A stretch of 64,000 nt of DNA from an uncultured Acidobacteriota bacterium (lineage in GTDB: Bacteria > Acidobacteriota > Thermoanaerobaculia > Thermoanaerobaculales > Sulfomarinibacteraceae), in the NCBI GenBank assembly GCA_963823445.1, contig CAWGLT010000023.1, positions 151,018 through 215,017 on the forward strand, in the 5' to 3' direction. The notes under the pieces were generated by a model. The model ran no database searches and was not told the DNA's origin. It saw only the letters and a list, made by a program, of their open reading frames with translations. Shown here piece by piece: positions 1-64,000 of the stretch; positions within the stretch are counted from its first letter, which is position 1; every line of letters starts with the position of its first letter. Both the position numbers and the translations under genes were made by a program.

Positions 1-43
1 TTGTCGGTGCGGATGCTGACGACCGAGAAGACGTCGGCGGGTC

Positions 44-607
44 TCAAACGGGGGTGGACGATCCGAGATCGACGAGGGTTCCCGGATCGACGCCGATCGA
101 CTTGAGGGCCGCGACCCACCTCTCGTGGTAGGGAACATCGAAGATGATCGATGTCGTGACGGGCGCCACGAGCCAGGAGTTCTCCTCGATCTCGATTTCG
201 AGCTGGCCCGGATACCACCCTGAGTATCCCAGGATCAGCGAGAATCGACCCGGGTTTTCTCCGGCGACGAATGCCGCGAGGGTGCCGGCGCTTCCGGAAA
301 CGCTCAGGCCTTCCGGGAGAATGAGATCATCGTCTTCCAGCGGGCGGTCCCCGGGTTCGGAAAGCACGAAACCATGGCTCGGCTCGACCGGTCCACCGGC
401 GAGGACCCGGGGAAGCTGGGTGGGTGGAGTCTCCAGCCCCAGCTCATCGAGGATGTCCGAGAGATCCACGTCGATGGGACGGTTGACGATGAGACCGAAG
501 GCGCCGCCTTCAAGGGAGTGGGCGCCGAGGAGAACCACCGACTGGCGGAAATTGGGATCGCCCAATGAGGGCATCGCGATGAGGAACTTGCCGACGAGAG
601 ATTCCAT
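44..607 (-). CDS. YqgE/AlgH family protein (UPF0301)
   Basis: 187-aa ORF with ATG at 607. The N-terminal pattern LIAMPSLGDPNF..SVVLL..H..GAFGLIVNRP and overall length are typical of the family. Confidence 0.8.
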   Translation of the reverse strand: MESLVGKFLIAMPSLGDPNFRQSVVLLGAHSLEGGAFGLIVNRPIDVDLSDILDELGLETPPTQLPRVLAGGPVEPSHGFVLSEPGDRPLEDDDLILPEGLSVSGSAGTLAAFVAGENPGRFSLILGYSGWYPGQLEIEIEENSWLVAPVTTSIIFDVPYHERWVAALKSIGVDPGTLVDLGSSTPV

Positions 608-649
608 GGAATCATGCTAGCAGAAGGACCGGCTGGAAGCCGGTCCGGA

Positions 650-1606
650 TCAGCGGGCCGGATCCTCTTCCTCGGTCTCGACGCGTTCGATCCTGACCAC
701 CCGCAACATCGGCTGGTCGGCGGGAACACCGGGCGGCGCCGGCGTCCGCGGAGGGGCGAACTCGAGAGTGAGTTGGACATCGCCCCTGCGCCAGACCATC
801 ACGACAAGGTCGTCGCCGCTGGCGGTCGTCGATACCGGTGCGCCGAGCGCTGCGGTCGCGGTCTCAGGGTTCGAGCGCGCGTCGATGGCGGGACCCAGTT
901 GAAGCCGATAGGGCGTATAGCGGAGAAGGTGCTCGTTGTGCATCATGACCCGGGTCAGAATCCCGTCCTGATCGAAACCGAACGCCCAGGTCAAATAGGG
1001 ACCGGCCCTGGCGGTGAGGGTGTCGCCGGTGGCGGCGTGGTCGGCGCCGAAACGAGTCTCGACCTCTGCTTGCGACCGGCCCAGCCCGATTCCGAGCAAC
1101 GCGCCGCGATCGAGATCGACCACCACCGGGGTCGCGAGCTCATCGAGGATGCTCCACACCGCGGGATCCGCGAGAAAGGCCTTTTCCCCGGGCAGAGTCA
1201 CCGCCAGGTAGAGGTCGGTGGCCCCGCTCGCGACGATCTCGCGAAAGATGGCGTACGCCTGGTCGCGATCACCGATGAGATAGGACGTTGCCTGGAGATA
1301 CAGTGCGGTTTCGACTCTCTGGGGCCGCAGGGCGACCGCTTTTCTCAACGCGATGTTCGCAGCGCCGTAATCTCCGAGGTGGAACCGGGCGCGTCCGATC
1401 TCCGCTGCCACGACATACTGTGCTTCCGGGTCTTCGAGGTCGTCAAAATGCGTCAGGAGCCCGATGACCTCTTCGTATCGGTGCTGCTGACCGAGTTGAC
1501 GAGCTTGTTCGAGCGCGGCCTCGAAGTCCTGAGCCGCGGCCGCACCGTTGACCGCCAACAGGAGCAGAGTCACGGCTGTGGTCCTGACCATACCCGACGG
1601 TAGCAT
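650..1606 (-). CDS. secreted TPR-like repeat protein (hypothetical)
   Basis: 318-aa ORF with a signal-peptide-like N-terminus (TTAVTLLLLAVNGAAAAQD) followed by TPR-like helical repeats. An alternative ATG at 1591 is possible. Confidence 0.6.
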   Translation of the reverse strand: MLPSGMVRTTAVTLLLLAVNGAAAAQDFEAALEQARQLGQQHRYEEVIGLLTHFDDLEDPEAQYVVAAEIGRARFHLGDYGAANIALRKAVALRPQRVETALYLQATSYLIGDRDQAYAIFREIVASGATDLYLAVTLPGEKAFLADPAVWSILDELATPVVVDLDRGALLGIGLGRSQAEVETRFGADHAATGDTLTARAGPYLTWAFGFDQDGILTRVMMHNEHLLRYTPYRLQLGPAIDARSNPETATAALGAPVSTTASGDDLVVMVWRRGDVQLTLEFAPPRTPAPPGVPADQPMLRVVRIERVETEEEDPAR

Positions 1607-1764
1607 TTCCCCGGAATCGTTGAACCGGGCTAGCCCGTAGTCCGGCGGAAGGGTCTGCTCCGCGAAGAATCGGACTTGCGGGTGTTACCATGAATCACAG
1701 CCTGTCCGGGGTGTTGAACTCATGCGCCGGCGGCAGGCTCAGGTGAACGCCGCAGGGAGGCGAG

Positions 1765-2103
1765 ATGGATATCGAACGGATGGAGCAGGGCGAGGTCACG
1801 ATCGTGGTCGTCCGTGGCGTGATCAGGCTCGGTGAATCGGCGAAGACCTTCTCTCGGTTTCTCGGTGAGGTGCTTGCTGAAGGGGCCGGCCCGGTCCTGA
1901 TCGACCTCGAGGGCATTGATCACGTCGACTCGACCGGTCTCGGGGAACTCGTCGGCTATCTCCAGAGGTTCGAGGAGCAGGGGCGTCGGCTGGCGTTCAT
2001 CAATCCCGCCAGGCGCCTTCGCAAGCTCTTTGAGCTGACGAAGCTCGACGAGGTGGTTCCGATTTTCGACGACCGCGCACAGGCCATCGCCGAGCTGACC
2101 TGA
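1765..2103 (+). CDS. STAS-domain anti-sigma-factor antagonist
   Basis: 112 aa with an IDLEGIDHVDSTGLGELV motif (conserved Ser) and AGGGAGG upstream of the ATG. Confidence 0.8.
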   Translation: MDIERMEQGEVTIVVVRGVIRLGESAKTFSRFLGEVLAEGAGPVLIDLEGIDHVDSTGLGELVGYLQRFEEQGRRLAFINPARRLRKLFELTKLDEVVPIFDDRAQAIAELT

Positions 2104-2133
2104 TCGACTCGGCGGGAGCGGCCGGCGGGACCT

Positions 2134-3189
2134 CTACTCCAACGGAATCTCGTGGCGCCAGCCGAACGGGTCATCGCCGATCCCGGTCTGGATGCCGACC
2201 AACGCGTCGTAGAGTTGCTGCCACCGTTCGTCGAACTCGAAGGTCCACTCACGATCGCCGTCCGCGATTCGGGAGATCCACGAAATCACTGCAGCGGTCC
2301 CGCAACATGCCGCGGACTCCAACTCGCCGAGTTCGTCGAGGGCGATCTTTCGTTTTTCGACGGTCCAGCCAAAGGACTTCGAGGCAATCTCGAGAATCGA
2401 GAGTCGAGTGACCGATGGGAGAACGCTCACCGAATCGGGTGTGATGAGCTTGCCGTCACGAAATCCGAGAAAATTGGCGGCGCCGATCTCTTCGATGTAT
2501 CGATGTTCACGGGGATCGAGGTAGAGGGCCTCGCTGAATCCGAGTTCCTTCGCTTCCTGCCCCGGCGTGAAAGAGCAGGCGTAGTTCCCGCCGGCCTTGA
2601 CGTGTCCGGAACCTTGAGGTGCTGCGCGGTCGAGGCGGCTGACCATGAACTCCTTGCCCTGATCGGGTCCGAATCCACCCTTGAAGTACGGGCCGACCGG
2701 CGTGACGAACACTCGGAAGACATACGATCGCGCCGGCTTGACCCCGACGTTGTCGCCGATCCCGAGATAAAAAGGTCGAACATAGAGGGCCGCGCCGCTG
2801 CCGTGCGGTGGGATGTAGGGGTAATTGGCCGCCGCCACCTCCTCGATGCCGCGAACAAACAGATCTTCCGGAACCTCCGGGCCGCAGAGATACCTGGCGC
2901 CGGAATTGAGCCGACGAGCGTTTTCGAGGGGACGGAATGCAAAGATCCGACCGTCCGCGCCGGTGTGGACCTTCATGCCCTCGAAGAGCTGTTGTCCGTA
3001 GTGCAGGCACTGGCTTCCCTCCGGAATGGTCATATCGGAGTCTTCGAGGAGGCCCCGCACCCGCCACACGCCGTGCTGAAACACCGCTTCGAAACGGAAG
3101 GGACACTGGATGTAATCGAAACCCAGGCTGGCAAAATCGAGGTTGGCCTTTTTGCGGTTCCCAGGATAGTAGTACCTCGGCAGGCTCAT
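2134..3189 (-). CDS. ilvE: branched-chain amino acid aminotransferase
   Basis: The conserved region starts at MSLPRYYY (ATG at 3189); the track ORF extends further upstream as GC-rich read-through. Class IV aminotransferase pattern (YGQQLFEGMK, VKAGGNY, GTAAV). Confidence 0.85.
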   Translation of the reverse strand: MSLPRYYYPGNRKKANLDFASLGFDYIQCPFRFEAVFQHGVWRVRGLLEDSDMTIPEGSQCLHYGQQLFEGMKVHTGADGRIFAFRPLENARRLNSGARYLCGPEVPEDLFVRGIEEVAAANYPYIPPHGSGAALYVRPFYLGIGDNVGVKPARSYVFRVFVTPVGPYFKGGFGPDQGKEFMVSRLDRAAPQGSGHVKAGGNYACSFTPGQEAKELGFSEALYLDPREHRYIEEIGAANFLGFRDGKLITPDSVSVLPSVTRLSILEIASKSFGWTVEKRKIALDELGELESAACCGTAAVISWISRIADGDREWTFEFDERWQQLYDALVGIQTGIGDDPFGWRHEIPLE

Positions 3190-3539
3190 GAGCCCCTCCG
3201 TTTCGTTGCTGCGTTCGGTGAGGTCGCTCGGATCCGCGACCGTCGTCTCGAGGGTGCGGATCGACGAAACCCTCGGCAGTATAGCCGGTCCCCGGCCGGC
3301 CGTCATGGGCAGAGCCCGACAATCCTCCCGGTCGTTCGAGGCCCGGTTCGACGAAACCTCGGGCGGCGGTCGACGTAAACTATTGAGATGTCGCCTTGAG
3401 TGATCGGCGTGTCCCCTCAGGAGAGCGGGCCGGCGCCGGCTGTCTTGTTCGAGCCAGGTGTGGGAAGGCGAACTCGGGTGCGCCGGTTGGCATTTTGATT
3501 GCATTTGGTGCGTTGACGACTCGGAGGAAAGGGGACGCC

Positions 3540-4142
3540 ATGTGCTCGTTCGAACTCAAGAGGATCTCGACCATTGGACTCGCAGCGGCGGTTGTCGTCG
3601 TGCTCGTCGGTTGCTCATCCGCGACACCGACCGAAGATCCCGGGATCGATCGCGTCGGAAAATACGTGGTCATGAACAAGGGCTCACAGGCGGAGGTGGC
3701 CGTCGGCTACCGCTACGCCCAGCAGAACCTGGGATCCGAGTGGTTGGTGCTCGAGGTGGCGGCGACATCGCCCCCGAAGCAAACCGCCGTGATGAGACGT
3801 GACAAGGTCTCGGTGCAGACGCCGGCCGGGGAAACCGTTCTCCTCGCGACCCAGCGCGAGTTCAACGAAGCCTATGGCGCCCTCCAATCGGTGCTCCGGG
3901 CTGCCGATGTGGTGCGCGACCCGATGGAGTATTGGCCGCCGCGGAAGAGCACCTGTGCGATCCGGTTCTTTGTCGAGCCGGGGAGTGGAGTCTCGTTCGA
4001 CGAGGTCACGGTCAATGACTTTCGGGCCTGCCAGGGGAGGTTCCTTTTCAATATCCCGGGCGGCGTTCAGGCCGGTCGGTATGTCCTGACCCTGGACCTC
4101 GACAAGAGCGAGATGGAGATCCCGATCACCTTCACGGAGTAG
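3540..4142 (+). CDS. lipoprotein, function unknown
   Basis: ATG at 3540 is preceded by GGAGGAAAGGGG. Signal peptide with lipobox (VVLVGC). Confidence 0.65.
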   Translation: MCSFELKRISTIGLAAAVVVVLVGCSSATPTEDPGIDRVGKYVVMNKGSQAEVAVGYRYAQQNLGSEWLVLEVAATSPPKQTAVMRRDKVSVQTPAGETVLLATQREFNEAYGALQSVLRAADVVRDPMEYWPPRKSTCAIRFFVEPGSGVSFDEVTVNDFRACQGRFLFNIPGGVQAGRYVLTLDLDKSEMEIPITFTE

Positions 4143-4161
4143 CCGGACTCCTACGATTACA

Positions 4162-4189
4162 AAGGGGGCCCCGCTCGGGGCCCCCTTTC
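4162..4189. terminator. bidirectional intrinsic terminator hairpin
   Basis: AAAGGGGGCCCC-GCTC-GGGGCCCCCTTT, a perfect 12-bp stem flanked by A and T runs, between convergent genes. Confidence 0.85.
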
Positions 4190-4208
4190 TTCCGTTCTGA
4201 AAAGCGGC

Positions 4209-5627
4209 TCAGGGGAAGACCCCGAGCTCGCGGTACGACACGGCGATCTTGTCGATGGCGGCGATCATCGAGGCGGTGCGGAGATCGACGCCTTCGCCCT
4301 TTGCCATCTTGATGCCCCGTATCTCATGATAGGCCTCGATCATGGTTTCCTCGAGACCCGAGTTGACGAGATCGATCTCGTCGGGGCCCTTGGCGATCTC
4401 GGCGATTTCGGCGTCGGTGAAGATCCGGTTGGTGGAGTTCTCGATGGCCGACAGGAGCATTCGGCTCGAACTCTCGACAAAGCGCTTTTCCATCCGGCCG
4501 AAGCGCACGTGCTGGAGGTTTTTCAACCACTCGAAATAAGAGACCGTGACACCGCCGGCGTTGATGTACGCGTCGGGGATGATGAGCGTGCCCCGCTCGA
4601 AAAGAAAGTGCGATGCGTCCGAGCTGATGGGACCGTTGGCCGCCTCGGCGATGATCTTGGCCTGGATCCGCGGGGCGTTGTCCATGGTGATGGCGTTTTC
4701 TAAGGCGGCTGGAATCAGGATGTCGCAGTCGATCTCGAGACCGGCGTCGCGGGAGGGAAGAGCCACGGCGCCGGGGAAACCAAGGATCGAACCGGTCGCC
4801 TTGCGATGGGCCATCAAGGACTCGACATCGATCCCGGAAGGGCAAGAGATCGAGCCCTCGTACTCGACGACACCGACGATCACCGCGCCGCCGTCCTCCT
4901 GCATGAACTTGGCGGCGTGATAGCCGACGTTGCCGAGACCCTGAACCACGACCCGTTTCCCCTCGAGACCCGGGGTCAATCCGAGCGCCCGCATGTCGTC
5001 GCCGACGAGGCAGGCTTCGCGGAGGCCGAAATAGACGCCGCGGCCGGTGGCCTCGGTCCGACCCCGGATCCCGCCCTGGCCGACCGGTTTCGCGGTGACG
5101 CAGCCCAGACCGTCGATCTCGTGCGGGTTGAGGGTCATATAGGTGTCGGCGATCCATGCCATCTCACGGCTCGAGGTCGCGAAGTCCGGCGCCGGGACAT
5201 CGAGGCCGGGGCCGATGAAGTTTTTCTTGTTGAGCTCGTAGGTATACCTGCGGGTGATGCGTTCGAGTTCTTTCACCGAGTACTCGTGGGCCGAGATCCT
5301 GACTCCGCCCTTGGCCCCGCCGAACGGGACGTTGACGATCGCGCACTTGTAGGTCATGAGAGCCGACAGCGCCATGACCTCGTCTTCGTTGACGTTGGCG
5401 GCATACCGGATGCCGCCCTTGGTGGGCAACTTGTGTTGGCTGTGTTCCGCACGCCAGGCATGGATGACCTTGAGCGAACCGTCGTCTCGGATGAGTGGGA
5501 AGGTGAAGTGAATGACGCTGTTGACGCTCTTGATCTGCTCGAGCAGTCCGGGCGGGTGGTCGGTCAATGCGGCGGCTCGATCGAAATTCTTGTTGACTTG
5601 ATCGAAAAAACTGAGATCGGCGGTCAT
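4209..5627 (-). CDS. gdh: Glu/Leu/Phe/Val-family (glutamate) dehydrogenase
   Basis: 472 aa starting at MTADLSFF (ATG at 5627, GAGGGGG SD). Motifs [15 protein letters not shown] and GLGNVG. The upstream part of the 599-aa track ORF looks non-coding. Confidence 0.9.
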
Positions 5628-5790
5628 GAGGCACCCCCTCGCAAATGATTTTACTGAAAGGCCGGGAAAGCATACCACCGACATCGCCGGCTCCGTGGCC
5701 TTCAGCCGCAGTTTGCGGATTTCTCCCGCGCTGCAACCATTGGTCGGTTGCGGCCAAGTACTGGAGATGACGGAGAATGAGAGGCTGACG

Positions 5791-6327
5791 ATGAAACGCA
5801 TGATGACGTTGACGATGGTCGTGATCGGACTCGGGATAGCCGGGATCCGCGCAGCGGAGAACGGGGGGCAAGAAATGGGCGAAGTCATTTCCGTGTGGTC
5901 GGTGGAAGAGGGGAAGATGATCTCGACTGCCAGAATCATCAAGAGCGATGACGATTGGCAGCGGGAGCTGTCTCCGGAGGTGTACAAGATCACCCGAAGA
6001 AAGGGCACCGAGATGTCGTGCTCCGGAGCCTACTGGAAGAACGATCGCGAAGGTGTCTACCGCTGCGCCGCCTGTGGGAACGATCTCTTCGTCTCGACCA
6101 CGAAGTACACGTCCGGCACGGGCTGGCCGAGCTTCTTCCAACCGGTCCACGACGCAAACATCGGCAGCGAGCGCGACACCAGTCTGGGCATGGTGCGCGT
6201 CGAGGTTCATTGCGAGCGTTGTGGATCCCACCTCGGCCACGTCTTTCCCGACGGACCGAAACCCACCGGAAAGAGGTATTGCATCAATTCGCTGGCCCTC
6301 GACTTCGTCGAGATGGAAGTCAAGTAA
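5791..6327 (+). CDS. msrB: peptide-methionine (R)-S-oxide reductase with signal peptide
   Basis: Two CxxC pairs ([21 protein letters not shown]) and GWPSF. Signal-like [18 protein letters not shown]. The start could also be ATG 5767. Confidence 0.85.
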
Positions 6328-6330
6328 TTT

Positions 6331-6437
6331 TCAATTATGAATTTTTAATTATGAATTATGAATTGCGGAAGCTCTTCGACACCGTCGTGAGAATCTGCGA
6401 TGGAATTCATAATTCACAATTCATAATTCATAATTGA
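6331..6437. repeat. AT-rich hairpin built from heptad repeats (GAATTAT)n / (ATAATTC)n
   Basis: The 5' arm TCAATTATGAATTTTTAATTATGAATTATGAATTGCG pairs imperfectly with the 3' arm GGAATTCATAATTCACAATTCATAATTCATAATTGA. The loop is ~30 nt of normal GC content. It sits between msrB and the next gene. Confidence 0.85.
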
Positions 6438-6441
6438 TGCC

Positions 6442-7665
6442 ATGCATACCATCAAGTTGAGCTTCGACAACGGTCGCGGGCAACAGCTCTCGGCGATCCT
6501 CGATCGTCCCGTGGACGACCGGCCCATCGCCCATGCGGTTTTCGCCCACTGTTTCACGTGCTCGAAGACCTACAAGGCCGTACGGCACATCTCGCGGGCG
6601 CTGGCGGCCGAAGGATTCGCGGTTCTCAGCTTCGACTTCACGGGTCTCGGAGACAGCGAAGGAGATTTTGCCGACACCTCGTTTTCGTCCAACGTCGATG
6701 ATGTCGTCGCCGCCGCGGAGTTTCTCGCCGGCAGCCATGGTGCGCCGGCGGTGCTCATCGGGCACTCGCTCGGAGGCGCGGCGGTGATGATGGCGGCATC
6801 GCGGATTCCGTCGGCAACGGCGGTTGTGACCATCGCGGCGCCCGCGAGTCTGGGTCATCTGTCCGAGATGCTCGAGCCGGCGCGGCCCGAGGTGAACCGA
6901 ACCGGTTCGGCCGAAATCCTGCTCGCGGGTCGACGGATCCGGATCGGCCAAGCGCTGATGGAAGATCTCGACGAGATCAAGATGGTCGACGCCATCACGG
7001 ATCTCGGTCGCGCCCTCCTCGTGATGCACTCGCCCGTCGACAGGGTCGTGGGGATCGACAATGCGTCGAGGATCTTCCGCGCCGCCAGGCACCCCAAGAG
7101 CTTCGTATCCCTCGACCGGGCCGATCACCTCCTCACCGATGCCGCGGACTCCCGCTACGCGGCCGGGGTCATCGCCAACTGGTCGAAGAAGTACATCTCC
7201 GCAAGTCAGCAGGAGGTCAAGCTGGCGACCTCCGATGACAACCGGGTGGTGGTTCGCACGGGCGCCGGCGGCTTTCGCACCGAGGTGCTCGCCAACGGCC
7301 ACCCCCTCATCGCCGATGAACCGGTCTCGGTGGGCGGCACCAACACGGGGCCGAGCCCGTACGAGCTTCTGACCGCGGCGCTCGGGGCGTGCACGAGCAT
7401 GACTCTCAGGATGTACGCCGATCGCAAGGGTTGGCCGCTCGAAGCGGCAGAGGTCCGACTCGAGCACGCCAAAATTCACTGTGTCGATTGCGCCGAGGCA
7501 TCGCAAGGGCAGCCGAAGATCGACCACATCAGTCGGGAGCTCGTGCTCGAGGGACCCCTCGACGAAGCTCAAAGGCAGCGGCTGCTCGAGATCGCCGATC
7601 GCTGTCCGGTGCACCGCACGCTGCACTCCGAGATCAGGGTCACGACGACACTCGCTGACGAGTGA
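6442..7665 (+). CDS. alpha/beta hydrolase fused to OsmC-family domain
   Basis: 407 aa. N-terminal hydrolase with GHSLGG nucleophile elbow; C-terminal OsmC-like domain (GPSPYELLTAALGACTSMT ... CPVHRTL). Confidence 0.8.
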   Translation: MHTIKLSFDNGRGQQLSAILDRPVDDRPIAHAVFAHCFTCSKTYKAVRHISRALAAEGFAVLSFDFTGLGDSEGDFADTSFSSNVDDVVAAAEFLAGSHGAPAVLIGHSLGGAAVMMAASRIPSATAVVTIAAPASLGHLSEMLEPARPEVNRTGSAEILLAGRRIRIGQALMEDLDEIKMVDAITDLGRALLVMHSPVDRVVGIDNASRIFRAARHPKSFVSLDRADHLLTDAADSRYAAGVIANWSKKYISASQQEVKLATSDDNRVVVRTGAGGFRTEVLANGHPLIADEPVSVGGTNTGPSPYELLTAALGACTSMTLRMYADRKGWPLEAAEVRLEHAKIHCVDCAEASQGQPKIDHISRELVLEGPLDEAQRQRLLEIADRCPVHRTLHSEIRVTTTLADE

Positions 7666-7673
7666 ACGCAGCT

Positions 7674-7763
7674 CAGAATTCTCAATTCTTAATTGCATCG
7701 CAAAGTGTTATTGGGACTCTGCGATGCAATTAAAAATTAAAAATCAGGAATTGAGAATTCTCG
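7674..7763. repeat. AT-rich heptad hairpin (AATTCNN)n, terminator-like
   Basis: CAGAATTCTCAATTCTTAATTGCATCGCA ... TGCGATGCAATTAAAAATTAAAAATCAGGAATTGAGAATTCTCG, between convergent genes. Confidence 0.8.
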
Positions 7764-7777
7764 CGTCGTCGGTCCCC

Positions 7778-8848
7778 TCAGGGGCCCGGCCCGGCGGCTG
7801 GGGCGGAGCCCCCGAGGAGGTTCTCCACCTTGGCGGTGGCGGTGAGGGTTTCGAGGAGTTTCCCCATCTGCGCAGTCGCCTTCTCAGTCTTGAGAAGGTC
7901 CTCGATCTGGGGTGCGGCGATCTCGAGGCTGATGGTCTCGGCCGGGCGACGATCGTTGATCGTGAGAACGTGAAATCCGAACCGCGATTGGACGACCTCG
8001 GAAATGTCTCCGGGCTCGAGCGAGAAGATCGTCTCCGACAACGGGCTGACGAGGGCGCCGCGGGTCACCCAGCCGAGATCGCCTCCACTCGGGGCCGACG
8101 GGCCTTCGGAAAGGTCTCGCGCCACGGCGGTGAAGTCTTCCTTCCCGGTGAGGGCGCGTTGCCGGGCGGCCTCGGCCTTCGCGCGGGTGGTCGCGAGGAC
8201 CGCGGGGTCGGCATCCTCGCCGACGATGAAGATCATGTGGAACGCGTGGGCGCGATCCTCGGCTTCGAAGGCCTCCGGATTGTCCTTGTAGAAGGCGGCG
8301 ATCTCCTCTTCGGTGATGGTGATGTTGGGCTTGATCTGCTTCTCGACAAAGGCGCTGAGAATTTCGAACTCCCGGATGATGTCGAGGAACTGTTCGTAGT
8401 TCGATCCGGCGGCCTTGAGCTTGGTTTCCAGCGCCGGGCGGCCACCTGCCTGCTGCTCGGCGAGTTGCGCGGATCGCGCAACCTCGAGCTCATCCGCCTT
8501 GACGCCAAAACGGCCCGCCTCTTGGACGAGGAGCTTCTGCTCGACGGCACGTTGCGTCGCAACCTTGGCGAGCTCGCGCTGGTCGACCTCCTCCCCGCGT
8601 TCCCTGAGCTGCGCCTGGAGGGTCTGCATGACCATGCTGATCTCAACCGCATAGATGGGATCTCCGTTGACCCGAAGAACCACCGGGTTCGGGGCGGTCT
8701 GGGCCGCTGCGGGGGCGGGGGCGGCCATGGGGTCCTGCTGGGTGGCGACACCCTGGTTCTGCTCGGCGCCGGCCGGTTGCTGGCCGAACGAGGGAGCGGC
8801 GCTCGAGATAAGACACACAATGGTCAGAATCGTCAAGGTCGTTCGCAT
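7778..8848 (-). CDS. SurA/PrsA-like parvulin peptidyl-prolyl isomerase
   Basis: Start at MRTTLTIL (ATG at 8848) with a signal peptide. PpiC-type domain (HAFHMIFI ... GGDLGWV ... GFHVL). Confidence 0.75.
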   Translation of the reverse strand: MRTTLTILTIVCLISSAAPSFGQQPAGAEQNQGVATQQDPMAAPAPAAAQTAPNPVVLRVNGDPIYAVEISMVMQTLQAQLRERGEEVDQRELAKVATQRAVEQKLLVQEAGRFGVKADELEVARSAQLAEQQAGGRPALETKLKAAGSNYEQFLDIIREFEILSAFVEKQIKPNITITEEEIAAFYKDNPEAFEAEDRAHAFHMIFIVGEDADPAVLATTRAKAEAARQRALTGKEDFTAVARDLSEGPSAPSGGDLGWVTRGALVSPLSETIFSLEPGDISEVVQSRFGFHVLTINDRRPAETISLEIAAPQIEDLLKTEKATAQMGKLLETLTATAKVENLLGGSAPAAGPGP

Positions 8849-8970
8849 GGAGTCACTTCCGTTTCCGCGCGGCGGCCAAAGTGCCGAGCGCAATGGCCAT
8901 AGCCTAACATCAACCCGCCGGCTCGGAGTTCAAGGTATTGTAAAAAACGCACTTCTCCCCGGCGTCGGTC

Positions 8971-9714
8971 TCAGGGGGCGGTGACGACCGCGAGATAGGA
9001 CCCGCGCTCGCCCTCGGCGGCGATCTCGACCGCGAGTCCGGCGGCGCCGGCGATGATCTCCAAGGTCTCCGGGTCGACGAAGAGCCACGGATAGCGCGGG
9101 CCTGCGAGGTTCCCGTAGCGGAGAGAAAACTCGACCTCGCCGAGATACGAATCGGGTCGCAGGAGATCGTCGAGGGTTTCGGGTGACTCGACGCCGAGCA
9201 CGGCGGCGAGATCGGCGGAATCGCAGACCAGCCGCCCTCCCGGGTTGAGAACCTTGGGGAGCTCCTCGAAGAGGCGACCGAGACCGTGGAGGTCGCCGAC
9301 GACGCCGAGGCCGTGCATGAGCATCAGCACGGTGTCGAATCGCTCGCCGACGACGAGGCTCAGATCGCCCTGGCGAGCATCCGCGACGCCGCGGTCCCTC
9401 ATGATCTCGACCGCCTCGGGCAAGAGATCGACGGCGACGACGTCGTGCCCGGCCCTCTCGAGCTCGATGGCGTGGCGGCCGGCGCCCGCGCCGAGATCGA
9501 GGACCCGGCCGCGGCAAAGCTCGAGAGCCTCGATTTCGAGCGCGGGAAGCGCCTCTTCGACCGGTCGGTAGTAGGCCGCCACCGGGGTCGGTTCATCCTC
9601 CCAGAGATCGCTCGTCACGACGATCTCGACCGCCGACTCACCGCGGTGAAAATCGAGCAGAGCCGCTCCCAGGGGGCGCCACCCGGCCGCGCGGTCGTCG
9701 ACGGAATCGTTCAC
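8971..9714 (-). CDS. class I SAM-dependent methyltransferase
   Basis: Motif I VLDLGAGAGRHAIELERAGHDVVAVD. Begins 2 nt downstream of the stop of the preceding gene on the minus strand. Confidence 0.75.
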   Translation of the reverse strand: MNDSVDDRAAGWRPLGAALLDFHRGESAVEIVVTSDLWEDEPTPVAAYYRPVEEALPALEIEALELCRGRVLDLGAGAGRHAIELERAGHDVVAVDLLPEAVEIMRDRGVADARQGDLSLVVGERFDTVLMLMHGLGVVGDLHGLGRLFEELPKVLNPGGRLVCDSADLAAVLGVESPETLDDLLRPDSYLGEVEFSLRYGNLAGPRYPWLFVDPETLEIIAGAAGLAVEIAAEGERGSYLAVVTAP

Positions 9715-9715
9715 C

Positions 9716-11512
9716 TCAGGAGCCCGTCGCAGGCAGGGCTGGATGCATGACGCGATAGATCGGCAGAAGACCGACCTGCTCGTCCCAGTGCGGGGTCCGC
9801 CGGTACCACCAGTCGTAACGCGCGCGCCCGTCGGCGGCGAAATCGGGATTCTCGAGCGCCGACTCCCACTCCGCCCTGGTGGCGTCGTCGGCGAGCATCT
9901 CGACCGCCAGCTCCTCGAGCTTGTCGAGCCCGATATAGGTCTTTTGCTCGAAGACCGAGTCGAGCGCGCCCCAGCGCAGCAGCGAATCCGGCGCCTCGGG
10001 TTCGAAGAGCTGGACCGCGACGGCGAAGTCCGGCTGGTCGGCCGGGATCCACAGGCTGCCCGCGGGGATCCGGCGGGTCTCCGTCTGCCGGGTGGTGACG
10101 AAATCCCTGACCATCACCGTGCCCTGGAAGGGAGCCTCGGCGAAGACCGGTGCGGCGACCCGGATGGTCTCGACCTCGAGCTCGACGGGCGCGGACAGGC
10201 GCTGCGTCACCAGGTGGTGCGCTTCGACCACCTCGACGAGCTGCGGCCAACCCGCGTGGACGAGATAGCCGCGCGGGCGCGCGAGCTCGAGTTCGGGCGC
10301 CGCAACGTGCCGGAAGGAGATCTCGGCCGGGACGATCTCGTCGCGGTGGTAGACAGTGCGCGGTCCGCCGGTGACCACCGAGGTCTCGGTGGTGGTGCGG
10401 TAGGACGGCCAGGTGAACTCGTCGTCGCTGTCGACGCCGCGCCACCGCACGATCACGGTCGACGGATCGGCGTCCGGTCCTGCCGAGAGCGCGGGTCCTC
10501 GCTTCCGCCGCCTGCGACCGCCGCAACGAGCGTCGACCCGGACCGGCCGGTCTCGACGATGAGGGCGTCCATGAAGTCGCGGTTGGCGAGCACCCGATCC
10601 CGGTACGGCTTGTGCGCGTGCATCTCGATGAGGATCGACGGCCGATTGATGAGCGGGAAGAACCCGGTCGAGTAGCGCGGCAGCTGGATGTCCGACCAGT
10701 CGACCCCGCTCGTCGGGTCGTCCCAGTCGACGAACGCGAGGTAGGGGCCGTTGGGGTGGCCGGCGGCGGCGGTGGCGTCGAGCACCCGCGGCAGGTGCGC
10801 AGCGACCCAGGCGTCGACCGCGGGGTCGAGTCGAGGTGCCTCGGCGACCATCCAGGTCAGAACCCAGGCGTGGTCGGAGCCGTTGGTGACGTGGTTGTCG
10901 ACGTGGAGGTGCGGCCGCCAGTCGGCGACGAGCTGCGCGAGCGCCCGCGCCTCGGGGCTCGCGAGCCGGAGGAAGTCGCGGTTGAGGTTGAGCCCGGCGG
11001 TGGTGGCGCGAAAGCCCATGCCCTCGACCGGGCCGTTCTGGTTGGGCCGGTTGTACGGCGAGACCCGCTCGTGGCCGTCGAGGTTGAAGATCGGCACGAA
11101 GAGCGTCACCGCCGCCTCGGCGAGATCCGGGCCGTCGGCCCAGGGCGATCTCGCGCAAAAGCATGAGGGTGGCGTCCTTGCCGTCGATCTCGCCGGCGTG
11201 GATGCCGCTTTGCAACAGCAGGATCGGCTTGCCGGCGGCGCGGGCAGCGGCCGGGGTGAAGGCTCCGTCGGACGAGACGATGACGAGGGGCAGCTCGCGG
11301 CCCTCGGCGGTTTCGCCGAAGCTCGTGACGCGGATGGTCTTCGGAGCGCGCGACTCGACGCGGCGGAGGAAGTCCATGGTCTCGGCAACGGTCGATGTGG
11401 CGCGGAAGTCGGTCTTCTCCGCCACCGTCTGCCAGACCTCGGGGACGTCCTCGGCGGTTGCGGGGCAGGGGAGGAGCAAGACAAGGCCGGCGAAGAGGGA
11501 AAGTCGTTTCAT
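9716..11512 (-). pseudogene. M14-family zinc carboxypeptidase, coding sense split over two reading frames
   Basis: The signal peptide, HxxE (SGIHAGEIDG) and the C-terminal third read in the frame of ORF 9716..11608. The central ~650 nt (TLFVPIFNLDGHER, NLNRDF, LHVDNH, ILIEMH) reads only in the frame of ORF 10453..11484. Frame switches are near 11140-11160 and 10485-10510. Confidence 0.55.
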
Positions 11513-11519
11513 GGCCGCC

Positions 11520-11547
11520 ACTCTAGCCCATCGCATTCTTACCGCAA
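11520..11547 (-). promoter_or_regulatory. sigma70-like promoter TTGCGG-16-TAGAGT, 7 nt before the ATG of the M14 gene
   Basis: Minus-strand reading is TTGCGGtaagaatgcgatgggcTAGAGTggcggccATG. The same module occurs at 13406-13433. Confidence 0.45.
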
Positions 11548-11595
11548 AGACCGCCAAGAACGCAAAGGACGTTGCAAAGGACATCGCCATATTGA
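11520..11595 (-). repeat. 9-nt-periodic repeat module E, copy 1
   Basis: ACCGCAAAG ACCGCCAAG AACGCAAAG GACGTTGCAAAG GAC. Homologous to 13403-13475 and to the arms of the hairpin at 16281-16438. Confidence 0.8.
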
Positions 11596-11699
11596 CCCGT
11601 CGCGGCATCGCACAATGGCGTGCCCGGCACCCCGAGGGACGTTTCTTTCCCTCCGACCCGGGGCGGCATCTGCCGCTGTCGGCCCGGCCGCTGCCGCTG

Positions 11700-11800
11700 C
11701 CCCCGACAGGCTGGAAGCCTGTCGCTACACAGGGGCCGTTCTTGATTGTGTAGCGACAGCCATCCTGGCTGTCGTCGGTGACGTGCCCGAACGCGGTACC
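11700..11800 (+). repeat. REPIN-like triple-hairpin element, copy A1
   Basis: GACAGGCT-GGA-AGCCTGTC (11705-11723), GCTACACA-15nt-TGTGTAGC (11724-11754), GACAGCCA-TCC-TGGCTGTC (11755-11773), with a conserved tail GTCGGTGACGTGCCCGAACGCGGT. Confidence 0.9.
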
Positions 11801-11907
11801 CTACCGCTGCCCCGGCCGCTGTCAGTGACGCTGTCCCGGCCGCTGTCGCTGTTCCCGGTTCTCACGGCTCCGGCCTTCCGGTCCGCCTTCGGCGGCCCGG
11901 CGTCGCC

Positions 11908-12126
11908 CCATCGGCGGGGTCGCTTGGGTGGTGAATGGGAAGGGCTGCGACCCCGCCGATGGCGCGCCGGCGGCCTTCTTCGTTGCCGGAGCAGAGGACC
12001 GCATCGCGCCTCCCGGGGGAGCCCGGTATGACAATGTGCGCAACGGGTTGCGGTGCCGGGAGGACTTTGGGGCACATTGTCAAACCCCGCACCCCGAGGA
12101 TCGCCCCTTTCCCTCCGACCCGGGGC
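11908..12126 (+). repeat. composite structured repeat B, copy B1
   Basis: 16-bp hairpin CCATCGGCGGGGTCGC/GCGACCCCGCCGATGG (11908-11962), then hairpin TGACAATGTGC/GCACATTGTCA (12029-12082), then a GCACCCCGAGG tail. Homologous to 26611-26886 (inverted) and 40839-41053. Confidence 0.85.
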
Positions 12127-12236
12127 AGTCTCGGTTCGGGTCCCGGGTGCGGTCGCTGGTTGCTGCCGCTGTCCCTGCTTGCTGTCGCTGATCGCTGCCA
12201 CTGATTGCCGCCGCCGCTCTGTGGTGGCCGCGGAAC

Positions 12237-13385
12237 TCATTCAGCCGTCAGGACCTGGCGAGCGAGAAAGGCCGCCAACGCCTGGTGACCCGCCGGGTTG
12301 AGGTGTCCGTCGCCCGGCAGGATCCAGTCGGTGCGTCCCTCGAAGAAATCCCGGGTGTCGACCACTTCGAGACCATGACGGCCACAGATTGATTCAAGCG
12401 ATCGCTCGAGCCTGGCCTGGGCCCGATCTCGTTCGGGCCATTCCTTTTCGACCGGCGGGACTAGATGGATCACCACCAGCCGAACCGCGAGCCGGTCGCA
12501 TCGCTCGGCGAGGTCGGCGAGGACGGTGTCGTGGTAGAGCTCGATCGGTGCGAATCGCGAGTCGTCGAGCACTGCGGCCATGGCGTTTCCGGGTCTGGGT
12601 TCGCCCTCGGGTGGTGGGCGCCACTCAGGTGGAGTCACCGATTCCGGAGGCCTGGCGGGTCGCCAACGGCGAATCTTGGCCGTCAACCGGACGATTGCGG
12701 AGGAAAACGCGATGCGGACCGCCAGCGGTTCCCGATGGGCCTGCAGACGCCCGATCCGCTCACGGAGGCCGTCGTAGTCGAACGAAGCGATCTCCGGGAA
12801 CTCGGGTCCGCCCCGGGCACGACCCAGGTTCTCGAGATCGTTGATATCGTTGACGTATACGAAGAGCAGGACGGTGTCGGGTCGGATCTCGTCGAGGTGA
12901 AGGCGCAACGCGAGGTAGTGCTCGTAGAGGCACTGGCCCTGCGCCGACATGTCGTAGGCGTCGACGCCGTGGTTCGTTCTCAGGAAGTGGGCGACGGTCT
13001 CGGCGGCCTCGACTCCGTGGCCGTAGACCAGGGAATCCCCGAGGAGGAGGACCCGGGGGTTGTCGATTCCGGCGGGATTTCGGTAGGCGCGCGAATCGGT
13101 CTCGTGGGTCCAGAAATAGCCGTGCGAGTAGGCGCGGGTCCGGTGGTCGGCGCGCATGACGCGCGACCGGGTCAGCCCCTCGAAGAGGAAGATTCCGCCC
13201 GGCAGGGTGTCGTACTTCGCAAAGGCCGCGTGCCGGAGTCTGTCGTTGAGGAGTCGAGGAAACGAGCGAATGGCGCTCTCGGCGATGAGAAAGCCAACGA
13301 CGAGCGCGACCAGAACTGTCGCCAGGCGAAAAAGCCTGAGACGAACCCGATGAGGTGCTGTCGCCATGGAGCGATGATGCCACAC
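12237..13385 (-). CDS. SGNH/GDSL-family hydrolase with N-terminal membrane anchor
   Basis: GDS motif (VLLLGDSLVYGHG) and C-terminal DGHLNPAGH (DxxH). The start is GTG 13385 or ATG 13367. Confidence 0.65.
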   Translation of the reverse strand: MWHHRSMATAPHRVRLRLFRLATVLVALVVGFLIAESAIRSFPRLLNDRLRHAAFAKYDTLPGGIFLFEGLTRSRVMRADHRTRAYSHGYFWTHETDSRAYRNPAGIDNPRVLLLGDSLVYGHGVEAAETVAHFLRTNHGVDAYDMSAQGQCLYEHYLALRLHLDEIRPDTVLLFVYVNDINDLENLGRARGGPEFPEIASFDYDGLRERIGRLQAHREPLAVRIAFSSAIVRLTAKIRRWRPARPPESVTPPEWRPPPEGEPRPGNAMAAVLDDSRFAPIELYHDTVLADLAERCDRLAVRLVVIHLVPPVEKEWPERDRAQARLERSLESICGRHGLEVVDTRDFFEGRTDWILPGDGHLNPAGHQALAAFLARQVLTAE

Positions 13386-13402
13386 CAGCCGATCCCAAGG
13401 AC

Positions 13403-13475
13403 GCCACTCTAGCCCATTGAATATTCACCGCAAAGAACGCCAAGATCGCAAAGGACGTCACATTTGACGTGTGGG
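13403..13475 (-). repeat. 9-nt-periodic repeat module E, copy 2
   Basis: ACCGCAAAG AACGCCAAG ATCGCAAAG GACG followed by the small hairpin ACGTCA-catt-TGACGT. Confidence 0.8.
13406..13433 (-). promoter_or_regulatory. sigma70-like promoter TTGCGG-16-TAGAGT upstream of the SGNH hydrolase gene
   Basis: Minus-strand reading is TTGCGGtgaatattcaatgggcTAGAGTggcg. It is the second copy of the promoter-bearing module E. Confidence 0.4.
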
Positions 13476-13540
13476 TGGCGCGGGGCTTCGAGGGTGCCTG
13501 ACTGCGTGGTGGCGATTCGCGTTCCGGGTTGGACGCTGAA

Positions 13541-13604
13541 GGCAGGCAGGATGCCTGCCCCACAACGGAGACGGTTGAGTTGTGGAGCAGGCTTCCAGCC
13601 TGCT
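13541..13604 (+). repeat. REPIN-like triple-hairpin element, divergent copy A4
   Basis: GGCAGGCA-GGA-TGCCTGCC, CCACAAC-12nt-GTTGTGG, AGCAGGCT-TCC-AGCCTGCT. Same architecture and loops as A1-A3, with different self-complementary stems. Confidence 0.85.
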
Positions 13605-13761
13605 CATGATGGGATGATTCAATAATGTGATGGTTTTGCGATGGGTCGAAGGCGAGGCGCCGGCGGCCTCCCTCTGAGCCGGGAGAACACGGCCGCAACG
13701 TTGTAACCCGTGGTTAGGGATGAACGTCGCCAGGAACGCCCCGCCGAGCCTGATGCTGGCG

Positions 13762-13868
13762 TCGCGGGTGGCCGAGGGAGCCACCTTTAGCATTGTTCGG
13801 GATCAGCGTTGAGCCGAAGATCGGCGACTCACACCCGAACAATGACAAAAGACGGCACCCCGTTCGAC
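13762..13868 (+). repeat. two-helix hairpin element, copy D1
   Basis: GGGAGCCACCTTTAG CATTGTTCGG (13791-13800) ... CCGAACAATG (13835-13844) ACAAAAGACGGCACCCCGTTCGA. Near-identical flanks occur at 52622-52729. Confidence 0.85.
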
Positions 13869-13952
13869 GCCCTTCTTCCGATGCTCGAGGCTCTCGACCG
13901 CGTGTCCGGTTCGGCGCGTCCGACGCGCCGCCGCAATTCGTCCGACGAATTG

Positions 13953-15182
13953 CTAGGGCATCTCGGTCCGGGTGAGCATCTCCATCGCCTCCGGCCGCGG
14001 CTCGTTCTTCTTCGAATCCCAGTAGGGCGAGAGCCGTCGCAGGCTGTCGACGATCCCGGGAAAGACCTCGATGACTCGATCGACCTCGGCTTCGGTGTTG
14101 TAGCGGCTGAGCGAGAAGCGCACCGAGCCGTGGATCGCCGAGAAGGGGATGTGCATGGCTCTGAGGACGTGCGAGGGCTCGAGGGAGCCGGAGGTGCAGG
14201 CCGAGCCCGATGAGGCGCAGATGCCCTGCGCGCTGAGCTGGTAGAGGATGCCCTCGCCCTCGATGAAGTGGCAGGCGACGTTGAGGGTGTTGGAAAGCCG
14301 CGGCGAGTTCCTGCCGTTGACTTCGAGGTAGGGGATGCGGGCGACGAGCTCCCGCTCCAGGCGGTCGCGCATGGCGAGAATCCGCGGTTCGTCCTCATCG
14401 TGCCGCGCCATGGCGAGCTCGAGGGCCTTGGCGAGGGCGACGATGAAGGCGACGTTTTCGGTCCCCGCTCGACGCCCGTCCTCCTGGTGGCCGCCGAGGA
14501 GAAACGGCCGGCAACGGGTGCCGCGGCGGATGTAGAGGGCGCCGACGCCCTTGGGCGCGTGCAGCTTGTGGCCGGAGAACGACAGCAGGTCGACATGCTT
14601 GAACGAGCCGCGGAGATCGATTGGGAGCTTGCCCACGGTCTGGGTGGCGTCGGTGTGGAAGATGATGCTCTCGTCGGTTTCCTTGGTGATGCGGGAGAGC
14701 TCTTCGACCGGAAAGATGACCCCGGTTTCGTTGTTCGCGTGCATCACCGAAACCATCAGGGTGTCGGATCGGAGGGCGCGGACGAACTCGACGCGGTCGA
14801 TCTGACCATCGGCATCGACCGGGATGAAGTCGACGTCAAGGCCTCTGCGTCGGAGATCCTCGCCGACGGAGAAGATGGCCGGGTGCTCGACCCCGGTCGT
14901 GATGATGTGGCGGCGCTCCGGATTGGCGGCGATGGCGCCGAAGACCGCCGTGTTGTTGGACTCGGTCGCGCAGGAGGTGAAGAGGATCTCGGGCGGCCGG
15001 GCGTTGCCGAGGAGCCTGGCGACGGTCTTGCGCGCGTCGGCGATGGCGTCGGCCGGGATCTGGGCCGGTTCGTAGAGCGAACTCGGGTTGTAATAGTCAT
15101 CGGTGAGGAAGGGCATCAACGCCTCGACCACCTCGGGCGCAACCCGGGTGGTGGCGTTGTTGTCCATGTAGATGATGTTCAT
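13953..15182 (-). CDS. nifS: cysteine desulfurase (NifS/IscS type)
   Basis: 409 aa. PLP Lys context SFSGHKLHAPKG and active-site loop SSGSACTS. Downstream of nifU on the minus strand. Confidence 0.9.
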   Translation of the reverse strand: MNIIYMDNNATTRVAPEVVEALMPFLTDDYYNPSSLYEPAQIPADAIADARKTVARLLGNARPPEILFTSCATESNNTAVFGAIAANPERRHIITTGVEHPAIFSVGEDLRRRGLDVDFIPVDADGQIDRVEFVRALRSDTLMVSVMHANNETGVIFPVEELSRITKETDESIIFHTDATQTVGKLPIDLRGSFKHVDLLSFSGHKLHAPKGVGALYIRRGTRCRPFLLGGHQEDGRRAGTENVAFIVALAKALELAMARHDEDEPRILAMRDRLERELVARIPYLEVNGRNSPRLSNTLNVACHFIEGEGILYQLSAQGICASSGSACTSGSLEPSHVLRAMHIPFSAIHGSVRFSLSRYNTEAEVDRVIEVFPGIVDSLRRLSPYWDSKKNEPRPEAMEMLTRTEMP

Positions 15183-15192
15183 GGGTCGGCCT

Positions 15193-16152
15193 TCACACTT
15201 CGATGACCTGAATCCGCTGGTCGATCTGGTCCTTGAGCGCCTGTTCCACGAGCATCTTGATGGTGTTCTGCGAACTCATGCAGTTGGCGCAGGCCCCCTT
15301 CATGGTGCAGTAGACCTTGGAGTCCTTGATATCGATGATCTCGATATCGCCGGCGTCCTTGGCGAGTTGCGGCCGGACATAGTTGTCGATGACCTCCTCG
15401 ACCTTCTTGGCGAACTTGAAGGGCGACATCTCCGACGGCGGTTGGGCCTTGGGCGCGCGCGCCATGGGCAGCACCGGGAGCTGTTTCATGATCGTCGGCC
15501 GCGCACCGTTGACCCGATCGAGGAGATCCTGCAGCCCGCCGGGGGTGTGGTGACATGACATGCAGGCGCCGCCGGCCTTGATGGCGTTGGTGATGTCGGG
15601 AATGGTGGCGAGGTTGAGCTCCTCGATCTTGCGCAGGATATAGGGCTCGGTGAGACCGAAGCAGGTGCAGACCAGCCGCCCCTCCTCCTGTTCGTCGTGG
15701 CGGATGTCGATCCCGAGCTCGGCGAGGTCGACGCCGCGTTTCTGCGCCCAGTTGAAGACCGCCGCCTCGAGGGCCTCGGCGCCCATGACCGAGCAGTGGA
15801 TCTTGGCCTGGGGAAGCCCGTCGAGATACTTGACGATGTCCTGGTTGGTGATCTGGAGGGCGCCGATGGGGGTGAAATCTCCCTCCTCGATGATGGCGCA
15901 CAGCGCTTCCGAGGCGGCGATGGCGGAGGTGCAGCCGAAGGTCAGATACCGGGCCTCGGTGATCCGATCCAGCCGCGGGTCGCTGGGGTGACGATCGACG
16001 CGGAAGGTGAACCGCAGGGCGTCGCCGCAGGCGATGGATCCGTGCTCGCCGAATCCGTCGGCGTCCTCGATCTCTCCGAGGTGCGTGCCGGGCTTTCCCG
16101 AAACCGCCGCCATGAAGAGCTCGGTCGTTTTCTTCGAGTAGTTCCAGGTCAT
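15193..16152 (-). CDS. nifU: NifU-type Fe-S cluster scaffold protein
   Basis: Starts at MTWNYSKK (ATG 16152, GGAGG SD). N-terminal IscU-like Cys residues, a central CxxC..C cluster, and a C-terminal NifU domain (CANC). Confidence 0.9.
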   Translation of the reverse strand: MTWNYSKKTTELFMAAVSGKPGTHLGEIEDADGFGEHGSIACGDALRFTFRVDRHPSDPRLDRITEARYLTFGCTSAIAASEALCAIIEEGDFTPIGALQITNQDIVKYLDGLPQAKIHCSVMGAEALEAAVFNWAQKRGVDLAELGIDIRHDEQEEGRLVCTCFGLTEPYILRKIEELNLATIPDITNAIKAGGACMSCHHTPGGLQDLLDRVNGARPTIMKQLPVLPMARAPKAQPPSEMSPFKFAKKVEEVIDNYVRPQLAKDAGDIEIIDIKDSKVYCTMKGACANCMSSQNTIKMLVEQALKDQIDQRIQVIEV

Positions 16153-16280
16153 GGTTCCTCCGCCTGCGTGCCGCGCAGGCACAGGATGATACCTGATCCA
16201 ACGCTGCATTATTCCCGATCCACCCGAGGCCCGCGACGACAATCAAATCTCTGATCGCGGTGTGGACCTCAGCACGAATT

Positions 16281-16438
16281 TTGAAACACGAAGATCACCA
16301 AGAACCACAAGGCAATCACAAAGGACGCATTTTTGGCTCATCGCAGGGAATCGTGAACGCGCAGGGCCAGAAAGAGCCCGGGTCAATGAGCGATGCTTCG
16401 TGAAACCTTCGTGGTTCTTCGTGCCCTTTGTGTTTCAA
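16281..16438. repeat. long imperfect hairpin whose arms are module-E-like 9-nt repeats
   Basis: The 5' arm AACACGAAG ATCACCAAG AACCACAAG GCAATCACAAAG GACGC faces the 3' arm GCTTCGTGAAACCTTCGTGGTTCTTCGTGCCCTTTGTGTTTC, with a ~65-nt loop. Confidence 0.8.
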
Positions 16439-16511
16439 GAACCACGGCCCTTCGGCAAATCGAGTTCTTACGGGTGGCTGAACTGTCGGCTGTCAGCCGT
16501 CGCCAGGCGAC

Positions 16512-16985
16512 TCAACCCCGATCGAGAACCTCGGCGGGGTCGATGCCAATTTCGCCGGCAATTTGGGCGATCTCGTGTCGTTCCAATGCGCAGAAACAAC
16601 CGTCGGCTCTGGCGACCGCGGTCAGGAGGCCAGCGATCGACTCGCGCTGAGGAGCGTCGAGACGTGACCGAAGTCCGCGGCTGATGGAGTACGCGCACCC
16701 GCAGTCGGCGAGCTGTGCCCGATGGCAGGCGATCTCGGTGACCAGGACCGCGTGCTCGGCGGGGATCCCGGTGGCGGCCATGAGAATCTCCTCCATGCGG
16801 CGACGTTCGGCGCCGCGCACCCGGCCGTCGGCGCGGGCGACGCGCATCAGAACAAACGCGAGGGCGCTGAGATGGTCGGCGGTCTCCGCGTCGAGCGAGT
16901 TGAGAGTCGCGACGGCGCGACGAACCACCGTTGCCGGAATCTGATTGGGCGCGTTCTCGTCTCCTTGAGCAGTCGTCGGATTCAA
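16512..16985 (-). CDS. TerB-like (tellurite-resistance family) domain protein
   Basis: 157 aa with two helical ADG...E repeats (VARADGRVRGAERRRMEEIL; VARADGCFCALERHEIAQI). Confidence 0.55.
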   Translation of the reverse strand: MNPTTAQGDENAPNQIPATVVRRAVATLNSLDAETADHLSALAFVLMRVARADGRVRGAERRRMEEILMAATGIPAEHAVLVTEIACHRAQLADCGCAYSISRGLRSRLDAPQRESIAGLLTAVARADGCFCALERHEIAQIAGEIGIDPAEVLDRG

Positions 16986-17046
16986 TGTGTCTCCCCTCTC
17001 GGATCATACGGAGCGGGCCGGCCGGGAGTTGCAGTAAACTCGGCCG

Positions 17047-18759
17047 ATGACGCTCTTCTCGTCTTCCCGTCGTCTCGCGCTGTTCCTGGTACTCGTCGTC
17101 ATTGCGGGACCGCTCTCCGCGGCCTCGCCCGAACCGGCCCGGGGAACCGGAGGTGCGGTGGCGAGCGCCGCTCCAGCGGCCACCGAGGCCGGTTTGGAGA
17201 TTCTCCGGGCCGGCGGCAATGCCGTCGATGCGGCGGTGGCGACGGCCGTCGCTCTCGCGGTGGTCCACCCGCAGGCCGGCAATCTCGGCGGCGGCGGATT
17301 CGCGGTCGTGCGGATCGGCGGTGAGGTGACGGCCCTCGATTTTCGCGAGGCGGCCCCGGCCGCGGCCGACCACGACATGTACCTCGACGCCGAGGGCGAC
17401 CCGGTGGCCGACAAAAGCCTGGTCGGTCCGTTGGCGGCCGGCGTGCCCGGTTCGCCGGCGGGTCTGTGGGAGCTCCACCGGCGCCATGGTTCGCTCGATT
17501 GGGCGCGGGTGGTGGCTCCGGCCGCGCGACTGGCCGGCGAAGGATTCGTGGTGACCGAGCGGCTCGAGAGATCCGTGGCCAATGCCGCGAAGCTGCTCGG
17601 CCGATTCCCGGAAACCGCGGCGGTGTGGCTGCCCGGCGGCAATCCGCCGGTCGCGGGCTCCGTCATGAAGATCCCCGACCTCGCGGCGACCCTTCATGCC
17701 TATGCCGAGAAGGGCCCCGCAGCCATCACCGGCGGCGCCGTGGCGGCGGCCGTCGAAGCCGTTTCAGACCGGCACGGCGGCATTCTCACCGTGGCGGACC
17801 TCGAGGCCTATCGACCGGTGTGGCGCGAACCCGTTGCCTTTCAGGCCTTCGGATGGAACGTGGTCTCCATGCCGTTGCCGTCCTCCGGCGGAATCATCCT
17901 CGGCCAGACCACCGGTCTGCTCGAACGCGTCGAGTGGCGGCAGGCGCCCCGGTTCGGCGCCGAACGGGCTCGCCTGCTCGTCGAGGCCTGGCGCCGGGCC
18001 TACGCCGATCGCCTGCTGCTCGGCGATCCCTCCACGACCCGGGCCACCGCCGCCGATCTCCTCGAGAGGAACTGGCTCGATTCCAGGGCGCTCGAGCTTG
18101 ATTCGCCGCGGGCGATCCCATCGGCCGATGTCGGCTCATGGGGCGCCTCGAACCCACGTGAGTCCACTGAAACCACCCATCTCTCGGTGGCGGACGGCGC
18201 CGGCAACGTGGTCAGCATCACCACCACCCTCAACGGGAGCTTCGGCTGTGGCCTGCTCGTCCCGGGCGTCGGCTTTCTGCTCAACAACGAGATGGATGAT
18301 TTCGCCGTCGCGCCGGGCCGACCCAATTTCTACGGTCTGATCCAGGGGGAGGCCAACGCGGTGGGTCCGGGAAAGCGGATGCTGTCATCCATGTCGCCCG
18401 CCGTGGCCTGGCGCGGGACCGAAACGGTGGCTCTGGGCTCGCCCGGCGGATCGACGATCCCCACCGTGACCGCTCAGGTCCTCCTCAATGTCATCGTTGA
18501 CGGAGACGACATCCAGGCCGCCGTCAACCGGCCCAGGATCCACCACCAGTGGATGCCGGATGAGATCGCGGTCGAGCCCGATGCGTTCTCGCCGGAAACG
18601 GCGGCGGAGCTCGAGCGGCGCGGCTACCGACTCAAGGACCGGAGCCGTCTCGGCGAGGTGAACGCGGTACGGGCGACCGCGGGTGGCATGGTCGAAGCCG
18701 CCGCCGATCCGCGCGGACCGGGTTCGGCGGGGGTGGTCCGGCCCGCTCCGGGGTCGTGA
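17047..18759 (+). CDS. ggt: gamma-glutamyltransferase
   Basis: 570 aa with a signal peptide and the autoprocessing/catalytic Thr context ETTHLSVAD ... LNNEMDDF. Confidence 0.9.
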   Translation: MTLFSSSRRLALFLVLVVIAGPLSAASPEPARGTGGAVASAAPAATEAGLEILRAGGNAVDAAVATAVALAVVHPQAGNLGGGGFAVVRIGGEVTALDFREAAPAAADHDMYLDAEGDPVADKSLVGPLAAGVPGSPAGLWELHRRHGSLDWARVVAPAARLAGEGFVVTERLERSVANAAKLLGRFPETAAVWLPGGNPPVAGSVMKIPDLAATLHAYAEKGPAAITGGAVAAAVEAVSDRHGGILTVADLEAYRPVWREPVAFQAFGWNVVSMPLPSSGGIILGQTTGLLERVEWRQAPRFGAERARLLVEAWRRAYADRLLLGDPSTTRATAADLLERNWLDSRALELDSPRAIPSADVGSWGASNPRESTETTHLSVADGAGNVVSITTTLNGSFGCGLLVPGVGFLLNNEMDDFAVAPGRPNFYGLIQGEANAVGPGKRMLSSMSPAVAWRGTETVALGSPGGSTIPTVTAQVLLNVIVDGDDIQAAVNRPRIHHQWMPDEIAVEPDAFSPETAAELERRGYRLKDRSRLGEVNAVRATAGGMVEAAADPRGPGSAGVVRPAPGS

Positions 18760-19391
18760 TGCGGATCGTCGACGAGATCCGCGAGGAGCACCGTCTCATC
18801 GATCGGGTGACGGGCTCGTTGTTCTTTTGGGCCGATCGCGGTTGGGACCATCCCGACGCCGCCGCCGACCTCGACGACCTCATTCACTTTCTGCGGCTGT
18901 ATGTGCATGGATTTCACCATCAGCGGGAAGAGGTTCTCTTCCGAGCGCTGGTGGAACACGGCGAAGTACCGGGCCATCACGGCCCGCTCGCGATCCTCAC
19001 CGCCGAGCACGAGAGCGTGCCACAGGTTTTGGACCGGCTCGCGGAGGCGGGCGCCTGCGCCGAGTCGGTGTCGGTGGCGAGAACGCTTGCGGCGGAGATC
19101 TGGCAGCACCTGGACAAGGAGGAGACGGTTCTGCTGCCCGAGGCCGAACGCCGTCTCATCGACGGCGGGATCCGGGAGCTCGATGGGCCGCCGGCGTCGG
19201 ACGAGGTCGAGGCCGCGCGGGTGTTGGGGCTCGAGTTGGTTCGGAGGCTGCCGCCGAAGGACGACCCCCACCTCATCCGCGGCGACGGTTGCATCCCCTG
19301 CGCCGCCTTCGGCGACACCTGCCACGGAATCGAAACAGAATGGTGGAGCGACTGGGAGAGGGAACACTATCGGTCCCTCGACGAGGGGTAG
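18759..19391 (+). CDS. hemerythrin (HHE cation-binding) domain protein
   Basis: The ATG overlaps the ggt stop (TGATG); GTG 18756 is also possible. H/E-rich motifs EEHRLID, HHQREE, AEHESV, HLDKEE. Confidence 0.7.
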   Translation: MRIVDEIREEHRLIDRVTGSLFFWADRGWDHPDAAADLDDLIHFLRLYVHGFHHQREEVLFRALVEHGEVPGHHGPLAILTAEHESVPQVLDRLAEAGACAESVSVARTLAAEIWQHLDKEETVLLPEAERRLIDGGIRELDGPPASDEVEAARVLGLELVRRLPPKDDPHLIRGDGCIPCAAFGDTCHGIETEWWSDWEREHYRSLDEG

Positions 19392-19458
19392 GGGAATCGC
19401 TCGATTGACATCCCCTCGGCACCGGCCGACGCGTTCCCTGTCGATGCCCCTGCCGCTG

Positions 19459-19600
19459 CCCCCGACAGGCTGGAAGCCTGTCGCTACACAGCGGCCGTTC
19501 TTGATTGTGTAGCGACAGCCATCCTGGCTGTCGTCGGTGACGTGCCCGAACGCGGTCCCCTGCCGCTGCCGCTGCCGCTGACGCTGCGGCTGCCGCTGCC
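19459..19600 (+). repeat. REPIN-like triple-hairpin element with (GCTGCC)n tail, copy A2
   Basis: Hairpins at 19464-19482, 19483-19513 and 19514-19532. Nearly identical to A1 and A3. Confidence 0.9.
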
Positions 19601-19603
19601 GTC

Positions 19604-19659
19604 GGTCGCTGCCCCGGTCGCGCGGTCGCTGCCCCGGTCGCTGCCCCGGTCGCTGCCCC
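19604..19659 (+). repeat. 12-mer microsatellite (GGTCGCTGCCCC)n
   Basis: Four full units and one truncated unit between A2 and A3. Confidence 0.9.
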
Positions 19660-19797
19660 CGACAGGCTGGAAGCCTGTCGCTACACAGCGGCCGTTCTTG
19701 ATTGTGTAGCGACAGCCATCCTGGCTGTCGTCGGTGACGTGCCCGAACGCGGTACCCTGCCGCTGCCGCTGCTGCTGACGCTGCGGCTGCCGCTGCC
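19656..19797 (+). repeat. REPIN-like triple-hairpin element with (GCTGCC)n tail, copy A3
   Basis: Starts 197 bp after A2. Hairpins at 19661-19679 and 19711-19729 flank the central GCTACACA/TGTGTAGC hairpin. Confidence 0.9.
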
Positions 19798-19867
19798 CCT
19801 GCTTGCGCGCTGAATCGGAAACGGGTTCGGAGGCAATTGCGGGCGAGGTGGGCTACAGTACGGTGCC

Positions 19868-21559
19868 ATGAAGACACCCAACCTCATCACCCCAGTCCTC
19901 GCCGCCGTCATCGGCCTCGCCGCGTGCGGCGCCGGCCCCGAGCCGGCGGATCTCGTGATCACCGGCGGTCGCATCGTGACCCTGGATCCCCAGCGACCGG
20001 AGGTCGAGGCCGTGGCGGCGCGCGGCCAGAAGATCGTCGCTGCCGGAAGCGCCGCCGAGATGGCGAAGCTCATCGGCAGCGCGACCGAGGTCATCGATCT
20101 CGAGGGCGCCCTCGCGGTGCCGGGTTTCATCGAGGGCCACGGCCACTTCACCGGTTTGGGCCGATCGCGGATGATCCTCGATCTGACCCGGGTGGAGAGC
20201 TTTGACGAGATCGTCGAGATGGTGGCCGCGGCGGCGGCCGAGGCCGAACCGGGGGTCTGGATTCTCGGACGCGGCTGGCATCAGGAGAAGTGGAGCTCGA
20301 CCCCCGAGCCCCACGTCTCGGGTCTTCCGTATCACCACGATCTGAGCGAGGTCTCACCGGCCAATCCGGTGCTTCTCACCCACGCCAGCGGCCATGCTGC
20401 CATGGTCAACGAGGCCGCCATGGCTCTTGCCGGCATCGTTGACGAAACCCCCGATCCCGCCGGGGGTGAGATCGTCCGCGACGGCGACGGTCGCGCCATC
20501 GGCGTGCTGCGCGAGACCGCCGAAGATCTGGTGGCGGAGCATCTCGGGAGCGAACCGGACGCAGCCACCCTCCGCAGCGCCATCGATCTGGCGAGTCGGG
20601 AGTGTCTCGCCAAGGGGATCACTTCGTTTCAGGATGCCGGTTCCAGCTTCGCAACGGTCGAGGTGCTCAGGACCATGGCCGAGAACGGTGAGCTGGCCCT
20701 CCGGCTGTGGGTCATGCTCAGCGAGGACAACGAAAGCCTGGCGGCCGGACTGCCCGGATACCGGGTCCACCGGGCCGGCTCCGATTATCTGACGGTGGGC
20801 GGCATCAAGCGTTGGATCGACGGCGCCCTCGGGTCGCACGGCGCCTGGCTGCTCGAACCCTATGCCGATCTTCCCAGCAGCATCGGACTCAACATCGTCA
20901 CTCCGGAAGAGTTGCGCGAGACCGCTCGGCTCGCTCTCGAACACCACCTCCAGCTCTGTTCGCACGCCATCGGAGATCGAGCCAACCGCACAACCCTCGA
21001 TGTCTATGAAGAGGCCTATGAGCTGGTGCCCGAGCCCCGCGACCTGCGCTGGCGGATCGAACACGCCCAGCACCTCCACCCGGACGACATCGCGCGCTTC
21101 GCCGAGATCGGGGTGGTGGCGGCCATGCAGCCCATCCACTGCACCTCTGACGGGCCGTGGGTCCCGGTGCGGCTCGGTGAGGAACGTTCGCGGACCGGGG
21201 CCTATGTCTGGCGGGATCTTTTTTCCACGGGGGCGGTCATCGCCAGCGGCACCGATGTGCCGGTGGAACCCGTCGATCCGCTGCCGTCGTTCCACGCCGC
21301 CGTGACGCGTCAGATGGCGGACGGCACGGCGTTTTATCCCGAACAGGTCATGACCCGGACGGAAGCGCTCCATGCGCGGACCCTCGGCGCCGCCTACGCC
21401 GCCTTCGAGGAGGACATCAAGGGATCTCTCGAGATCGGCAAGCTGGCCGATGTGACGGTGTTCTCGAAAGACATCCTGGCGGTGCCGGCGGCCGAGATCC
21501 TCGAGGCCGAGGTGATCTACACCATCGTCGGCGGTGAGGTGAGATATCGCGCGAGATAG
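19868..21559 (+). CDS. amidohydrolase-family metallohydrolase (YtcJ-like)
   Basis: 563 aa with a lipoprotein-like signal (LAACG) and metal ligand motifs EGHGHF, SHAIGD, GTDVPVE. Confidence 0.8.
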   Translation: MKTPNLITPVLAAVIGLAACGAGPEPADLVITGGRIVTLDPQRPEVEAVAARGQKIVAAGSAAEMAKLIGSATEVIDLEGALAVPGFIEGHGHFTGLGRSRMILDLTRVESFDEIVEMVAAAAAEAEPGVWILGRGWHQEKWSSTPEPHVSGLPYHHDLSEVSPANPVLLTHASGHAAMVNEAAMALAGIVDETPDPAGGEIVRDGDGRAIGVLRETAEDLVAEHLGSEPDAATLRSAIDLASRECLAKGITSFQDAGSSFATVEVLRTMAENGELALRLWVMLSEDNESLAAGLPGYRVHRAGSDYLTVGGIKRWIDGALGSHGAWLLEPYADLPSSIGLNIVTPEELRETARLALEHHLQLCSHAIGDRANRTTLDVYEEAYELVPEPRDLRWRIEHAQHLHPDDIARFAEIGVVAAMQPIHCTSDGPWVPVRLGEERSRTGAYVWRDLFSTGAVIASGTDVPVEPVDPLPSFHAAVTRQMADGTAFYPEQVMTRTEALHARTLGAAYAAFEEDIKGSLEIGKLADVTVFSKDILAVPAAEILEAEVIYTIVGGEVRYRAR

Positions 21560-21580
21560 ATCACCGAACGATTGCGGGAG

Positions 21581-22177
21581 ATGAGTTACCCTCGGTTATC
21601 GGAAACCGGGAGTATGCAGGGCTACACCCACACATGCGCCGCCTGCGATGCGAAGCTCAAGATCCACGAGCGCTACGTGGGCCGGGTCCTGCACTGCCCG
21701 ACCTGCGGGATCGAGTTTCTCGCCGATCCCACCCTCGCCGATATCGACGACATCATCGATGAGCTTGTCCCGGACCGGGGGAGATCCATCCCGTGGTTGC
21801 CGGTGTCCGCGGGTCTGGCCCTTCTCGTCGTCGTGGTTCTGTGGCTCGGGACGGCCGATCGCGGTGGCCCGTTTTCGAAGTTCTTCAAGCCGGAACGAAA
21901 CCCGGGTCAGTTTGCCGCGCTCGCCATCGCGGGTCGGGATCGGGTTCCGGCGGCCATGGATCGCGAAACCGTGGTGTTCCTGGTCGCAGCCATCGAGGAC
22001 GACGACCCCGGGTCGATTGCAGCGCTGAGCGTCCAGGGCAAGATCATCGATGTCGTGTCCGGCACCAGGATCAAGGTCATCGAACGGGTCAGGAGCGACC
22101 GGTCAGCCCGGGTCCGGATTCTCGAAGGCGCGTGGACCGGCAGGGTGGTGTGGGTCCCCGAACTCGCCCTCGAGTGA
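21581..22177 (+). CDS. zinc-ribbon membrane protein, function unknown
   Basis: CAAC..x..CPTC zinc ribbon, one TM segment, and a C-terminal beta-rich domain. The start is ambiguous (TTG 21572, ATG 21581, ATG 21614). Confidence 0.5.
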   Translation: MSYPRLSETGSMQGYTHTCAACDAKLKIHERYVGRVLHCPTCGIEFLADPTLADIDDIIDELVPDRGRSIPWLPVSAGLALLVVVVLWLGTADRGGPFSKFFKPERNPGQFAALAIAGRDRVPAAMDRETVVFLVAAIEDDDPGSIAALSVQGKIIDVVSGTRIKVIERVRSDRSARVRILEGAWTGRVVWVPELALE

Positions 22178-22249
22178 GCCGACCGGACCCGTGCGGGTTG
22201 ATCCGGCGGAATCGCTCATCCCGGGTGGCGATGGACAGCACCCCCTCGC

Positions 22250-22405
22250 TTGCGTAGACTCGAGAGGACCGAATATGGGGAAGACGGTGCGAATCCGTCG
22301 CGGACCCGCCGCTGTGACCGGGGACGATGACCGGCAGAACCACTGCAATCGGTGATTGTGGGAAGGGCCGGTAGGTAGGACGATCCGGGAGCCAGAAGAC
22401 CCGCA
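22250..22405 (+). promoter_or_regulatory. cobalamin (B12) riboswitch
   Basis: GGGGAAGACGGTGCGAATCCGTCGCGGACCCGCCGCTGTGACCGGGGACGA ... CAGAACCACTG ... GGGAAGG ... GGGAGCCAGAAGACCCGC matches the conserved core and B12 box as I remember them. It lies directly upstream of a BtuF-like binding-protein gene. Confidence 0.8.
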
Positions 22406-22440
22406 GTTCGGCTTTGACGACCCTCGTGGATTGGGGTTTG

Positions 22441-23403
22441 ATGCTCAGATATCCAGGATGGAATACGGCATCCCGGAGGCCTCGAGGCTTCCGGTTTTTG
22501 TGTGTTGGAGCGATCTTGGACATTCGCCTTATTGCCTGGGTTCTCGCCATTGCCGTTCTGGTTGTCGCAACCTCGGCGTGTGGCGGGCATGGCGAACCCG
22601 CGACGGTGGATGTGCCGCGGCGGATCGTGGCCATGGCTCCGAGCCTCACGGAAACTCTCCTCGCCCTCGATCTCGGAGACCGGGTCGTCGGCGTGACCCG
22701 GTACTGCCCGAAGGTCGCCGGTGCGGTCAACGTGGGCGGCTACTTCGATCCGAGCTACGAGACCATCCTCTCGCTCGATCCCGATCTCGTGATCGTCATG
22801 CAGTCGCACGACGAGCTGCACCGGCGGCTCGGCGATCTCGGTCTCGACACCCTGAGGGTCGATCAGCACGACGTCGAGGGAATTCTGGTTTCGGTGGAAG
22901 CCATCGCGACGCGGTGTGGCGTCGAACGGCGCGGCCGCGACCTGGTTCTTGGCCTTCGGCAGGCGCTCGACAAGGTCGCGATGGCCGTCGCGGGGCTGCC
23001 TCGGCCGCGGGTGCTGGTCGTCGTCGGTCGCGAACCCGGAGGCGGCCGGATCGGCACCTTGTGGGCCGCCGCGGACGACACCTTCTACGATGACGTGATC
23101 GGTCTGTCCGGTGGCCTCAACGCGATTTCAAGCAGCGTGATCCGCTATCCCGAGTTGTCCCGCGAAGGGCTCATCGCGGTGGATCCCGATGTGATTCTCG
23201 ATGTCGTGGCCGATGGCGGGGTGCGGGGGGTCAGCGTGGACGCGGCCGCCGCAGACTGGCTGGAGCTCGAAGATCTGCGGGCGGTGCAGGACCACCGGGT
23301 CCACGTCCTGATGCAGGACTTCGTGGTGGTCCCCGGGCCGCGGATCGTCGACACGGTTCGAGCCTTTGCCGAGCGTCTTCATCCGGAGCTCCGATGGGAG
23401 TGA
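22441..23403 (+). CDS. ABC transporter periplasmic binding protein (BtuF / cluster A type)
   Basis: Signal/lipobox (VVATSACGG), RIVAMAPSLTETLLAL and GVTRYC motifs. The start is uncertain (TTG 22414, ATG 22441, TTG 22498). Confidence 0.75.
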   Translation: MLRYPGWNTASRRPRGFRFLCVGAILDIRLIAWVLAIAVLVVATSACGGHGEPATVDVPRRIVAMAPSLTETLLALDLGDRVVGVTRYCPKVAGAVNVGGYFDPSYETILSLDPDLVIVMQSHDELHRRLGDLGLDTLRVDQHDVEGILVSVEAIATRCGVERRGRDLVLGLRQALDKVAMAVAGLPRPRVLVVVGREPGGGRIGTLWAAADDTFYDDVIGLSGGLNAISSSVIRYPELSREGLIAVDPDVILDVVADGGVRGVSVDAAAADWLELEDLRAVQDHRVHVLMQDFVVVPGPRIVDTVRAFAERLHPELRWE

Positions 23404-24197
23404 CCGGGGGCCGGCCGCGGATCGAGATCCGTGATCTCGTCGTCCGTTTGGGGCAGAACGAGGTTCTCGGCGGTGTCGATCTCGATGTCGGCGGTGGCGA
23501 GTTGTTGGCCATCATCGGGCCCAACGGCGCGGGGAAATCGACCCTTCTTCGCGCCCTCGACGGGCTCGAGGAAGCGCAGCGTGGCCGGGTCGAGATCGAC
23601 GGCCGGGCGGTGAGCGGGTACCGGCGGCGGGACCTGGCGCGGGTGGTCAGCTTTGTTCCGCAAACCGATGTTCCCGCTGACGACTACACCGTGCGGGCCT
23701 TTGTCGAGATGGGTCGATACCCTCATCTCGCGACCTGGTCGGCGCTCACCGCCGAGGATCGGCGGGCGGTGGACGAGGCGCTCGACCTCACCGAAATCGG
23801 TCATCTGGCCTTTCGCCGGATGAAGACCCTCTCCGGCGGCGAGAGGCAGCGGGTGTGGATCGCGGCGGCGCTCGCCCAGGGCGGCACCATCCTCCTCCTC
23901 GACGAGCCGACGAGCTTTCTCGACTATCGACACCAGGTTCAGATCCTCGATCTCCTCGGCGGGCTCCACGCCGAGGGTGGTTACACGGTGGTCGCCGTGA
24001 CCCACGATCTCAACGGCCTCGTGGCGGATGCCGACTCGGTGCTCGCCCTGGTCGATGGCCGGGCCGAGTTTTCCGGGCCGCCGGAGGCGCTCTTTGACGC
24101 CGCGACCCTGGCGCGGATCTTCGGCAACGATTTTGTTCTCGTGGATGGCGGGCGGCGTGGTCTGCCCCTGGTCATGCCGGCGAGGAAAGGCTCGTGA
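23394..24197 (+). CDS. ABC transporter ATP-binding protein (BtuD/FecE-like)
   Basis: Walker A GPNGAGKST, signature LSGGERQR, Walker B ILLLDEP. Overlaps the upstream gene by 10 nt. Confidence 0.9.
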   Translation: MGVTGGRPRIEIRDLVVRLGQNEVLGGVDLDVGGGELLAIIGPNGAGKSTLLRALDGLEEAQRGRVEIDGRAVSGYRRRDLARVVSFVPQTDVPADDYTVRAFVEMGRYPHLATWSALTAEDRRAVDEALDLTEIGHLAFRRMKTLSGGERQRVWIAAALAQGGTILLLDEPTSFLDYRHQVQILDLLGGLHAEGGYTVVAVTHDLNGLVADADSVLALVDGRAEFSGPPEALFDAATLARIFGNDFVLVDGGRRGLPLVMPARKGS

Positions 24198-25168
24198 ACC
24201 GGCGCGTCGGTCTCGCGGTCCTGCTTGTCGGCGCAGGTGTGGTGTTGTTGACGGCGCCGTTGATCGGACCGGTCCCGTTGCCGTTTTCGGTCCTGACGAG
24301 TGCTTTCGACTCCGATCCGAGTTCGCGGATCTTCTGGCAGATCCGGGTGCCGCGGGTGTTGGCGGCGTTTCTCGGTGGGGCGGGACTCGCGGTGGGCGGA
24401 GCGGTCTTTCAGGCCGTTTTCCGGAATCCGCTGGCCACGCCCTACATTCTCGGTGTCGCCGCCGGCGCGTCATTCGGGGTGGCGGCGGTGGCGCGGATCG
24501 GTGCGGGGGTGGTCATCCTCGGTCTCGGTCTCCAGTCGTGGTCGGCCCTCGGCGGCGCCCTGCTCGCGGTCGGGGTGGTGTGGGCGGTGACACGGCTGCG
24601 ACCCGATGCTCCCACCTCGACTCTTCTCCTCGCCGGCGTCTCGCTCAATTTCTTTTTCTCGAGTCTGATCCTCTTCCTCCAGTACACGGCCTCATTTGCC
24701 GACGCCTATCGGGTCCTGCGCTGGCTCATGGGCGGTCTCGGCGGGGTCGACGCCTCGGCGGTTGTGCAGATGACGCCGTTCGTCGTTCTCGGAATGGCGG
24801 TTATCTTCGCCTTCGGGCGCGAGCTCGATCTTCTCGCCACCGGCTCCGAGATCGCGGCCAGCCGCGGCGTGGCCGTGGCGAGGACGCGAACGACGCTCTT
24901 CCTGGCGACCTCGGTGATGGTGGGGGGAGTGGTGGCGGCGTGCGGTCCCATCGGCTTTGTCGGGATGATGTCGCCCCATATCTGCCGCCTCCTGCTCGGC
25001 CCCGGGCACCGGCTGCTGCTGCCGTCGTCGGCGGTCTTCGGCGGCGCTTTCCTGGTGCTCTGCGATGTCGCCGCGAGGACCATCGTCGCCCCCGCCGAGC
25101 TCCCGGTCGGGGTCATCACGGCGTTTCTCGGCGCGCCGTTCTTTCTCTGGCTGCTGTTGCGGAAATAG
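24194..25168 (+). CDS. FecCD/BtuC-family ABC permease
   Basis: 324 aa, multi-TM. The GTG start overlaps the ATPase stop. Typical RxPRxL and C-terminal GAPFFLWLL motifs. Confidence 0.85.
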   Translation: MNRRVGLAVLLVGAGVVLLTAPLIGPVPLPFSVLTSAFDSDPSSRIFWQIRVPRVLAAFLGGAGLAVGGAVFQAVFRNPLATPYILGVAAGASFGVAAVARIGAGVVILGLGLQSWSALGGALLAVGVVWAVTRLRPDAPTSTLLLAGVSLNFFFSSLILFLQYTASFADAYRVLRWLMGGLGGVDASAVVQMTPFVVLGMAVIFAFGRELDLLATGSEIAASRGVAVARTRTTLFLATSVMVGGVVAACGPIGFVGMMSPHICRLLLGPGHRLLLPSSAVFGGAFLVLCDVAARTIVAPAELPVGVITAFLGAPFFLWLLLRK

Positions 25169-25205
25169 GTGCGGAGTCCCCTCGTCAGTCGAGGCGATGG
25201 GAGCG

Positions 25206-25245
25206 GTGCCAGGCACCTTTTCGCGGCGAAAAGAGAGCCAGGCAC
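25206..25245 (-). repeat. GTGCCTGGC-flanked hairpin element, copy F1 (inverted)
   Basis: The reverse complement reads GTGCCTGGCTCT CTTTTCG-ccg-CGAAAAG GTGCCTGGCAC. Confidence 0.85.
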
Positions 25246-25272
25246 CGGGCCCGCGTGCTGTCGAGGGGCTCC

Positions 25273-26484
25273 CTACTCGCCCGCCTCGTTCTCCGGGAAG
25301 TGCTCGACGACAACATCGAGATGATCGGTGAGCTCTTTGAGCTCGCGGGTCAGGGCGCGGCCGATGACGAGCCGCTGGACCTGGTTGGTGCCCTCGTAGA
25401 TCTGGGTGATCTTGGCGTCCCGCATGTACTTCTCGATGGGGTAATCCCTGCAGTAACCGTAACCGCCGAAGAGCTGCACTGCGTCGGTGGTGACCCTCAT
25501 GGCGGTGTCGGTGGCGAAGACCTTGCCCATGGCGGCGATCTTGTTGACGTTGGCGGCGCCCGAGTCGATGACCCGCGCCGAGTGGTAGACGAGTTGCCGG
25601 GCGGCCTCGATCTGGGTCGCCATGTCGGCGAGCATGAACTGGATTGCCTGGTGCGACATGACCGTTTGACCGAACTGCTTGCGCTCCGAGGTGTAGCGCA
25701 TGGCCCATTCGAAGGCGCCCTGGGCGAGTCCGAGGGCCTGGGCGGCGACCCCCGGGCGCGCCCGGTCGAGGGTCATCATGGCGTTCTTGAAGCCGACGTT
25801 CTCCTTGTCGCCCATGAGCTGTGACGCCGGAACCCGGCAGTCGGTGAACTCGAGCTCGTTGACCGGGACGGTGCGGATGCCCATGGTGTCTTCGCGCTTG
25901 CCGACGGTGAAGCCCGGAGTGTCCTTTTCGACGATGAAGGCCGAAATCCCACGCATGCCGCGGGCGGGGTCGGTGAGGGCGTAGACGGTGAAGGTCGAGG
26001 CGACCCCGCCGTTGGTGTTCCACTTTTTCTGGCCGTTGAGGACGTAGTCATCGCCGTCCTTGATCGCGGTCGTGCGCAGGCTGCCCGCGTCGGAACCCGA
26101 AGGCTTCTCGGAGAGACCGAAGGCGATGAGGGCATCGCCGGCGGCGATGGGCGGGAGGTATTTCTGCTTCTGCTCCTCGGTGCCTCCGATGATGATGGGG
26201 AAGGACCCCAGGGCATTGACGGCGAAGGCGACGCCGACGCCGCCGCACGCGCGGGACAGCTGCTCGACGATGAGACAGAGGTTGAGTACGCCGGCGTCCT
26301 TGCCGCCGTACTCCTCGGGGATCCAGGCTCCGGTGAGCCCGTAGGACTTGAGGGCCTCGAGGATCTCCCAACCATACTCGCCGGTGCGGTCGAGCTCGGC
26401 GGCGACCGGGCGGACGTACTTTTCGGCCACTTCGCGGGCGCGTTCCTGATAGTCGAGGTTTTCTTTGCTCAGCAGCTCGTTCAT
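25273..26484 (-). CDS. acyl-CoA dehydrogenase
   Basis: 404 aa starting at MNELLSK (ATG 26484, GGAGGAGG SD). ACAD motifs (GLSEKPSGSDAGS, QLFGGYGY, IYEGTNQVQ). Confidence 0.9.
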   Translation of the reverse strand: MNELLSKENLDYQERAREVAEKYVRPVAAELDRTGEYGWEILEALKSYGLTGAWIPEEYGGKDAGVLNLCLIVEQLSRACGGVGVAFAVNALGSFPIIIGGTEEQKQKYLPPIAAGDALIAFGLSEKPSGSDAGSLRTTAIKDGDDYVLNGQKKWNTNGGVASTFTVYALTDPARGMRGISAFIVEKDTPGFTVGKREDTMGIRTVPVNELEFTDCRVPASQLMGDKENVGFKNAMMTLDRARPGVAAQALGLAQGAFEWAMRYTSERKQFGQTVMSHQAIQFMLADMATQIEAARQLVYHSARVIDSGAANVNKIAAMGKVFATDTAMRVTTDAVQLFGGYGYCRDYPIEKYMRDAKITQIYEGTNQVQRLVIGRALTRELKELTDHLDVVVEHFPENEAGE

Positions 26485-26610
26485 GGTTGCCTCCTCCGCG
26501 TCGGATGCCCGCCATTCTCGCACATCATCCCGCGTCCGCGTCGGTTTCCGTGCCCATGCCCGATGTCTCAGCGGCAGCGGCAACCAGCGGCAACAACCAG
26601 CGACCGATAC

Positions 26611-26886
26611 GCCCTCCAGGACCCGCGGAAAACCACGCCCCATCGGGGTGCCGGGTTTGACATTGTGCCGGAGCGACCGACCAGCTTCGCGGCGCTCCCC
26701 GCACAATGTCATACCGGGCTCCCCCGGGACGGGCGATGAAGTCTGATCTCCCGGCTACGAAGCAGGCCGCCGGCGTGCCATCGGCGTGGTCGCAGCCCTT
26801 TCAATCAACCCGCGAGCGACCACGCCGATGGCGCGACGCTGGGCCGCTGGGACGCCAAAGCGTCACGGCGGCCCGGAAGGCCGGGG
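26611..26886 (-). repeat. composite structured repeat B, copy B2 (inverted)
   Basis: Hairpins TGACATTGTGC/GCACAATGTCA (26658-26711), CCATCGGCGTGGTCGC/GCGACCACGCCGATGG (26778-26831) and GACGC-CAAA-GCGTC (26851-26864). Roughly 85% identical by eye to 40800-41053 when reverse-complemented. Confidence 0.85.
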
Positions 26887-27113
26887 ATGAGGACAGCATC
26901 AGGGGCAGCATCAGCGACAGCGTCAGGAATCACCGACAGCGACAGCGGCGGCGGCAGTCTTCAGGGGCAGCGACAGTGGCAGCAATCAGGGACAGCGTCA
27001 GGAACCAACGGCAAAACGTGCGCGATCGGACGTTTCCCTTGACGCGGATCGCAGCATCAACACTCCTGGTTGTTCTTGATGAGACGGGAATCTGCGCCTC
27101 TGCGTTGAAACCG

Positions 27114-27833
27114 TCACCCCGTGGCCTCGACCAACCCGAAGGTCCTCTTCCTCCCGTGGTACCAGGCCACGGCGCGATCGAAGTCTTCGGGTGAGAAATC
27201 CGGCCACCGCTGATCGGTGAAGAAGAGCTCGGCGTAGGCCGCCTGCCAGAGCAGGAAATTCGAGAGCCGGCGTTCGCTGCCGGTGCGGATGACGAGATCG
27301 GCGGGTGGAGTGTCCCCGGTGTCGAGGTTGTCGCCGAAGAGGACGTCTTCGATGGCGTCCGGGTCGAGCTCGCCGTCGGCGACCCGGCGCGCGAGCCGGC
27401 GCGCGGTGCGGACGATCTCGTCGCGGCCGCTGTAGGAGAGGGCGAGGGTGAGCCGCATCCCGCCGAGGCCGCGGGTTTTCTTGATCGCCCGTTCGAGCAG
27501 CGACCCGGCGCGGTTCGGCAATCGCCCGAGATCGCCGATGGCTGCAAGCTCGATGCCGTGCTTCTTGAGCCCCTCCTCCTGATCGACGATGAACTCGGCC
27601 AGGAGCTCCATGAGGCAGTTGACCTCGAATGCCGGACGGGCCCAGTTTTCGGTCGAGAAGGCAAAGAGGGTCAGATAGCTGAGACCCGCTTCCCGGCAGT
27701 GGGTGATGATCCTCCTCACCGCCGCCGCTCCCTGGTGATGGCCGGCGGTCCGCGCGAGACCTCGAGCCCGGGCCCAACGGCCGTTGCCGTCCATGATGAT
27801 CGCGACGTGTCGAAGTGGGGATTCTCTCATCAT
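27114..27833 (-). CDS. uppS: isoprenyl transferase (undecaprenyl-diphosphate synthase)
   Basis: HVAIIMDGNGRWA, FSTENW and RTGGE-like IRTGSERRLSNFLLWQ motifs. GGAGG lies 4-7 nt before the ATGATG at 27833/27830. The track ORF begins at 27860. Confidence 0.9.
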   Translation of the reverse strand: MMRESPLRHVAIIMDGNGRWARARGLARTAGHHQGAAAVRRIITHCREAGLSYLTLFAFSTENWARPAFEVNCLMELLAEFIVDQEEGLKKHGIELAAIGDLGRLPNRAGSLLERAIKKTRGLGGMRLTLALSYSGRDEIVRTARRLARRVADGELDPDAIEDVLFGDNLDTGDTPPADLVIRTGSERRLSNFLLWQAAYAELFFTDQRWPDFSPEDFDRAVAWYHGRKRTFGLVEATG

Positions 27834-28059
27834 CGGTCCTCCGTGAGTCGGTTGATCCATGCAACCAGATTCGGGCCGGAAGGCGATGACCGCGTGGCGG
27901 GTTCATGGCGGTTGTGTGGCGAACAGCGGCGGTTTCGTGCCGCCGGTGCGAGCTCATCCGGTGAGAAGGCCTGCCCGAGCGGCCCCAGCCGATGGTCTGC
28001 CGTCCGTTCGCCGCTCGCCCCGGGGTGGTGTTATCCTTTTCGAGCAGATTTGGAGGCAC

Positions 28060-28755
28060 ATGGCGAAGAGACGCTATCGCATCCTCGCGCCGAGCGCGGT
28101 CACCTCGGCCAATATCGCCGCCGGTTTCATGGCGATGGTCGCGGCGGCCGATGGCCGATTCGAACTCAGCGTCTACCTGCTCGTAGTCGCCATCCTCTGT
28201 GATGTGCTCGACGGCACCATCGCCCGATTGCTCGGCGCGACCAGCGATTTCGGCCAGGAGATGGACAGCTTCTCGGACGCGATTTCTTTTGGTGTCGCGC
28301 CCGCATTCCTGGTTTACCTCGCGGTGCTTCGGCCCCTCGGTTTCTGGGGGCTCATCGTCTGCCTGGTCTATCTTCTCGCCGGGGTGACCCGGTTGACGCG
28401 GTTCGTCCTCACCAGTAACGCCCACGGCAAGGAGCTTCGCACCACCGGGGCGCCGATCCCGGTGGCCGCCTCGTATCTGATGGCGGCGGTGCTCATGCGC
28501 GACAGCATGTCGATCGAGGCGGTCGCCCTCGTGTTGCTGGTGATGTCGGTGCTCATGGTGTCGAGGATTCGGTTGCCCAATCTCAAGGGTAAGAACATCG
28601 TCACCGCCATGCTGCTCATCGGGATCGTCAACTACATGCTGGTTGTGTTCCGTCCGAGCTGGCTCACCATCTCGTGGTGGAACGTCTGGAACGCCTTCAT
28701 CCTCGTCGCCGCGAAGCTCCAGAGCAATCGTCTACAGACTTCATCAGCGCCCTGA
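28060..28755 (+). CDS. pssA: CDP-alcohol phosphatidyltransferase (phosphatidylserine synthase-like)
   Basis: Starts at MAKRRYR (ATG 28060, TGGAGG SD). Motif D(x)2DG(x)2AR...G(x)3D(x)3D appears as CDVLDGTIARLLG..FGQEMDSFSDAISF. Confidence 0.8.
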   Translation: MAKRRYRILAPSAVTSANIAAGFMAMVAAADGRFELSVYLLVVAILCDVLDGTIARLLGATSDFGQEMDSFSDAISFGVAPAFLVYLAVLRPLGFWGLIVCLVYLLAGVTRLTRFVLTSNAHGKELRTTGAPIPVAASYLMAAVLMRDSMSIEAVALVLLVMSVLMVSRIRLPNLKGKNIVTAMLLIGIVNYMLVVFRPSWLTISWWNVWNAFILVAAKLQSNRLQTSSAP

Positions 28756-28761
28756 CCGCCG

Positions 28762-29655
28762 TTATCCGAGGATCTGTCGGAATGCGTCCGCCAATGTCGG
28801 CGCGCTGAATGTGTAGCCGGTTTCCTCGAGCACCTTCGGCACCGCCCTGGTCGATGACAACAGGAGCGCTTCGGCCATCTCGCCGAGGGCGAGCTTGACG
28901 GCGAACGCCGGAGCCGGGACGATGGCCGGCCGGCCGAGGTGCTCGCCGAGGGTCCGGGCAAAGCCCTTGCTGGTGACTGTTTCAGGTGCGACGAGGTTGA
29001 CCGGCCCCCGGATATCGTCGCGGCCGAGAACGTGATGGAACGCACCGAGGACATCGCCCATGGCGATCCACGGCCACCACTGACGGCCGTTCCCCATGGG
29101 CCCGCCGAAACCCAGTTTGAACGGCGGCAGCATCTTTTCCAGGGCCGCGCCGTCGCCGAGAACCATCCCGAGCCGAAGGAGCACCACTCGTGTCGATTCG
29201 GAATCAGCCGCCACCGCTGTCGCCTCCCAATCCCTGGAGAGATCGGCGAGAAAACCACTCCCCGGGGCCGATCCTTCGTCAAGGACCTCGTCACCCCGGT
29301 CGCCGTAGAAGCCCGTCGCCGATGCATTGACGAGCACCGTGGGAGGAACCTCGGCCCGGCCGATGGCGTCAACGATCGTGCGGGTCGCGTCGAGGCGGCT
29401 CGACCGCAGTTCGTCCTTGACCGCCGGGGACCAGCGACCCTGGCTGATGCTGCGGCCGTTGAGGTTGATGACGGCGTCCGATCCCGAGATGAATGCCGGG
29501 TCGAGATCGCCCGCGACGGGATTCCAACGAACCTCGGTTGCACGGTCGGTGGGTTCGCGGCGAACCAGGGATGTGACGTGATGGCCGTGATGCCGCAGGT
29601 GTGCGACCAGGGCGCCTCCGACAAAACCGCTTGCTCCGGAAATGATGATCTTCAT
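28762..29655 (-). CDS. TIGR01777-type NAD-dependent epimerase/dehydratase family protein (YfcH-like)
   Basis: GASGFVG Rossmann motif and a C-terminal DUF1731-like region. Confidence 0.75.
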   Translation of the reverse strand: MKIIISGASGFVGGALVAHLRHHGHHVTSLVRREPTDRATEVRWNPVAGDLDPAFISGSDAVINLNGRSISQGRWSPAVKDELRSSRLDATRTIVDAIGRAEVPPTVLVNASATGFYGDRGDEVLDEGSAPGSGFLADLSRDWEATAVAADSESTRVVLLRLGMVLGDGAALEKMLPPFKLGFGGPMGNGRQWWPWIAMGDVLGAFHHVLGRDDIRGPVNLVAPETVTSKGFARTLGEHLGRPAIVPAPAFAVKLALGEMAEALLLSSTRAVPKVLEETGYTFSAPTLADAFRQILG

Positions 29656-29659
29656 GGTG

Positions 29660-30751
29660 TCAGGATAGCGCTCCCGGAACCCGAGGTATTCCTAGCCTTC
29701 GAGATCTTTTTTTTTCGGGTGCTCTGAGCGGCTGCTCCGACCAATCCCGGGTGTGGTCGGCGATGATCTCGGCGAGCGCCGTCGTGTGCTCCCAACGATC
29801 GTTGAGCGCGGGAATATAGCGATAGCCGCTGCCGCCCGCTGCTGCGAATCGTTCGCGACCCGATATCGCGACCTCCTCGAGCGTCTCGAGGCAGTCGGCC
29901 GCGAAGCCGGGGCAGATGACGTCGACCCCTTGGACGCCGCGTTGTCCCCATCCGGTGAGGCGTGAATCGAGGTCGGGTCCGAGCCACCTCTCCCTGCCGA
30001 ATCGCGATTGGTAGGCCATGTGCCAGCGGCCGGGTGTGAGCTCGAGGCGGGCGGCGAGGGCGCGCGCGGTTGCGGCGCACTGCTTGGGATAGGGGTCGCC
30101 GAGTTCCGCGTATCTGCGTGGGATGCCGTGAAAGGACATGAGAAGCCGGTTCGGCTGGCCGTGTTCGCTCCAGAACTCTCGAACCACCGATTGGAGCGCA
30201 GTCAGATAAGCAGGGTGATTGTGGTAATCGCGGACCGTGCGGAGTTCCGGAACCGCCGTCATGCCGGAAACCGCGTCCGCGACGGCGTCCTCCGTCGATG
30301 CGGTGGTCGTGGTGCTGTACTGCGGGTAGAGAGGCAGGACCAGGATGCGGGCGCAACCCCGATCGGTGAGCGCAGCGATGCCGTCTCTGATTGATGGCGA
30401 TCCGTACCGCATGGCCACTTCCAACGGGACCCCGGTGCCACCGGTGTCGTTCAATCGCGTCGTGAGAGCGTCTCCGATCCGCCGGGTCGTGACCGTCAGC
30501 GGTGAGCCGTCGCCGGTCCAGATTCTGCGATACCCAGCGGCCGATTTTCGCGGGCGAAGAGGGAGAACGACAAGATTGCGAACAAGAAACCAGCGGAACC
30601 GCGGCAGGTCAACGACTCGACGGTCGGCGAGGAACTCGCGAAGATATCGTCGGACGGCCCGGGCGGTCGGCGCCGCCGGGGAACCGAGATTGCTCAGCAG
30701 CACGCCGAAAGTCGGCTGGGGAATTCGACCGCCATCGCCGATGGTGGACAT
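29660..30751 (-). CDS. hemH: ferrochelatase
   Basis: 363 aa with LNLGSP-like start (LLSNLGSP), PLYPQYS and SFHGIP motifs. Confidence 0.9.
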   Translation of the reverse strand: MSTIGDGGRIPQPTFGVLLSNLGSPAAPTARAVRRYLREFLADRRVVDLPRFRWFLVRNLVVLPLRPRKSAAGYRRIWTGDGSPLTVTTRRIGDALTTRLNDTGGTGVPLEVAMRYGSPSIRDGIAALTDRGCARILVLPLYPQYSTTTTASTEDAVADAVSGMTAVPELRTVRDYHNHPAYLTALQSVVREFWSEHGQPNRLLMSFHGIPRRYAELGDPYPKQCAATARALAARLELTPGRWHMAYQSRFGRERWLGPDLDSRLTGWGQRGVQGVDVICPGFAADCLETLEEVAISGRERFAAAGGSGYRYIPALNDRWEHTTALAEIIADHTRDWSEQPLRAPEKKRSRRLGIPRVPGALS

Positions 30752-30777
30752 GGCTCCCCCTTTCGACGCTCAAGGCC

Positions 30778-31299
30778 TCACTGGGCGGTGGGACCGTCCG
30801 CGAAGTCGTTGGGGTCGAACGCGTCCATATCGGGCACCTTCGCCATGATTTCTTTGATCATTTCCTGGTGGCGGACCTCTTCGTCACGGAGCTGGACGAA
30901 AAGGGCGTTGACCTTGGCGTTCTTCACCGAAGGCAGGGCGTCGTGATAGAAATCGTAGGCCTTGATTTCGGCGTTGAGGGCGACCTCGAGGGCATCGTTG
31001 ATGGACATGAAGGCGCGGGCTCCGTCGTAATCCGGCGCTTCGATGTCGTAGAGCATCGAGGTGTCGGCTGTGTTGGGTTCGGTTCCGAACAGCTCGGCGC
31101 GTTTACTGGCGAGGACCTCTGCGTGCTTGACCTCGTTGTCGGCCATGAAACGGAAGAACTTGGCGACCTCGGGGGTGCGGTGGGCTTCGAGCTGCTCGGC
31201 GAACTCGTCGTACCGCTCCTTGGCTTCTTCTTCGATGGCAATGGCGAGGTCAAGGGTGTCTCTGAGGTTCAGAATTGAGAAGTCGATGTCGTGGCTCAA
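30778..31299 (-). CDS. rubrerythrin/ferritin-like diiron protein
   Basis: Two ExxH motifs (DNEVKHAEV, DEEVRHQEM) plus paired Glu helices. Confidence 0.7.
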   Translation of the reverse strand: MSHDIDFSILNLRDTLDLAIAIEEEAKERYDEFAEQLEAHRTPEVAKFFRFMADNEVKHAEVLASKRAELFGTEPNTADTSMLYDIEAPDYDGARAFMSINDALEVALNAEIKAYDFYHDALPSVKNAKVNALFVQLRDEEVRHQEMIKEIMAKVPDMDAFDPNDFADGPTAQ

Positions 31300-31378
31300 T
31301 GCGTGCCTCCAGCTCGTCGCCGGGTATTTGTCGAGGCGACGTTGTCGGGGGGAACTGTGAACCCGCCGATGGTGCTTG

Positions 31379-32050
31379 TCAAGGCGCCCGGTGCCAGCGG
31401 ACGCGATCCCAGGCCATTCCCGCGACCCAGCCGACGCCCATGAAGACGATGACCGCGCCGGTATGCCAGACGAGCACGTGGGAGAGATTCGACATGGGAC
31501 ACAACAGGTGAATGACCGCGTCCGAGGCCACCATGGCGCCGGCGCCGCCGAGAAGACCCGCAGTCGGCGCCCGCAGCGGGAGGGCGCGGAAGACCAGCCA
31601 CATGGTCACGACAAAGGTCGGGAGGGCCATGGCGGTTTCGTGCTTGAAACAACCGATTCCGGGAGCGAGACCGTCAACGGGCATGGCGATGGCCGGCGAG
31701 TAGATCGACGTCGCGACACCGACGAGGATCTGCACCGCGAGGGCGGTCAGCGCGGCGATGCGGACGGCGCCTTCCGGGATGCCCTCGCCGGGGACAGCTT
31801 CGCGGAGCGCGAGGCTGATCAGCAGGATCCCGAGGGCGAGCTGGAGAATGGAACATCCCCAACTCAGCCACATGGGCAGGTGGTCCATGTCCGGGCGGAG
31901 GCTGGCTTTGACGAGGACGAAGGCGAGCACGAGTACGAGGATCGCCACTGCCAGGATGGTCCGCAGCCACGCCGGGCGGAGCGGACGGACCGGGGCAAGA
32001 TCGCTCTCGATGGCCTCACGCAGGCCGTTGGGGATCGGGTCGAGACTCAT
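31379..32050 (-). CDS. NrsF-like (DUF1109) membrane anti-sigma factor
   Basis: Six predicted TM segments. The ATG lies 1 nt after the stop of the ECF sigma gene (TGAgATG). Confidence 0.6.
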   Translation of the reverse strand: MSLDPIPNGLREAIESDLAPVRPLRPAWLRTILAVAILVLVLAFVLVKASLRPDMDHLPMWLSWGCSILQLALGILLISLALREAVPGEGIPEGAVRIAALTALAVQILVGVATSIYSPAIAMPVDGLAPGIGCFKHETAMALPTFVVTMWLVFRALPLRAPTAGLLGGAGAMVASDAVIHLLCPMSNLSHVLVWHTGAVIVFMGVGWVAGMAWDRVRWHRAP

Positions 32051-32051
32051 C

Positions 32052-32606
32052 TCACCCACCTTCCTCGGTCAGCCGTTTGCGGATCCTGTTCAATGCGCGG
32101 TGGGCGCGGACCTTGGCGGTGCCGGGGGCGATCCCGACGATGGCTCCGACCTCCTCGAAGCTCATGCCGAGCAGATGGTGGAGAATGAGAACCTCTTGAG
32201 CTTCTCGCGGCAGGGTGCTGAGCAGCCGTTGCACGGTCGCCCGATCGGCGAGCTGATCCATCTCCGGCGGCACCGGAACCTCCGGGAGATCGTCGTCGGG
32301 CAGGACCTCCTTGCGCCGCCGCATGGAGCGGAGGTGCATCAGGGCGACATGCCGGGTGATGGCGTAAATCCACGGCCGCACCGGGCGCGGTGGGGTGTAG
32401 GTCCGCCGTGCTCGGTGGAGTTGAAGGAAGGTCTCCTGGAGCAGGTCCTCGGCGATGGTCTGATTTCGGACAAAGGTCCATAGATAGCGAATGAGTGGAC
32501 GCTTCAGGGCGTTGTACAGGCCCGTGAACGCATCCATGTCCCCCTTCTGGTAGGCGATCATCAGCGCGGTCAGTTGCTGCTCTTCGGCGCGACGGTCGAC
32601 TGCCAT
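32052..32606 (-). CDS. ECF-type RNA polymerase sigma-70 factor
   Basis: Region 2 (DLLQETFLQLHR) and region 4 (EVLILHHLLGMSFEEVGAIVGIAPGTAKVRAHRAL). Confidence 0.9.
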   Translation of the reverse strand: MAVDRRAEEQQLTALMIAYQKGDMDAFTGLYNALKRPLIRYLWTFVRNQTIAEDLLQETFLQLHRARRTYTPPRPVRPWIYAITRHVALMHLRSMRRRKEVLPDDDLPEVPVPPEMDQLADRATVQRLLSTLPREAQEVLILHHLLGMSFEEVGAIVGIAPGTAKVRAHRALNRIRKRLTEEGG

Positions 32607-32704
32607 CAGTGAGTATGCCCTTCTGAGTTTGGACGTTACTTGACCCAGAAGTATAAACCGGCAAGGGGCGACTGCTATTCTCGTTCTCGTTCATAATCGT
32701 CGGC

Positions 32705-33739
32705 GTGTCCGTCGCCGATTGCCTCACCGCCTGGTTCCGCGCCAACGCACGGCCGCTGCCGTGGCGGGTCGAGCCCCGCAATCCCTACCACTCGTTGGTG
32801 TCCGAATTGATGGCCCAACAGACGCAGCTCGATCGCGTGGTGCCGCGGTTCGGGGCCTTCGTGAACAGGTTTCCGGATTTTCGGGCGCTCGCAGCCGCAA
32901 CCGAGGATGAAGTGCTCGAGCAGTGGTCCGGTCTCGGCTACTACCGCCGCGCCCGCCTCCTGCACAGGCTCGCGGGTGTCGTCGCCGCCGGAAGCGGAGA
33001 GCTGCCGACCACGGCGGCGGAACTCGAAACGCTGCCCGGAATCGGCCCCTACACCGCGGCGGCGGTGGCTTCGACGGTCTTCGGCGAGGCGGTTCCTCTC
33101 ATGGACGGCAACGTCGCGCGCGTCGGGGCGCGGGTCCTCGCTCTGGCCGAAGACCCGCGGAGTCAAGCCGGCAGGACCGCCGTTTTAGAATGGGTCCGCG
33201 CTCTGATGACCGACACGCCGCCCGGCGAAGTCAACGAGGCATTGATGGAGCTCGGCGCGACGATCTGCAGACCCGCGCAACCGGACTGCGGCGCCTGTCC
33301 GCTGGCCGAGAGTTGCCGTGCGCACCGTGCTGGTGATCCGACGGCCTACCCGCCGCCGCGGCGAGCCCGGGAGACCGTCGAGGTGCGTTGGTTGGCGGTG
33401 ATCATCGAAGATCACGATGGGCGCTGGCTGTTGCGTCAGGTGGTTGAAGGTCCGATCCTCAACGGGCTCTGGTTGCCGCCGTTTTGCGAGATCGACCCGA
33501 TACGGCCCCTCGAAGAACAGGCCTTCGACCTTGCAGCCTTCGAAGTCGAATCGGCCGTCGACGTCTTCGAGCCGGTCAAACACTCCATCACGCACCGGAG
33601 AATCGAGGTCACGCCGGCACGAACTCGAATGGACGATCCGGTGAGCGCGCCCGAAGGGTGGTCGTGGGCCGATCCGGAGAAGCCGAATCTCCCGACGTCC
33701 TCGCTTCTCGGTAAATTGCTGAAGTCGATATCCTCGTGA
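32705..33739 (+). CDS. mutY: A/G-specific adenine DNA glycosylase
   Basis: HhH-GPD (LPGIGPYTAAAV), a 4Fe-4S cluster loop (CxxxxxxCxxCxxxxxC) and a C-terminal NUDIX-like domain. GTG start. Confidence 0.9.
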   Translation: MSVADCLTAWFRANARPLPWRVEPRNPYHSLVSELMAQQTQLDRVVPRFGAFVNRFPDFRALAAATEDEVLEQWSGLGYYRRARLLHRLAGVVAAGSGELPTTAAELETLPGIGPYTAAAVASTVFGEAVPLMDGNVARVGARVLALAEDPRSQAGRTAVLEWVRALMTDTPPGEVNEALMELGATICRPAQPDCGACPLAESCRAHRAGDPTAYPPPRRARETVEVRWLAVIIEDHDGRWLLRQVVEGPILNGLWLPPFCEIDPIRPLEEQAFDLAAFEVESAVDVFEPVKHSITHRRIEVTPARTRMDDPVSAPEGWSWADPEKPNLPTSSLLGKLLKSISS

Positions 33740-33747
33740 GGTCTTTT

Positions 33748-33784
33748 TCATTTCTCGGCGGTGCGGGGTAACGCCGAGAAATGA
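33748..33784. terminator. hairpin downstream of mutY
   Basis: TCATTTCTCGGCG-11nt-CGCCGAGAAATGA, a perfect 13-bp stem with a T-run on the 5' side only. Confidence 0.5.
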
Positions 33785-33802
33785 ATGACGGTTCAGTTTC
33801 CC

Positions 33803-33811
33803 TGGTATACT
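33803..33811 (+). promoter_or_regulatory. possible extended -10 promoter element TGGTATACT
   Basis: TGnTATAcT about 58 nt upstream of the ATG at 33869. No convincing -35 element. Confidence 0.3.
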
Positions 33812-33868
33812 GCCGAGGTGCGGCAAGCATCTCGAGTTCAATCATTTTCTCGGTTCTGAGGAGGAGTC

Positions 33869-35881
33869 ATGGACCACGCCACCGCGGCATCGTTTTTGGG
33901 GATTTCGGGCGTTGTCTGGTTCTGGGCGCTCACCGTCGTCGGCGTCGGCGCCGTGGTGTTCTCACTGAGCCGTCGTTTCAGCATGCTCGAGTTGGGTCGG
34001 CCGGAGTACCGCTTCGACCGGCTCGGAGAACGATTCAAACACGTTCTCGTCTATGCATTCGGCCAGAAGAAGATGTTCGACGATCCCTTCGCCGGGATCT
34101 ACCATCTGCTGATCTTCTACGGATTCCTGGTTGTCAGCATCAGAACCGTGACCATGGTGATCGAAGGTCTCTTCGCGGGTTGGGAGCTGCCGCTGCTCCA
34201 CACCGGCGTCGGGCACGCCTATCTCTTTTCCAAGGACGTTTTCGAAGCGCTGGTGCTCCTCGGATTGGTCTTCGCCGTGTGGCGGCGCGGCGTCCAGCGC
34301 AAGGACCGCATCATCCAGTCGTCCGGCGCCTGGATCGTCATCGGGCTCATCGCCATTCTCATGCTCACCGATCTCGCGTCGGAAGGGGCGAGGATTGCCG
34401 CCGGCGCGCTTGACGGCAGTTTTCTGCCGGTCTCGGCGGTCTTCGGGTCGCTCTTTGCCGGATTCTCCGAAGGTGCGCTCCAGGGGATCTACGGCTGGAC
34501 CTGGTGGCTCCACCTCATCACCCTCTACGTCTTTGCCAACGAGCTCCCGTACTCGAAGCACTTTCACGTCTACACCTCGATCTTCAACGTCTTCTTCGCC
34601 AACCTCGACCCTCCCGGCAAGCTCAAGTCCATGGATCTGGAGAACGTCGACGAAAACACCCGGTTCGGGATTTCGACCATCACCGACTTCACCTGGAAAC
34701 AGATGCTCGACATGTACACCTGCACCGAGTGCGGGCGTTGTCGCGAGTACTGTCCAACGACCCTGACCGACAAACCGCTGCAACCGGTGCTCTTCCTCAA
34801 GACCGTTCGAAATCAGCTCTACAGCGAGCAGAACGACCTTCTCGCGATGTCTGGCGAGGAGACCGCAGGGTCGCAGCACGAGCTGGTCCCCGTCGTCGTC
34901 GATCCCGAGGTCATCTGGGCGTGCACCACCTGCCGGTGGTGCGAACGAGCCTGCCCCCTGGACATCACCTATGTCGACAAGCTGGTGGAGCTGAGGCAGA
35001 ACCTGGTGCTCGAGAAGGCCGAGTTCCCCGAGGAGGCCCAACCCGCCTTCCGCGGCTACGAGGTCAATGGCAACCCGTGGCAGCTCCCGGCCGAGGAGCG
35101 GGGCAACTGGGCCGACGGCCTCGATATTCCGTTGGCGGCCGAGGCCGGCGGCGATTTCGAGTATCTCTTCTTTGTCGGTTCCCCGGGCAGCTACGACGAC
35201 CACGGCAAGAAGGTGTCGAGGGCGCTCGCGAAAATCCTCAAGGCGGCGGGCGTGAAAATCGCCATCCTCGGCCCGGAAGAGGTCTCGACCGGCGATGCAG
35301 CCCGTCGTCTCGGCAACGAGTATCTCTTCCAGACGCTGGCGATGCAGAACATCGAAGTCATGAACGGATACGGTGTCAAGAAGATCGTCACCAACTGCCC
35401 GCACGCCTTCAACACCATCGCCCACGAGTATCCCGATTTCGGCGGGAACTACGAGGTCGTACACGGGACCCAGCTGGTGGCCGATCTCGTTCGCGAGGGC
35501 CGGATCAAACTGACCGAATCCGTCGAGCTCGATCTCGCCTATCACGACCCCTGCTATCTCGGGCGGACCAACGGTGAGTACGACGCTCCGCGGTTTCTGC
35601 TCAACGCGATTCCCGGGCTCAGAGTGCGCGAGGCCGAGCTCAGTCGTGATCGCTCCATGTGTTGCGGCGCGGGCGGCGGCAGGATGTGGCTCGAGGAAGA
35701 CCTCGGCACCAGGATCAATCAGCTGCGTTTCGAACAGCTCCGGGCGAGCGGGACCGAGGAGGTCGCCGTCGCCTGTCCCTACTGTTTCTCGATGCTCTCG
35801 GACGCCCAGCGCGAGGGAGGGCTGGAGAACGCTCAGACTCTCGACGTCATCGAGCTGGTGGCCCGGTCTCTCCAGGAGTAA
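33869..35881 (+). CDS. membrane-bound Fe-S oxidoreductase: NarI/DsrM-like cytochrome b domain fused to an HdrD/DsrK-like domain
   Basis: 670 aa. The N-terminal ~230 aa has multiple TM segments with conserved His residues. These are followed by two CxxCxxCxxxCP ferredoxin motifs and two CCG-type Cys-rich repeats (CPHAFN; CPYCFS). GAGGAGG SD. Confidence 0.75.
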   Translation: MDHATAASFLGISGVVWFWALTVVGVGAVVFSLSRRFSMLELGRPEYRFDRLGERFKHVLVYAFGQKKMFDDPFAGIYHLLIFYGFLVVSIRTVTMVIEGLFAGWELPLLHTGVGHAYLFSKDVFEALVLLGLVFAVWRRGVQRKDRIIQSSGAWIVIGLIAILMLTDLASEGARIAAGALDGSFLPVSAVFGSLFAGFSEGALQGIYGWTWWLHLITLYVFANELPYSKHFHVYTSIFNVFFANLDPPGKLKSMDLENVDENTRFGISTITDFTWKQMLDMYTCTECGRCREYCPTTLTDKPLQPVLFLKTVRNQLYSEQNDLLAMSGEETAGSQHELVPVVVDPEVIWACTTCRWCERACPLDITYVDKLVELRQNLVLEKAEFPEEAQPAFRGYEVNGNPWQLPAEERGNWADGLDIPLAAEAGGDFEYLFFVGSPGSYDDHGKKVSRALAKILKAAGVKIAILGPEEVSTGDAARRLGNEYLFQTLAMQNIEVMNGYGVKKIVTNCPHAFNTIAHEYPDFGGNYEVVHGTQLVADLVREGRIKLTESVELDLAYHDPCYLGRTNGEYDAPRFLLNAIPGLRVREAELSRDRSMCCGAGGGRMWLEEDLGTRINQLRFEQLRASGTEEVAVACPYCFSMLSDAQREGGLENAQTLDVIELVARSLQE

Positions 35882-35999
35882 CGGTTTTTCAGCCCGGATG
35901 TCTCGCCGGGGCAGGGTCGCGGCAGGTCAAACGGGTCCCGATGCGGCGGCATCGGGGTCGATTGCGGGGAATACCAGCAACCGATCGTTGTCGGGCGTG

Positions 36000-36028
36000 T
36001 TGCGGTGGGTGGGCCGAGGGGCTATATT
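36000..36028 (+). promoter_or_regulatory. sigma70-like promoter TTGCGG-17-TATATT
   Basis: Best -35/-10 match in the window. It would give a ~200-nt leader before the GTG at 36233. Confidence 0.45.
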
Positions 36029-36082
36029 AAAAGGGCATTCGAGAATCGTCTTGCGCATAGACAACCTTCGTGTGAACAGGTG

Positions 36083-36208
36083 ATGTCGTGGTACGACGCG
36101 CTGCGGATCCTCGTGGCGAACGATCTTTGGGTGATCTCAATACCGACAATCCTCGGGCTGCGACAGGGTCGGGCGCCGTTCCACCCCCCCCCTGCCGACG
36201 GGTTGTGA
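36083..36208 (+). CDS. possible 41-aa small membrane protein
   Basis: MSWYDALRILVANDLWVISIPTILGLRQGRAPFHPPPADGL has high GC3 and one hydrophobic helix, and lies within the leader of the HTH-REC gene. No homolog could be checked. Confidence 0.25.
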   Translation: MSWYDALRILVANDLWVISIPTILGLRQGRAPFHPPPADGL

Positions 36209-36232
36209 ACATCTCTGATTGGAGGGCTCAGC

Positions 36233-36811
36233 GTGGCCAGAAATTTCAACAAGCGGAATCTCACCACCGGAGACATCGCCAAACTGTGCGGCGTCAACTT
36301 CCGGACGGTGATCCGATGGATTCAACGAGGCCACCTGAAGGCGTTTCAGCTGCCCGGGCGCGGTGACAACCGGGTCCAGGTCGCCGACTTTATCGAGTTT
36401 CTCAACGCCAACAACATGCCGGTTCCCGAGGAACTGCTGCCGTCCGCCAAAAAGGTGCTCATCGTCGAGGGGGATGCCGAATCGGCCGCCTCGTTGGAAA
36501 AAGCGCTGCGGGGAGCGGGCTTTGACACACGTCTGGCCACCGACGGGTTCTCTGCCGGAGCGCTGGTGAGCTCGTTCGGACCCAACGTCATGACTGTCGA
36601 TGTCGGAATGAAGGGTGTCGACGGGGCCCAGGCGATCAAGCTCATGAGGGAGGATGCCCGCCTCGGTCTCGCCAAGATCATCGCGGTGACTTCTGCGAGC
36701 ACGAGCAGGAAGAAGCGGGACGAACTCCTCGAGGCGGGCGCCGACGAGGTTCTCAACCGCCCGCTGAGTGGATCGGAGCTGGTCCGAAGGATCACCGCAC
36801 TGACGGGCTGA
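36233..36811 (+). CDS. response regulator with N-terminal excisionase/MerR-type HTH and C-terminal receiver domain
   Basis: HTH (LTTGDIAKLCGVNFRTVIRWIQRG) followed by REC (KVLIVEGDAESA ... MTVDVGMKGVDG ... AVTS). GTG start with GGAGGG SD. Confidence 0.75.
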   Translation: MARNFNKRNLTTGDIAKLCGVNFRTVIRWIQRGHLKAFQLPGRGDNRVQVADFIEFLNANNMPVPEELLPSAKKVLIVEGDAESAASLEKALRGAGFDTRLATDGFSAGALVSSFGPNVMTVDVGMKGVDGAQAIKLMREDARLGLAKIIAVTSASTSRKKRDELLEAGADEVLNRPLSGSELVRRITALTG

Positions 36812-36814
36812 TTC

Positions 36815-37192
36815 CTATTCCAGAGAGAGATCGACCCGGTTGTCCGGACCTTCCCAAACACTCACCGTGAGCAGCGCGCCGCCGATGGCGGCGAGCCTTG
36901 ACTGAAGATCGTCCGCCAGGACCTCGGCGAGGCGCTCCGCGGACGGGGTCGGACGGCCGATCGCCGGGTGGCGGTTGAGGTCGCTGTCCCGCAGCGGCGC
37001 CACGGTCTCGGCGAGGATGCCGTGGACCCCGTGAAAGTCGAGCGCGAAACCCTCGTCGTTGAGGCTTTCCGAGCCGACCCTGATGGCCACCTCCCAGCGG
37101 TGTCGGTGCGATTCCTCGGGTTGCCCGAGGTAGCTCGTGAGAGCGTGACGGGCATCGAAGGACGTCCGAGAATGGATCACCCACCGCGGCAT
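36815..37192 (-). CDS. queD: 6-pyruvoyl-tetrahydropterin synthase family (QueD-like) protein
   Basis: 125 aa. His ligands as FDARH and SHRHRW, plus DFHGV. The Cys normally 4 residues before the HxH motif is absent. The ATG lies 1 nt after the radical-SAM stop. Confidence 0.7.
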   Translation of the reverse strand: MPRWVIHSRTSFDARHALTSYLGQPEESHRHRWEVAIRVGSESLNDEGFALDFHGVHGILAETVAPLRDSDLNRHPAIGRPTPSAERLAEVLADDLQSRLAAIGGALLTVSVWEGPDNRVDLSLE

Positions 37193-37193
37193 C

Positions 37194-39797
37194 TCAGCCT
37201 GCCGATCGGCCGATCGCCGGGGTCAGGCGCTGAGCACCCGGGGGTTGCAGGACAATGCGTTCCCGGCGGATCCGGGACATCTGGACCTCGGTCTCGGTGA
37301 GGCCGAGAGACTCGAGGATCTTCTTGACGCTGGTGGTCGGGCCGGCGGCCTGACGGGCGTTGAGATCGACGGTGAGGCTGCCATCGGCGAGGACGGTCCA
37401 CCGGAGAATCGCGTCGGTCACGGACGGGTCGAGATCGGTCGATGCCTCGGGCCACCGGTATCCCGGCCGTTCGGGGATGCGGTATCGCGATGCGGCGACC
37501 ATCTTCCCGAGCGATGGCGCACCCGGCAGCAGCGGTGTGGCATCGACGATCTCGATCCCGTGCGGCAAAAGCCGATTGACCGCCGTGATGTGTTGTTGCC
37601 GCACCTGCGAGGTGCAGTCCACATCGAAGAGCTCGGCCTCGCCCTCGTGGCCGACGCTGAGGGCCGGCCCCATGGAAAGCCGGATGTGAGGGTTGTAGCC
37701 CTCGGTGTATCGCACGGGAACCCGTCCCCCGCGGATCGCCCGCTCGAGGGCGTCCATCACCTGGCGGTGCGAGAGATACCGCGCGTCGCCCATCTTGGTG
37801 AAGCTGAAGCGATAGCGGTGCTGGACCGGCGCCTGGGCTTCGATCCTGGCCTGGGGCGGCACCCGGGGCTCGGGACGCAGCTTGTAGGCGGCGGTCTTGG
37901 GACGATCGATCTCGGGCATGCTCTCGCCGAGCAGCGGCAGGGTGCAGGCCGCGAGCCGGGTGTCCGCGCCGTCGCCGGGGATTCCGCAGCGGTAGCAGCG
38001 GCCCCACTTGCAGTCTTCGGTGTCGGCTTCGCGGACGGCGCGCCGCCACTCGGCCTTGAGATAACCCTTGCGGACGCCGGCGTCGATGACGTCCCAGGGG
38101 AGGGTCTCGGCGATGTCGCGCTCGCCGAGTTCCCGCTTGATGTCGACGCCGGTGGCATCGACCGCCTTGCGCCATGCGTCGAGGTTGAGAAAATCGGTCC
38201 AACCGTCGAAAACCGCACCCTCGTCGTGCGCGAGTTCGATGGTTCTGCTGAGCTCCCGCCCGCCCCTTGAAAGCAGCGCCTCGAGGACCGCCTCCTCCGG
38301 ATCCGACCAGTTGAAGCGGGTTCCGTTGATCCGCCGAAAGCGATCCCGGAGGAACTCGATCCGGCGCCGTTGCTCGTCGGGGTCGATATACGGCTGCCAC
38401 TGGAAGGGCGTCCACGGTTTCGGGATGAAGCACCCCACCGAGACCTTGATCTCGACCTTGCGGCCGCGGATCCGTCGTCCGGCCTTCGCGAGATTTTCGG
38501 CCAGGATGGCGAGCTCCTCGAGATCGTCGTCGGTTTCGGTGGGCAGCCCGATCATGGCGTAGACCTTGATGGCGTTCCAACCCTTGGAGAACGCGGCCTC
38601 GGCCGCCTTGATCATGTCGGCGTTGGTGAAGGTCTTGTTGATGACGCGCCGGAGACGATCCGAACCGGTCTCCGGAGCGAAGGTGAATCCCGATTTTCGG
38701 ACCCTCGAGACGGCTTCTGCGAGCCCGACCGAAAACGAGTCGGCGCGCAGGCTCGGCAGATTGACCGAAACCCGGCGGTCGGACAACCGGTCGGCGAGGT
38801 TGTAGACGAGGGGTTCCACCTGGGAGTAGTCGGCGGAGGACAGGCTCAGCAACCCGATTTCTTCGAACCCGGTCTCGTCGATCTGGCGCTCGAGCCGTTC
38901 GACGACCCGGGCCGGGTCGTGTTCGCGGACCGGCCGGTACCAGTAGCCGGCCTGGCAGAAACGGCAGCCCTGGGTGCAGCCGCGCATGATCTCGAGCCCG
39001 AGACGGTCCTGGATGACCCCGGCGAAGGGTACGATGGGCGCCTCGGGCTGGTCGGCGAGATCGAGCTCGTCGACCCACACCCGTTTGACGGGGAACGGCG
39101 CGATCGCGGGTTCGGCCCACTCGCCTGGCTTCTCGCCCGTCGCGGGGGTCCAGGTGTAAAAACGCGGGACATAGACCCCTTCGACAGCAGCCAGACGGCG
39201 CAGGATCTCGATTCGGTCGTCGCCGGCTGTGCGGCCGTCGCGGATGGCGTCGAGCATGGTGTCGAGCGCGGCCTCGGCGTCGCCGATGAGGATGGCGTCG
39301 AAGAAGTCGGCCACCGGTTCTGGGTTGGCGGTGCACGGGCCGCCGCCGATGACGAGGGGCTCCTCCTCGGTGCGCTCGACGGCGCGGCGGGTGATGCCGG
39401 AGAGATCGAGGAGATACGGAATGTTGATGAAGTTGAGCTCGGATTGGAGCGAGATGCCGACCACGTCGAAATCGGCGATGGAGTGATAGGACTCGAGGGA
39501 GTAGAGGGGAAGATCGGAAGCACGGAGCGCCGCCGCCATGTCGGGCATGGGGGCGAAGGTCCGTTCGGCCAGAGCGTCATCGCGGCGGTTGACGAGGTGG
39601 TAGAGGATCCGGGTTCCCTGGTGGGACATGCCGATCTCGTAGGCGTCGGGGAAGGCGAGGGCGACCCGCAGCGCGACGCTGTCCCACGGTTTGCGGGTCA
39701 GGTTGCGTTCGAGGCCGAGATAGCGCGACGGGCTCTGGACGGTGGGCAGGATCGCGTCCAGGCGCTCGCGCAGGGTTGTCGGGTCGATGGTCGTCAT
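37194..39797 (-). CDS. B12-binding-domain radical SAM protein (TIGR03960-like) fused to a DUF2344/TIGR03936-like domain
   Basis: 868 aa starting at MTTIDPTTL (ATG 39797, GAGGAG SD). CxxxCxxC appears as RGCTQGCRFCQAG. The C-terminal ~230 aa (RYRFSFTKMGDARYLSHRQ) is DUF2344-like. The N-terminal 228 aa of the track ORF are translated repeats. Confidence 0.85.
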   Translation of the reverse strand: MTTIDPTTLRERLDAILPTVQSPSRYLGLERNLTRKPWDSVALRVALAFPDAYEIGMSHQGTRILYHLVNRRDDALAERTFAPMPDMAAALRASDLPLYSLESYHSIADFDVVGISLQSELNFINIPYLLDLSGITRRAVERTEEEPLVIGGGPCTANPEPVADFFDAILIGDAEAALDTMLDAIRDGRTAGDDRIEILRRLAAVEGVYVPRFYTWTPATGEKPGEWAEPAIAPFPVKRVWVDELDLADQPEAPIVPFAGVIQDRLGLEIMRGCTQGCRFCQAGYWYRPVREHDPARVVERLERQIDETGFEEIGLLSLSSADYSQVEPLVYNLADRLSDRRVSVNLPSLRADSFSVGLAEAVSRVRKSGFTFAPETGSDRLRRVINKTFTNADMIKAAEAAFSKGWNAIKVYAMIGLPTETDDDLEELAILAENLAKAGRRIRGRKVEIKVSVGCFIPKPWTPFQWQPYIDPDEQRRRIEFLRDRFRRINGTRFNWSDPEEAVLEALLSRGGRELSRTIELAHDEGAVFDGWTDFLNLDAWRKAVDATGVDIKRELGERDIAETLPWDVIDAGVRKGYLKAEWRRAVREADTEDCKWGRCYRCGIPGDGADTRLAACTLPLLGESMPEIDRPKTAAYKLRPEPRVPPQARIEAQAPVQHRYRFSFTKMGDARYLSHRQVMDALERAIRGGRVPVRYTEGYNPHIRLSMGPALSVGHEGEAELFDVDCTSQVRQQHITAVNRLLPHGIEIVDATPLLPGAPSLGKMVAASRYRIPERPGYRWPEASTDLDPSVTDAILRWTVLADGSLTVDLNARQAAGPTTSVKKILESLGLTETEVQMSRIRRERIVLQPPGAQRLTPAIGRSAG

Positions 39798-39834
39798 GGG
39801 CTCTCCTCGTCCGTGGCCGGACAATATATACCAA

Positions 39835-39851
39835 GTCTCAACATTTGCCGA
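39835..39851 (-). promoter_or_regulatory. possible extended -10 promoter within TTGAGACTTGGTATATA
   Basis: Minus strand reads TTGAGACTTGGTATATATTG about 35 nt upstream of the radical-SAM ATG. The same 12-mer occurs upstream of fmt. Confidence 0.35.
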
Positions 39852-40070
39852 CCCTCGGGGCTTCCAGGATCCGTGCCCGGGTCCGCGTCCGATTCCGTTT
39901 CCGTTCCCGATCCCGATCCCGGTCCCGAATAGCAGCGTCCGGGGCAGTGGCAGCGGCAGCGCCAGGGGCAGCGACCGGGGCAGCGGCAGGAACAGCGGCG
40001 GCGTCAGCCTCCGCGTTTCTTTCCGTGCCCGTATCCGCTTCCGTGACAGATCCGAGCCGATCTGCGATGG

Positions 40071-40838
40071 ATTGTGGGGGCGGGCTTCCAGCCTGCCCGT
40101 CAGGGTTGTTGAAGCCGGCCGTGCGTTCCCGAGAGAGTGCGGGGTATTGGGTCTTGTGGGATCTCGGGTTCCTGTCCTCCTCCCCGGCCTTCTGGGCCGC
40201 CGTGACGCTCTGGCGTCCCGGCGACCCAGCGTCGCACCATCGGCGTGGTCGCGGTTTTCTTTCAGGTTGGGCGGACATTGTGGGGGCGGGCTTCCAGCCT
40301 GCCCGTCAGGGTTGTTGAAGCCGGCCGTGCGTTGCCGAGAGAGTGCGGGGTATTGGGTCTTGTGGGATCTCGGGTTCCTGCCCTCGTCCCCGGCCTTCTG
40401 GGCCGCCGTGACGCTGTTGCGTCCCGGTGTCCCAGCGTCGCACCATCGGCGTGGTCGCGGTTTTCTTTCAGGTTGGGCGGTCATTGTGGGGGCGGGCTTC
40501 CAGCCTGCCCGTCAGGGTTGTTGAAGCCGGCCGGGCGTTGCCGAGAGAGTGCGGGGTATTGGGTCTTGCGGGATCTCGGGTTCCTGCCCTCGTCCCCGGC
40601 CTTCTGGGCCGCCGTGACGCAGTGCGTCCCGGCGACCCAGCGTCGCGCCATCGGCGCAGTCGCGGTTTTCTTTCAGGTTGGGCGGACATTGTGGGGGCGG
40701 GCTTCCAGCCTGCCCGTCAGGGTTGTTGAAGCCGGCCGTGCGTTGCCGAGAGAGTGCGGGGTATTGGGTCTTGCGGGATCTCGGGTTCCTGCCCTCCTCC
40801 CCGGCCTTCTGGGCCGCCTCCGGCGACCCAGCGTCGCA
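40071..40838 (+). repeat. tandem array of four ~206-bp structured non-coding units
   Basis: Units start with ATTGTGGGGG at 40071, 40277, 40483 and 40688 (periods 206, 206, 205). Copies 1-3 are ~95% identical by eye. Copy 4 lacks one internal hairpin and merges into element B3. Confidence 0.9.
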
Positions 40839-41053
40839 CCATCGGCGCGGTCGCGCGTGGGAGGCGGGGAGGGCTGCGACCACGCCGATGGCGCGCCGGC
40901 GGCCTGCCTCGCAGCCGGGAGAGCAGACCGCATCGCGCCTCCCGGGGGAGCCCGGTATGACATTGTGCGGGGAGCGCCGCGAAGCCTGGAGGTCGATCCG
41001 GCACAATGTCAAACCCGGCACCCCGATGGGGCGGGGTATTCCGCGGGTCCTGG
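40839..41053 (+). repeat. composite structured repeat B, copy B3
   Basis: Hairpins CCATCGGCGCGGTCGC/GCGACCACGCCGATGG (40839-40891) and TGACATTGTGC/GCACAATGTCA (40958-41011), with tail AAACCCGGCACCCCGATGGGGCGGGGTATTCCGCGGGTCCTGG. Confidence 0.85.
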
Positions 41054-41170
41054 TCGGGCGCTGTCGCTGTCGCTGATTCCTGCCGCTGTCCTGCCGCTGT
41101 TCCTGCCGCTGTCCCGGCCGCTGCATGCTGCCCCTGCCGCTGTCCCGGATACGGTTGTATCCTCGCGGTC

Positions 41171-42163
41171 CTACCCGCCGATGCCGAACGCCGCGAGGAT
41201 CTCCTCGGCCGCCGCGGTGGCGCTCATCGCGCCGTCGACGACATCGCGTTCGAGGCGCTCGATCCTGCGCTTGATCTCGGGGTGTTCGCGGACGGCAGCC
41301 CGGACGCCCTCGTCCACCAACGACCACATCCAGTGGAGCGCCTGACGACGACGGGCGGCCCCGAATTGACCGGTGCTCTCCCTGAGCCGACGGTGCTCTA
41401 CGATGAGGCCGTGGATCTCGTCGAGACCGTCGCCGGTGACGGCGCTCGTCGTGACCACCTTTGGGACCCACCGGCCGTCCCCGGCCGGCCGGAGGATGTG
41501 GAGGGCGCTTTCGAACTCGGCGCGGGCCCGTTCGGCCGCCGCCCGGTTGTCGCCGTCGGCCTTGTTGATGGCGATGAGGTCGGCGAGCTCGAGGATGCCG
41601 CGTTTGATCCCCTGCAGCTCGTCGCCGGCGCCGGCGAGCTTGAGGACGAGAAAGAAGTCGACCATGCCGGCGACGGAGACCTCTGATTGACCGACCCCGA
41701 CAGTCTCGACGAGAACCATGTCGAAGCCGGCGGCTTCGCAGACAATGATGGACTCGCGGGTCTTGCGCGCAACGCCACCGAGAGAGCCGCTCGACGGCGA
41801 GGGCCGGATGAAGGCGTCGGAGCTTCGAGACAACTCCTCCATCCGGGTCTTGTCGCCGAGGATCGAACCCTTCGAAACCGAGGATGATGGATCGACCGCG
41901 AGGACCGCGACCCGGTGCCCGTGCTCGATCATCCTCATGCCGAAGGCCTCGATAAAGGTGCTTTTCCCCACCCCGGGCACGCCGGTGATCCCGATGCGGT
42001 GCGCCTTGCCGGAGAAGGGGAGAAGCGCCGCGAGAAGCTCGTTTGCCCGGTGCCGGTGATCCACCCGATCCGACTCGATCACGGTCAGGGCCCGTCCGAG
42101 CACCGCCCGGTCGCCAACCCGGACCCCGGCTGCCAGCGAATCGATGGTGTCTGTTGTCCGCAT
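41171..42163 (-). CDS. meaB: methylmalonyl-CoA mutase-associated GTPase
   Basis: 330 aa with P-loop GVPGVGKST, DxxG (VETVGVGQ) and NKAD motifs. Confidence 0.9.
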   Translation of the reverse strand: MRTTDTIDSLAAGVRVGDRAVLGRALTVIESDRVDHRHRANELLAALLPFSGKAHRIGITGVPGVGKSTFIEAFGMRMIEHGHRVAVLAVDPSSSVSKGSILGDKTRMEELSRSSDAFIRPSPSSGSLGGVARKTRESIIVCEAAGFDMVLVETVGVGQSEVSVAGMVDFFLVLKLAGAGDELQGIKRGILELADLIAINKADGDNRAAAERARAEFESALHILRPAGDGRWVPKVVTTSAVTGDGLDEIHGLIVEHRRLRESTGQFGAARRRQALHWMWSLVDEGVRAAVREHPEIKRRIERLERDVVDGAMSATAAAEEILAAFGIGG

Positions 42164-42171
42164 TCACCTCA

Positions 42172-42199
42172 AGCCTACGTGGGAACCGCCAGAATTCAA
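42172..42199 (-). promoter_or_regulatory. sigma70-like promoter TTGAAT-16-TAGGCT, 8 nt before the meaB ATG
   Basis: Minus strand reads TTGAATtctggcggttcccacgTAGGCTtgaggtgaATG. This geometry implies a leaderless or near-leaderless mRNA. Confidence 0.45.
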
Positions 42200-42312
42200 G
42201 CCAATCGTAGCTCTCTGCGATGAAAAGCTGTCCTCGTCTTCAAATCTTCGGTTGGGCGGCCGTTGGCCGCATAGCCGAGAATTGAATTGAGACTTGGTGT
42301 AGACTTCGCGCC

Positions 42313-43251
42313 ATGAAACTTGTTTATTTCGGGACGCCCGACTTCGCTGTGCCGACGCTTCAGGCGCTCGTGGAGAGTCGCCACGAGGTGGTTCTGGTGG
42401 TCTCCAAGCCGGACCAGCCGGTCGGCCGCCACAAAGTCATGGCCTCGCCTCCGGTGATCGAGGTCGCCCGCCGCTTCGAGCTGCCGATCGCGCAACCCAA
42501 GGGCTTCAAGGGAGCCGCCTTCGAAGAGACCCTTGTCCAATGCGGCGCCGAGATCGCAGTGGTCGTGGCCTTTGGCAAGCTCATCCCCGAGAGCCTGCTC
42601 GGCGTGCCGGCGAGGGGATTCATCAACCTCCACCCGAGTCTTCTCCCCCGCCACCGAGGACCGTCGCCGATCCAGTGGAGTCTGGTCTGCGGCGACCGCT
42701 CGACGGGTGTCACGACGATGCAGCTCGATGAGGGCATGGACACCGGGCCGATCCTGCTTCAGGAACGGATGGCGATCGAGGCTCTCGATACCGCAGAGAC
42801 TCTTTCCCCGCGGTTGGCGGAATTGGGCGCGAAGCTCATGGTCCGAACTCTCGACGCCTTGGAGGATGGGACCGTCGAGCCGCGGCCACAGCCCGAAGAC
42901 GGCGCCAACGTGACCCCGATGTTGCGGCGGAACTTCGCCAAGATCGACTGGTCCATGCCGTCCAGGCAGCTCGTCAATCGGCTTCGCGGGTTCACGCCGT
43001 GGCCCGGACTCTACACCAAATTCCGCGGCGGTCGGCTCAAGATCTTCGGCCTCGAAGAGGTGCTTCCGGCCCCTCCCGGTCGGGAGGAGGGCGGGGTCGT
43101 GCTCGGAACCGGCCCTGCCGGAATCGTGGTCCGTTGCGGCCGGGGCTCGGCGGCGCTCATTACCGAGATGCAGCGCGAGGGCCGGCGGCGGCTGCCGGCC
43201 GATGCCTTCCTCATCGGTGAGCGGGTGAGCCGTGGCGAAGTCTTCGGGTGA
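42313..43251 (+). CDS. fmt: methionyl-tRNA formyltransferase
   Basis: 312 aa with FGTPDFAVP, INLHPSLLPRHRG and TTMQLDEGMDTG motifs. Confidence 0.95.
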   Translation: MKLVYFGTPDFAVPTLQALVESRHEVVLVVSKPDQPVGRHKVMASPPVIEVARRFELPIAQPKGFKGAAFEETLVQCGAEIAVVVAFGKLIPESLLGVPARGFINLHPSLLPRHRGPSPIQWSLVCGDRSTGVTTMQLDEGMDTGPILLQERMAIEALDTAETLSPRLAELGAKLMVRTLDALEDGTVEPRPQPEDGANVTPMLRRNFAKIDWSMPSRQLVNRLRGFTPWPGLYTKFRGGRLKIFGLEEVLPAPPGREEGGVVLGTGPAGIVVRCGRGSAALITEMQREGRRRLPADAFLIGERVSRGEVFG

Positions 43252-44479
43252 CCGGCGCCGGTCGGCACGCCTCCTGATCCGGGTCGAAGACGGCGCCTTC
43301 GCCTCCCGACTGCTCGATACCGAGACCTCGCCGGGGGTCCGGGTACGGGTTTTGGGCGTGCTCCGCTGGCAACGGACCCTCGACCATCGATTGCGTCCCT
43401 TTCTCAAACTCCCCATCCCTCGGCTCGACCCCGAGGTCCGCGCGGCCCTGCGAATCGGGTGTTTCGAGATCCATCACCTCGGCGTTCCCGCTCCGGTGGC
43501 CACCGATTCCATGATCCGGTTGACCCGGAAGATGGGGAAGTCGTCGGCGGCCGGCATGGTCAACGCGGTGCTCCGCAGGGCGGCCGCGGATGCGGATCCT
43601 GCGCCCCACCCCGACCTCAGGTGGTCCCATCCCGAGTGGGTGTGGCGGCGCTGGTCGGGGTGTTTCGGAGCCGAGGCCGCCGAGGGGGCGATGGCGGCGG
43701 CGCAGGAACCGGCGCCGGCTTGGGTGTGGTTTGTCCGCGACCGATCAGAGAGCCTTCTCGACCATGAGAACCTGGTTCTCAGATCGCACCCGTGGTGTCC
43801 TGAAACCTGGACGGCCTCCGACGGCGGTCCCGACCTGATAGAGCGGATCAAGCGGGGTGATGCGGTCGTCCAGGATCCCAGCTCGCAGGTGGTGGCGAGG
43901 ATTGCGGTCGGGGTGACTCACGGCGCCGGCCGCGCAGCAGATCTCTGCGCCGCGCCTGGCGGGAAGACCGCGCTGCTGAGAAAGCTGGGCTGCTGGGATC
44001 TTCTGGTGGCGGGCGATCTGAGTCCCTCCAAGTCCGTACGACTCGCTCGCCGACTCGGTCTGACGGCGGTGGTGGCCGCAGACGCCGGTCGGCCCGCACT
44101 GCGCCCGGGGGCGTGGGATCTCGTTCTCCTCGACGCGCCGTGCAGCGGGACGGGCACCTTCCGCCGCCACCCGGAGCTCAAGTGGCGGCTGACACCGGAA
44201 AGCATCGCCGCCGCGGCTGCGCACCAGCGCCCCATGATTGACGCCGCTCTCGATCTCCTCGCGCCGGGCGGGGTCCTCGTCTACGCCACGTGTTCGGTCG
44301 AACCCGAGGAGAACGAAGCGCATTTCCGGGATCTGCCCGAGGGTTTCGAACACCGGTTCTTGGAGGACCTTCTCCCGGCCGCCATGCCGTGGACCGGGAC
44401 CGACGCCGGCGGGGTGCGGATCCTGCCGCACCGGGACGGCGACGGTTTCACCGTGCACTCAGTGCGAAGGTGTGATTGA
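43232..44479 (+). CDS. rsmB: 16S rRNA (cytosine-C5)-methyltransferase (RsmB/Sun family)
   Basis: N-terminal NusB-like region. SAM motif DLCAAPGGKT and catalytic DAPCSGTG and ATCS motifs. The GTG start overlaps fmt by 20 nt. Confidence 0.85.
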   Translation: MAKSSGDRRRSARLLIRVEDGAFASRLLDTETSPGVRVRVLGVLRWQRTLDHRLRPFLKLPIPRLDPEVRAALRIGCFEIHHLGVPAPVATDSMIRLTRKMGKSSAAGMVNAVLRRAAADADPAPHPDLRWSHPEWVWRRWSGCFGAEAAEGAMAAAQEPAPAWVWFVRDRSESLLDHENLVLRSHPWCPETWTASDGGPDLIERIKRGDAVVQDPSSQVVARIAVGVTHGAGRAADLCAAPGGKTALLRKLGCWDLLVAGDLSPSKSVRLARRLGLTAVVAADAGRPALRPGAWDLVLLDAPCSGTGTFRRHPELKWRLTPESIAAAAAHQRPMIDAALDLLAPGGVLVYATCSVEPEENEAHFRDLPEGFEHRFLEDLLPAAMPWTGTDAGGVRILPHRDGDGFTVHSVRRCD

Positions 44480-44494
44480 GATGTTCCTCAGACC

Positions 44495-44538
44495 CCGAGA
44501 ATCGGTGAGGTTTTTTCGAAAACCTCACCGATTCTCGG
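44495..44538. terminator. bidirectional intrinsic terminator
   Basis: CCGAGAATCGGTGAGGTTTT-TTCG-AAAACCTCACCGATTCTCGG, a perfect 20-bp stem. The 3' arm overlaps the last codons of the ABC-F gene. Confidence 0.85.
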
Positions 44539-46468
44539 AGTAGGGCGTGAGTTCGTTCAGATCAGTTTCGATGCTCTCCCACTCCGCCATGAGCTTTGCG
44601 ATCTCGGTCTGGAGATCATCGCGTTCCTTCTGCATGGTGCGGATCTTCTCCGCGTCGGTGGTCTCGAAGAAGCCCTCGCGGCAGAAAGCGGCGTCGATGG
44701 CCTCGACCCTGGCCTCGGTCTTCTCGACGGCGGCGGTGACGACCTCGAGTCGCAGGCCGAGGTCCTTTCGTTGCTTCGCCCGGCGCTTTTCGTCGGCGTC
44801 GACGGCTCGCGGGCCGGGTGCACCGGTGGGTTTCTTTTTCTCCCGCTTGGTGCGGAGGGTTGTGGCATCGACATCGAGGTGGTCGTCGCCGCAGTTGGCG
44901 AGGTACTCGTCATAGGTTCCGGCGAAGTCGTTGAGACGCTCGGAGGTGATCTCGAGGATCCGAGTCGCGAGCTGCGACACGAACCAACGATCGTGAGCGA
45001 CAAAGATCAGGGTTCCGTCGTAGGCCTTCAACGCTTTGACCAGGGCCTCGATGGCTTCCAAATCGAGGTGGTTCGTCGGCTCGTCGAGGACCAGGACGTT
45101 GGGACGATCGACGGCGAGGCGGGCGAAGATCAACCGTGCCGCCTCGCCGCCCGAGAGGCTCGAGACCCGTTTTTCGACCTCGTCGCCGGAAAAGAGCACC
45201 TTGGCGAGCTGGCCTCGTACCCAACCGATGGACTGACCGGCGGAGGCCGCGCCGAGCCAACCCTCGACGGTGCCTTCGGACTCGGCGAGGAGCTCCCGGT
45301 GGTCCTGGGCGAAATACCCGGGGAAGACCTGGTGGCCCCATTCGACGGTGCCGGCATCGGCTTCGAGGCGACCCATGATGATCTTGAGCAGCGTCGACTT
45401 GCCGATCCCGTTGGGCCCGATCACCGCCAGTCGGTCGCCGCGGCGGAGGTTGAGGGTGACGTTGTTCAGTACCCGTTTCTCGCCGAACGACTTAGAGAGT
45501 TTCTCGATCTTGATGACCTGCTTGCCGCTCGGGCGTTGCTGCGAAACGCTGAAGATCGGGTAGCGTCTCGATGATCGAGGAAGCGGCTCGATGACCAGTT
45601 TTTCGATCTGCTTGATCTTGCTCTGAGCCTGCCGGGCCTTGGTGCTCTTGGCGCGGAAACGGTCGACAAAGGACTGGTGGTTGGCGATTTCCTTCTCGCG
45701 CTTGTCGATCTCGGCTTCGCGACGTTCGCGATCGCTCCGCTTGGCCTCGGTGAAGGCGGTGAAGTTCCCGGTGTAGAGGGTGACGGTCTCGTAGTCGACA
45801 TCGAGGATGTGCGTGCAGACGTTGTTGAGAAAGCGATGGTCGTGGGAAATCACCACCGCGCAACCGGGAAAGTCGAGGAAGAACTTCTCGAGCCATCGAA
45901 TCGAGAGGATGTCGAGGTGATTGGTGGGCTCGTCGAGGAAGAGGCAGTCGGGATCGGAGGCGAGAACCCGGGCAAGCAGAACCCGGAGCTTGAATCCCCC
46001 CGACAAGGTCGAGAGCGGTTGCCGGTGCTGTTCGGTCGGGATCCCGAGACCCTCGAGGATCTCCCCGGAGCGGGCCTCGAACGAGTAACCGTCGAGGCTG
46101 ACCACGATGTCCTCGAGCTCGGCATACCGATCGGCGTCGAACTCGGTGTCGGCCTGCTCGAGGATGGCCTCTTTTTCGACCATGGCCTGCCAGAGCTCGG
46201 TGTGGCCCATCATCACGACCTTGATGATCGGAAGCGTCTCGAATTGGAAGTGGTCCTGCTCGAGGACGCCGAGCCTGAGCCTGCGGGGTCGTGAGACCGC
46301 GCCGGTGCTGGGCTCTTCGGCTCCGGCGAGCATGCGGAGCAGGGTCGTCTTGCCCGAGCCGTTGGCGCCGACGAGCCCATAGCGTCCGCCCGGGTTGAGT
46401 TGGAAGCTCGCACCCTGGAAGAGGGTCTGGGCGCCAAAATCCTTGCCGAGGTCGGATGCCGTAATCAT
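44525..46468 (-). CDS. ABC-F family ATPase (two ABC domains, no TM)
   Basis: 647 aa starting at MITASDLG (ATG 46468). Two Walker A motifs (GANGSGKTT, GPNGIGKST), two LSGG signatures and a C-terminal coiled coil. Confidence 0.9.
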   Translation of the reverse strand: MITASDLGKDFGAQTLFQGASFQLNPGGRYGLVGANGSGKTTLLRMLAGAEEPSTGAVSRPRRLRLGVLEQDHFQFETLPIIKVVMMGHTELWQAMVEKEAILEQADTEFDADRYAELEDIVVSLDGYSFEARSGEILEGLGIPTEQHRQPLSTLSGGFKLRVLLARVLASDPDCLFLDEPTNHLDILSIRWLEKFFLDFPGCAVVISHDHRFLNNVCTHILDVDYETVTLYTGNFTAFTEAKRSDRERREAEIDKREKEIANHQSFVDRFRAKSTKARQAQSKIKQIEKLVIEPLPRSSRRYPIFSVSQQRPSGKQVIKIEKLSKSFGEKRVLNNVTLNLRRGDRLAVIGPNGIGKSTLLKIIMGRLEADAGTVEWGHQVFPGYFAQDHRELLAESEGTVEGWLGAASAGQSIGWVRGQLAKVLFSGDEVEKRVSSLSGGEAARLIFARLAVDRPNVLVLDEPTNHLDLEAIEALVKALKAYDGTLIFVAHDRWFVSQLATRILEITSERLNDFAGTYDEYLANCGDDHLDVDATTLRTKREKKKPTGAPGPRAVDADEKRRAKQRKDLGLRLEVVTAAVEKTEARVEAIDAAFCREGFFETTDAEKIRTMQKERDDLQTEIAKLMAEWESIETDLNELTPYSENR

Positions 46469-46542
46469 CGCCGGGGGAGGATACACGATACGCGAGAAAC
46501 GGTATGATGTGAAACCAGCTTTTCGATGGTGAGGAGGGCGAG

Positions 46543-47028
46543 ATGCGACCCATTTTCGGAGTGCTTGTGATGGCGTTTTCGTTGGTCGTGATCCCGGCGT
46601 CGGCCCAGGATGGCGACGCGATTCTCGGTCTTTGGGCAACCGATCCCGAGGGCGGGGGCGGGGAGGCCCATGTCGAGGTCTACAAGGAGAACGACAAGTA
46701 CCACGGGAAGATCGTCTGGTTGGCAGAGCCGGTTTACCCGCCGGATGACCCAAAGGGAGTACCGGGCGAGCCGAAGACCGACCTCGAAAACCCCGATCCC
46801 GAGCTTCGCAACAACCCGGTCATCGGCCTGCTCATCACCAAGGACTTTGTCTACAACGGCGATGGGATGTGGCACAAGGGAACGATCTACGATCCCGACA
46901 ACGGCAAGACCTACAAGTGCAAGATCAAGTTCGGCGACAACGAGAGGGTGCTCAAGGTCCGGGGCTTCATCGGGGTGTCCATGCTCGGGCGGACGACCTA
47001 TTGGACCCGCGTGGAGGACACGGAGTGA
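46543..47028 (+). CDS. DUF2147 domain protein (secreted)
   Basis: Signal peptide, GLWATD ... YHGKIVWL ... GTIYDPDNGKTYKCK pattern. Confidence 0.75.
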   Translation: MRPIFGVLVMAFSLVVIPASAQDGDAILGLWATDPEGGGGEAHVEVYKENDKYHGKIVWLAEPVYPPDDPKGVPGEPKTDLENPDPELRNNPVIGLLITKDFVYNGDGMWHKGTIYDPDNGKTYKCKIKFGDNERVLKVRGFIGVSMLGRTTYWTRVEDTE

Positions 47029-47080
47029 GTTCCGGATTTTCTGCCGGCGGAATGCGCGGTCCCGATCGGAGAGCGGCGCG

Positions 47081-47863
47081 ATGGGACTGAGCTACGCCAC
47101 GTATCTCAGATTGGACGAGTTGCTCGCTCTCCAGGAGCCGATCTCCGACGGCCCCGAGCACGACGAGCATCTCTTTATCGTCATTCACCAGGTCTACGAA
47201 CTCTGGCTCAAACAGATCCTGCACGAGACCAAGTTATTGCAACTGGCACTGGAGAACGGCCACACCCCCATCGCGGCCAGGACCCTCAAGCGGATTCTCG
47301 CGATTCTCAAGACTCTGGTCGCCCAGATCGAGGTCCTCGAAACCATGTCTCCGGTCTCGTTCGCCTCGTTCAGAGAGCGGCTCGGCACTGCGGGCGGCTT
47401 CCGGTCGGTACAGTTTCGCCAACTCGAAGCCATCCTCGGCAATCGCCGGCAGTCGGCCGTCGATGCGCTACCGGACTCGAGTCAGGAGCGGGCACGGCTC
47501 GAGCGGATTTTCGGCCGTCATTCGGTCTACGATTCGTTCCTCCGGTTTCTCGCGCTCCTCGGATACCCGATCCCCCGAGATGTCCTCGGTCGAGATCTTT
47601 CGCAACCCCATCAGGAGTCACCCGCGATCCAGGAGAGCCTCATCGAGATCTACCGACACGATCCCGGCGCCTCGCAGATCTGCGAACTCATGGTCGATCT
47701 CGATGCGGGCCTGCAGGAGTGGCGGTACCGCCACGCGGCCATGGTCAGGCGGACCATCGGATCCATGCCCGGCACCGCCGGGTCGGACGAGGCCATCGAC
47801 GTCAGATCCACCATGAGCAGACCGTTGTTCCCCGATCTCTGGGCGATTCGAAGCGAGCTGTGA
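47081..47863 (+). CDS. kynA: tryptophan 2,3-dioxygenase
   Basis: 260 aa starting at MGLSYATYLRLDELL, with HDEHLFIVIHQVYELWLKQ and WRYRHAAMVRRTIG motifs. The upstream part of the 417-aa track ORF overlaps DUF2147 in another frame and is rejected. Confidence 0.85.
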   Translation: MGLSYATYLRLDELLALQEPISDGPEHDEHLFIVIHQVYELWLKQILHETKLLQLALENGHTPIAARTLKRILAILKTLVAQIEVLETMSPVSFASFRERLGTAGGFRSVQFRQLEAILGNRRQSAVDALPDSSQERARLERIFGRHSVYDSFLRFLALLGYPIPRDVLGRDLSQPHQESPAIQESLIEIYRHDPGASQICELMVDLDAGLQEWRYRHAAMVRRTIGSMPGTAGSDEAIDVRSTMSRPLFPDLWAIRSEL

Positions 47864-47911
47864 CCGATCGTCGACGGGAGGCCCGCCGGATCAGCCGGGT
47901 AGGAGCGTCGA

Positions 47912-49030
47912 ATGGCGTTTGAGGGCAATCTCGAAACCATGCCGGTGGCCGATCTGCTGCAGTGGGCCGCCAACGGTCGATACACCGGGACCATCCGCGT
48001 CGCCAACGCCGAGATCACCAAGATGATCTATATCCGCAAGGGCGAAATCGTCTCCTGCACATCGACCGACCCGCGCGAGTTCCTCGGTCACTTCCTCGTC
48101 AGTCAGGGCGCCATCGACGAGGCCGATCTCCAGGGCGCGATCATCGATCAGGATCGCAACAGCGGGCTGTTGGGGCAACTCCTGGTCCAGCGTGGCGCCA
48201 TCACCCAGGAGCGGCTCGAGGACATGCTCCGGATCAAGGCGGAGGAAGCGATCTTCGACCTCTTTACCTGGAAAACCGGCCAGTTCCGTTTCATGGATGG
48301 TGAGCTGCCCGGATTCGAGCTGGTTCCGATTTCACTCGGCGTCCAGGGCCTCGTGCTCGAGGGGATGCGGCGGCTCGACGAGTGGGAGCGGATTTCCGAA
48401 GCGATCCCGTCGATGCAGGCCGTCCCGGTTTCGCTGCAGCCGTTGCTGGCGGATGGTGACGAGCCCGACCCCGGCTGCCGATGCGTGCTCGAGTCGGTGG
48501 ACGATGACCGGTCCATCGAAGACATTTGTCTCCACACCCACTCGACGGAGTTCCATGTCTGCGAGATTCTGTTTCGTGAGATTCAACGCGGGAGAATCAA
48601 GATCGTTCGTCCTCGGCAGATCGCCCGACGCGACGAAACCGCCACCGGGATGTCCGGTGAATCCCTGGTGAACATCGCGAGTGAACGGCTCGAGTCCGGA
48701 GAGCTCGAACCGGCGATTCGCCACCTTCAGGCGGCGGCGAGCCTCGAACCCCACGATCGAGGTCTGCGCGAGCAGATTTCGGGGGTTGAGAGCCGGGTCC
48801 GCGAGCGGCTCGCCCAGTGCGGCATCGGGCCGAAGGCGGTCCCCGAACTCGCCGTCGGGATCGGTGCCGTGTCGAAGCTCGATCTGGAGCCCTCCGAGGG
48901 TTTCATTCTCTCCCGCATCGACGGAGCGAGCTCGCTGGGCAACATCCTCAAGATATCGCCCCTCGCCGAAATCGATGCCCTTCTGGTGATCTGGAAGCTC
49001 GTCCGGGGCGGCCAGCTTCGCTTGAAGTGA
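47912..49030 (+). CDS. DUF4388 (PatA-like) domain protein
   Basis: N-terminal GNLETMPVADLLQWAANGRYTGTIRV motif, followed by helical repeats. Confidence 0.65.
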   Translation: MAFEGNLETMPVADLLQWAANGRYTGTIRVANAEITKMIYIRKGEIVSCTSTDPREFLGHFLVSQGAIDEADLQGAIIDQDRNSGLLGQLLVQRGAITQERLEDMLRIKAEEAIFDLFTWKTGQFRFMDGELPGFELVPISLGVQGLVLEGMRRLDEWERISEAIPSMQAVPVSLQPLLADGDEPDPGCRCVLESVDDDRSIEDICLHTHSTEFHVCEILFREIQRGRIKIVRPRQIARRDETATGMSGESLVNIASERLESGELEPAIRHLQAAASLEPHDRGLREQISGVESRVRERLAQCGIGPKAVPELAVGIGAVSKLDLEPSEGFILSRIDGASSLGNILKISPLAEIDALLVIWKLVRGGQLRLK

Positions 49031-49681
49031 TCAGCCCTCGAGACTCCCGAGAACGGCCCGTTTGACTTCATCCTCGACATCGAGGGCGAAGACCTGATGG
49101 TCTTCCGCCATGAGATCGACCGCGAGGTTCCCGACCGGCCGGCTCACCGGGTGGACGGCCGCGGCGATGAGCTGGGCGCGGTAGATCGCGTCAAAGGCGT
49201 TCCAGCGGTGGATTCCGGGCGTGCGGTCGGACATCAGATCGGCGATCTCCAAGAGACGCCCCCGTTGCCAGTGGTAGAACTGGTGGACCTGCATGCCGTC
49301 CTCGTGGAGCTCGAAGGACATGTGGAGAGGACCGAGAAGGCGGGTCAGCTCGGGCCGCTCGGCCAGGCTGGACGCCACCAGATCGGCCGCCTCCTCGCGA
49401 CTCAAGGCGTCATCCGAGCTTCGCAAATCGGTCTCGAGGGCGTCGTACCACTCCTTCATCCGGGTGAGCATGACGGTCATGAACAGCTCTTCCCGGCTCC
49501 GATAGGCAAGGGTCGCCTGGCCCTGTTTGACGCCCGCCTGTTGGCCGAGGGTGTCGAGGGTGATCTGGGAGTATGGAAATCGGACAAAGGCGCTATCCGC
49601 GGCGTCGAGGATCTTCTTCGCCCGCTCTTGACGGGCCTCGCGCGCGAGACGGGTACGGTTGGGATCGATGAGTCTGCCCAT
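49031..49681 (-). CDS. TetR/AcrR-family transcriptional regulator
   Basis: N-terminal HTH (ILDAADSAFVRFPYSQITLDTLGQQAGVKQGQATLAY). Confidence 0.8.
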   Translation of the reverse strand: MGRLIDPNRTRLAREARQERAKKILDAADSAFVRFPYSQITLDTLGQQAGVKQGQATLAYRSREELFMTVMLTRMKEWYDALETDLRSSDDALSREEAADLVASSLAERPELTRLLGPLHMSFELHEDGMQVHQFYHWQRGRLLEIADLMSDRTPGIHRWNAFDAIYRAQLIAAAVHPVSRPVGNLAVDLMAEDHQVFALDVEDEVKRAVLGSLEG

Positions 49682-49704
49682 GGGTGGGAATGATACTTGA
49701 TCTT

Positions 49705-49809
49705 CGTGAGACGTGAGGGGGTGAGGAAGTGAGGAGGTTCGAAGGCGAGGAGTGGAGTGTGAAGAACCTCCTAACCCCTAACTCCTAACCCCTCACTCTT
49801 CACCTCTCG
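49705..49809. repeat. heptad-periodic imperfect hairpin (GTGAGGN)n / (CCTAACN)n
   Basis: CGTGAGACGTGAGGGGGTGAGGAAGTGAGGAGGTTC ... GAACCTCCTAACCCCTAACTCCTAACCCCTCACTCTTCACCTCTCG. The right arm overlaps the 3' end of the HD-GYP CDS. Confidence 0.75.
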
Positions 49810-51036
49810 ATCCCCGAGCCGATCCCAGATCTCCGCCATGCCGCCGTGGTGGTCGGCGAAGAGCCGCCGGAGATCCGGGTCGAGGTGGCCGTCCGGGTCC
49901 ATCCGATCGTCGCCGTCGAGGATGACCTTGCGCGACTGGTCGTGGCTGAACCCGATCTTGTACGGGCGCGTCGAACGGAGTGCATCGTAGATGTCCGCGA
50001 GGGCGACGATCCGCGCCTCGATGGGGATCTCCTCGCCCCGCCGGCGGTTGGGATACCCGCCGCCGTCCCAGCGCTCGTGGTGGTTGAGGGCGATGGCTGC
50101 CGCCATCTGGAGCCGGTCCGAGGACTCGAGGATCTGATAGCCGAAGACCGGGTGCTGGTTCATTTCGGCCCGTTCGTCGGCGTCGAGTGGTCCCTTCTTG
50201 CGGAGGACCATCCCATCCACGCTCATCTTGCCGACATCGTGGAGTTGAGCGGAGTACCGGATCTCGTCGCAAAAGCTCGCCGGCATCCCGTGCGTCCTCG
50301 CGATGAAGTAGGAGTACTCGTTGACCCGCAGGACATGGGATGCGGTGTCGGTGTCGTGGACCTCGGCCGCGCGGGCGAGGAGGTTGATGGAGAGCTGGAA
50401 CGCCTCTTCGGTTTCCTGGTGCAGGGCGGCGATTTTCTCTCTCTGCTCGGCGAGGATCCTGTTGCGATCGCGAAGCCTGACGTTCTGCGCCTTGATGCGT
50501 CCGAGCATCTCGGCCCGTTCGATGGCGCTGCCGACGATGTGGTTGACCGGGACGATGAGGCCCGCCTGTTCTTCACCGAATGGCAACGGCCGATCGATTT
50601 CGCCGGTTCTCCGGTTGATGAGCTGGACCACGCCGACGACGTTGCGGTCGTAGTTGAGGAGCGGAAAGGAGAGCATGGAACGGCTGTGGTACCCGTGTTT
50701 GAGGTCGAATCGGCGATCAAAGGTGTAGGGGACGCTGCGCGGGAGATCGTAGAGGTCCTCGACGAAAACCGTCTCTCCGGTGGTGGCGGTGAATCCGGCG
50801 ATGGAGGAGGGTGTCATGGGCACGACGAAGGACGCGGGTTTCACGGCGATGACGTCGTTTTGTGAGTCGGCCGCCTCGAGCCGCCGGCTGCGCCCGCGAC
50901 CCCTGACGATGAAGATGGTGCCGGCTTCCGCTCCCGTGAGCTCGCGGCTCTTGAGGAGCACGCGGTGCATGAGCCTTTCCACGGACTCGGGCTTCGACGA
51001 TTCGATGAACTCGAGAAACTCCCTGAGTGCGTCCAT
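49771..51036 (-). CDS. GAF domain - HD-GYP domain protein (c-di-GMP phosphodiesterase type)
   Basis: HDVGK and HHERWDGGGYP motifs, with an N-terminal GAF-like domain. Confidence 0.85.
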   Translation of the reverse strand: MDALREFLEFIESSKPESVERLMHRVLLKSRELTGAEAGTIFIVRGRGRSRRLEAADSQNDVIAVKPASFVVPMTPSSIAGFTATTGETVFVEDLYDLPRSVPYTFDRRFDLKHGYHSRSMLSFPLLNYDRNVVGVVQLINRRTGEIDRPLPFGEEQAGLIVPVNHIVGSAIERAEMLGRIKAQNVRLRDRNRILAEQREKIAALHQETEEAFQLSINLLARAAEVHDTDTASHVLRVNEYSYFIARTHGMPASFCDEIRYSAQLHDVGKMSVDGMVLRKKGPLDADERAEMNQHPVFGYQILESSDRLQMAAAIALNHHERWDGGGYPNRRRGEEIPIEARIVALADIYDALRSTRPYKIGFSHDQSRKVILDGDDRMDPDGHLDPDLRRLFADHHGGMAEIWDRLGDREVKSEGLGVRG

Positions 51037-51095
51037 GATCGGCCAGCTCTCCTTCCGGGTGCAACGGCTTCAACATGATACAGAATCGCGATTAA

Positions 51096-52394
51096 TCAAC
51101 TCGCTGATGAGGTATCCCGGCGCATCCCCTTCTGCGTTCGCCCGAGCCACAGCCCGATGGCCATCCACGCCGCGGCGAGGGGAACGGCGGCAAAGGCGAT
51201 CCCGGTCATCCCGAGACCGAGAAGGCCCAGGGCGGCGTAGGACCAGGCGCCGACCTGGTCGCCGGCGCGGTAGACAAAGGTGTCGATGAGGTTCTTCGCC
51301 TTGTACTTCGTCTCTCGCGGCAGCACGGTGTAGAGCATCTCGCGGCAGGGACGGGTGACCGCATAGTTCGATGCCCGGCGGATGATCTGGAAAGCCGCGA
51401 TGACCCCCAGGGTCGGCGCCAGCCCGAGCCCGAGGAAACCGATGGCGCTCATTGCGGGCAGCCAGGCCAACGACATGGCGATGCCGATGCTGCGGACGAT
51501 CCGGCCGGTGAGGAAGATCTGGGTGAGGATGGTGAGGATGTTGACGGCGAGATCGAGGCGGGCGAAGAAGACGGTTCGGGCCGCCCGGTCGGCGAAAACG
51601 TCGGCGACGATCTCGGCCTGCTCGAAGTAGAGGAAGGTCGAGGTGACGGTGTAGAACAGCATGTAGGCGACGATTCCGAGGAGATAGGGTGAGCGGAACA
51701 CCGCGGCGACGCCCGCCATGACGCCGCCGCCGATGATTTCGCTGTCGGCGGTGCTCTCGACGCCGGTCGGATCGGGCTTTGGACCAGGGCTGCCGCCGCG
51801 TATCAGGACGAGCGCAATGACAACCGCGACTTCGATGAAGGCAATGGAGATGAGGAGGAGGAATCGCGGCGGCATCTGCTGCGCCAGGGTGGCGGTGACC
51901 GCCGAACCGACGATGGCTCCCGCGGTGCCTCCGACCGCGATGAACCCGAAGATCCTCGCCCCCTGGCCGGGTTTGAAGATGTCGGCCATGACCGACCAGA
52001 AGATCGAAACGACAAAGAGGTTGAAGATCGAGGTCCAGATGTAGAAGATGCGGCCGACCCAGATGATCTTCGCTTCGGGCAGGGTGCTGAGCAGCACGAG
52101 AAAGCCGAGCATGCACCCAGCGAAGAGGTTGTAGCTCAGCGGGATGAACCGGCGGCGGGGGAGGCGGGAGACCATGGCGGTGAAGACCGGGTGGGCCAGC
52201 AGCATCCCGACCAAGGTGCCGGTGAAGAGCCACGGCAGGTTCCGGACCCCGCCGGCGATCCCCATCTCGTCGCGCAGCGGTCGGATGATGAAGTAGCCGG
52301 CCATGATGAGAAAGAAGTAGAGGGCCGACAGGAGCATGGGGCGGACCTCGTCCGCCTCGACCGCGACCATGCTTTGGAGCATTCTGTTCAGCAT
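51096..52394 (-). CDS. MFS-type transporter related to the ATP/ADP translocase (TLC/Npt) family
   Basis: 432 aa, ~12 TM. The N-terminal pattern P..L.ALYFFLIMAGYFIIRPLRDEMG resembles the TLC family. Confidence 0.55.
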   Translation of the reverse strand: MLNRMLQSMVAVEADEVRPMLLSALYFFLIMAGYFIIRPLRDEMGIAGGVRNLPWLFTGTLVGMLLAHPVFTAMVSRLPRRRFIPLSYNLFAGCMLGFLVLLSTLPEAKIIWVGRIFYIWTSIFNLFVVSIFWSVMADIFKPGQGARIFGFIAVGGTAGAIVGSAVTATLAQQMPPRFLLLISIAFIEVAVVIALVLIRGGSPGPKPDPTGVESTADSEIIGGGVMAGVAAVFRSPYLLGIVAYMLFYTVTSTFLYFEQAEIVADVFADRAARTVFFARLDLAVNILTILTQIFLTGRIVRSIGIAMSLAWLPAMSAIGFLGLGLAPTLGVIAAFQIIRRASNYAVTRPCREMLYTVLPRETKYKAKNLIDTFVYRAGDQVGAWSYAALGLLGLGMTGIAFAAVPLAAAWMAIGLWLGRTQKGMRRDTSSAS

Positions 52395-52504
52395 TGTGGT
52401 TGATCAACCTCCGGCGGCGCCTGACGATTCCAGGTAACAAGATGATTGCGTCCGGCTGCGGTGCCTGGCGCTCGGGGCGCGATGGACAGCGCATTCAGCG
52501 GCGC

Positions 52505-52546
52505 GTGCCTGGCTCTCTTTTCGTCCGACGAAAAGGTGCCTGGCAC
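52505..52546 (+). repeat. GTGCCTGGC-flanked hairpin element, copy F2
   Basis: GTGCCTGGCTCT CTTTTCG-TCCGA-CGAAAAG GTGCCTGGCAC. Flanks are conserved with copy F3 over ~70 nt. Confidence 0.9.
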
Positions 52547-52621
52547 CGCACGGGAACAATGATGAAAGCATCATGTCCTGGCAAGCGTTTCTGGCAGCGC
52601 CGTCCCGAACCCGATTCTCCC

Positions 52622-52729
52622 ATCGCGGGTGGCCGTGGGAGCCACCTTTAGCATTGTTCGGCATCGAGGTGAGGCCGACGTCGAGGCCACTCTGAATCCG
52701 AACAATGCAAAAGATGGCACCCCGTTCGA
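52622..52729 (+). repeat. two-helix hairpin element, copy D2
   Basis: GGGAGCCACCTTTAG CATTGTTCGG (52652-52661) ... CCGAACAATG (52698-52707) CAAAAGATGGCACCCCGTTCGA. Confidence 0.85.
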
Positions 52730-52748
52730 GGCCCGTTCCGGGCTTCCT

Positions 52749-53915
52749 CTAAGATCTGCTCTCTTGGGCGTCCTCACCCCGCGCATGCCACGCGGCGAGG
52801 ACTTTCTTCTCTTTCTCTGCCGAAAGCCCCGCCTTTGGATTGGCGCGGCGCTCCTCGGGCAGCGAGTTCCAGTAGTCCATGGTGGCCTTGGCGGTGTCGG
52901 CGAGCGGTCTGAAACTCAACCCCGCGTCGAGGGCCCGCTGGATGCTCGATGACGAGAACCCGGCGTATTCACCCACCGGGGGAACCCACACCGTCATCTC
53001 CATCCAGGGCTGGACCTCGTGCTTCTCGAGGAAATCCGCATCGACCCAGGTGAAGGAGATCTCATTGTCGACCGCGCCGCGGATCCCGTAGAGCATCCCG
53101 GCGATGCTCATGGGCGATCGCGGGCCGACCCCGTTGTAGGTGCCGGCTGCCTTCGCCTCCACCAGTCGGATGTACCACTCGCCGAGATCGCGACAGTCGA
53201 TGAACTGCACCGGATCGTCTGGGTGGCCCGGCGCCATGACCTCGCCGCCGCGGAAGATCCGGACCGGCCAGTAGGAGAAGCGATCGGAGTAGTCGCCCGG
53301 ACCGACGATGAGACCCGGGCGAACGACGATGGCCCGGCCGGGGAAGGCCTTGCGCGCCTCTTCCTCGCAACGCGCCTTGAGCGGGCCGTAGTTTTCACCG
53401 GTGATGTCTTTCGTGGTCTTGACCAGGGCCTCGTCTTCGGCGGAGATCCGGCCGACGGCGGCGGTCTCGTCGGCGTCGGGGACCGACGAATCGGCATAGG
53501 CCGAGATCGACGACGTGTAGAGATAGAGATCGGCCGCGCCCGCGAGCAGCCCCGCCGATTCGGAGACCCAGCGCGGGATCGAGGCGGTGTTGTCGATGAC
53601 GACATCCCAGCGCCGGCCGTCGGCGACCGCCTTTTCAAGGGCCGAGATGTCGTCGTTGCGGTCGCCGGTGATGCGTTCCACATCGGGAAAGAGATCGGCG
53701 TTCGTCTTGCCGCGGTTGAAGAGAGTCAGATTGTGACCGCGGGCGAGGGCGTACTCCACCATTGGAGGTCCGATGAGGCCGGTCCCGCCGAGGACGAGGA
53801 TCTCGAGCGGTTTGGCCGCTGTGCCGGTATCGGCCGAACCGGCGCGAGCGGCTGCTGCGGCGGCGGTGGCGGCGAGGACGGAGAGCTGGACGAATTGACG
53901 TCGGTTGGTGGGCAT
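52749..53915 (-). CDS. NAD-dependent epimerase/dehydratase-family protein with Tat-type signal
   Basis: Twin-arginine N-terminus (NRRQFVQLSVLAATAAAAAA) and a GGTGLIG Rossmann motif. Confidence 0.7.
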   Translation of the reverse strand: MPTNRRQFVQLSVLAATAAAAAARAGSADTGTAAKPLEILVLGGTGLIGPPMVEYALARGHNLTLFNRGKTNADLFPDVERITGDRNDDISALEKAVADGRRWDVVIDNTASIPRWVSESAGLLAGAADLYLYTSSISAYADSSVPDADETAAVGRISAEDEALVKTTKDITGENYGPLKARCEEEARKAFPGRAIVVRPGLIVGPGDYSDRFSYWPVRIFRGGEVMAPGHPDDPVQFIDCRDLGEWYIRLVEAKAAGTYNGVGPRSPMSIAGMLYGIRGAVDNEISFTWVDADFLEKHEVQPWMEMTVWVPPVGEYAGFSSSSIQRALDAGLSFRPLADTAKATMDYWNSLPEERRANPKAGLSAEKEKKVLAAWHARGEDAQESRS

Positions 53916-54013
53916 TTCGTGATCTCCCTGCAGGCACGATGGGTGCCGAATGAGTATACGGGGGCTGCGATGCAGGGTTTGACCGAAAACGGGTAGGATG
54001 AGGTGTCAATTTT

Positions 54014-54162
54014 GAATGATGAATTATGAATTATGAATTATGAATTATGAGTTGAGAATTCGGAGTGAGGTGTGAGGAAGTACGTGCTGCGGTAAGGGGT
54101 GCGACACGCCCAACGTCTAACGTCTAACGTCTAACCCCTAACGTCCAACTCCTAACCTCCTG
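54014..54162. repeat. two abutting heptad arrays: (GAATTAT)4 grading into GAGTGAG/GTGTGAG, then (CGTCTAA)3 grading into CCCCTAA/CTCCTAA
   Basis: 7-nt periodicity over about 10 units on the left (54014-54083) and about 7 units on the right (54114-54162), in a divergent promoter region. Confidence 0.8.
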
Positions 54163-54185
54163 ACCCAGCCGAGAGGGGAATCTGA

Positions 54186-55007
54186 ATGGCCAAGCGACTC
54201 GATGGAACGGTCGCCTTCATCACCGGGGCTTCGTCGGGGATCGGCGCGGCGATGGCGCGCGACTTCGCCCGCCGCGGCGCCGATGTCGTGCTCACGGCTC
54301 GACGCCGAGAGCGGCTCGAGGCTCTGGCGATGGAGATCCGCGCCCGTGGTCGCCGGGCTCTCGTGGTCCGGTGCGATGTGACCGCCGATGGTGATCTCGA
54401 AGCCGCAGCGGCCGAGGCCGTCGACGCGTTCGGCCGCATCGACTGGGTCGTCGCCAACGCCGGGTTTGGCGTCGCCGGCTGGTTTCACCGCCGCGAGCTC
54501 GCCGACTACCGGCGGCAGTTCGAGACCAACGTCTACGGCGTCATTCGCACCGCGTTCGCGACCCGCGAGGCCCTGGAAGCCTCGGGAGGATGCTTCGCCG
54601 TCATGGGCTCGGTCATGAGCCACGTCTCGTTGCCGGGAACCTCGCCGTACGCCATGAGCAAGCACGCCGTCCGGGCCCTCGCGGCGTCGCTGCGCAACGA
54701 GTGGCGGTCCCGCGGTGTAGCGGTGACCCTGCTGGCGCCCGGCTTTGTCGACTCGGAGATCCGTCAGGTCGGCAACGACGGGCAACGCAATCCGGACGCC
54801 GGGGATTCGGTGCCCAGGTGGTTGCGGATGCGAACCGACACCGCCGCCCGCAAGATGGTGACGGCGGTGGTGCGGCGGAAACGCGAGGCCGTGATCACGT
54901 TTCACGGCAAGATCGGCGTGTTTCTCGCGCGGTACGCGCCCGGTCTCCTCGACCTCCTGGTCCGGATCTTCGGCGTCAGGAGTTCGCGAGGGAGGAAACC
55001 CGAATAG
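54186..55007 (+). CDS. short-chain dehydrogenase/reductase (SDR)
   Basis: TGASSGIG cofactor motif and catalytic YAMSK. Confidence 0.85.
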   Translation: MAKRLDGTVAFITGASSGIGAAMARDFARRGADVVLTARRRERLEALAMEIRARGRRALVVRCDVTADGDLEAAAAEAVDAFGRIDWVVANAGFGVAGWFHRRELADYRRQFETNVYGVIRTAFATREALEASGGCFAVMGSVMSHVSLPGTSPYAMSKHAVRALAASLRNEWRSRGVAVTLLAPGFVDSEIRQVGNDGQRNPDAGDSVPRWLRMRTDTAARKMVTAVVRRKREAVITFHGKIGVFLARYAPGLLDLLVRIFGVRSSRGRKPE

Positions 55008-55137
55008 CGGCAGCCTACGCGGGTTGATCGAAGATCTGTCTCAATACCGGTCGCCCGAGTTGACATGACGTTGACCTTCGAGAGCTTGACGGCCGCGGCT
55101 GTTTTGCTACGCTCCAGGAAAGCTCGGGACGGTCAAT

Positions 55138-57351
55138 GTGGCGAACGGACAAAAAAAGACGCACCCGCGACGGCATCTCGATGCCCTCGCAACACCTGCG
55201 GACGGCGTTTCGCCGGTGACGGCCGAGGTGTCGCCAGCGGGCGCGGGCGGCGGACTGGTGGTTCTCACGGTGCTGCCGAGCGTGGCCGAGACCGATCTGG
55301 TGCGCACCCGGCTTCCCCTGGCATTGGCCGGGGTCGTCCTCAAGTCCACCTTGAGCCTCGCCGGTGCGGTGGATCGGATCACGGCCGGCGGCATCGATAT
55401 CGTCCTGCTCGGACTCGATCTTCCCGACAGCTCGGGGCTTCCGACCTTCCAGAGACTGCACGACTGCAACCCCGATGTCCCCATCATCGTCATGGTCGAT
55501 GAGGACGGCGAAGATGTGGCGTTGAGAGCCATCGCGCAGGGCGCTCAGGGCTATCTCACCCGGACGAAGATCGACCCGGCCCAGTTGCGCCACTGCATCC
55601 TGGCCGCGGTGGAACGGCAGCGGGTCCTGCGGCGGATTCGCGGTGAGGCCGAGCGGTACTCCCTGGCCATCGATGGGACCAGCGACGGGTTGTGGGACTG
55701 GGACCTCGAGAGCGACGCCGTTTTCTACTCGGCGCGATGGAATGGCCTCATGGGGCTTCCCGAGCGTGATGTGGTCGCCGGCCCGCATCACTGGTTCGAC
55801 CGGGTTCACCCCGACGACCTCTCGGGGTTGAAGGACATGCTCATCGAGCACCTCAGCGGCAACGCCCGGCATTTCGAGCACGAGTACCGGGTCCGCGGCA
55901 CCGGGGGCGACTTTCTCTGGGTGCTGTCGAGAGGCCTGGTGGTGCGAAACCTCAACGGCGAGGCCCGTCGGATCGCCGGATCGATGACCGACATCACCGA
56001 GAGAAAACTCGCGGAGAAGCTCCTCGCCTTCGGCGCCCTCCACGACGAACTCACCGGGCTCGCGAACCGCACCCTCTTCAAGGACCGGCTGACGGTGGCC
56101 CTCAAGACGATGAAACGCCAGTCGGGGTCCCCGTTCGGGGTCCTTTTTCTCGATCTGGATCGTTTCAAGAGGGTCAACGACACCTTCGGACACTCGGTGG
56201 GCGATCGTCTCCTGGTGGAGATCGCCCGGCGGCTCGCGACCTTTCTTCGGCCCGGCGACACCCTCGCCCGGCTCGGTGGCGATGAGTTCGGGATTCTCGT
56301 GGCCGACGCCCCCAGCGTGTCCGACGCGCTGCATGTGGCGGAACGGGTCCAGGAGCGGCTCAGGGTTCCGTTTGTCGTCGACGACCGCACCCTCGAGGTA
56401 TCGGCGAGCATCGGAATCGCCCTGAGCGCCACGGGATACGACGAACCCGAGGAGATCCTCCACGACGCGGATGTCGCCATGTACCGCGCCAAGGCTGCCG
56501 GCCGAGGCCAGACCCAGGTCTTCGACCCGTTGATGCATCGCTCCGCCGTCGCGCTCATGCGGCTCGAAAGCGAGTTGCGCCAGGCGGTTGATCGTGATGA
56601 GTTCGTCATGTACTACCAGCCCGTCGTGTCCTTCGATTGCGGCCGGGTGGTCGGTTTCGAGGCTCTGGTGCGGTGGAATCACCCCGAACGGGGCCTGCTC
56701 CAGCCCGGGCAGTTTTTTGCCATCGCCGAGGAATCCGGTCTCGCGAACGCCATCGGGTGGTGGGCGATCGAGGACGCGTGCCGGCAGCTCGTTGAGTGGC
56801 ACCGGCGATTCCCCGAGAATCCGACCCTCTGGGTCTCGGTCAACATCTCGGACCGACTCTTCATGCAGGCCGACATGGTGAGTCGGGCCAGGGCCATTCT
56901 CGCGGAGACCGGTCTCGATCCCACGACCCTGCGTCTCGAGTTTCGCGAAGAGGTGGTGGTCCGCCACGGCGAGCAGGCCATCGCCAAACTCGAGGAGCTT
57001 CGGCGGACCGGGATCCGACTGGCGGTGGACGACTTCGGGAGCGGTCTCTCGCATTTGAGCTTTCTCCAGAGATTCCGCTACGACACCCTCAAGATCGACC
57101 CCTCCTACATCAGTGCCCTCGGCGCCGACGCTCCCACCATGATCGAGACCATCCTCTCCATGGCCGACGGTTTCGGCATCGGAGTCATCGCCGAGGGGGT
57201 GGAGACCGCGGACCAGGCGGACCGGCTGCGCCGGCTGCGCTGCCCCGAGGGACAGGGTTTCTGGTTCGCCCGTCCCGTGGTGCCGAGCGACGCCGAGCGT
57301 CTCATCATCACGACTCCGGAGTGGTGGGGGATGGGATCTCAGCCGCACTAG
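55138..57351 (+). CDS. receiver-like - PAS - GGDEF - EAL signalling protein
   Basis: REC-like region (DIVLLGLDLPD), PAS (DGLWDWDL), GGDEF (RLGGDEFG) and EAL (FEALVRW ... DDFGSG). The GTG start is uncertain. The N-terminal acidic pocket of the receiver looks degenerate. Confidence 0.85.
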   Translation: MANGQKKTHPRRHLDALATPADGVSPVTAEVSPAGAGGGLVVLTVLPSVAETDLVRTRLPLALAGVVLKSTLSLAGAVDRITAGGIDIVLLGLDLPDSSGLPTFQRLHDCNPDVPIIVMVDEDGEDVALRAIAQGAQGYLTRTKIDPAQLRHCILAAVERQRVLRRIRGEAERYSLAIDGTSDGLWDWDLESDAVFYSARWNGLMGLPERDVVAGPHHWFDRVHPDDLSGLKDMLIEHLSGNARHFEHEYRVRGTGGDFLWVLSRGLVVRNLNGEARRIAGSMTDITERKLAEKLLAFGALHDELTGLANRTLFKDRLTVALKTMKRQSGSPFGVLFLDLDRFKRVNDTFGHSVGDRLLVEIARRLATFLRPGDTLARLGGDEFGILVADAPSVSDALHVAERVQERLRVPFVVDDRTLEVSASIGIALSATGYDEPEEILHDADVAMYRAKAAGRGQTQVFDPLMHRSAVALMRLESELRQAVDRDEFVMYYQPVVSFDCGRVVGFEALVRWNHPERGLLQPGQFFAIAEESGLANAIGWWAIEDACRQLVEWHRRFPENPTLWVSVNISDRLFMQADMVSRARAILAETGLDPTTLRLEFREEVVVRHGEQAIAKLEELRRTGIRLAVDDFGSGLSHLSFLQRFRYDTLKIDPSYISALGADAPTMIETILSMADGFGIGVIAEGVETADQADRLRRLRCPEGQGFWFARPVVPSDAERLIITTPEWWGMGSQPH

Positions 57352-57428
57352 TTCGGGCTTGCGATGTCCCGGGTTCTGATGATCGGTGCTGGCTCCTGGG
57401 GAACGAAGGACAGCGCGTTCAGCGGCGC

Positions 57429-57470
57429 GTGCCTGGCTCTCTTTTCGTCCGACGAAAAGGTGCCTGGCAC
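57429..57470 (+). repeat. GTGCCTGGC-flanked hairpin element, copy F3
   Basis: Core identical to F2. Lies in the 227-nt spacer upstream of the RNase H gene. Confidence 0.9.
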
Positions 57471-57578
57471 CGCACGGGAAGGGCGCTCAAAGCACCATGC
57501 GAGGAAAGGCGATTCGTTCGGAGCTTCGGGCTAGCTTGGTTTGCCGCCGGAGTGGTGACTGCGCTACCGTCACTCATC

Positions 57579-58490
57579 ATGAGCGAGACCCTTCCCTCCG
57601 TCACCATCTACACCGATGGCGGCTGCCGACCCAATCCCGGGCCCGGCGGATGGGGCGCCATCGTCCTCCACAAGGGCGGTGATCCCATCGAGATGAACGG
57701 AGCCGACCCCAAGGCCACCAACAACCGGATGGAGCTCCAGGCCGCCATCGAGGCGCTGCGCTCCCTCGACGGACCGCACCGAGTCGAGCTCGTGACCGAT
57801 TCCCAGTATGTCCGCAAGGGCGTCACCGAGTGGATGACCACGTGGCGCGCCACCGGATGGAAGACCGCCGGAAAGAAGGATGTGGCCAACCGCGATCTCT
57901 GGGAGGTTCTCGACGGCGAGATCAAACGGCACAAGGTCCTCTGGCGTTGGGTGCGCGGCCACACCGGCGACAAGTGGAACGAGCGCGCCGACGAGTTGGC
58001 GTCGGCGGCGATCCCTCGCGCGCCGCTGCCGATCGACGACCCCGAGGCGGTTCACCTCTTCACCGCCGTCGCCCAATCGGGGAAACTGGGCGCCGGCGCC
58101 TGGGCGGTCCTGCTCCGCTTTCGCGGGGAGGAGCGTGAGCTCAGCGGACGACAGGCCGGGGCTTCGGCCAACCGGATGCACATCACCGGCGCCGGGATGG
58201 GTCTCGCCGAGCTCAACCGGCGGGTCAAGGTCCACCTCTACACCGCGTCGGATTACCTCAAGGACGGCGCCACCACCTGGATCAAGGGCTGGCAGGCGAG
58301 AGACTGGACGACCCGCGACGGAAAGCCCGTGGCCAACCAGGACCTCTGGCGGCGGCTGGCGACCCTCCTGGGCCGGCACGAGGTCCACTGGCACGTGGTC
58401 TCGCGCGACAGCATGCCGGAGGAGATGGAGCGGGCCAAGGCAAGTGCGACCCACGCCCTCGAGGGAGGCAAACCGGACGCCGCCGACTGA
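57579..58490 (+). CDS. rnhA: RNase HI with a second, catalytically degenerate RNase H-like domain
   Basis: Domain 1 has YTDGG, NNRMELQA, TDSQY and GHTGDKWNERADELA. Domain 2 aligns by eye (FTAVA, NRMHITGA, TASDY, RDSMPEEMERAKASA) but the acidic catalytic residues are replaced. Confidence 0.8.
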   Translation: MSETLPSVTIYTDGGCRPNPGPGGWGAIVLHKGGDPIEMNGADPKATNNRMELQAAIEALRSLDGPHRVELVTDSQYVRKGVTEWMTTWRATGWKTAGKKDVANRDLWEVLDGEIKRHKVLWRWVRGHTGDKWNERADELASAAIPRAPLPIDDPEAVHLFTAVAQSGKLGAGAWAVLLRFRGEERELSGRQAGASANRMHITGAGMGLAELNRRVKVHLYTASDYLKDGATTWIKGWQARDWTTRDGKPVANQDLWRRLATLLGRHEVHWHVVSRDSMPEEMERAKASATHALEGGKPDAAD

Positions 58491-58528
58491 CCCGCCTGCC
58501 TGCATCGCTGCGGTGGAAACCTCTCGGG

Positions 58529-58993
58529 TCAGGACGATTTCCACATCCGGGGATCGAATGAGAACGCCTCATGGTCGCCGATCTCGATGTCGTTGAAGTC
58601 GGGGTGGCTCGGGTCGAGGACGAAGTTGTACTCGATCGGGATGAGAGCTGACGGAACCCTCAAGACGCAGGACGCTCCCGAGCGCAGCCATGCTGAGCCG
58701 AGGCTCTTGGTGTCGGCCGGCGGCGGTTGCGCACGCCATGTGGGGGGAAGCTCCGGCGGGCCCGAGACGAGTTGCTCCGGTATTTCAACCGGAATGGCGA
58801 CCAGCCGGAGAGCAGTCCGCGATCTTGTGTCGAGGTGAACGAAGAGATCGAGGGCAGCGAGGGAGAGCGTGCTGGAGACATAGACGACGGCCTCGCCCGG
58901 CTGGTTCCATCGACCTCCGGCGAGCCGAGCACCCATTCCCGTGAACGCGGTCGCTGCCTGGGTGGCCTTGACCAGCCGCCAGCCGAGGATCAC
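58529..58993 (-). CDS. RES-domain toxin
   Basis: 154 aa. Pattern GARLAGGRWN..G..VVY.S and SALIPIEYNFVL. Overlaps the upstream antitoxin gene by 4 nt. Confidence 0.8.
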   Translation of the reverse strand: MILGWRLVKATQAATAFTGMGARLAGGRWNQPGEAVVYVSSTLSLAALDLFVHLDTRSRTALRLVAIPVEIPEQLVSGPPELPPTWRAQPPPADTKSLGSAWLRSGASCVLRVPSALIPIEYNFVLDPSHPDFNDIEIGDHEAFSFDPRMWKSS

Positions 58994-59451
58994 GAAACGA
59001 CGCCGTACTCGATCCGCATCAGCAATGCCTCGACCTCACGGCTGCCCGCATCGCTGGTCATGAGATCCAGAGGCACCCGGGTGTCGAGCCCGACCTGCGG
59101 GCTGCGGAGCCACTCGCGAGCGCTCTCGGGGCTCTCGAGAACGTCGAGAGTCAGCTGAAAAAGCCGGGCGAGTCGGTAGAGCCGATCGCTGGCCTGGCTG
59201 CTGAGGTGCCGATCAGGGTCCTTCCGGAGTCGGTGGATAGTCTTGAGACTGATGCCGAGGGCGTGGGCAACCTCGGCGTCCGACAATCCGACGACGACCT
59301 TGACGCGATCGAGGGAATCGGTGGGAAGACCGTGGTCGACGGCGTCGGCCATCTTCAGCTGGGTGCTGATCTTCGTGCCGAGAATCCTCGGTCCGCCAAG
59401 CAGCTCTGCGACTTCTGCGATGCTCATCTGGGGCTCCATGTCATCTGACAT
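58990..59451 (-). CDS. Xre-family antitoxin with C-terminal DUF2384-like toxin-binding domain
   Basis: HTH (LSDAEVAHALGISLKTIHRLRK) and a C-terminal W..P...L.G..P.DL motif. The start is ambiguous (ATG 59451, 59439 or 59427). Confidence 0.75.
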   Translation of the reverse strand: MSDDMEPQMSIAEVAELLGGPRILGTKISTQLKMADAVDHGLPTDSLDRVKVVVGLSDAEVAHALGISLKTIHRLRKDPDRHLSSQASDRLYRLARLFQLTLDVLESPESAREWLRSPQVGLDTRVPLDLMTSDAGSREVEALLMRIEYGVVS

Positions 59452-59596
59452 AAATGTAAACGTCATTTGTCTGAATGTCAACGGGGGACTGGAATTCAGG
59501 CGAAACACCACAAAGCCCCCGAACAGCGGGGTTCGGGGGCCGAGTGCAGTCCGTCAAGATCGCAGGCGCCAGATTTCCGGCGCCCGCCTCGAAAAC

Positions 59597-61672
59597 CTAC
59601 TGCGCCACCGGCATGATGTAGGTCGGATCGTCCGTGCTGCCGTCGACGATGGAGGCGTAGGTCGTCCAGTAGACCGGCGCGCCGTTGATGAGTTCGACCG
59701 AGATCCAGCCGCCGTCGACCACCGTGCTTCCCATGCCCATGTCGCCCAGCAGGTTGTTGATCTGGAGGTAGGCGCCGGGGACGTTGTAGCCCTTGGTCGC
59801 GAGAACCGTTCCATTCGGAGCGTGAATCCTCACCCGGACCGCGAAGCTGCCGGCCGACGCCTGAACCAGCCCGAGGTTGGCGCGGAAGCGTGACGGATCC
59901 GAGAACAGCATGGGCAGGATCATGGTCTGCGCGGTCTCGGCGTCGTTGAGGAGGATGCCCGGGATGCCCTGCCCGAAGGTCCCGCCGTCGGCGGCGAGGT
60001 TGTAGGTCCGGGTGGCGACGGGCATGCCCTCGGCGCTGACGGTGACATAGAGCAGTCCGCTGGTCGGGTTGAGGCTTGCGAGCGGATCATCGATGGCGAG
60101 GGAGCCCCCCGCCGGGATGGTGTGCGGACCGGAGATGGAGCGGCCGGGCCAGCCCTCGCCCCTGGCGACAAAGTAGATCTGCGCCTGTTGCGGGGCGCTC
60201 GTCGGGTTGGGCACGACGATCTGGGTCTTCCAGTTCGAGGTCCCGACGCCGGGGGCCGACGCCGCGGCCGGAACGAGCCAGGTCTGGGTCGTGAAGGCGC
60301 CCCCAGAATCGCGGCCCGCGAGGGTGAGCGCGCCGGTCGAGAGCGGGTCGAGCCAGTCGGAGAGCCGGCCCTCGGAGGTCCCGTCGCCGGTCCAGTGGAC
60401 ATCCATCCGGCCGTAGATGTCGTAGCCGGCCGTGTTGCCGCACGACGCCGTGCCGGCGGTCAGGGTGCCGACGCAGAGCCGGCTGACGGGGTCGTAGATG
60501 CACGAGCCCGAGGAGCCGCCCTCGGTTGTGCCCATTTCCCACTGGTTGATACGCCACTGGTGGCTGCCGGAGCCGTAGTAGTTGTCCTTGTCGAGGGGAT
60601 CGGTGTTGAACGAAATCGATTTCTCGTCACCCGACGGGTGGTGTATCCCCACCGAGCCGGAAGGGATGTTCCCCGTCGCATCCCAGCCCGAGTAGTAGAC
60701 GTTGAACGCCGGGTCGGGAGTCTGGTCGAGACGGACGAGGGCGAAGTCGGAGCCGCTCTGCCACTCCCAGAGCGAAACCAGCGTCGCGCCGCTCTGGTTC
60801 TCGACGAGGCTGCCGCCGGCGTGCAGACCGCAGGTGGGCGATTCGTAGTTCCAGAAAGCGACGATTGAGGTCGCCTCGGAGCCGTTTGAGACGCAGTGCT
60901 GGGCGGTCAGCAGGTACGGCGTGAGGTCCTCCGCGGTGTTGTTGACGAGCTGGGCGGAGCACAGAAAGGCGCCCGAGATCGTGATCCGGGCGGTGGCGCG
61001 GATCTGGTTGCGCCAGCCGTCGCCCTCCGGGCAGATCACGTCGATGTTGCAGGTCCCCTGTTTGGTCGCGGCGGCTTCGGCCTCGCCGAACTCGCGGTAG
61101 CCGTGGTTGACCGAGGCGATCCTGAGGTCGGTTCGCGACCCGGCGCCCGCCGGTTGGTGGTATTCGACGACGATCTCGTCGCCGAGAACCAACGCGGTCC
61201 ACAGACCGCCCTCGGCGTTCCGGTTGTCTCGGGTGTACGGGCCCTGGACCATGGTCCCGTTGCCGTCGTAGAGCCAGAGGCCGGCCCCCGCGGGCAGCTC
61301 GAAACGGTCGAACTCGAGGTTGAGGCTGAGCGCTCCCGGCGAGGCGATCCGCAGCCGCCACAGCGAGCTGCCGTCGCCGAGGTTTTCCCACGTCCCCGCC
61401 GCCGCAGGCGTGATATCGGCGGCGATCGTTGCGGCGAAGCGGAAAGGCGACGGGATTTCCGACCGTTCCCGGATCGCGTCCTCGGCCCGGTAGGCGGCCA
61501 GGTCGATCTCCGGCATCTCGACCCGTGCGACCTCGGAGATGGTCTTCACCGGCTGGATCAGCCCGGGCGGCAGGCCGCGGCCGGCCTCGACCGGAGTGCC
61601 GATCGTGGTGAACCCGAGGACGGTTGCGATGGTTGCGATGATGGCGGGCTGCGAGGGCGCGGCGAGTTTCAT
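59597..61672 (-). CDS. secreted trypsin-fold (S1) serine protease, lysyl-endopeptidase-like, with N-terminal propeptide and C-terminal beta domains
   Basis: Signal peptide and catalytic triad contexts TAQHC, SDFALV and GGSSGS. Confidence 0.75.
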   Translation of the reverse strand: MKLAAPSQPAIIATIATVLGFTTIGTPVEAGRGLPPGLIQPVKTISEVARVEMPEIDLAAYRAEDAIRERSEIPSPFRFAATIAADITPAAAGTWENLGDGSSLWRLRIASPGALSLNLEFDRFELPAGAGLWLYDGNGTMVQGPYTRDNRNAEGGLWTALVLGDEIVVEYHQPAGAGSRTDLRIASVNHGYREFGEAEAAATKQGTCNIDVICPEGDGWRNQIRATARITISGAFLCSAQLVNNTAEDLTPYLLTAQHCVSNGSEATSIVAFWNYESPTCGLHAGGSLVENQSGATLVSLWEWQSGSDFALVRLDQTPDPAFNVYYSGWDATGNIPSGSVGIHHPSGDEKSISFNTDPLDKDNYYGSGSHQWRINQWEMGTTEGGSSGSCIYDPVSRLCVGTLTAGTASCGNTAGYDIYGRMDVHWTGDGTSEGRLSDWLDPLSTGALTLAGRDSGGAFTTQTWLVPAAASAPGVGTSNWKTQIVVPNPTSAPQQAQIYFVARGEGWPGRSISGPHTIPAGGSLAIDDPLASLNPTSGLLYVTVSAEGMPVATRTYNLAADGGTFGQGIPGILLNDAETAQTMILPMLFSDPSRFRANLGLVQASAGSFAVRVRIHAPNGTVLATKGYNVPGAYLQINNLLGDMGMGSTVVDGGWISVELINGAPVYWTTYASIVDGSTDDPTYIMPVAQ

Positions 61673-61758
61673 GGAACACCTTTCTCCGGCAGTCGAGGCC
61701 GGAGGTCAATGATCTCTACGAAATGCAGAACACGGGAAACCGGCCGGGAGTTCCCGGT

Positions 61759-62274
61759 TCAGTCGTCGATGGTGACCTTGATCATCTTTACGGGGGTCTT
61801 GGGCCGATCGTTGGGGCCGGTCGGGGTGGTCTCGATGGCGCTGACCACATCCATCCCCTCGGTGATGCGGGCAAAGACCGGGTGCTTGGATGGGCCGGGG
61901 CTGAACCAGTCGAGATAGGGGTTGTGGACGGTGTTGATGAAGAACTGCGAACCGCCGCTGTTGGGGCGTCCCGTGTTGGCCATGGAGAGCGTGCCGGGTT
62001 TGTTGGAGAAACGGGCGTTGTCGGGGTGCTCGTCGGTGATGGTGCCGTGCGGCGGGCCGCCGGTGCCGGCGCGGCCGTCGTTCGGGTCCTTGCTGTACGG
62101 GCAGCCGAACTGGACCATGAAGTTCGGGATGACGCGGTGGAAGTGGAGGCCGTCGTAGAAACCGCTCTTGGCGAGGTCGATGAAATTGCCGGCGGTGATG
62201 GGCATGGTGTCTGAGAAGAGCTCGGCCTTGAAGGTGCCGAGGGAGGTCTCGAAAGTGGCGATCGGGTTGGGCAT
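61759..62274 (-). CDS. ppiB: cyclophilin-type peptidyl-prolyl cis-trans isomerase
   Basis: [13 protein letters not shown] and SMAN...NSGGSQFFI motifs. Confidence 0.9.
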
Positions 62275-62360
62275 GGAAATCTCCTTGGTTGGTCTGGCGG
62301 TTCACCTTATCACGGTCGCGGTCTCGATCGTTTGAGCTCATACGCGGTACACTTCCGGCG

Positions 62361-63239
62361 ATGAAACACAGGTGGATCGTACTGTCGTGGATCGCTCTCA
62401 TCATCCTCGCCTCGATCGCGTGTGCAGCCGAGGAGAATGGTGGGAAGTCCTTTCTTTGGCGGGTGAGCTCCGGCGATCGAACGGTCGCGCTCTTGGGATC
62501 GATTCACTTCATGAAGACCGACGCCTATCCGCTGAGCCCGGCCGTCGAAGCCGCCTTCGAGGACGCCGGGGTCGTCGTCTTCGAGACCGACATCGACCAG
62601 ATGGGGAAGGCCGCAGTTTCCATGCTCGCGGCGGGCACGCTCGACGGCGATCTGACCCTGAAAGACGTGGTTTCAGACGAGGTCTTCCAGGGGGTTTCCC
62701 GGCGTCTGGATGATCTCGGAATGGGGATCGGGGCATTCAAGAAGATGAAGCCTTGGATGGCGGCCATGGGCCTGACGTCGTATGAACTCATGCGCGCCGG
62801 TTACCTCGGATCCGAGGGCATCGACGCTTATTTCAGCTCGCGCGCGACCGCCGATGGCAAACCGCAGCGGGGACTGGAGTCCATCGAGTTCCAGATTTCG
62901 CTCTTCGCCGACATGACAGCAGAAGAGAGCGCCGAGTTTCTTCAATACACCTTGACCGATCTCGACACGATGATCCCTCTCGTCGATGAGATCGTGGTCG
63001 CCTGGAAGCGCGGCGATGCGGCGCGGATCGAGGACCTCCTGGTCGAAGGGTTTTCGGATCACGAGGCGCTCTTCGATCGGCTGGTGACCCGGCGCAACCT
63101 GCAATGGCTGCCCCAGATCGAGGAGTTGCTGCAAGGTGATGTCGACGCCATGGTCGTGGTCGGCTCGCTTCACCTCGTGGGCGGGCAGGGCCTCATCGAG
63201 CTGTTGAGGGCGAAGGGTTACGCGGTGGAGCAGCTGTAA
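62361..63239 (+). CDS. TraB/GumN family protein
   Basis: Starts at MKHRW (ATG 62361) with a signal peptide. FLWRV ... LLGSIHF motif. Confidence 0.75.
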   Translation: MKHRWIVLSWIALIILASIACAAEENGGKSFLWRVSSGDRTVALLGSIHFMKTDAYPLSPAVEAAFEDAGVVVFETDIDQMGKAAVSMLAAGTLDGDLTLKDVVSDEVFQGVSRRLDDLGMGIGAFKKMKPWMAAMGLTSYELMRAGYLGSEGIDAYFSSRATADGKPQRGLESIEFQISLFADMTAEESAEFLQYTLTDLDTMIPLVDEIVVAWKRGDAARIEDLLVEGFSDHEALFDRLVTRRNLQWLPQIEELLQGDVDAMVVVGSLHLVGGQGLIELLRAKGYAVEQL

Positions 63240-63243
63240 AGCG

Positions 63244-63294
63244 GGAGGAGTGAGGAGTGAGGGTTCAGGTCAGTCAGTTTCCTCAGTCCTCACC
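63244..63294. repeat. heptad-periodic imperfect hairpin (TGAGGAG)n / (GTCCTCA)
   Basis: GGAGGAGTGAGGAGTGAGGG-17nt-CCTCAGTCCTCACC, between convergent genes. Confidence 0.7.
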
Positions 63295-63317
63295 ATTTCG
63301 CCCCCTGCCGACGCGGC

Positions 63318-64000
63318 TCACTCGGCCAGCCGCAGTTTGGCGCTCGAAGCCGCCTCGTTCACCGCTCGATCATAGGCCTCGCCGGAGACCCGCTCCTTGA
63401 GCCGATCCGAGACCGGCAGGACCATGGCGTAGCCCATCCAACGCAACGGTTCGCCGGTCGCCTCGATCACCACGCCGCCATCGGCGACGATCCGGCTCGC
63501 TTCGGCGAGCGGCACCTTCCGGAAGAGCTCCTCGAGCGCGCGCATCCAGGCTTCGTGCTCGGGTTTGACAAAGGCGACGAGTCGCCGGCTCTGGGAGGCG
63601 ACGTGGTAGTTGGACGGGACATACCCGATGCCGTCGAGCTCGAGGACCTCCGCCACCATGACCAGCCAACCGAAGACCTCCTTGAGCATGCCGAGGCCGG
63701 GGTGGTTCTGGCCCGGGAGCGGTCGTCGATACGGACCGAATTCCGCCTGCGGATTCTGCAGCAACAACCACTCGATGGTGAGGAGCTCGCATTGGGGGAC
63801 CAACCGTGAATCGCGGTTGACCCGCAATTCCATCAGGAGCTCTTCGCGGTCGGGTCCGTCGAAGATCCGAACCGTCTGGCCGACCGGGTGGGACAGATCG
63901 ACTTCGACCGTGGGGTTTTCGAATCCGCGCACCCTGAGTTGGTCGAGAATTCCGAAACGCTCGAGGAGGAGCTCGACGCCGTGACGCGAGAAATACGAGA
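63318..64000 (-). CDS. hypothetical protein, 5' end outside the window
   Basis: The reading frame stays open from 63932 to the window edge (..SYFSRHGVELLLERFGILDQLRVRGFENP..), so the GTG at 63932 is probably internal. I did not recognise the family. Confidence 0.5.
   Translation of the reverse strand, partial: SYFSRHGVELLLERFGILDQLRVRGFENPTVEVDLSHPVGQTVRIFDGPDREELLMELRVNRDSRLVPQCELLTIEWLLLQNPQAEFGPYRRPLPGQNHPGLGMLKEVFGWLVMVAEVLELDGIGYVPSNYHVASQSRRLVAFVKPEHEAWMRALEELFRKVPLAEASRIVADGGVVIEATGEPLRWMGYAMVLPVSDRLKERVSGEAYDRAVNEAASSAKLRLAE

Follow-up and report, generated by a model that had tools for sequence, protein, structure and literature searches.

Results

Organization of the locus

In the 64-kb stretch of DNA that was analysed (referred to here as the window), a gene encoding an alpha/beta-hydrolase-OsmC fusion protein is located between msrB and a gene for a SurA-like PPIase, and an AT-rich hairpin is found on each of its two sides. 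The features of the locus are listed in Table 1. The gene assignments, msrB/SelR and hydrolase-OsmC on the plus strand and the SurA-like PPIase on the minus strand, were confirmed by Pfam and the gene calls. Homologues of the hydrolase-OsmC protein are numerous (7999 at E ≤ 1e-40), and the nearest named ones belong to MAGs of Methylomirabilota (74%), Verrucomicrobiales (64%) and Thermoanaerobaculales/Holophagae (63%).

Table 1. Features of the hydrolase-OsmC locus and of a related array in the window
Feature	Coordinates	Strand	Evidence and remarks
msrB (SelR domain)	5791..6327	+	Pfam SelR, E = 1e-49; stop codon TAA (6325-6327) falls inside the opening heptad of this upstream hairpin
Upstream element, 5′ arm, (NNGAATT)n heptads, 88% A+T	6331..6364		Inverted repeat I1; TRF period 7
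Mirror-image TTCATA-17-CATAAT in the upstream 5′ arm, antisense into msrB	6334..6362	-	Promoter scan
Upstream element, GC-rich core GCGGAAGCTCTTCGACACCGTCGTGAGAATCTGCGATGG, itself an imperfect stem-loop	6365..6403	+	This orientation is termed core-sense
Upstream element, 3′ arm AATTCAT AATTCAC AATTCAT AATTCAT AATTGA, 82% A+T	6404..6437		
Sigma-70-like TTCATA-17-CATAAT in the upstream 3′ arm	6406..6434	+	Promoter scan; candidate promoter
Alpha/beta-hydrolase-OsmC fusion gene, 407 aa	6442..7665	+	Pfam Hydrolase_4/Abhydrolase_6 plus OsmC
Downstream element, 5′ arm GAATTCT CAATTCT TAATT, 80% A+T	7675..7694		
Downstream element, core, degenerate and palindromised, GCATCGCA...TCTGCGATGC	7695..7727	+	Family motif TCTGCGATG retained
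Downstream element, 3′ arm (AATTAAA)2...GGAATTGAGAATTCT, 82% A+T	7728..7761		14 nt unpaired with respect to the 5′ arm
SurA-like PPIase gene, convergent with the hydrolase gene	7778..8848	-	Pfam Rotamase plus SurA_N; stop codon 7778-7780
Solitary (AATTCAT)n array	54008..54060	-	Core and partner arm absent; arm-only nhmmer match

Both hairpins are real, as had been claimed. The arms of the upstream hairpin (6331-6364 and 6404-6437) have 34 nt each, are 91% complementary and lie 39 nt apart. Its RNA has a minimum free energy of -42.9 kcal/mol (z = -6.4), a value that none of 200 shuffled sequences equalled, and as single-stranded DNA it gives z = -6.7 on the plus strand and -6.5 on the minus strand. 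The hydrolase ATG (6442) comes 4 nt after its last base. The downstream hairpin (about 7675-7761), the first base of which is 9 nt past the hydrolase TGA (7663-7665), is composed of 20-nt outer stems (7675-7694 and 7742-7761) that are 90% complementary, an inner stem (7695-7727) and a 14-nt bulge in the 3′ arm, and its RNA has a minimum free energy of -46.5 kcal/mol (z = -7.0). Extrusion of a cruciform is unlikely given the 39-nt GC-rich spacer.

The A+T content is 80-88% in the hairpin arms, 41-48% in the centres and 35% in the whole window, where segments of 30 nt with at least 80% A+T occur only at 6316-6370, 6403-6439, 7723-7761 and 54004-54060. With up to one mismatch, AATTCNNAATTC has 23 matches in the 64 kb versus 1.5 expected by chance, and TRF located period-7 arrays at 6333-6364, 6404-6435 and 7728-7744. 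Arrays of (TAACGTC/TAACCCC)n are also present in the window. The solitary array at 54008-54060 contains a TTCTCA-17-CATAAT sequence aimed at a divergent gene that starts at 53915 on the minus strand. The two hairpins share a direct repeat (D2) with 73% identity over 48 nt (6388-6435), TCTGCGATG included. In nhmmer searches with a model of the family described below, the upstream element was matched at 6332-6440 (E = 8e-29) and the downstream element, weakly, at 7671-7759 (E = 0.007). The two hairpins are homologous copies of one element, which comprises a GC-rich core of about 39 nt and inverted arrays of AATTCAT-type heptads. The co-oriented AATTCNN heptads that the first-pass annotation saw facing the gene are indeed there in the window, but they do not represent a general rule, as the heptads at the downstream site have either polarity in relatives. 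A search of the window at Rfam gathering thresholds returned nothing for the hairpins, its sole match being a cobalamin riboswitch, and a permissive Rfam search of 6250-7850 produced only sub-threshold miRNA-precursor models, which are generic long-hairpin noise.

Filled and empty junctions in relatives

The syntenic set that bears the hairpin consists of 11 orthologs with 82-95% protein identity. Both junctions are filled in L122/L123, L124, L125/L126, L131, L138, L164 and L180, and the upstream hairpin was additionally found in L147, L157 and L169. The orthologous gene without hairpins, which the earlier annotation had suggested looking for, was found in four more distant relatives (L127, L128, L173 and L172; 64-73% protein identity, G+C 67-70%); the converse, orthologous hairpins without the gene, was not found at any of the 15 loci examined. 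In L127 the msrB stop codon and the ATG are separated by 3 nt (TAG-ttc-ATG), and the convergent stop codons are 15 nt apart. The gene msrB is still upstream of the hydrolase gene in L127, L128 and L173, and a GDH gene takes its place in L172. The hydrolase gene thus adjoins the PPIase gene in 15/15 loci, with or without hairpins, and has msrB upstream in 14/15. Filled and empty orthologous sites therefore exist, the empty ones being those of more distant lineages in which the exact insertion point is unreadable. Because distant relatives keep the hydrolase-PPIase adjacency without hairpins, the hairpins were gained at pre-existing junctions that had been tight or GC-rich, and the gene did not travel with them.

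A dispersed family of elements

A search of the 64-kb window with the family model identified two copies of the element only; the family set comprises 23 copies. The canonical core is complete in the orthologous downstream copies of L122, L138 and L164. On other metagenome contigs the same core with heptad arms adjoins the 3′ ends of unrelated genes, in at least four contexts: at the 3′ end of a gene for an HD-GYP-type signalling protein, between convergent genes for an MBL-fold protein and a peptidase M16, at a small open reading frame without a Pfam match located downstream of an SNase-like one, and at the 3′ end of a gene for a DUF7544 protein. The copies in L134 and L142 lie at convergent junctions and have no co-oriented gene downstream. 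All family copies examined start at, over, or at most about 20 nt past a stop codon. They have about 87-185 nt, contain no conserved open reading frame and match no Rfam or Pfam entry. Long hairpins were predicted for all of the copies folded (17/17), and RNAalifold predicted 32 pairs for the family, four showing compensatory changes. Most copies, also those that separate convergent genes, keep TTCATAATT as their outermost heptad.

No consistent target-site duplication was seen at six copies inspected by eye (the upstream copy of the window and those of L125, L134, L136, L138 and L142), a weak negative given that the heptad arrays blur the boundaries of the element. Transposase domains were absent from the Pfam listings around the window copy and the copies of the relatives, and from eight open reading frames beside other copies; no RAYT gene was identified. 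A phage origin was considered and discarded, as two scans of viral contigs gave chance matches only. When the core motif was sought with up to nine substitutions at 120 genome loci with AATTC arrays, no match was obtained, so the core is specific to the lineage of this locus.

Variation and conservation of the element

Identity of the core is 0.82-0.89 where that of fourfold-degenerate sites is 0.43-0.62; fourfold-site identity ranges over 0.43-0.67, for which the random expectation is 0.38. The fourfold sites are 87% G+C, yet the arms of the element stay at 80% A+T or more. These values indicate that the element is not neutral DNA, both the core and the AT-richness being kept far above the neutral expectation. 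The 5′ arm of the upstream copy measures 26, 33, 40 or 47 nt among relatives, that is, it changes in steps of 7. In L131 a single arm is expanded by (AAAACTA)4, and in the other assembly of the window's contig the downstream 5′ arm is longer by one unit of about 8 nt. The arms lengthen or shorten by whole heptads, and the two of them stay complementary.

The upstream core is in the plus orientation in 8/11 orthologs and in the minus orientation in 3/11, and the flipped ones include L180, the protein of which is 95% identical. The core has flipped repeatedly between relatives. The core-sense strand is the more stable one in 11/13 canonical copies, and G-U is seen 20 times against 6 for A-C; since it was this strand that served to derive the structure, and since the copies share ancestry, the asymmetry is no more than a weak hint of a role of the element as RNA or single-stranded DNA of one strand. 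A strand of action defined relative to the gene was also considered, and the comparison of sense and antisense RNA stability gave no consistent sign.

A candidate promoter next to the hydrolase gene

The upstream hairpin occupies the entire msrB-hydrolase spacer and, in agreement with the first-pass annotation, there is no Shine-Dalgarno sequence before the hydrolase gene in the window or in 10 hairpin-bearing relatives. The four hairpin-less relatives have G-rich, Shine-Dalgarno-like sequences before the hydrolase start instead. Only two sigma-70-like matches were detected in 5500-9000, both in the arms of the upstream element. The TTCATA-17-CATAAT sequence agrees with the consensus at 9/12 positions, A2 and T6 among them, and its CATAAT (-10) ends 7 nt short of the ATG at 6442. 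All 11 hairpin-bearing orthologs have CATAAT followed by 6-7 nt and ATG, and 9/10 copies scored have TTC as the -35 and a spacer of 17 bp. The match in the other arm is a mirror image because the element is palindromic; no use is evident for this second promoter-like sequence, which points into msrB.

A -10 motif a few nucleotides ahead of the start codon is a common layout in this genome. A long open reading frame with high GC3 is opened by TANNNT plus 7-9 nt plus a start codon in 8/14 cases, versus 5/42 when TANNNT is combined with other spacers (0-15 nt), and two examples of the leaderless type, TAGCAT-6-ATG and TAAGAT-7-GTG, are each conserved in L122 and L124. Taken together, the sequence data suggest that the gene-proximal arm is a candidate promoter of a leaderless hydrolase transcript, and a leaderless mRNA would explain the missing Shine-Dalgarno sequence. 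The 7-bp period of the arm places TTCATA and CATAAT exactly 17 bp apart: a -10 hexamer begins 23 bp after the first base of its -35 hexamer, which is 2 modulo 7, and in (AATTnnn)n, therefore, TTnnnA and nnnAAT are phased at a 17-bp spacer. This phasing holds whatever number of units slippage adds or removes. However, conservation of the terminal TTCATAATT heptad extends to most copies of the family, so that CATAAT may be invariant because the terminus or the stem base requires it and not because it is a promoter.

Arrays of four AATTCNN units are found at more than 120 loci in many phyla. At the 120 loci analysed they are oriented towards a downstream start in 27/65 tandem contexts, which is no bias, convergent spacers contain them more often than divergent ones do (21 versus 5), and 21/120 have an inverted partner. 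A general promoter role of AATTCNN arrays was rejected on account of the absent orientation bias and the convergent excess, and was kept as a proposal for the AATTCAT arms of this family.

Hairpins at gene 3′ ends and their possible roles

The upstream hairpin had also been proposed as the msrB terminator. A role as the 3′-end structure of msrB fits the data, because of the position that all copies examined take with respect to stop codons, but the canonical form of a terminator is not there. The stems are followed by TGCCATG (upstream) and CGCGTCG (downstream); with no T-run after either hairpin, canonical intrinsic termination is unsupported, and a terminator scan made no call at 6331-6437 or 7675-7761. 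As RNA, each element would be a long hairpin at the 3′ end of a gene and could serve as an exonuclease barrier, an RNase III substrate or a bidirectional non-canonical terminator. From these features we infer that the hairpins may have a role in termination or RNA processing.

Discussion

The hairpins on both sides of the hydrolase-OsmC gene, which encodes a stress enzyme, are probably two copies of a small, non-coding, palindromic family of intergenic repeats that resembles MITEs, Correia elements and REPINs and would be an unusual variant among them. The near-identical cores at unrelated loci imply that a copying mechanism is needed. Copies became established at both hydrolase-OsmC junctions in the ancestor of one clade, uncultured bacteria with 66% G+C, and the msrB-proximal copy supplies the msrB stop codon. 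This upstream copy would uncouple the hydrolase gene from msrB. The copies on both flanks of one gene are best read as a local spread of the element and not as the mark of a mobile unit. For a sparse family, chance would hardly put two copies at one gene, and a gene-linked role may therefore remain.

Several known systems share part of these properties. Correia elements have sigma-70-like outward promoters in their ends, hairpin transcripts that are cut by RNase III and an invertible centre (review PMC10969869). Like the Correia elements of Neisseria (CREE/NEMIS), the copies described here are intergenic palindromes of about 100-200 bp with inverted-repeat ends; their arms with TTCATA-17-CATAAT, their predicted 30-bp stems and the inversion of the core in 3/11 orthologs are parallels at the level of sequence. 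In contrast to the fixed terminal inverted repeats of Correia elements, the arms are tandem heptamers of variable unit number; furthermore, the GC-rich centre is the conserved part, and no TA-type target-site duplication was seen for this family. In a REPIN, a variable spacer separates two REP sequences that are conserved and inverted with respect to each other (PMC3116915). The family shares with REP/REPIN sequences the extragenic location, the hairpins in single-stranded DNA or mRNA, the dispersed copies and the compensatory changes in stems (PMC3116915). The arrangement is nevertheless reversed with respect to REPINs, since the centre is conserved (0.82-0.89) and the arms vary in the sequence and number of their units, and, while REPs are GC-rich palindromes, the arms are AT-rich simple-sequence repeats. 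Bacterial heptamers include the cyanobacterial STRR sequences, GGGAATC in Xanthomonas and GGGGA(T/C)T in Nostoc, the number of which varies and some of which form inverted pairs in convergent spacers (PMC4692102), and the TAACTGA arrays of Beggiatoaceae, which immediately precede start codons, ribosome-binding sites being rare there (PMC4679880). The arms are likewise intergenic tandem 7-bp units that vary in number between close relatives, but the unit AATTCAT/ATGAATT matches none of the three of Calothrix, nor GGGAATC, GGGGAYT or TAACTGA, and it is tied to a non-repetitive conserved core, with two arrays making up one hairpin stem. A string search of the literature for the AATTCAT unit returned unrelated eukaryotic matches only. 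Bidirectional terminators (A-tract, GC stem, U-tract) are similar in their GC-rich central stem, complementary A/T-rich flanks, symmetry and location between convergent genes; here, however, the GC stem is followed by GAUGG (5 nt) and mixed A/U/C heptads with no uninterrupted U-tract, the AT-rich arms extend for 20-47 nt, and the scan gave no terminator call.

The hairpins could be a functionless by-product, namely heptamer microsatellites born by slippage and made into increasingly perfect hairpins by templated quasi-palindrome correction, neutral or slightly selfish and with no role in expression. Heptamers are reported to be over-represented in many bacteria, possibly through slippage (PMC4692102, citing Mrazek 2007), and AATTCNN arrays are widespread across phyla. 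Moreover, the arm lengths differ by multiples of 7, an expansion can hit one arm alone, and the downstream core of the window has become palindromic (GCATCGCA...TGCGATGC), an outcome that template switching would produce. We nonetheless consider this origin unlikely, since AT-rich arms and a conserved core amid near-saturated fourfold sites of 87% G+C require selection or continual homogenisation. It is similarly improbable that the hairpins are regulators specific to the hydrolase gene. In such a scheme the upstream stem would sequester the hydrolase start on a read-through mRNA, and the ribosome terminating on msrB would melt the base of the stem and reinitiate at the ATG; the msrB stop codon and the ATG, at opposite ends of one stem, would stay as close as in the hairpin-less TAG-ttc-ATG, and the second hairpin would close the transcription unit. 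The geometry is suggestive, with the msrB stop within the first 5′-arm heptad and the ATG 4 nt past the last paired base in 11/11 orthologs, no Shine-Dalgarno sequence, an ancestral-like 3-nt spacing in L127 that is typical of translational coupling, and the element on both flanks of the hydrolase gene across the clade. Yet the element also lies at unrelated 3′ ends, in at least two cases (the convergent L134 and L142) with no co-oriented gene downstream, the orientation of its core varies at the hydrolase locus itself, a stem of -43 kcal/mol located 4 nt from the start would strongly block initiation whenever msrB is untranslated, and co-transcription of msrB and the hydrolase gene is an assumption of the scheme.

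The bracketing of the gene had been likened to a cassette boundary. On that reading the hydrolase gene would be moved, deleted or inverted, either by recombination at the homologous palindromes or by a composite element of which they form the ends. Homology between the two flanking elements holds in direct as well as inverted orientation (D2, I4 and I6), and the upstream and downstream cores of L164 share lineage-specific variants, which suggests exchange between the flanks. This proposal was not supported by the comparison with relatives and is very unlikely: the hydrolase gene adjoins the PPIase gene at all 15 loci, four distant relatives having that adjacency without hairpins, the element is also found beside unrelated genes, and the 15 loci include neither one with hairpins only nor one with an inverted gene. 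In addition, the neighbourhood gene calls include no recombinase or transposase gene, and no family member was found in the viral contigs. Generic transcription terminators of this genome, the explanation against which the first-pass annotation had set its own, would be expected at most gene junctions, and the element is at two only in the 64-kb window. Every copy is at the 3′ end of a gene, terminators of the stem-plus-T-run type are not enriched over shuffles (14, 15 and 16 versus about 11 expected per 20 kb), and AT-rich arms would weaken the RNA:DNA hybrid in both directions. However, the stem has no T-run and the same junctions work without hairpins in four relatives, so that this explanation too is highly improbable.

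Within the favoured reading of the hairpins as members of a dispersed repeat family, a further step can be envisioned in which the element is a mobile promoter and hairpin module. Its insertion would have turned a translationally coupled hydrolase gene into one that is independently transcribed and leaderless, the hairpin would end or process the upstream transcript, and the inverting core would be recognised by a recombinase or a single-stranded DNA transposase. We regard this complete scheme as speculative and unlikely.

Conclusions

Small palindromes of the REP, MITE and Correia types are usually described with fixed inverted ends. The over-representation of heptamers in bacterial genomes, reported since 2007 (PMC4692102), has no accepted function. 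The locus unites both phenomena, a conserved core and a hairpin stem built of a heptamer microsatellite, in an AT-rich element that stands amid neutral sites of 87% G+C and for which filled and empty orthologous sites are clearly distinguished. Should the promoter step prove wrong, what is left would be a selfish or structural repeat of the ordinary kind, with no more than local interest. As a test case, the locus may serve to determine whether such insertions can rewire an operon, a gene being uncoupled and given a promoter for a leaderless mRNA, how hairpin arms that slip stay complementary, and whether inversion of the loop is frequent enough for a switch.

Two Copies of One Element Flank the Hydrolase Gene

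The first-pass annotation had described two AT-rich heptad hairpins around the alpha/beta-hydrolase-OsmC fusion gene and had likened them to a cassette boundary. The hairpins were confirmed by arm complementarity, fold z-scores, composition and a clear 7-bp period in the arms of both, and the gene identities (msrB, hydrolase-OsmC) hold. The upstream hairpin folds at -42.9 kcal/mol as RNA (z = -6.4, 200 dinucleotide shuffles) and, as single-stranded DNA, with z of about -6.6 on either strand; the downstream fold reaches -46.5 kcal/mol (z = -7.0). A+T content is 80-88% in the arms, 41-48% in the centres and 35% in the window, and 30-nt stretches with at least 80% A+T are found in the whole 64 kb only in the hairpin arms and in an array at 54004-54060.

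Both hairpins contain TCTGCGATG and they share 73% identity over 48 nt. In relatives, the two sites have the same GC-rich core of about 39 nt, consensus GCAGCGGCTCCTCGACACCCTCGTGAGCATCTGCGATG, set between an (ATGAATT)n and an (AATTCAT)n array. By sequence comparison the hairpins are copies of one element, a homology that the relatives make obvious. The downstream window copy is degenerate: the core is shorter and palindromised, reading GCATCGCA...TGCGATGC, and drift has changed the heptads to AATTCTC/GAGAATT. With a model of the family based on 23 copies, the match at 6332-6440 has E = 8e-29 and that at 7671-7759 just E = 0.007; the rest of the window has no match besides the arm-like array at 54 kb.

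A scan of public metagenome contigs for GTGAGNATYTGCGATGNNATT returned 43 stretches, of which 13 have heptad arms: eight are orthologous loci and five carry the same core and arms adjoining other genes. At these other genes, and likewise upstream of the hydrolase in the orthologous loci, the element starts at or overlaps a stop codon (TAA followed by TTATGAATT, TGA followed by ATTATGAATT); downstream copies start about 8-20 nt past the hydrolase or PPIase stop. The ORFs neighbouring family copies included no transposase, no target-site duplication was seen at the copies inspected, and no family copy turned up in the viral contigs scanned. The paired hairpins at L153 and L165 indicate clustering and sub-families.

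Copies of the element and other features (window coordinates unless a locus of a relative or another copy, L-number, is named)
Feature	Coordinates	Context
Upstream hairpin	arms 6331-6364 and 6404-6437	34 nt each, 91% complementary, 39 nt enclosed; between msrB TAA (6325-6327) and hydrolase-OsmC ATG (6442)
Downstream hairpin	about 7675-7761	between convergent stops of hydrolase (7663-7665) and SurA-like PPIase (7778-7780)
L134 copy		after small ORF without Pfam match, itself downstream of SNase-like ORF
L136 copy		after DUF7544 gene
L142 copy		between convergent MBL-fold and peptidase M16 genes
L153, L165 copies (two contigs)		3' end of dCache-HAMP-GAF-HD signalling gene
L153, L165 hairpin pairs	L153 5211-5400; L165 11770-11930	two family hairpins adjacent, 3' end of HD-GYP-type signalling gene; second has a different core (GCGCTGCACCCGACCTACTATCGCAGTCGCAGTTCGGTGCGATG)
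L172 spacer	L172 5224-5428	downstream of hydrolase; GC-rich heptads (CCACCGC CCAACGC CCACCGC) and GCTATGA-type repeats
First of two unlike adjoining arrays	54008-54060	(GAATTAT)n, unit as in hairpin arms; holds TTCTCA-17-CATAAT aimed at - strand gene; both arrays in divergent spacer of genes starting 53915 (-) and 54186 (+)
Second array	54112-54157	(TAACGTC/TAACCCC/TAACTCC)n, resembling TAACTGA-type heptamers known upstream of start codons in Beggiatoaceae; no complementarity to first (RNA fold z = -0.1)
GC-richer, imperfect heptad hairpin	49700-49810	(GTGAGGN)n opposite (CCTAACN/CCTCACN)n, RNA z = -1.9; between genes ending 49681 and 49771; adjoining gene 49031-49681 (-) has TATCAT 8 nt before ATG
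206-bp repeat	39889-41123	3.6 units at 96% identity (40071-40818), bracketed by inverted GC-rich hexamer/12-mer arrays: GGCAGC-type 39932-40008, CGCTGTC/CTGCCG-type 41059-41123
197-bp repeat	19436-19802	1.8 units at 96% identity; flanks (CTGCCG)n; three short hairpins per unit, e.g. gctacacagcggccgttcttgattgtgtagc
6-mer/12-mer arrays similar to those flanks	11804-11847, 12151-12208, 26894-27002	
Cobalamin riboswitch	22219-22422 (+)	Rfam RF00174, 88.8 bits; then terminator-like stem with T-run 22473-22494

Like the heptad element, the 206-bp repeat has simple-sequence arrays as arms, the second such kind of structure in this genome.

Relatives with and without the Hairpins

An identical hydrolase protein (100%) is encoded on ENA ERZ25039603:contig_36089 (L001), which differs from window 2441-10460, a stretch of 8 kb, by 52 mismatches and 14 indels and is apparently the same organism in another assembly version. 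These differences split several L001 gene calls (GDH, aminotransferase IV, peptidase M14). Both versions have the same upstream hairpin, and the downstream 5' arm is about 8 nt (one heptad) longer in L001, either real unit-number variation or assembly noise.

Syntenic relatives (82-95% protein identity) keep the msrB-hydrolase-PPIase order. Both hairpins are present in L122/L123, L124, L125/L126, L131, L138, L164 and L180, and the upstream one was read on L147, L157 and L169. The sequence extracted from these three does not cover the whole downstream stretch (the contig ends cut off L147 and L169), although the family model also has a match on L157, at 6334-6413 of that locus. In four more distant relatives (73, 70, 68 and 64% identity; G+C 67-70%), the hydrolase gene adjoins the PPIase gene with no AT-rich hairpin, and msrB lies upstream in three of them. 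The msrB stop and hydrolase ATG of L127 are 3 nt apart and its convergent stops 15 nt apart; the spacers of L128 and L173 are GC-rich, and L172 has lost msrB from this position. With the gene in the same place in these hairpin-less relatives, the cassette boundary is not supported: the hydrolase gene was in place first, and its two junctions gained the elements later, in the common ancestor of a single clade. In the hairpin-bearing clade MsrB is about 10 residues shorter and the msrB stop is the first TAA of the element, which suggests that insertion supplied this stop codon. Among named homologues, the nearest come from Methylomirabilota, Verrucomicrobiales and Acidobacteriota MAGs. The L172 spacer contains heptads as well; therefore, heptamer arrays of other composition stand at the same junction in other lineages.

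Evolution of the Core and Arms

At fourfold-degenerate sites of the hydrolase gene (87% G+C), identity between the window and relatives is 0.43-0.67, where composition alone predicts 0.38. Between the same genomes, core identity is 0.82-0.89 and the arms are still at least 80% A+T. These values are so far from those of the fourfold sites that either selection or continual copying and homogenisation must act and, judged by this comparison, the elements are not neutral DNA.

Among relatives the length of the upstream 5' arm is 26, 33, 40 or 47 nt and so changes by whole heptads (slippage), and single-arm expansion is seen in L131, with (AAAACTA)4. The core is single in five of the 11 upstream copies and duplicated in six. 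Pairing is kept despite slippage: every copy folds as a long hairpin, and RNAalifold on ten single-core copies gave 32 pairs, four with compensatory changes. On the core-sense strand (the core orientation of the upstream window copy), 20 G-U pairs were counted versus 6 A-C mismatches, an excess that is no more than a hint, since that strand is the one from which the structure was obtained. Relative to the genes, the core is flipped in three of 11 upstream orthologs, one of them a 95%-identical relative from the same sample, and in three of the seven downstream copies read. Inversion between the arms is therefore recurrent, and the same central inversion has been reported for Correia elements (PMC10969869).

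Possible Roles at Gene Ends and at the Hydrolase Start

As RNA, each element forms an A/U-rich stem of 20-34 bp that encloses a GC-rich stem-loop, at the 3' end of a gene. REP-type mRNA stabilisers are built in this way, as are Correia hairpins, which are cleaved by RNase III (PMC10969869), and a 3'-end RNA role is plausible, though unproven. Neither stem has a T-run behind it and neither hairpin is called by the terminator scan, so there is no support for canonical intrinsic termination; the window shows no enrichment of canonical terminators. That the hairpins are generic terminators, which the first-pass annotation had named as the reading fatal to its claim, is not supported, since the element stands at only two gene junctions in the window.

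Hairpin-less relatives have GAGGAG, GGGGGG or similar before the hydrolase start and hairpin-bearing ones have CATAATTGATGNN-ATG; the upstream element would have replaced a coupled or Shine-Dalgarno-led start. A promoter scan of 5500-9000 found only two sigma-70-like sites, both TTCATA-17-CATAAT, one per arm and facing outward. Such sites follow from the geometry of the arrays: wherever AATTnnn is repeated in tandem, the distance between the -35 frame (TTnnnA) and the -10 frame (nnnAAT) is 23 nt, or 2 mod 7. The gene-proximal CATAAT is invariant, 6-7 nt before ATG in all 11 hairpin-bearing orthologs, even where other heptads have diverged (L157). A -10-like hexamer directly before start codons is often found in this lineage: TAGCAT-6-ATG and TAAGAT-7-GTG are conserved in L122 and L124 at genes without a Shine-Dalgarno sequence, and in the window a long high-GC3 ORF begins at 8 of the 14 start codons that have TANNNT 7-9 nt before them, versus 5 of 42 for other spacers of 0-15 nt. 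Across the window and L122/L124, many genes without Shine-Dalgarno sequences have TANNNT 6-9 nt before the start (e.g., 17047, 19868, 42163, 49681, 57579 and 62361), which suggests widespread leaderless transcription in the lineage.

Given the conserved CATAAT and this habit of the lineage, a leaderless hydrolase mRNA starting at A6442, with the arm as promoter, is therefore a reasonable reading, plausible though unproven. It is tempered by the terminal TTCATAATT heptad, conserved at the ends of most family copies, those between convergent genes included, and by the mirror-image promoter aimed into msrB, which has no evident use. Termination-reinitiation across the stem base is a possible alternative to the leaderless start, the msrB stop and hydrolase start codons lying at the two ends of the same helix.

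Relation to Other Heptamer Repeats

A scan for four consecutive AATTCNN units in one genome per species gave at least 120 stretches. Among the matches listed, named records belong to Cyanobacteria, Bacteroidota, Ignavibacteria, Acidobacteriota, Chloroflexota, Planctomycetota, Verrucomicrobiota, Saccharibacteria and Clostridia, about one-sixth of the arrays have an inverted partner, the family core is absent and there is no promoter-like orientation bias. One report describes heptamer repeats as over-represented in bacteria, with polymerase slippage as the proposed cause, and some of them as paired in inverted orientation (PMC4692102); heptamers of the TAACTGA type directly precede start codons without ribosome-binding sites (PMC4679880). 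The family described here joins a heptamer microsatellite, as in these known repeats, to a conserved core, a combination for which no description was found in the literature. Specific to one lineage, dispersed and non-neutral, this palindromic repeat with arms made of heptamer arrays is a new form of MITE/REP-like repeat.

Follow-up and report, generated by a model that had tools for sequence, protein, structure and literature searches.

What are the repeat-filled islands that occupy five long spacers in this 64,000-nucleotide stretch of Acidobacteriota DNA (the window), and how did they arise? An earlier note, made from the sequence alone, described the spacers at 11513-12236, 13386-13952, 19392-19867, 26485-27113 and 39798-41170 (islands 1 to 5) as mosaics of the same repeat modules, nested by insertion and always lying between co-directional genes. 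That the long spacers are filled by repeat modules was confirmed, as all of the named modules were reproduced by self-BLAST, a repeat finder and TRF, and the repeats are real, lie at the coordinates given in the note and are far beyond chance. We conclude, with a probability of roughly 0.8, that the islands are BIME-like REP/REPIN clusters in a Thermoanaerobaculales-like acidobacterium. The phenomenon is a known one, and the locus is a new example of it in a little-studied soil and sediment bacterium.

In a crude gene map of the window the islands are the five largest of 54 spacers, whose median length is 86 bp, and all five are bordered by well-supported housekeeping genes (Pfam). These spacers comprise 34 co-directional, 10 convergent and 10 divergent cases. 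All five islands are indeed co-directional; however, the hypergeometric probability of this is C(34,5)/C(54,5) ≈ 0.09, which is not significant. Nor does the proposed rule hold in relatives: there, islands fill 16 of 113 spacers between co-directional genes, 11 of 32 convergent ones and 8 of 34 divergent ones. The arrays have no orientation bias relative to transcription. Rfam 15 covariance models, scanned at gathering and permissive thresholds, gave no match in the islands even at E≤5, and a cobalamin riboswitch at 22219-22422 is the sole match in the window. A tRNA and tmRNA scan found none, and a promoter and terminator scan of the islands yielded nothing convincing. Single-sequence folds gave z-scores of only -0.7 to -3.1, which are not decisive. 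A CRISPR array was ruled out, as whole 206-bp and 450-bp units repeat, without unique spacers. On inspection, we also rejected a coding reading of the hexamer tracts (as Gly-Ser or Asp-Ser repeats) because the frame breaks within a few codons, and an attC, dif or RSS-like reading of CACAATG because the core motifs misfit.

Module A is a REPIN, consisting of two GTAG-tagged palindromes that are inverted with their tags facing inward. A1 (11704-11774) carries its REPs at 11705-11729 (minus strand) and 11749-11773 (plus strand), with a 15-nt spacer between the TGTG/CACA-extended tags, or about 19 nt between the 25-nt pattern matches. A2 (19463-19533) and A3 (19660-19730) form a tandem 197-bp duplication of tract-REPIN-tract in island 3 (19436-19797, plus strand; TRF 1.8 copies, 96% matches). 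The three copies are 87-96% identical over 165-176 nt. Pattern searches for the modules matched the window 6-9 times, compared with 0-0.05 times expected from shuffles, and there are six exact GTAG-REP matches, arranged as three inverted pairs, where none is expected by chance. All six are intergenic and fold as perfect hairpins with a 9-bp stem and a 3-nt loop (11704-11724, 11754-11774, 19463-19483, 19513-19533, 19660-19680 and 19710-19730). Every A stem is directly preceded by TGTAGC. In an alignment of 39 A copies the REP cores and tags are invariant (the tag in 38 of the 39), with a variable spacer and variable flanks. The sole stem change, present in 23 of these copies, still pairs as a G·T wobble in the tagged strand but leaves C·A mismatched in the other, a restriction that is consistent with folding of the tagged strand.

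Exact REP matches are found almost only in Acidobacteriota, at 43 loci of genome assemblies (37 of them in one assembly), and the same REP is also present on 42 metagenome contigs. The offset between minus- and plus-strand matches of a pair is 44 nt in the window and mostly 46 nt in the metagenome contigs, with a few at 43 nt and one contig (L078) at 39 nt. A fourth REPIN of the window, A4 (13541-13605; GGCAGGCAGGATGCCTGCC CCACAAC ... TTGTGG AGCAGGCTTCCAGCCTGCT), has the architecture of A but is a sequence variant with the tag GTGG, which is shared by the heads of the 206-bp units described below. Its hairpins are perfect at 13541-13559 and 13585-13605.

The homology among A copies runs about 50 nt past the REPIN into the adjoining tracts, and in the window the modules U' and B contain no short palindrome with a GTAG tag. 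What spreads is therefore a unit that exceeds a classical REPIN in size, and its movement may be due to recombination and not to RAYT. In island 5 a 206-bp array of about four units (40071-40893, plus strand; TRF 3.6-4 copies, 96% matches) precedes B3 (40856-41057, plus strand). Each unit, differing from the others by point changes, consists of a GTGG-tagged REP (ATTGTGGGGGCGGGCTTCCAGCCTGCCC), a middle segment and U'. In island 1, U' is the 3' part of this unit with an internal deletion (11870-11923, plus strand; 11890-11923 is 88% identical to 40219-40252), and it is followed by B1 (11926-12130, plus strand), a non-REP stem-loop module with arms at 12030-12039 and 12072-12081, a 32-nt loop and the tail GCACCCCGAGG. 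An inverted repeat spans the U'/B junction (11897-11973; CGCCCCATCGGCGGGGTCGC ... GCGACCCCGCCGATGGCGCG) and forms a stem of about 20 bp, in which 11897-11923 is 88.9% complementary to 11973-11947; this stem is also seen when 40789-41060 is folded. Island 4 has a core on the minus strand (26568-27013), made up of a tract, inverted B2 (26616-26810), inverted U' (26816-26896) and a second tract. Identity among the three B copies is 72-82% over 228-327 nt and reaches 92% in a 184-nt core, and 11870-12097 as a whole is 80.7% identical to 40801-41026. Island 2 retains a B remnant (13657-13700, plus strand) that is 84% identical to 40893-40935. The B arms co-vary across 15 distinct copies.

Among the 43 loci of relatives, the modules follow one another in a fixed order: U'→B occurs 68 times, B→A 27 times, A→U' 23 times and B→U' 11 times, other relations occur at most three times, and neighbours are never on opposite strands. 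Composite units stand there in tandem arrays with a period of 440-460 bp, and most REP copies in these Thermoanaerobaculales-like relatives sit inside such a unit of about 450 bp and not alone. Over its full length, island 1 can be aligned with about 1.3 periods of this unit. What had been taken for a solo half-site (11610-11664, plus strand) is a truncated B, the end of a first, 5'-truncated unit, with the right hairpin arm GCACAATGGCG, the tail GGCACCCCGAGG and a small hairpin; it is 80% identical to 12072-12126 and aligns with the B right arm of arrays in two relatives (L006 and L004). The modules are thus pieces of one composite unit with the fixed order and orientation U'→B→A, and neither the mosaic of independent modules nor their nested insertion, as proposed in the earlier note, agrees with this arrangement. 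A gene bounded by B-type arms, as in an autonomous element, was also looked for, and all matches were artefacts of fuzzy matching.

Two further modules are E and D. E1 (11513-11612, minus strand) is a dispersed repeat composed of three units of about 9-10 nt (CTTKGCGNN) followed by TAAGAATGCGATGGGCTAGAGT. It abuts the ATG (11512) of an M14 peptidase gene and holds a -10-like GGCTAGAGT at 11520-11528. E2 (13396-13470, minus strand) lies upstream of the start of a GDSL gene, is 86.7% identical to E1 over 60 nt and is kept in the orthologous spacer of one relative (L048); several related loci hold E-like cores. The sequence GGCTANAGT occurs three times in the window, about 8 nt upstream of a called start codon at 11520 and 19851 and about 20 nt from an assumed GTG start at 13406. 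D1 (13744-13872, plus strand) is a long hairpin with arms at 13774-13802 and 13834-13862 and a variable loop, and its right arm terminates in GGCACCCCG. A second copy, D2 (52605-52734, plus strand), lies outside the five islands and is 82% identical to D1. The arms of B and D are 25-30 nt long, begin with GGGGTGCC, contain CATTGT and enclose a variable loop of 26-35 nt.

Hexamer tracts join these modules. A GCTGYC tract, part of the unit common to A1-A3, runs into the left REP of A1 (11665-11703, plus strand), and another adjoins the stop codon (12237) of the GDSL gene (12149-12218, plus strand; TRF); the latter is 82% identical to the inverted tract 26944-27010. Between them lies a 12-mer/hexamer tract resembling CCGCTGTCCCGG (11800-11860, plus strand; TRF 11804-11847, period 12). 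Island 3 carries tracts at 19555-19659 and 19755-19802, and island 4 has GRCAGC tracts at 26568-26606 and 26891-27013. Upstream of the radical-SAM gene in island 5, TRF and a period-6 scan identified paired tracts (39875-40008, plus strand), with (CCGNNY)n at 39875-39930 and (GRCAGC)n at 39932-40008, and this pair recurs in the island-4 orthologs and in a further relative (L046). Another GCTGYC tract adjoins the MeaB stop codon (41059-41145, plus strand; TRF) and is an inverted repeat of the 39968-39999 tract, to which it is 94% complementary. The proposal that the tracts flip with the module holds in island 4, but in island 5 a GRCAGC tract stands on the left beside modules that are not inverted. 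The orthologous island-4 spacers of two relatives (L047 and L048) have the tracts without module B.

The comparison of syntenic spacers that the earlier note had called for shows that the islands are kept while copy number and module content vary. Compared with 1373 bp in the window, spacers orthologous to island 5 measure 834 and 320 bp. Those in L046 and in L045, a syntenic locus of ENA assembly ERZ25039514 with proteins 93% identical to those of the window, contain one 206-bp unit each rather than four, together with B in the same relative orientation. The 476-bp island 3 corresponds to an empty spacer of 33 bp in L047. Islands 1 and 2 show differential loss of modules between orthologous spacers, and for island 2 that of L047 holds a full U'+B. 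Conversely, L046 has B, and L045 and L046 have D, at sites where the window has none. Between the window genes and the loci that had been selected by REP matches there is no synteny. The islands have long resided in orthologous spacers while units were gained and lost, and the differing content bears out the view that they are built of mobile or expandable modules. Target-site duplications, which the earlier note proposed to look for at module boundaries, were found neither at island 3, the one clean case of an empty and a filled site, nor at island 4, and neither site has a sharp insertion boundary, the edges being blurred by tracts and replaced flanking sequence. A DDE-type MITE is not supported at either site. 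In island 4 the U'+B block is embedded in a tract that two relatives have by itself, which fits insertion into a particular context; however, deletion between the flanking direct tracts fits equally well.

If module A is a REPIN, a cognate RAYT gene might be expected in related genomes. A motif regular expression and phmmer with E. coli RayT gave no RAYT in the window and the first 43 loci; the 64-kb window and the REP-flanking loci of genome assemblies, 344 kb in length, contain none. RAYT genes were found only after a scan of metagenome contigs. An ORF on the minus strand of L078 matches E. coli RayT (9e-12, phmmer, open frame 1018-1743), and from its longest ATG (1018-1719) it passes Pfam Y1_Tnp with 27.7 bits at a cut-off of 23 and has TnpAREP 4ER8 as its single PDB match (1.5e-9); its likely start is near 1650. 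On both sides it is flanked by exact A-type dimers, identical to those of A1, and the contig is linked to the lineage by REP identity and similar G+C only, with no phylogenetic placement. A further, 58%-identical RAYT (L091/L092) has flanking dimers of the same architecture with co-varied stems. In L093, which belongs to the same assembly as L045 (ERZ25039514), the dimers flanking the RAYT carry GTGG tags and can be aligned with A4 and the REP heads of the 206-bp units. REPtrons, in which a cognate RAYT gene is flanked by the same REPs, are therefore present in relatives in both GTAG and GTGG types.

The core units are 25-nt palindromes with a 9-bp stem, a 3-nt loop and a GTAG (or GTGG) tag at the 5' foot, standing as inverted pairs with tags face to face, and such pairs are welded to U', B and hexamer tracts into a unit U'-B-tract-A-tract of about 450 bp. 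The mechanism of RAYT/TnpAREP is known from previous work (Nunvar 2010; Ton-Hoang 2012; Messing 2012; Bertels & Rainey 2011). By analogy, REP hairpins would form on single-stranded DNA, and a single-copy Y1 HUH transposase would recognise the hairpins, cut at the tag and disperse the REPs. Arrays would then lengthen and shorten in place, as tandem units and flanking tracts slip or recombine unequally with one another. Putative effects on neighbouring genes (termination, mRNA stability, new promoters) would be secondary.

Several other explanations deserve consideration. Each module (A, B, D, E and the 206-bp unit) could be an independent miniature transposon that inserted repeatedly into earlier copies or favoured co-directional spacers, which would account for the differing content of orthologous spacers, including B in L046 and D in L045 and L046, and for the position of U'+B in a tract that two relatives hold without it. 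We consider this quite improbable given the strict order U'→B→A with neighbours never on opposite strands, the colinearity of island 1 with the composite unit, the occurrence of islands in all spacer classes of relatives (with P≈0.09 in the window) and the target-site duplications looked for without success at islands 3 and 4. It is possible that the composite units were spread and homogenised mainly by homologous recombination or gene conversion seeded at the tracts, which would serve as portable homology or landing pads in many spacers, and not by transposition. Tracts flank every module block in constant orientation relative to B (three of three window copies), stand alone at orthologous sites and take part in the similarity of A copies, and their unit GCTGYC is the outer arm of the right-hand REP (GGCTGTCG). 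In addition, paralogs within the genome are more alike than copies between genomes, with B2 and B3 92% identical over 184 nt versus 82-90% for most copies in other assemblies. However, the tracts are short, degenerate and different by locus and genome (GCTGYC, GGTACG, GCTGGAT), no recombination junction has been demonstrated, and cognate RAYT genes with flanking REP arrays exist. Recombination of this kind complements dispersal by RAYT and does not exclude it.

It is doubtful that the modules are instead selected host cis-acting elements rather than selfish DNA, with 3'-end hairpins (D, B, F) acting as terminators or mRNA stabilisers and E as a promoter cassette. D1 is 91.8% identical to its L048 ortholog, compared with 78-86% for the flanking genes and about 82% for the paralog D2, the D arms are nearly invariant among six copies, and in three independent loci D comes shortly after a stop codon; compensatory changes in the B/D hairpin and the abutment of E1 and E2, with the -10-like GGCTAGAGT, on start codons point in the same direction. 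On the other hand, B orthologs diverge faster than flanking genes (72-75%), arrays have no consistent orientation to transcription and are present in divergent spacers, hairpin-plus-T-run terminators are not evident, copy number varies freely among relatives, and E-like cores are sometimes away from gene starts. Assembly artefacts, in the form of collapsed or chimeric repeats, are very hard to credit: while there are many repeats, and short-read contigs frequently break off inside them, four independent assemblies, produced in different projects and by different assemblers, have homologous islands at the same orthologous spacers, the array units carry point differences and the flanking genes are intact. 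A further reading, which we regard as unlikely, is that B and D belong to a family of their own, long-armed hairpins not described before, with its own mobilising enzyme (for example a TIRYT-like Y1) or a 3'-end host function, fused with REPINs and hexamer microsatellites into a self-amplifying satellite of about 450 bp with the tracts as recombination landing pads. If true, no counterpart of such a compound system of intergenic repeats would have been described.

To our knowledge, REP/REPIN-RAYT systems have been studied almost only in Proteobacteria. Read as BIME-like REP/REPIN clusters, the islands would show that Thermoanaerobaculales-like Acidobacteriota have a well-developed system of two REP types, with matching RAYT genes in relatives and kilobase arrays preserved in long-read assemblies. 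They would also provide a natural case of REPINs fusing with other hairpin modules and microsatellites into higher-order units, and of arrays at fixed chromosomal sites that expand, contract and reshape operons; island 3 separates two genes that in a relative lie only 33 bp from each other. Since the islands give rise to spurious ORF calls, and since the ends of many short-read contigs fall in or beside them, their annotation aids genome curation.

The REPIN/RAYT systems of Pseudomonas fluorescens, E. coli and Stenotrophomonas share with the present system short imperfect palindromes with a conserved 5' GTAG tag, inverted pairs in many extragenic copies, and a RAYT gene flanked by arrays of the same REPs whose stems co-vary with RAYT divergence. 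The differences are the host phylum, Acidobacteriota, the GTGG tag of the second family, and the location of most copies in a composite unit of about 450 bp, with similarity that exceeds the REPIN. The BIMEs of enterobacteria are likewise intergenic mosaics in which REPs alternate with a few conserved non-REP motifs, often tandemly reiterated with copy number varying between strains. This property is matched here by the fixed U'→B→A arrays of relatives and by the 206-bp and 197-bp arrays of the window. However, the non-REP part is much larger here (U'+B is about 280 nt, with its own long hairpins), and hexamer or 12-mer microsatellite tracts serve as linkers.

The small non-coding intergenic repeats with inverted ends known as MITEs (Correia, ERIC, RUP, Nezha) are similar in these general features, but the present modules have no target-site duplications that we could find and no DDE-type terminal inverted repeats, and tandem head-to-tail arrays dominate. 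Acidobacteriota were not among the hosts of GTAG REPs in a 2013 survey (PMC3733652), from which the TIR motif GGGGWSAS is taken. TIRtrons, with TIRYT tyrosine transposases, have been described in Acidobacteria. The inverted arms of B and D that start with GGGGTGCC match seven of the eight positions of this motif, enclose a short variable segment and are single or clustered, as are TIR repeats. In contrast to TIRtrons, one motif position differs and no TIRYT gene lies beside B or D in 706 kb (searched with ten published RAYT/TIRYT sequences); the resemblance is a lead and not a membership. Also similar is the GTAG REP super-family (Di Nocera et al. 2013, PMC3733652), in which the tag is likewise unpaired at one end of the stem-loop, 'TT' dimers carry their tags inside, the stems of heterodimers differ, clusters are repeated together with the DNA around them and G·T pairs fall on one strand. 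It differs in that the present stem and loop (CGACAGCC-ATCC-TGGCTGTCG / GGCTGGAAGCC core) are absent among the sequences compared, and in that clusters in the present relatives are not depleted from divergent spacers.

The five spacers considered here, islands 1 to 5 (11513-12236, 13386-13952, 19392-19867, 26485-27113 and 39798-41170), are the longest of the 54 spacers in a crude gene map of the window based on codon usage, in which the median spacer is 86 bp. Pfam confirmed the genes bounding them, which encode an M14 peptidase (start at 11512) and a GDSL hydrolase (12237-13385) at island 1, the latter and a NifS-like aminotransferase (13953-15182) at island 2, hemerythrin (18756-19391) and an amidohydrolase (19868-21559) at island 3, an acyl-CoA dehydrogenase (25273-26484) and UppS (27114-27860) at island 4, and a B12-binding radical-SAM protein (37194-39797) and MeaB (41171-42163) at island 5. 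The G+C content of the window is about 65%, and no tRNA genes were found in it. Its sole match in an Rfam scan is an ordinary cobalamin riboswitch (RF00174, 88.8 bits; 22219-22422, plus strand) upstream of a periplasmic-binding-protein/ABC transporter operon. The repeat modules named in the earlier note are real: self-BLAST, a repeat search and TRF recovered each essentially where it had been placed, and module motifs occur 6-9 times in the window versus 0-0.05 expected from shuffles.

Module A is built from two perfect hairpins, CGACAGGCT-gga-AGCCTGTCG and CGACAGCCA-tcc-TGGCTGTCG, which face each other across a spacer of 15 nt. Because GCTACACA or TGTGTAGC abuts each hairpin, each reads on the appropriate strand as GTAG followed by a palindrome with a 9-bp stem. 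A GTAG-tagged REP in a dimer with the tags inside ("TT") is the anatomy of a REPIN (PMC3733652, PMC6006769), and this is the anatomy of module A. The same design recurs in the copy A4 (13541-13605) and in the initial 30 nt of each 206-bp unit, where the tag is GTGG and the core is GGCTTCCAGCC. Direct reading of the sequence also shows that the unit repeated in the hexamer tracts, GCTGYC, has exactly the sequence of the right-hand REP's outer arm (GGCTGTCG). The tracts may thus have arisen by degenerate amplification of REP-arm sequence, and might supply homology between loci.

Neither the window nor the 43 loci with A-type REPs described below contain a gene for RAYT (TnpAREP), the Y1 HUH transposase that copies REPs. 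When metagenome contigs were searched with a slightly looser form of the REP pattern, 42 of them matched, and most of these have the inverted pair. Locus L078 carries a minus-strand ORF (the frame is open over 1018-1743 in the phmmer scan and over 1018-1719 if read from the longest ATG, with a start near 1650 more likely) that matches E. coli RayT at 9e-12 (phmmer), passes the Pfam Y1_Tnp threshold (27.7 bits versus 23), has TnpAREP 4ER8 as its only PDB match, and contains the HVH and Y-x3-NP motifs. It scores higher with a bona fide RAYT (56 bits) than with acidobacterial TIRYTs (at most 41 bits). At its 3' end lies one exact A-type REP dimer, and at its 5' end three to four such dimers in tandem. 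A homolog 58% identical to it (L091/L092) is flanked by dimers with the same architecture and loops, in which the stems have co-varied. A 47%-identical homolog (L093, contig_39981, ENA assembly ERZ25039514) has one GTGG-tagged dimer upstream and about five in tandem downstream, and these can be aligned to A4 and to the head of every 206-bp unit. The same assembly accession includes L045 (contig_47457 of MFD03804.bin.1.249), whose proteins are 93% identical to those of the window. With A-type dimers at one RAYT gene and GTGG dimers at another, both REP types of the window appear to have cognate REPtrons, RAYT genes flanked by their own REPs, in relatives.

A scan for the A-REP pattern with one genome per species yielded 43 loci, of which 37 are in the long-read acidobacterial assembly MFD03804.bin.1.249, three in MFD09964.bin.2.45, and one each in MFD09779.bin.2.172, a Thermoanaerobaculales assembly and an Armatimonadetes assembly. 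This last locus (UBA5352, L036 5628-5652), with one exact A-type REP match, is the sole match outside Acidobacteriota and may be due to a binning error, to horizontal transfer or to chance. Close protein homologs of the window's genes carry the names Thermoanaerobaculales or Candidatus Sulfomarinibacteraceae.

The earlier note described the islands as mosaics of repeat modules and suggested preferential insertion into existing copies or particular intergenic contexts. In the 43 loci the hairpin module B (82 matches), U', the 3' part of the 206-bp unit (73), and A (48) recur in a near-constant order and orientation: U' is followed by B 68 times, B by A 27, A by U' 23 and B by U' 11, while every other pair occurs at most three times and no neighbours lie on opposite strands. 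Tandem arrays in these relatives have periods of 342 bp (without A), 454 bp and 459 bp. About 1.3 such periods can be aligned end to end with island 1 (11600-12130), in the order B right arm and tail, tract, A, tract, U', B. In island 3 tract-A-tract is duplicated in tandem; island 4 is a single inverted U'-B block with tracts on either side, and island 5 a variant in which the GTGG-REP, middle and U' were amplified four times ahead of B. Since the order is nearly constant in relatives and these islands fit the scheme, the modules are parts of one composite unit, and nesting of independent insertions does not account for them. Assembly artefact, such as collapsed or chimeric repeats, is excluded because independent assemblies carry islands at orthologous sites.

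The non-REP modules B and D share a design of arms with CATTGT/ACAATG extending to 25-30 nt, a variable loop of 26-35 nt and the outer end GGGGTGCC / GGCACCCC. In a test of 15 distinct arm pairs, with an artificial GAAA loop linking the two arms, pairing is seen in 79.6% of cells versus 29-40% with the partner slid, and compensatory changes are clear outside the core that the test required (pair 6/37: CG 6, UA 6; 8/35: AU 5, CG 4, GC 4; 15/28: GC 12, UA 3). In six copies of D the loop varies and the arms are nearly invariant. D1 is 91.8% identical to its ortholog in L048 (flanking genes 78-86%) and about 82% to its paralog D2; B orthologs are 72-75% identical, a faster divergence than that of coding DNA. 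The outer motif resembles GGGGWSAS, the motif of TIRs flanking TIRYT genes, including those of Acidobacteria (PMC3733652), and no TIRYT-type gene was found in the 706 kb of loci examined. We consider it unlikely that B and D belong to an element family of their own that has become fused to REPINs.

Four syntenic loci from independent assemblies, with coding DNA 78-90% identical to the window, cover about 27.5-51 kb (L045, L046) and 9-31 kb (L047, L048). Island 5 is 1373 bp in the window (tracts, four 206-bp units, B), 834 bp in L046, with the same layout (tract, B, U', one GTGG-REP, tract, promoter region), and 320 bp in L045, a reduced version; the relative orientation of B is unchanged in all three. 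The spacer of island 3 is 476 bp in the window; in L047 it is 33 bp and includes a normal ribosome-binding site, and in L048 it is occupied by an extra gene, an Exo_endo_phos gene. The adjacent amidohydrolase has a different 5' end and N-terminus in the window (19392-19930 versus L047 9915-10060); the window's version has a lipoprotein-like signal, MKTPNLITPVLAAVIGLAAC. At island 4 the window has 629 bp, with U' and B between tracts, and L047 (352 bp) and L048 (543 bp) have tracts of both types, (CCGTKY)n and (CAGCGN)n, without B. Either U' and B were inserted into an existing tract, or recombination between the direct tracts on either side removed them from the relatives; both histories fit equally well. 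Island 1 of the window holds E1, a truncated B, A1, U' and B1, and island 2 holds E2, A4, a 44-nt B remnant and D1. At both sites L047 has U' and B, and L048 has E, with D also at island 2. The pattern at islands 1 and 2 is one of differential loss from a richer ancestral state, and the islands are old residents that expand, contract and decay, as described for REP clusters.

The proposed rule that islands always lie between co-directional genes is not significant in the window, with its 34 co-directional, 10 convergent and 10 divergent spacers (P = C(34,5)/C(54,5) ≈ 0.09). By crude gene calls in the 43 loci, islands are present in 16 of the 113 co-directional, 11 of the 32 convergent and 8 of the 34 divergent spacers, so the rule is no property of the repeat family; no orientation preference of the arrays relative to transcription was seen there. 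Published REP families favour unidirectional and convergent spacers (PMC3733652), and the window's pattern is thus unremarkable either way. The suggestion that hexamer tracts flip with an inverted module holds for island 4 but breaks down at island 5, where non-inverted modules lie between a GRCAGC tract on the left and a GCTGYC tract on the right.

Other repeats and hairpins were also observed. E-like cores, three ~9-nt units CTTKGCGNN followed by TGAAAnnGCGATG, are a dispersed repeat of the lineage (window 11513-11612 and 13396-13470; L046 9160-9290; L048, L058, L060, L071, L080). Some lie away from a gene start, and the L046 copy is just past the MeaB stop codon. The motif GGCTA(G/C)AGT, two of whose three copies belong to E, occurs at 11520-11528(-), 13406-13414(-) and 19851-19859(+) versus 0.26 copies expected. 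Two copies precede called ATG start codons, at 11512 and 19868, by about 8 nt, and the copy at 13406 precedes the GTG start used at 13385 by about 20 nt; the motif looks like a putative -10 element positioned for leaderless mRNAs. AT-rich (AATTATG)n tracts (6326-6437, 7721-7759, 53994-54074) lie at the ends of intergenic regions of this 65% G+C genome, at 6331-6437 as two inverted blocks with a 39-nt spacer; other heptamers (GATTTTC, GTGAGTC, GCTGGAT, CTCCTCA) occupy similar places in relatives. CTAACCC/CTAACGT-type tracts (49768-49810, 54106-54157) adjoin gene ends, one sharing a divergent spacer with an AATTATG tract. Repeat family F, GCGTGCCTGGCTCTCTTTTCGTCCGACGAAAAGGTGCCTGGCACCGCACGGGAA (52465-52575, 57389-57499, 25194-25254), is an 8-bp hairpin flanked by direct GTGCCTGGC repeats. 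Identity between the first two copies is 87%; F also adjoins D in L045 and L046, and an L021 copy shows 97% identity. A perfect hairpin with a 20-bp stem (44495-44538), between a convergent ABC-F-like gene and rsmB, looks like a putative bidirectional terminator; the orthologous spacer in L045 and L046 has a (GCTGGAT)n tract and D and F modules instead. A solitary hairpin without a GTAG tag, GGACCGGCT-gga-AGCCGGTCC, with the core GGCTGGAAGCC common to REPs, sits at 626-646 in a 42-bp spacer between minus-strand genes. A related assembly contains 96-bp tandem arrays of a third type of GTAG-tagged REP doublet (TTGTAGCGCCGGCGTCCCGCCGGCG; L020 3729-4168, L006 2401-2647) and the near-perfect hexamer microsatellites (CACGGT)28 and (TCACGG)27 (L020 6569-6737, L006 5147-5308).

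Given the REP/REPIN anatomy, the composite order, the REPtrons of relatives and the change in copy number at orthologous sites, we read the islands as a BIME-like REP/REPIN cluster system, with a probability of roughly 0.8. By analogy with the TnpAREP literature, hairpins extruded on single-stranded DNA would be recognised and cut beside the tag by an HUH/Y1 enzyme, which would disperse the REPINs. In 23 of 39 left-hand REPs a G·T wobble occurs on a single strand, which agrees with folding of the tagged strand. Local array growth by unequal recombination or slippage, possibly with gene conversion through the tracts, would account for the extension of similarity between copies past the REPIN. 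The 2013 survey did not list Acidobacteriota among the phyla with GTAG REPs (PMC3733652). For a system of this kind the composite unit is unusually large, and two accessory hairpin families stand alongside it.

Follow-up and report, generated by a model that had tools for sequence, protein, structure and literature searches.

The H2 hairpin, a 16-bp stem found at three sites in the window (the whole 64,000-nucleotide stretch of DNA analysed here), is a single helix of a modular, multi-helix intergenic element of ~280 nt and is not free-standing. The element contains, in order, helices H1 and H2, helices H3/H4, a 15–20 bp helix H5, and a 3' tail hairpin. A conserved core of ~270 nt is common to all three copies in the window, and the copies at 26.8 kb and 40.8 kb are 92% identical across 184 nt. 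The unpaired loops and junctions are as conserved as the stems, and in the main subtype a T-rich stretch lies past the tail hairpin. Folding of copy 2 as a whole element gives z-scores of −5.75 and −7.72 on the two strands. The copies, their helices, and a remnant of another copy are located as follows.

11859–12137, + strand: full copy 1, short-H1 subtype (nhmmer 11860–12135, model positions 2–291, 214 bits; aligned)
11878–11900, + strand: H1 of copy 1, CCGGTCCGCC-TTC-GGCGGCCCGG, short form without the mini-hairpin (from sequence)
11908–11962, + strand: H2 of copy 1, variable pair G:C (predicted fold −44.4 kcal/mol on +, −45.4 kcal/mol on −)
12025–12086, + strand: H5 of copy 1, GGTATGACAATGTGC ... 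GCACATTGTCAAACC, with A:T swapped relative to copies 2 and 3 (from sequence and covariation)
26603–26895, − strand: full copy 2, long-H1 subtype, in the opposite orientation to copies 1 and 3 (nhmmer 26893–26610, 286 bits)
26839–26876, − strand: H1 of copy 2, with the mini-hairpin GTGACGC-TTTG-GCGTCCC inserted (from sequence, alignment, and covariation)
26778–26831, − strand: H2 of copy 2, variable pair T:A, 20 contiguous pairs (predicted folds −47.2 and −45.6 kcal/mol)
26654–26715, − strand: H5 of copy 2 (from sequence, alignment, and fold)
40790–41066, + strand: full copy 3, short-H1 subtype (nhmmer 40792–41059, 245 bits)
40809–40831, + strand: H1 of copy 3 (from sequence and alignment)
40839–40891, + strand: H2 of copy 3, variable position C opposite A (from sequence, pattern scan, and fold)
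40954–41015, + strand: H5 of copy 3 (from sequence and alignment)
11610–11664, + strand: 3'-tail remnant of another copy (80% identical to 12072–12126; repeat family D12)

A pattern scan of the window recovers CCATCGGCGNGGTCGC as mismatch-free inverted pairs at three sites: 11908–11923/11947–11962 (N = G:C), 26778–26793/26816–26831 (N = T:A), and 40839–40854/40876–40891 (N = C opposite A). These coordinates and pairs agree exactly with those of an earlier, sequence-only reading of the window. With up to two mismatches allowed, CCATCGGCGNGGTCGC has 16 matches in the window versus 1.5 expected, and none of 100 shuffles reaches 16. Its left arm occurs alone at 40237, 40443, and 40648 (the last with one mismatch), as anticipated by the claim that the left arm alone closes each unit of a 206-bp array. 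The 26.8k stem, proposed to extend to ~20 bp, indeed contains 20 contiguous pairs. The loops had been described as ~21 nt long, differing in sequence, and ending in AGGGCT or AGCCCT. They measure 21–23 nt, and in the element's own orientation each loop finishes, on its 3' side, with AGGGCT; because the 26.8k copy is inverted, AGCCCT appears at the start of its loop on the + strand. Folding, suggested at that time as a check, predicts stable hairpins on both strands, with energies from −41.6 to −47.2 kcal/mol for the three copies and z-scores from −3.0 to −6.8 for five of the six strand/copy folds. The description of the hairpin as "present three times" stands for the three window sites, but the unit was drawn too small: the hairpin is a single helix within a ~280-nt element that has over 100 relatives, and the longer repeat that encloses the three hairpins had been missed.

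Using nhmmer, we recovered 112 full copies and ~50 partial copies from three Acidobacteriota MAGs and metagenome loci. An exact 20-mer of the right module marks 35 sites in 3 uncultured Acidobacteriota MAGs, and a left-anchor pattern that leaves H2 unconstrained marks at least 120 metagenome loci. Each MAG carries at least 11–16 copies. The family belongs to Thermoanaerobaculales-like Acidobacteriota, and its consensus is kept from soil MAGs to marine-sediment contigs. In Rfam 15, at the gathering threshold, the only match in the whole window is a cobalamin riboswitch, with no match to the element, and in E-value mode two copies give only generic hairpin matches to miRNA models, 30–180 bits below their thresholds. 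When five diagnostic sequence strings were searched in the literature, the sole matches were unrelated primers that hit the 12-mer among them, and no description of the repeat family was found.

The H2 stem is maintained as a base-paired structure. In a 43-copy alignment (A3), 94.3% of the cells are paired, and pairs changed on both sides number 21, compared with 5.9 ± 1.6 in shuffles (0/500) and at most 11 in slid controls. Whole arm variants exchange together, for example CCATCGGCG/CGCCGATGG with CCGAGCAGCG/CGCTGCTCGG. Across the 112 full copies, H2 columns 57/108 contain CG 70, GC 33, and AT 7; columns 59/106 contain TA 80 and GC 20; columns 61/104 contain GC 67 and AT 41; and columns 70/95 contain GC 81 and AT 20. 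The variable position of the sequence-only reading (columns 65/100) contains T:A 86, C:G 10, G:C 2, C·A 6, T·G 4, and four others (A·A 3, T·C 1). A 5' C is paired with a 3' G in 10 copies versus ~2 expected (Fisher p = 1e-7), which supports the claim that this pair covaries. That claim was to be given up if uncompensated changes proved as frequent as compensated ones in additional copies; by this measure the single position fails, with 12 compensated changes (C:G 10, G:C 2) and 14 uncompensated ones. Seven further H2 pairs have two or three Watson-Crick types. Covariation of H5 exceeds that of H2, with 10 of 15 H5 pairs changed on both sides, and changes on both sides are also present among the H1 pairs of the family. 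One-sided G-C/G-T noise dominates a covariation scan of all column pairs, and H2 and H5 stand out under stricter criteria.

None of the 112 full copies overlaps a called gene, the gene calls being approximate (the calling criterion includes GC1 > GC2). The upstream neighbour is on the same strand as the element in 47 cases and on the opposite strand in 38, and the downstream neighbour in 41 and 45, respectively; 14 of the 67 classifiable copies lie between divergent genes. No neighbour gene recurs, with at most six loci sharing any family, and the 133 neighbours covered by a Pfam scan are housekeeping genes. A cis-regulator of one gene family was rejected on account of the unbiased orientation, the non-recurrent neighbours, and their housekeeping character.

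Genomes with flanking proteins that are 70–95% identical carry copies at matching sites, in at least 10 syntenic locus pairs. Identity at orthologous sites is 57–98% for the copies versus 16–82% for the remaining spacer. In one example the element is 85% identical and the remaining spacer 29%, while copy 2 and its counterpart at the orthologous site of locus L007 are 98% identical, with 82% for the remaining spacer. Such in-place conservation resembles purifying selection acting on each copy at the host level, something not predicted for a purely selfish repeat. Truncated copies with only the left module are also kept at orthologous sites (L118/L141). Mean copy identity is 0.68–0.79 within a genome and 0.70–0.78 between genomes; within-genome identity thus equals between-genome identity, and there is no sign of recent spread. 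The MeaB/radical-SAM spacer of copy 3, traced in other genomes through homologues of its MeaB protein, is occupied by other element variants in two related genomes. Deletions between short direct repeats are seen in L150 and L015_7647. An autonomous parent element is also unsupported: in L118 and L078, where copies are split or partial, the sequence lying between the parts encodes a Na+/H+ antiporter and an M14 peptidase.

Hexamer arrays of the type (C[T/G]GNNN)n flank the core with a polarity that matches the element (58:22 upstream, 70:9 downstream), and the upstream arrays are phase-locked to the element over ~45 nt. Near copy 3 there is in addition a 206-bp tandem array, each unit of which contains a degenerate "ATTGTGG..GCGGGC..GCCCG..CAGG" hairpin module, a "GAGAGAGTGCGGGG" module, H1, and the 5' arm only of H2. 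Partial matches to model positions 3–81 lie in this array at 40176–40253, 40381–40459, and 40587–40664. The arrays in the window are as follows.

11804–11847, + strand: hexamer/dodecamer array 5' of copy 1, polarity following the element strand (TRF)
12152–12190, + strand: hexamer-type array 3' of copy 1 (TRF)
26894–27002, − strand: hexamer array 5' of copy 2, CAGCGN on the + strand and CKG-type on the element strand (TRF)
26560–26610 (approximate), − strand: hexamer array 3' of copy 2, agcggcagcggcaaccagcgg... (from sequence)
39889–40008, no strand assigned: hexamer arrays in the 40k spacer, at its distal (radical-SAM) end, with polarity opposite to that of the arrays adjoining the element (TRF; inverted repeat with 41093–41124, I24)
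40071–40818, + strand: 206-bp tandem array, 3.6 units (TRF score 1377, 96% matches)
41059–41123, + strand: hexamer array directly 3' of copy 3, CGCTGTCCTGCC type (TRF)

The element is also oriented with respect to strand composition. Its + strand is the G-rich strand of the locus in 57 of 77 copies (~75%, p = 3e-5), with skew over 4–13 kb loci being a noisy proxy for the replication strand. Counted per locus, the tally is 44 versus 12, and the bias remains when skew is balanced over genes on both strands (22 versus 8, p = 0.016). Orientation does not follow the majority gene strand (22 versus 29). The three window copies are oriented +, −, +, although the skew of the window is uniformly positive.

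It is very improbable that the element has no function, with its complementarity generated by template switching in quasi-palindromes or by gene conversion, and its copies being decaying junk. Such an origin would be consistent with the equal frequency of intermediates and compensated pairs at columns 65/100, with the deletions between short direct repeats, and with the occupant of the MeaB spacer, whose subtype differs between related genomes and suggests conversion or replacement. It is difficult to reconcile, however, with unpaired loops and junctions that are as conserved as stems, with copies better conserved than the spacers around them, and with a consensus held across soil and marine sediment, and template switching leaves the orientation bias unexplained.

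The C opposite A in copy 3 had been taken for a G·U pair in a minus-strand transcript. The larger alignment lends this no support: C·A and T·G are about equally frequent, and neither strand shows G·U in excess of A·C when the helices are taken together. In the clean H5 columns, read on the + strand, A·C outnumbers G·U (41 versus 18). Copies in sense to flanking transcription have G·U 17 and A·C 15, and antisense copies have 13 and 21, a difference that is not significant (p = 0.32). The ratio of G·U to A·C was rejected as a strand marker, since it has no consistent asymmetry and no significant association with transcription of the flanks. A scan for transcription signals, which covered the 26.8k copy alone, found no sigma-70-like promoter and no intrinsic terminator around it; specifically, 26450–27100 contains 0 terminator-like sites, and no T-run follows H2. 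H2 was itself rejected as an intrinsic terminator, since its loop is 21–23 nt versus the 3–8 nt required and the T-run is absent.

These data bear on two explanations at the RNA level. In the first, which we consider somewhat unlikely, the element is a cis module of transcripts, namely read-through or UTR hairpins that would block 3' exonucleases, offer sites for RNase III-type processing, or insulate transcription, like REP/BIME and ERIC sequences. Because the stems are palindromic, such a module would fold in either orientation, and hairpin energies are ~−45 kcal/mol on both strands. The strictly intergenic placement, the multi-helix architecture with compensatory changes and conserved loops, and the in-place conservation well above spacer would all be expected of it. 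There is also a precedent: in PMC6006769, REP sequences reportedly stabilise mRNA and terminate transcription. The wobble counts given above show a weak trend with the direction of the incoming gene, but one that does not reach significance, and G·U is not in excess overall. Copies between divergent genes and the missing terminator-like T-run around the 26.8k copy also speak against a cis-RNA role, which leaves unexplained both the G-rich-strand bias and the way the arrays keep polarity and phase.

In the second, which is clearly unlikely, the element encodes an independent multi-copy ncRNA on its + strand, either a trans-acting sRNA or a guide/scaffold RNA that serves, or was left behind by, a mobile-element nuclease or recombinase; HEARO/omega-RNA families, too, first came to notice as multi-copy motifs. 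A length of ~280 nt, five to six helices with strong covariation, conserved unpaired stretches, and the T-rich stretch after the tail hairpin of the main subtype are features of such an RNA, and its absence from Rfam 15 would make it a new class. Its polarity would be the one defined by the arrays, and the orientation bias would make its sense strand co-directional with replication, like that of many expressed genes. On the other hand, no promoter-like site is present around the 26.8k copy, and the mismatches are opposite to the prediction for a + strand RNA, with A·C equal to or exceeding G·U on that strand (as in the clean H5 columns). No associated protein gene is found in 150 loci, and the truncated left-module-only copies are conserved as well. 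The sole tertiary contact examined, a pseudoknot between GGGCU of the H2 loop and AGCCC upstream of H5, is unsupported and was rejected, with 35 uncompensated changes in the loop.

Alternatively, the palindromes could be kept for extrusion or for binding of dimeric proteins, the element serving host proteins such as nucleoid-associated proteins or gyrase as a duplex or cruciform DNA site, or being a boundary/topology element as proposed for BIMEs. We regard this as improbable. Loops of 21–35 nt, as in the element, disfavour cruciform extrusion, and a sequence-specific dimeric binder would forbid the complementary swaps of whole arms. Array polarity and skew bias are likewise unexpected of a symmetric duplex. 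Independence from gene orientation, dispersal among housekeeping genes, conservation in place, and a symmetric mismatch spectrum are nevertheless consistent with a duplex site, and REPs are described as binding IHF, Pol I, and gyrase (PMC6006769).

Searches for mobile-element features gave negative results. In 0.93 Mb of loci around the copies, tblastn with E. coli RayT returned only matches with E ≥ 0.12, spurious and inside membrane-protein ORFs, and no transposase family is among the 25 listed of the 164 Pfam families hit by the 133 neighbours. No TSD, TIR, or conserved 5' tetranucleotide was established for the element. The two ends of the core are unrelated, and the flanks are same-polarity hexamer arrays and not duplications. 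Identity as a MITE was rejected for lack of the TIR and target-site duplication that characterise MITEs. Integron attC sites and CRISPR repeats, which form single-orientation arrays interspersed with cassettes or spacers beside an integrase or cas genes, were rejected because the element is scattered among housekeeping genes and takes either orientation.

Comparison with known repeats points most closely to REP, BIME, and REPIN sequences. In passages of PMC3733652 and PMC6006769, these are high-copy, strictly intergenic palindromes, arranged singly, as inverted pairs that form a longer hairpin, in clusters, and in mosaics with other motifs, with sub-families that carry alternative complementary stem residues and with orthologous persistence that is mostly vertical. 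The element likewise has a high copy number, an intergenic location, and orthologous persistence. However, REPs are short palindromes of 20–40 nt with 6–13 bp stems and a 5' GTAG or CGTC tag, whereas the element has ~280 nt, five or six helices, 16–20 bp stems, conserved loops of 21–35 nt, and phased hexamer arrays. H2 alone resembles an inverted REP doublet, with two ~20-nt arms and a spacer of 21–23 nt, but it is always inside the ~280-nt unit. GTAG is absent. An invariant CGTC is located two bases 5' of the H2 foot (CAG-CGTC-GC-N-CCATCGG; CAGCGTCGC), separated from the stem, and published CGTC REPs differ from H2 in having 8–9 bp stems and 4–5 nt loops. RAYT genes adjoin REPs, and none was found beside any element copy in the 0.93 Mb of loci.

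In the same phylum, passages of PMC3733652 describe acidobacterial tyrosine transposases with repeat families, and the class 3 TnpA-Y1 "REPtron-like" systems are outlined for Acidobacteria and Planctomycetes by Quentin et al. 2018. There, "atypical secondary structures", up to ~600 per genome in Solibacter usitatus, form hairpins presumed to be handled as ssDNA. By description, class 3 structures carry a 5' CnGA foot and flank the Y1 gene; neither feature was established for the element, and no class 3 Y1 gene is present in the fetched loci around the copies.

Other families are less similar. IS200/IS605 ends and PATEs share with the element the absence of TIRs and of visible target duplication, hairpins near both ends, a length of 100–400 nt, and, probably, a strand-specific unit oriented with respect to replication. 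Their end hairpins are only 20–25 nt, whereas those of the element are larger, and no conserved flanking target tetranucleotide and no TnpA or TnpB gene was found. Active IS families are near-identical, whereas the element copies are old and diverged. The near-identical copies that PATE identity implies are not seen (within-genome identity 0.68–0.79), and no autonomous relative encoding TnpA (often with TnpB) was found. ERIC/IRU, Correia/NEMIS, and BOX elements, some of which are thought to act in transcripts, also have 100–300 nt and long stem-loops in either orientation between genes, but these families and MITEs are unrelated in sequence, lack phased hexamer arrays, and occur in other host phyla.

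We tentatively interpret the element as a REP/BIME/REPIN-type repeat that acts as folded single-stranded DNA, a reading that is plausible but falls short of probable. The stems would pair as the replication fork exposes the strand, and the folded element would then be recognised or processed by a trans-acting single-strand-specific enzyme. The obvious candidate would be a HuH/Y1 enzyme (TnpA-REP-like, "class 3"), as such enzymes are described as processing subterminal ssDNA hairpins of the lagging-strand template; a Y1-type enzyme may be involved. The G-rich strand would be the leading strand, so that the + strand of the element would lie on the lagging-strand template. Both strands fold about equally without G·U excess, and no promoter or terminator was found around the 26.8k copy, the symmetry expected of DNA; the folding partner would be DNA rather than RNA. 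The copies are old and mostly inherited in place rather than actively hopping. In favour of this reading are also the many compensatory changes, the intergenic placement without regard to gene direction, the G-rich-strand bias, and the arrays locked to the element in polarity and phase. Weighing against it, no Y1 enzyme or transposase was found in the searches above, no TSD, TIR, or tetranucleotide was established, there is no sign of recent spread, the copies look selected in place at the host level, skew is a noisy proxy for the replication strand, and the element is larger and more complex than REPs, with conserved loop and junction sequences.

Initiation signals of ssDNA phages and plasmids (G4-type origins and primosome assembly sites) are one-strand hairpin clusters and single-copy features of their replicons. 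E. coli primase begins its primers at the trinucleotide CTG. The element resembles these signals in having hairpin clusters beside CTG trinucleotides, a lead rather than a classification. By this analogy, the element could be a strand-oriented ssDNA signal retained by the host on the lagging-strand template, neither selfish DNA nor RNA, which we consider quite improbable. The covarying hairpin cluster within phased (CTG/CGG-NNN)n arrays, at fixed intergenic sites, would then be a chromosomal counterpart of hairpin-type initiation or primosome-loading signals, or another fork-associated signal. The G-rich-strand bias, arrays that keep polarity and phase with the element, copies conserved in place with no sign of recent spread, the failure to find a transposase, and the symmetric mismatch spectrum are compatible with such a signal.

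REP/BIME sequences and REPINs are well studied in Proteobacteria and hardly in Acidobacteriota. The family described here is unusual in being large and modular, with an uncommon amount of compensatory change in its stems, and in being kept at the same intergenic sites where spacers have diverged beyond alignment. Also unusual are its two strand-polarity signals, one from skew and one from the phased hexamer arrays, which point to ssDNA biology. If a Y1-type enzyme handles the element, REPtron-like systems would extend to much more complex substrates; if the element is transcribed, it would represent a new class of large structured RNA, distributed from soil to marine sediment. The alignment of more than 100 members is ready for experimental work. 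In addition, the element offers a practical way to recognise Thermoanaerobaculales-like genomes and is likely to cause breaks in assemblies.

The hairpin singled out by the sequence-only reading, hereinafter H2, is part of a much longer intergenic repeat. The arm CCATCGGCG-N-GGTCGC and its complement were found as inverted pairs at all three places where the hairpin had been described. Alignment of the three regions indicates that each hairpin is embedded in an element whose core is conserved over ~270 nt:

11859-12137, plus strand: copy 1, between M14 peptidase and GDSL lipase genes; H2 inverted pair at 11908/11947, N = G:C
26603-26895, minus strand: copy 2 (26.8k copy), between acyl-CoA dehydrogenase and unknown genes; H2 inverted pair at 26778/26816, N = T:A
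40790-41066, plus strand: copy 3 (40.8k copy), between radical SAM and MeaB genes; H2 inverted pair at 40839/40876, N = C opposite A

Copy 2 runs in the opposite direction to copies 1 and 3, and the genes bounding all three spacers are on the minus strand, indicating that element orientation is independent of the genes. Complementarity between copies 2 and 3 is 92% across 184 nt, and copy 2 also matches the units of the 206-bp array with one of its flanks. As had been claimed, the left arm stands without a partner at 40237, 40443, and 40648, each time ending a 206-bp unit. The arm pattern has 16 matches in the window with up to two mismatches, compared with 1.5 expected. Folding agrees with the hairpin, giving -41.6 to -47.2 kcal/mol per hairpin on either strand, with 20 contiguous pairs in the 26.8k stem; a whole element copy folds with z of -5.75 and -7.72 on the two strands relative to shuffles. 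The M14 peptidase ORF adjoining copy 1 (9716-11608, minus strand) has Pfam support near its N-terminus only, and a second long ORF in another frame (10453-11484, minus strand) has a better codon-position GC pattern downstream; this gene may carry a frameshift or assembly error.

The helices of the element were assigned by RNAalifold and inspection:

H1: CTGGGCCGCTG...CAGCGGCCCAG, with a mini-hairpin GTGACGC-TTTG-GCGTCCC inserted or absent
H2: the hairpin described before, extendable by CGC/GCG
H3/H4: around CCGGCGGCC...GCCGGGAG...CTCCC
H5: GGTATGACATTGTGC...GCACAATGTCAAACC, a stem of 15-20 bp that includes an A·A mismatch and closes a loop of 30-35 nt
Tail hairpin: variable

Partial copies consist of the left or the right module alone, with a breakpoint recurring near model position 166. 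Variants without H2 occur at two fetched loci (L150, spacer 4994-5313; L015, 7541-7701). These deletions are bounded by short direct repeats (CTTCTG/CCTCTG; CCGCCGGCGGCC), indicating that the remainder of the element can persist without H2.

The exact 20-mer CGGGGGAGCCCGGTATGACA from the right half of the element has 35 sites in 28 loci, all in three MAGs of uncultured Acidobacteriota from the Microflora Danica series, and a profile built from these loci added copies without the 20-mer, for a total of 43 full copies. Metagenomes were scanned with an anchor just 5' of H2 (CCGGCCTTCYGG-N10-36-CCAGCGTCG), which leaves H2 itself unselected; at least 120 loci were recovered, most with the whole element. 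After removal of palindromic cross-matches, there are at least 163 element matches, at least 112 of them full length. MeaB homologues with named sources are mostly labelled Thermoanaerobaculales, with one labelled Methylomirabilota and one Acidobacteriota.

Pairing in the stems is maintained, either by selection or by a process that depends on it. When H1, the mini-hairpin, H2, and H5 are specified as helices in the alignment of 43 copies, 94.3% of cells are paired and 21 of 43 pairs are changed on both sides; shuffles give 5.9±1.6 such pairs (0/500) and slid controls no more than 11. The covariation score reaches 0.109, compared with at most 0.033 in controls. Among 112 copies, complementarity is retained in whole-arm variants of H2 (CCATCGGCG/CGCCGATGG, CCGAGCAGCG/CGCTGCTCGG, CAATCAGCG/CGCTGATTG, CGGGCAGCG/CGCTGCCCG; GGTCGC/GCGACC, GGTCAT/GTGACC, GGTGAT/GTCACC). 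H5 is more variable than H2 (column 175/232, TA68 CG42; 177/230, TA59 CG36; 179/228, AT62 CG25 GC12). The variable pair N, proposed as covarying, is T:A in 86 copies, C:G in 10, G:C in 2, C·A in 6, T·G in 4, A·A in 3, and T·C in 1. The proposal holds in that C and G are associated (Fisher p = 1e-7), with C:G recurring across different sub-families, but uncompensated states (14) are no rarer than compensated ones (12). Covariation rests on the whole H2 helix, the single pair being insufficient alone.

The single C·A had been read as a G:U pair in a minus-strand transcript. This is unsupported: in clean columns the G·U to A·C counts are 38 vs 28 in H2 and 18 vs 41 in H5, with no consistent G·U excess on either strand, and wobble type shows a non-significant trend with the direction in which a gene reads into the spacer (p = 0.32). 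By approximate gene calls, no full copy overlaps a called gene, orientation is random relative to neighbours (same/opposite, 47/38 upstream and 41/45 downstream), and convergent, divergent, and tandem spacers are occupied at about expected rates. A role at the RNA level, within read-through transcripts, is the main rival explanation, possible though unlikely. An independent structured RNA is improbable, a protein site on duplex or cruciform DNA slightly more so, and an element without function highly improbable. Around the 26.8k copy, the sole copy scanned, neither a sigma-70-like promoter nor an intrinsic terminator was detected. No Rfam family matches the element.

Neighbours are unrelated housekeeping genes (e.g. 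IF3, L13, aconitase, DnaB, and Lon), the most widely shared family occurring at 6 loci. In at least 10 locus pairs from different genomes (flanking proteins 70-95% identical), including one with a truncated left-module copy, the element is found in the corresponding spacer with its relative orientation preserved. At syntenic sites the element is 57-98% identical and the remaining spacer 16-82%. Identity among copies within a genome (0.68-0.79) is no higher than between genomes (0.70-0.78), which argues against a recent burst of spread and against homogenisation. In the MeaB/radical-SAM spacer, the occupant differs among three related genomes:

Window: 206-bp array and a CCATCGGCG/TATGACA-type copy
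MAG CAVQJV: CCGAGCAGCG/CAGCGCT-type copy with long H1, 70% identical to that of the window
MAG CAVWAW: CAVQJV-type copy that has lost H2 between the direct repeats CTTCTG and CCTCTG

Likewise, where locus L016 has an extra copy, L022 has a short remnant and a hexamer array instead.

Both flanks of the element are periodic at 6 nt (autocorrelation of 0.35 for lag 6 vs ~0.26 for adjacent lags), and on the element plus strand the arrays have the form (C[T/G]G-NNN)n. Forward polarity predominates over reverse on the upstream side (58:22) and on the downstream side (70:9), the intergenic background being flat, and upstream arrays keep a fixed phase with the element edge for ~45 nt. In the window, arrays lie at 11804-11847, 12152-12190, 19560-19659, 19757-19802, 26894-27002, 39889-40008, and 41059-41123. 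They also flank most copies in loci L001-L148, with polarity and upstream phase locked to the adjoining element; their sequences are not alignable across orthologous sites.

With skew computed after masking elements and 500 nt on each side, the element plus strand coincides with the G-rich strand of the locus for 57 of 77 copies (p = 3e-5; by locus, 44 vs 12). Because coding strands are slightly C-rich in these genomes and gene direction influences skew, the bias was retested with skew balanced over both gene strands, and it persisted (22 vs 8, p = 0.016). Orientation does not match the majority gene strand (22 vs 29). Element polarity appears related to the replication strand, not to transcription. 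The G-rich strand is the leading strand in most bacteria; if so here, about three quarters of copies would have the plus strand on the lagging-strand template.

The spacers of the window genome look like mosaics built from several repeat families. Other repeat modules are often attached to the element, notably the small hairpin module ATTGTGGTGCGGGCG-loop-CGCCCGCAGG (22/151 loci), with the general form ATTGTGG[T/G]G[C/G]GGGC-loop-GCCCG.CAGG. This separate module often lies directly 5' of the element (e.g. L149, spacer 4994-5827; L023, L146, L060, and L106) and looks like a REP-sized repeat of its own; a degenerate form lies within each 206-bp unit at 40071-40818. A second structured repeat of ~176 nt, family B, occurs at 11666-11841 (directly 5' of copy 1), 19425-19600, and 19622-19797, those at 19.4k forming a 197-bp tandem (1.8 copies). 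Its three hairpins are GACAGGCT-GGA-AGCCTGTC, GCTACACA...TGTGTAGC, and GACAGCCATCCTGGCTGTC, and it is likewise flanked by GCTGCC-type hexamer arrays. AT-rich heptamer arrays, (AATTATG)n, lie in divergent spacers of this 65% GC genome at 6312-6438 (two, inverted) and 53994-54074; a similar AATTCATAATTC array adjoins an element copy at L140. Tandem repeats of 14-nt units at 49768-49798 and 54106-54157 share the motif TAACCCCT (CTCCTAACCCCTAA; AACGTCTAACCCCT). Intergenic segment pairs are 79-87% identical (13737-13817/52598-52678; 11510-11572/13396-13458; 52465-52575/57389-57499). A full-length cobalamin riboswitch (RF00174, 88.8 bits) lies at 22219-22422 on the plus strand, 5' of plus-strand ORFs with starts at ~22414-22606.

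A structured interspersed intergenic repeat is a known kind of element; neither Rfam nor the searchable literature yielded this family, its size and modularity, its phased polar hexamer arrays, or its replication-strand bias, and diagnostic element sequences had no match in the literature searched. Among HuH/Y1 enzymes, those of the IS200/IS605 and RAYT groups bind hairpins in lagging-strand-template ssDNA (PMC6006769), and tyrosine transposases with repeat families have been described in Acidobacteria (PMC3733652). We tentatively rank a REP/REPIN/REPtron-like reading first. However, no such enzyme was found in the loci searched: E. coli RayT, used as a tblastn query, matched the 0.93 Mb of fetched DNA only spuriously, and a Pfam scan of neighbours showed no transposase family among the 25 listed of 164 matched. 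Conservation in place resembles host-level constraint, and no REP approaches the element in size. The paired stems, replication-strand polarity, folding of both strands, and symmetric mismatches together fit folded single-stranded DNA, and it is in this form that the element would act.
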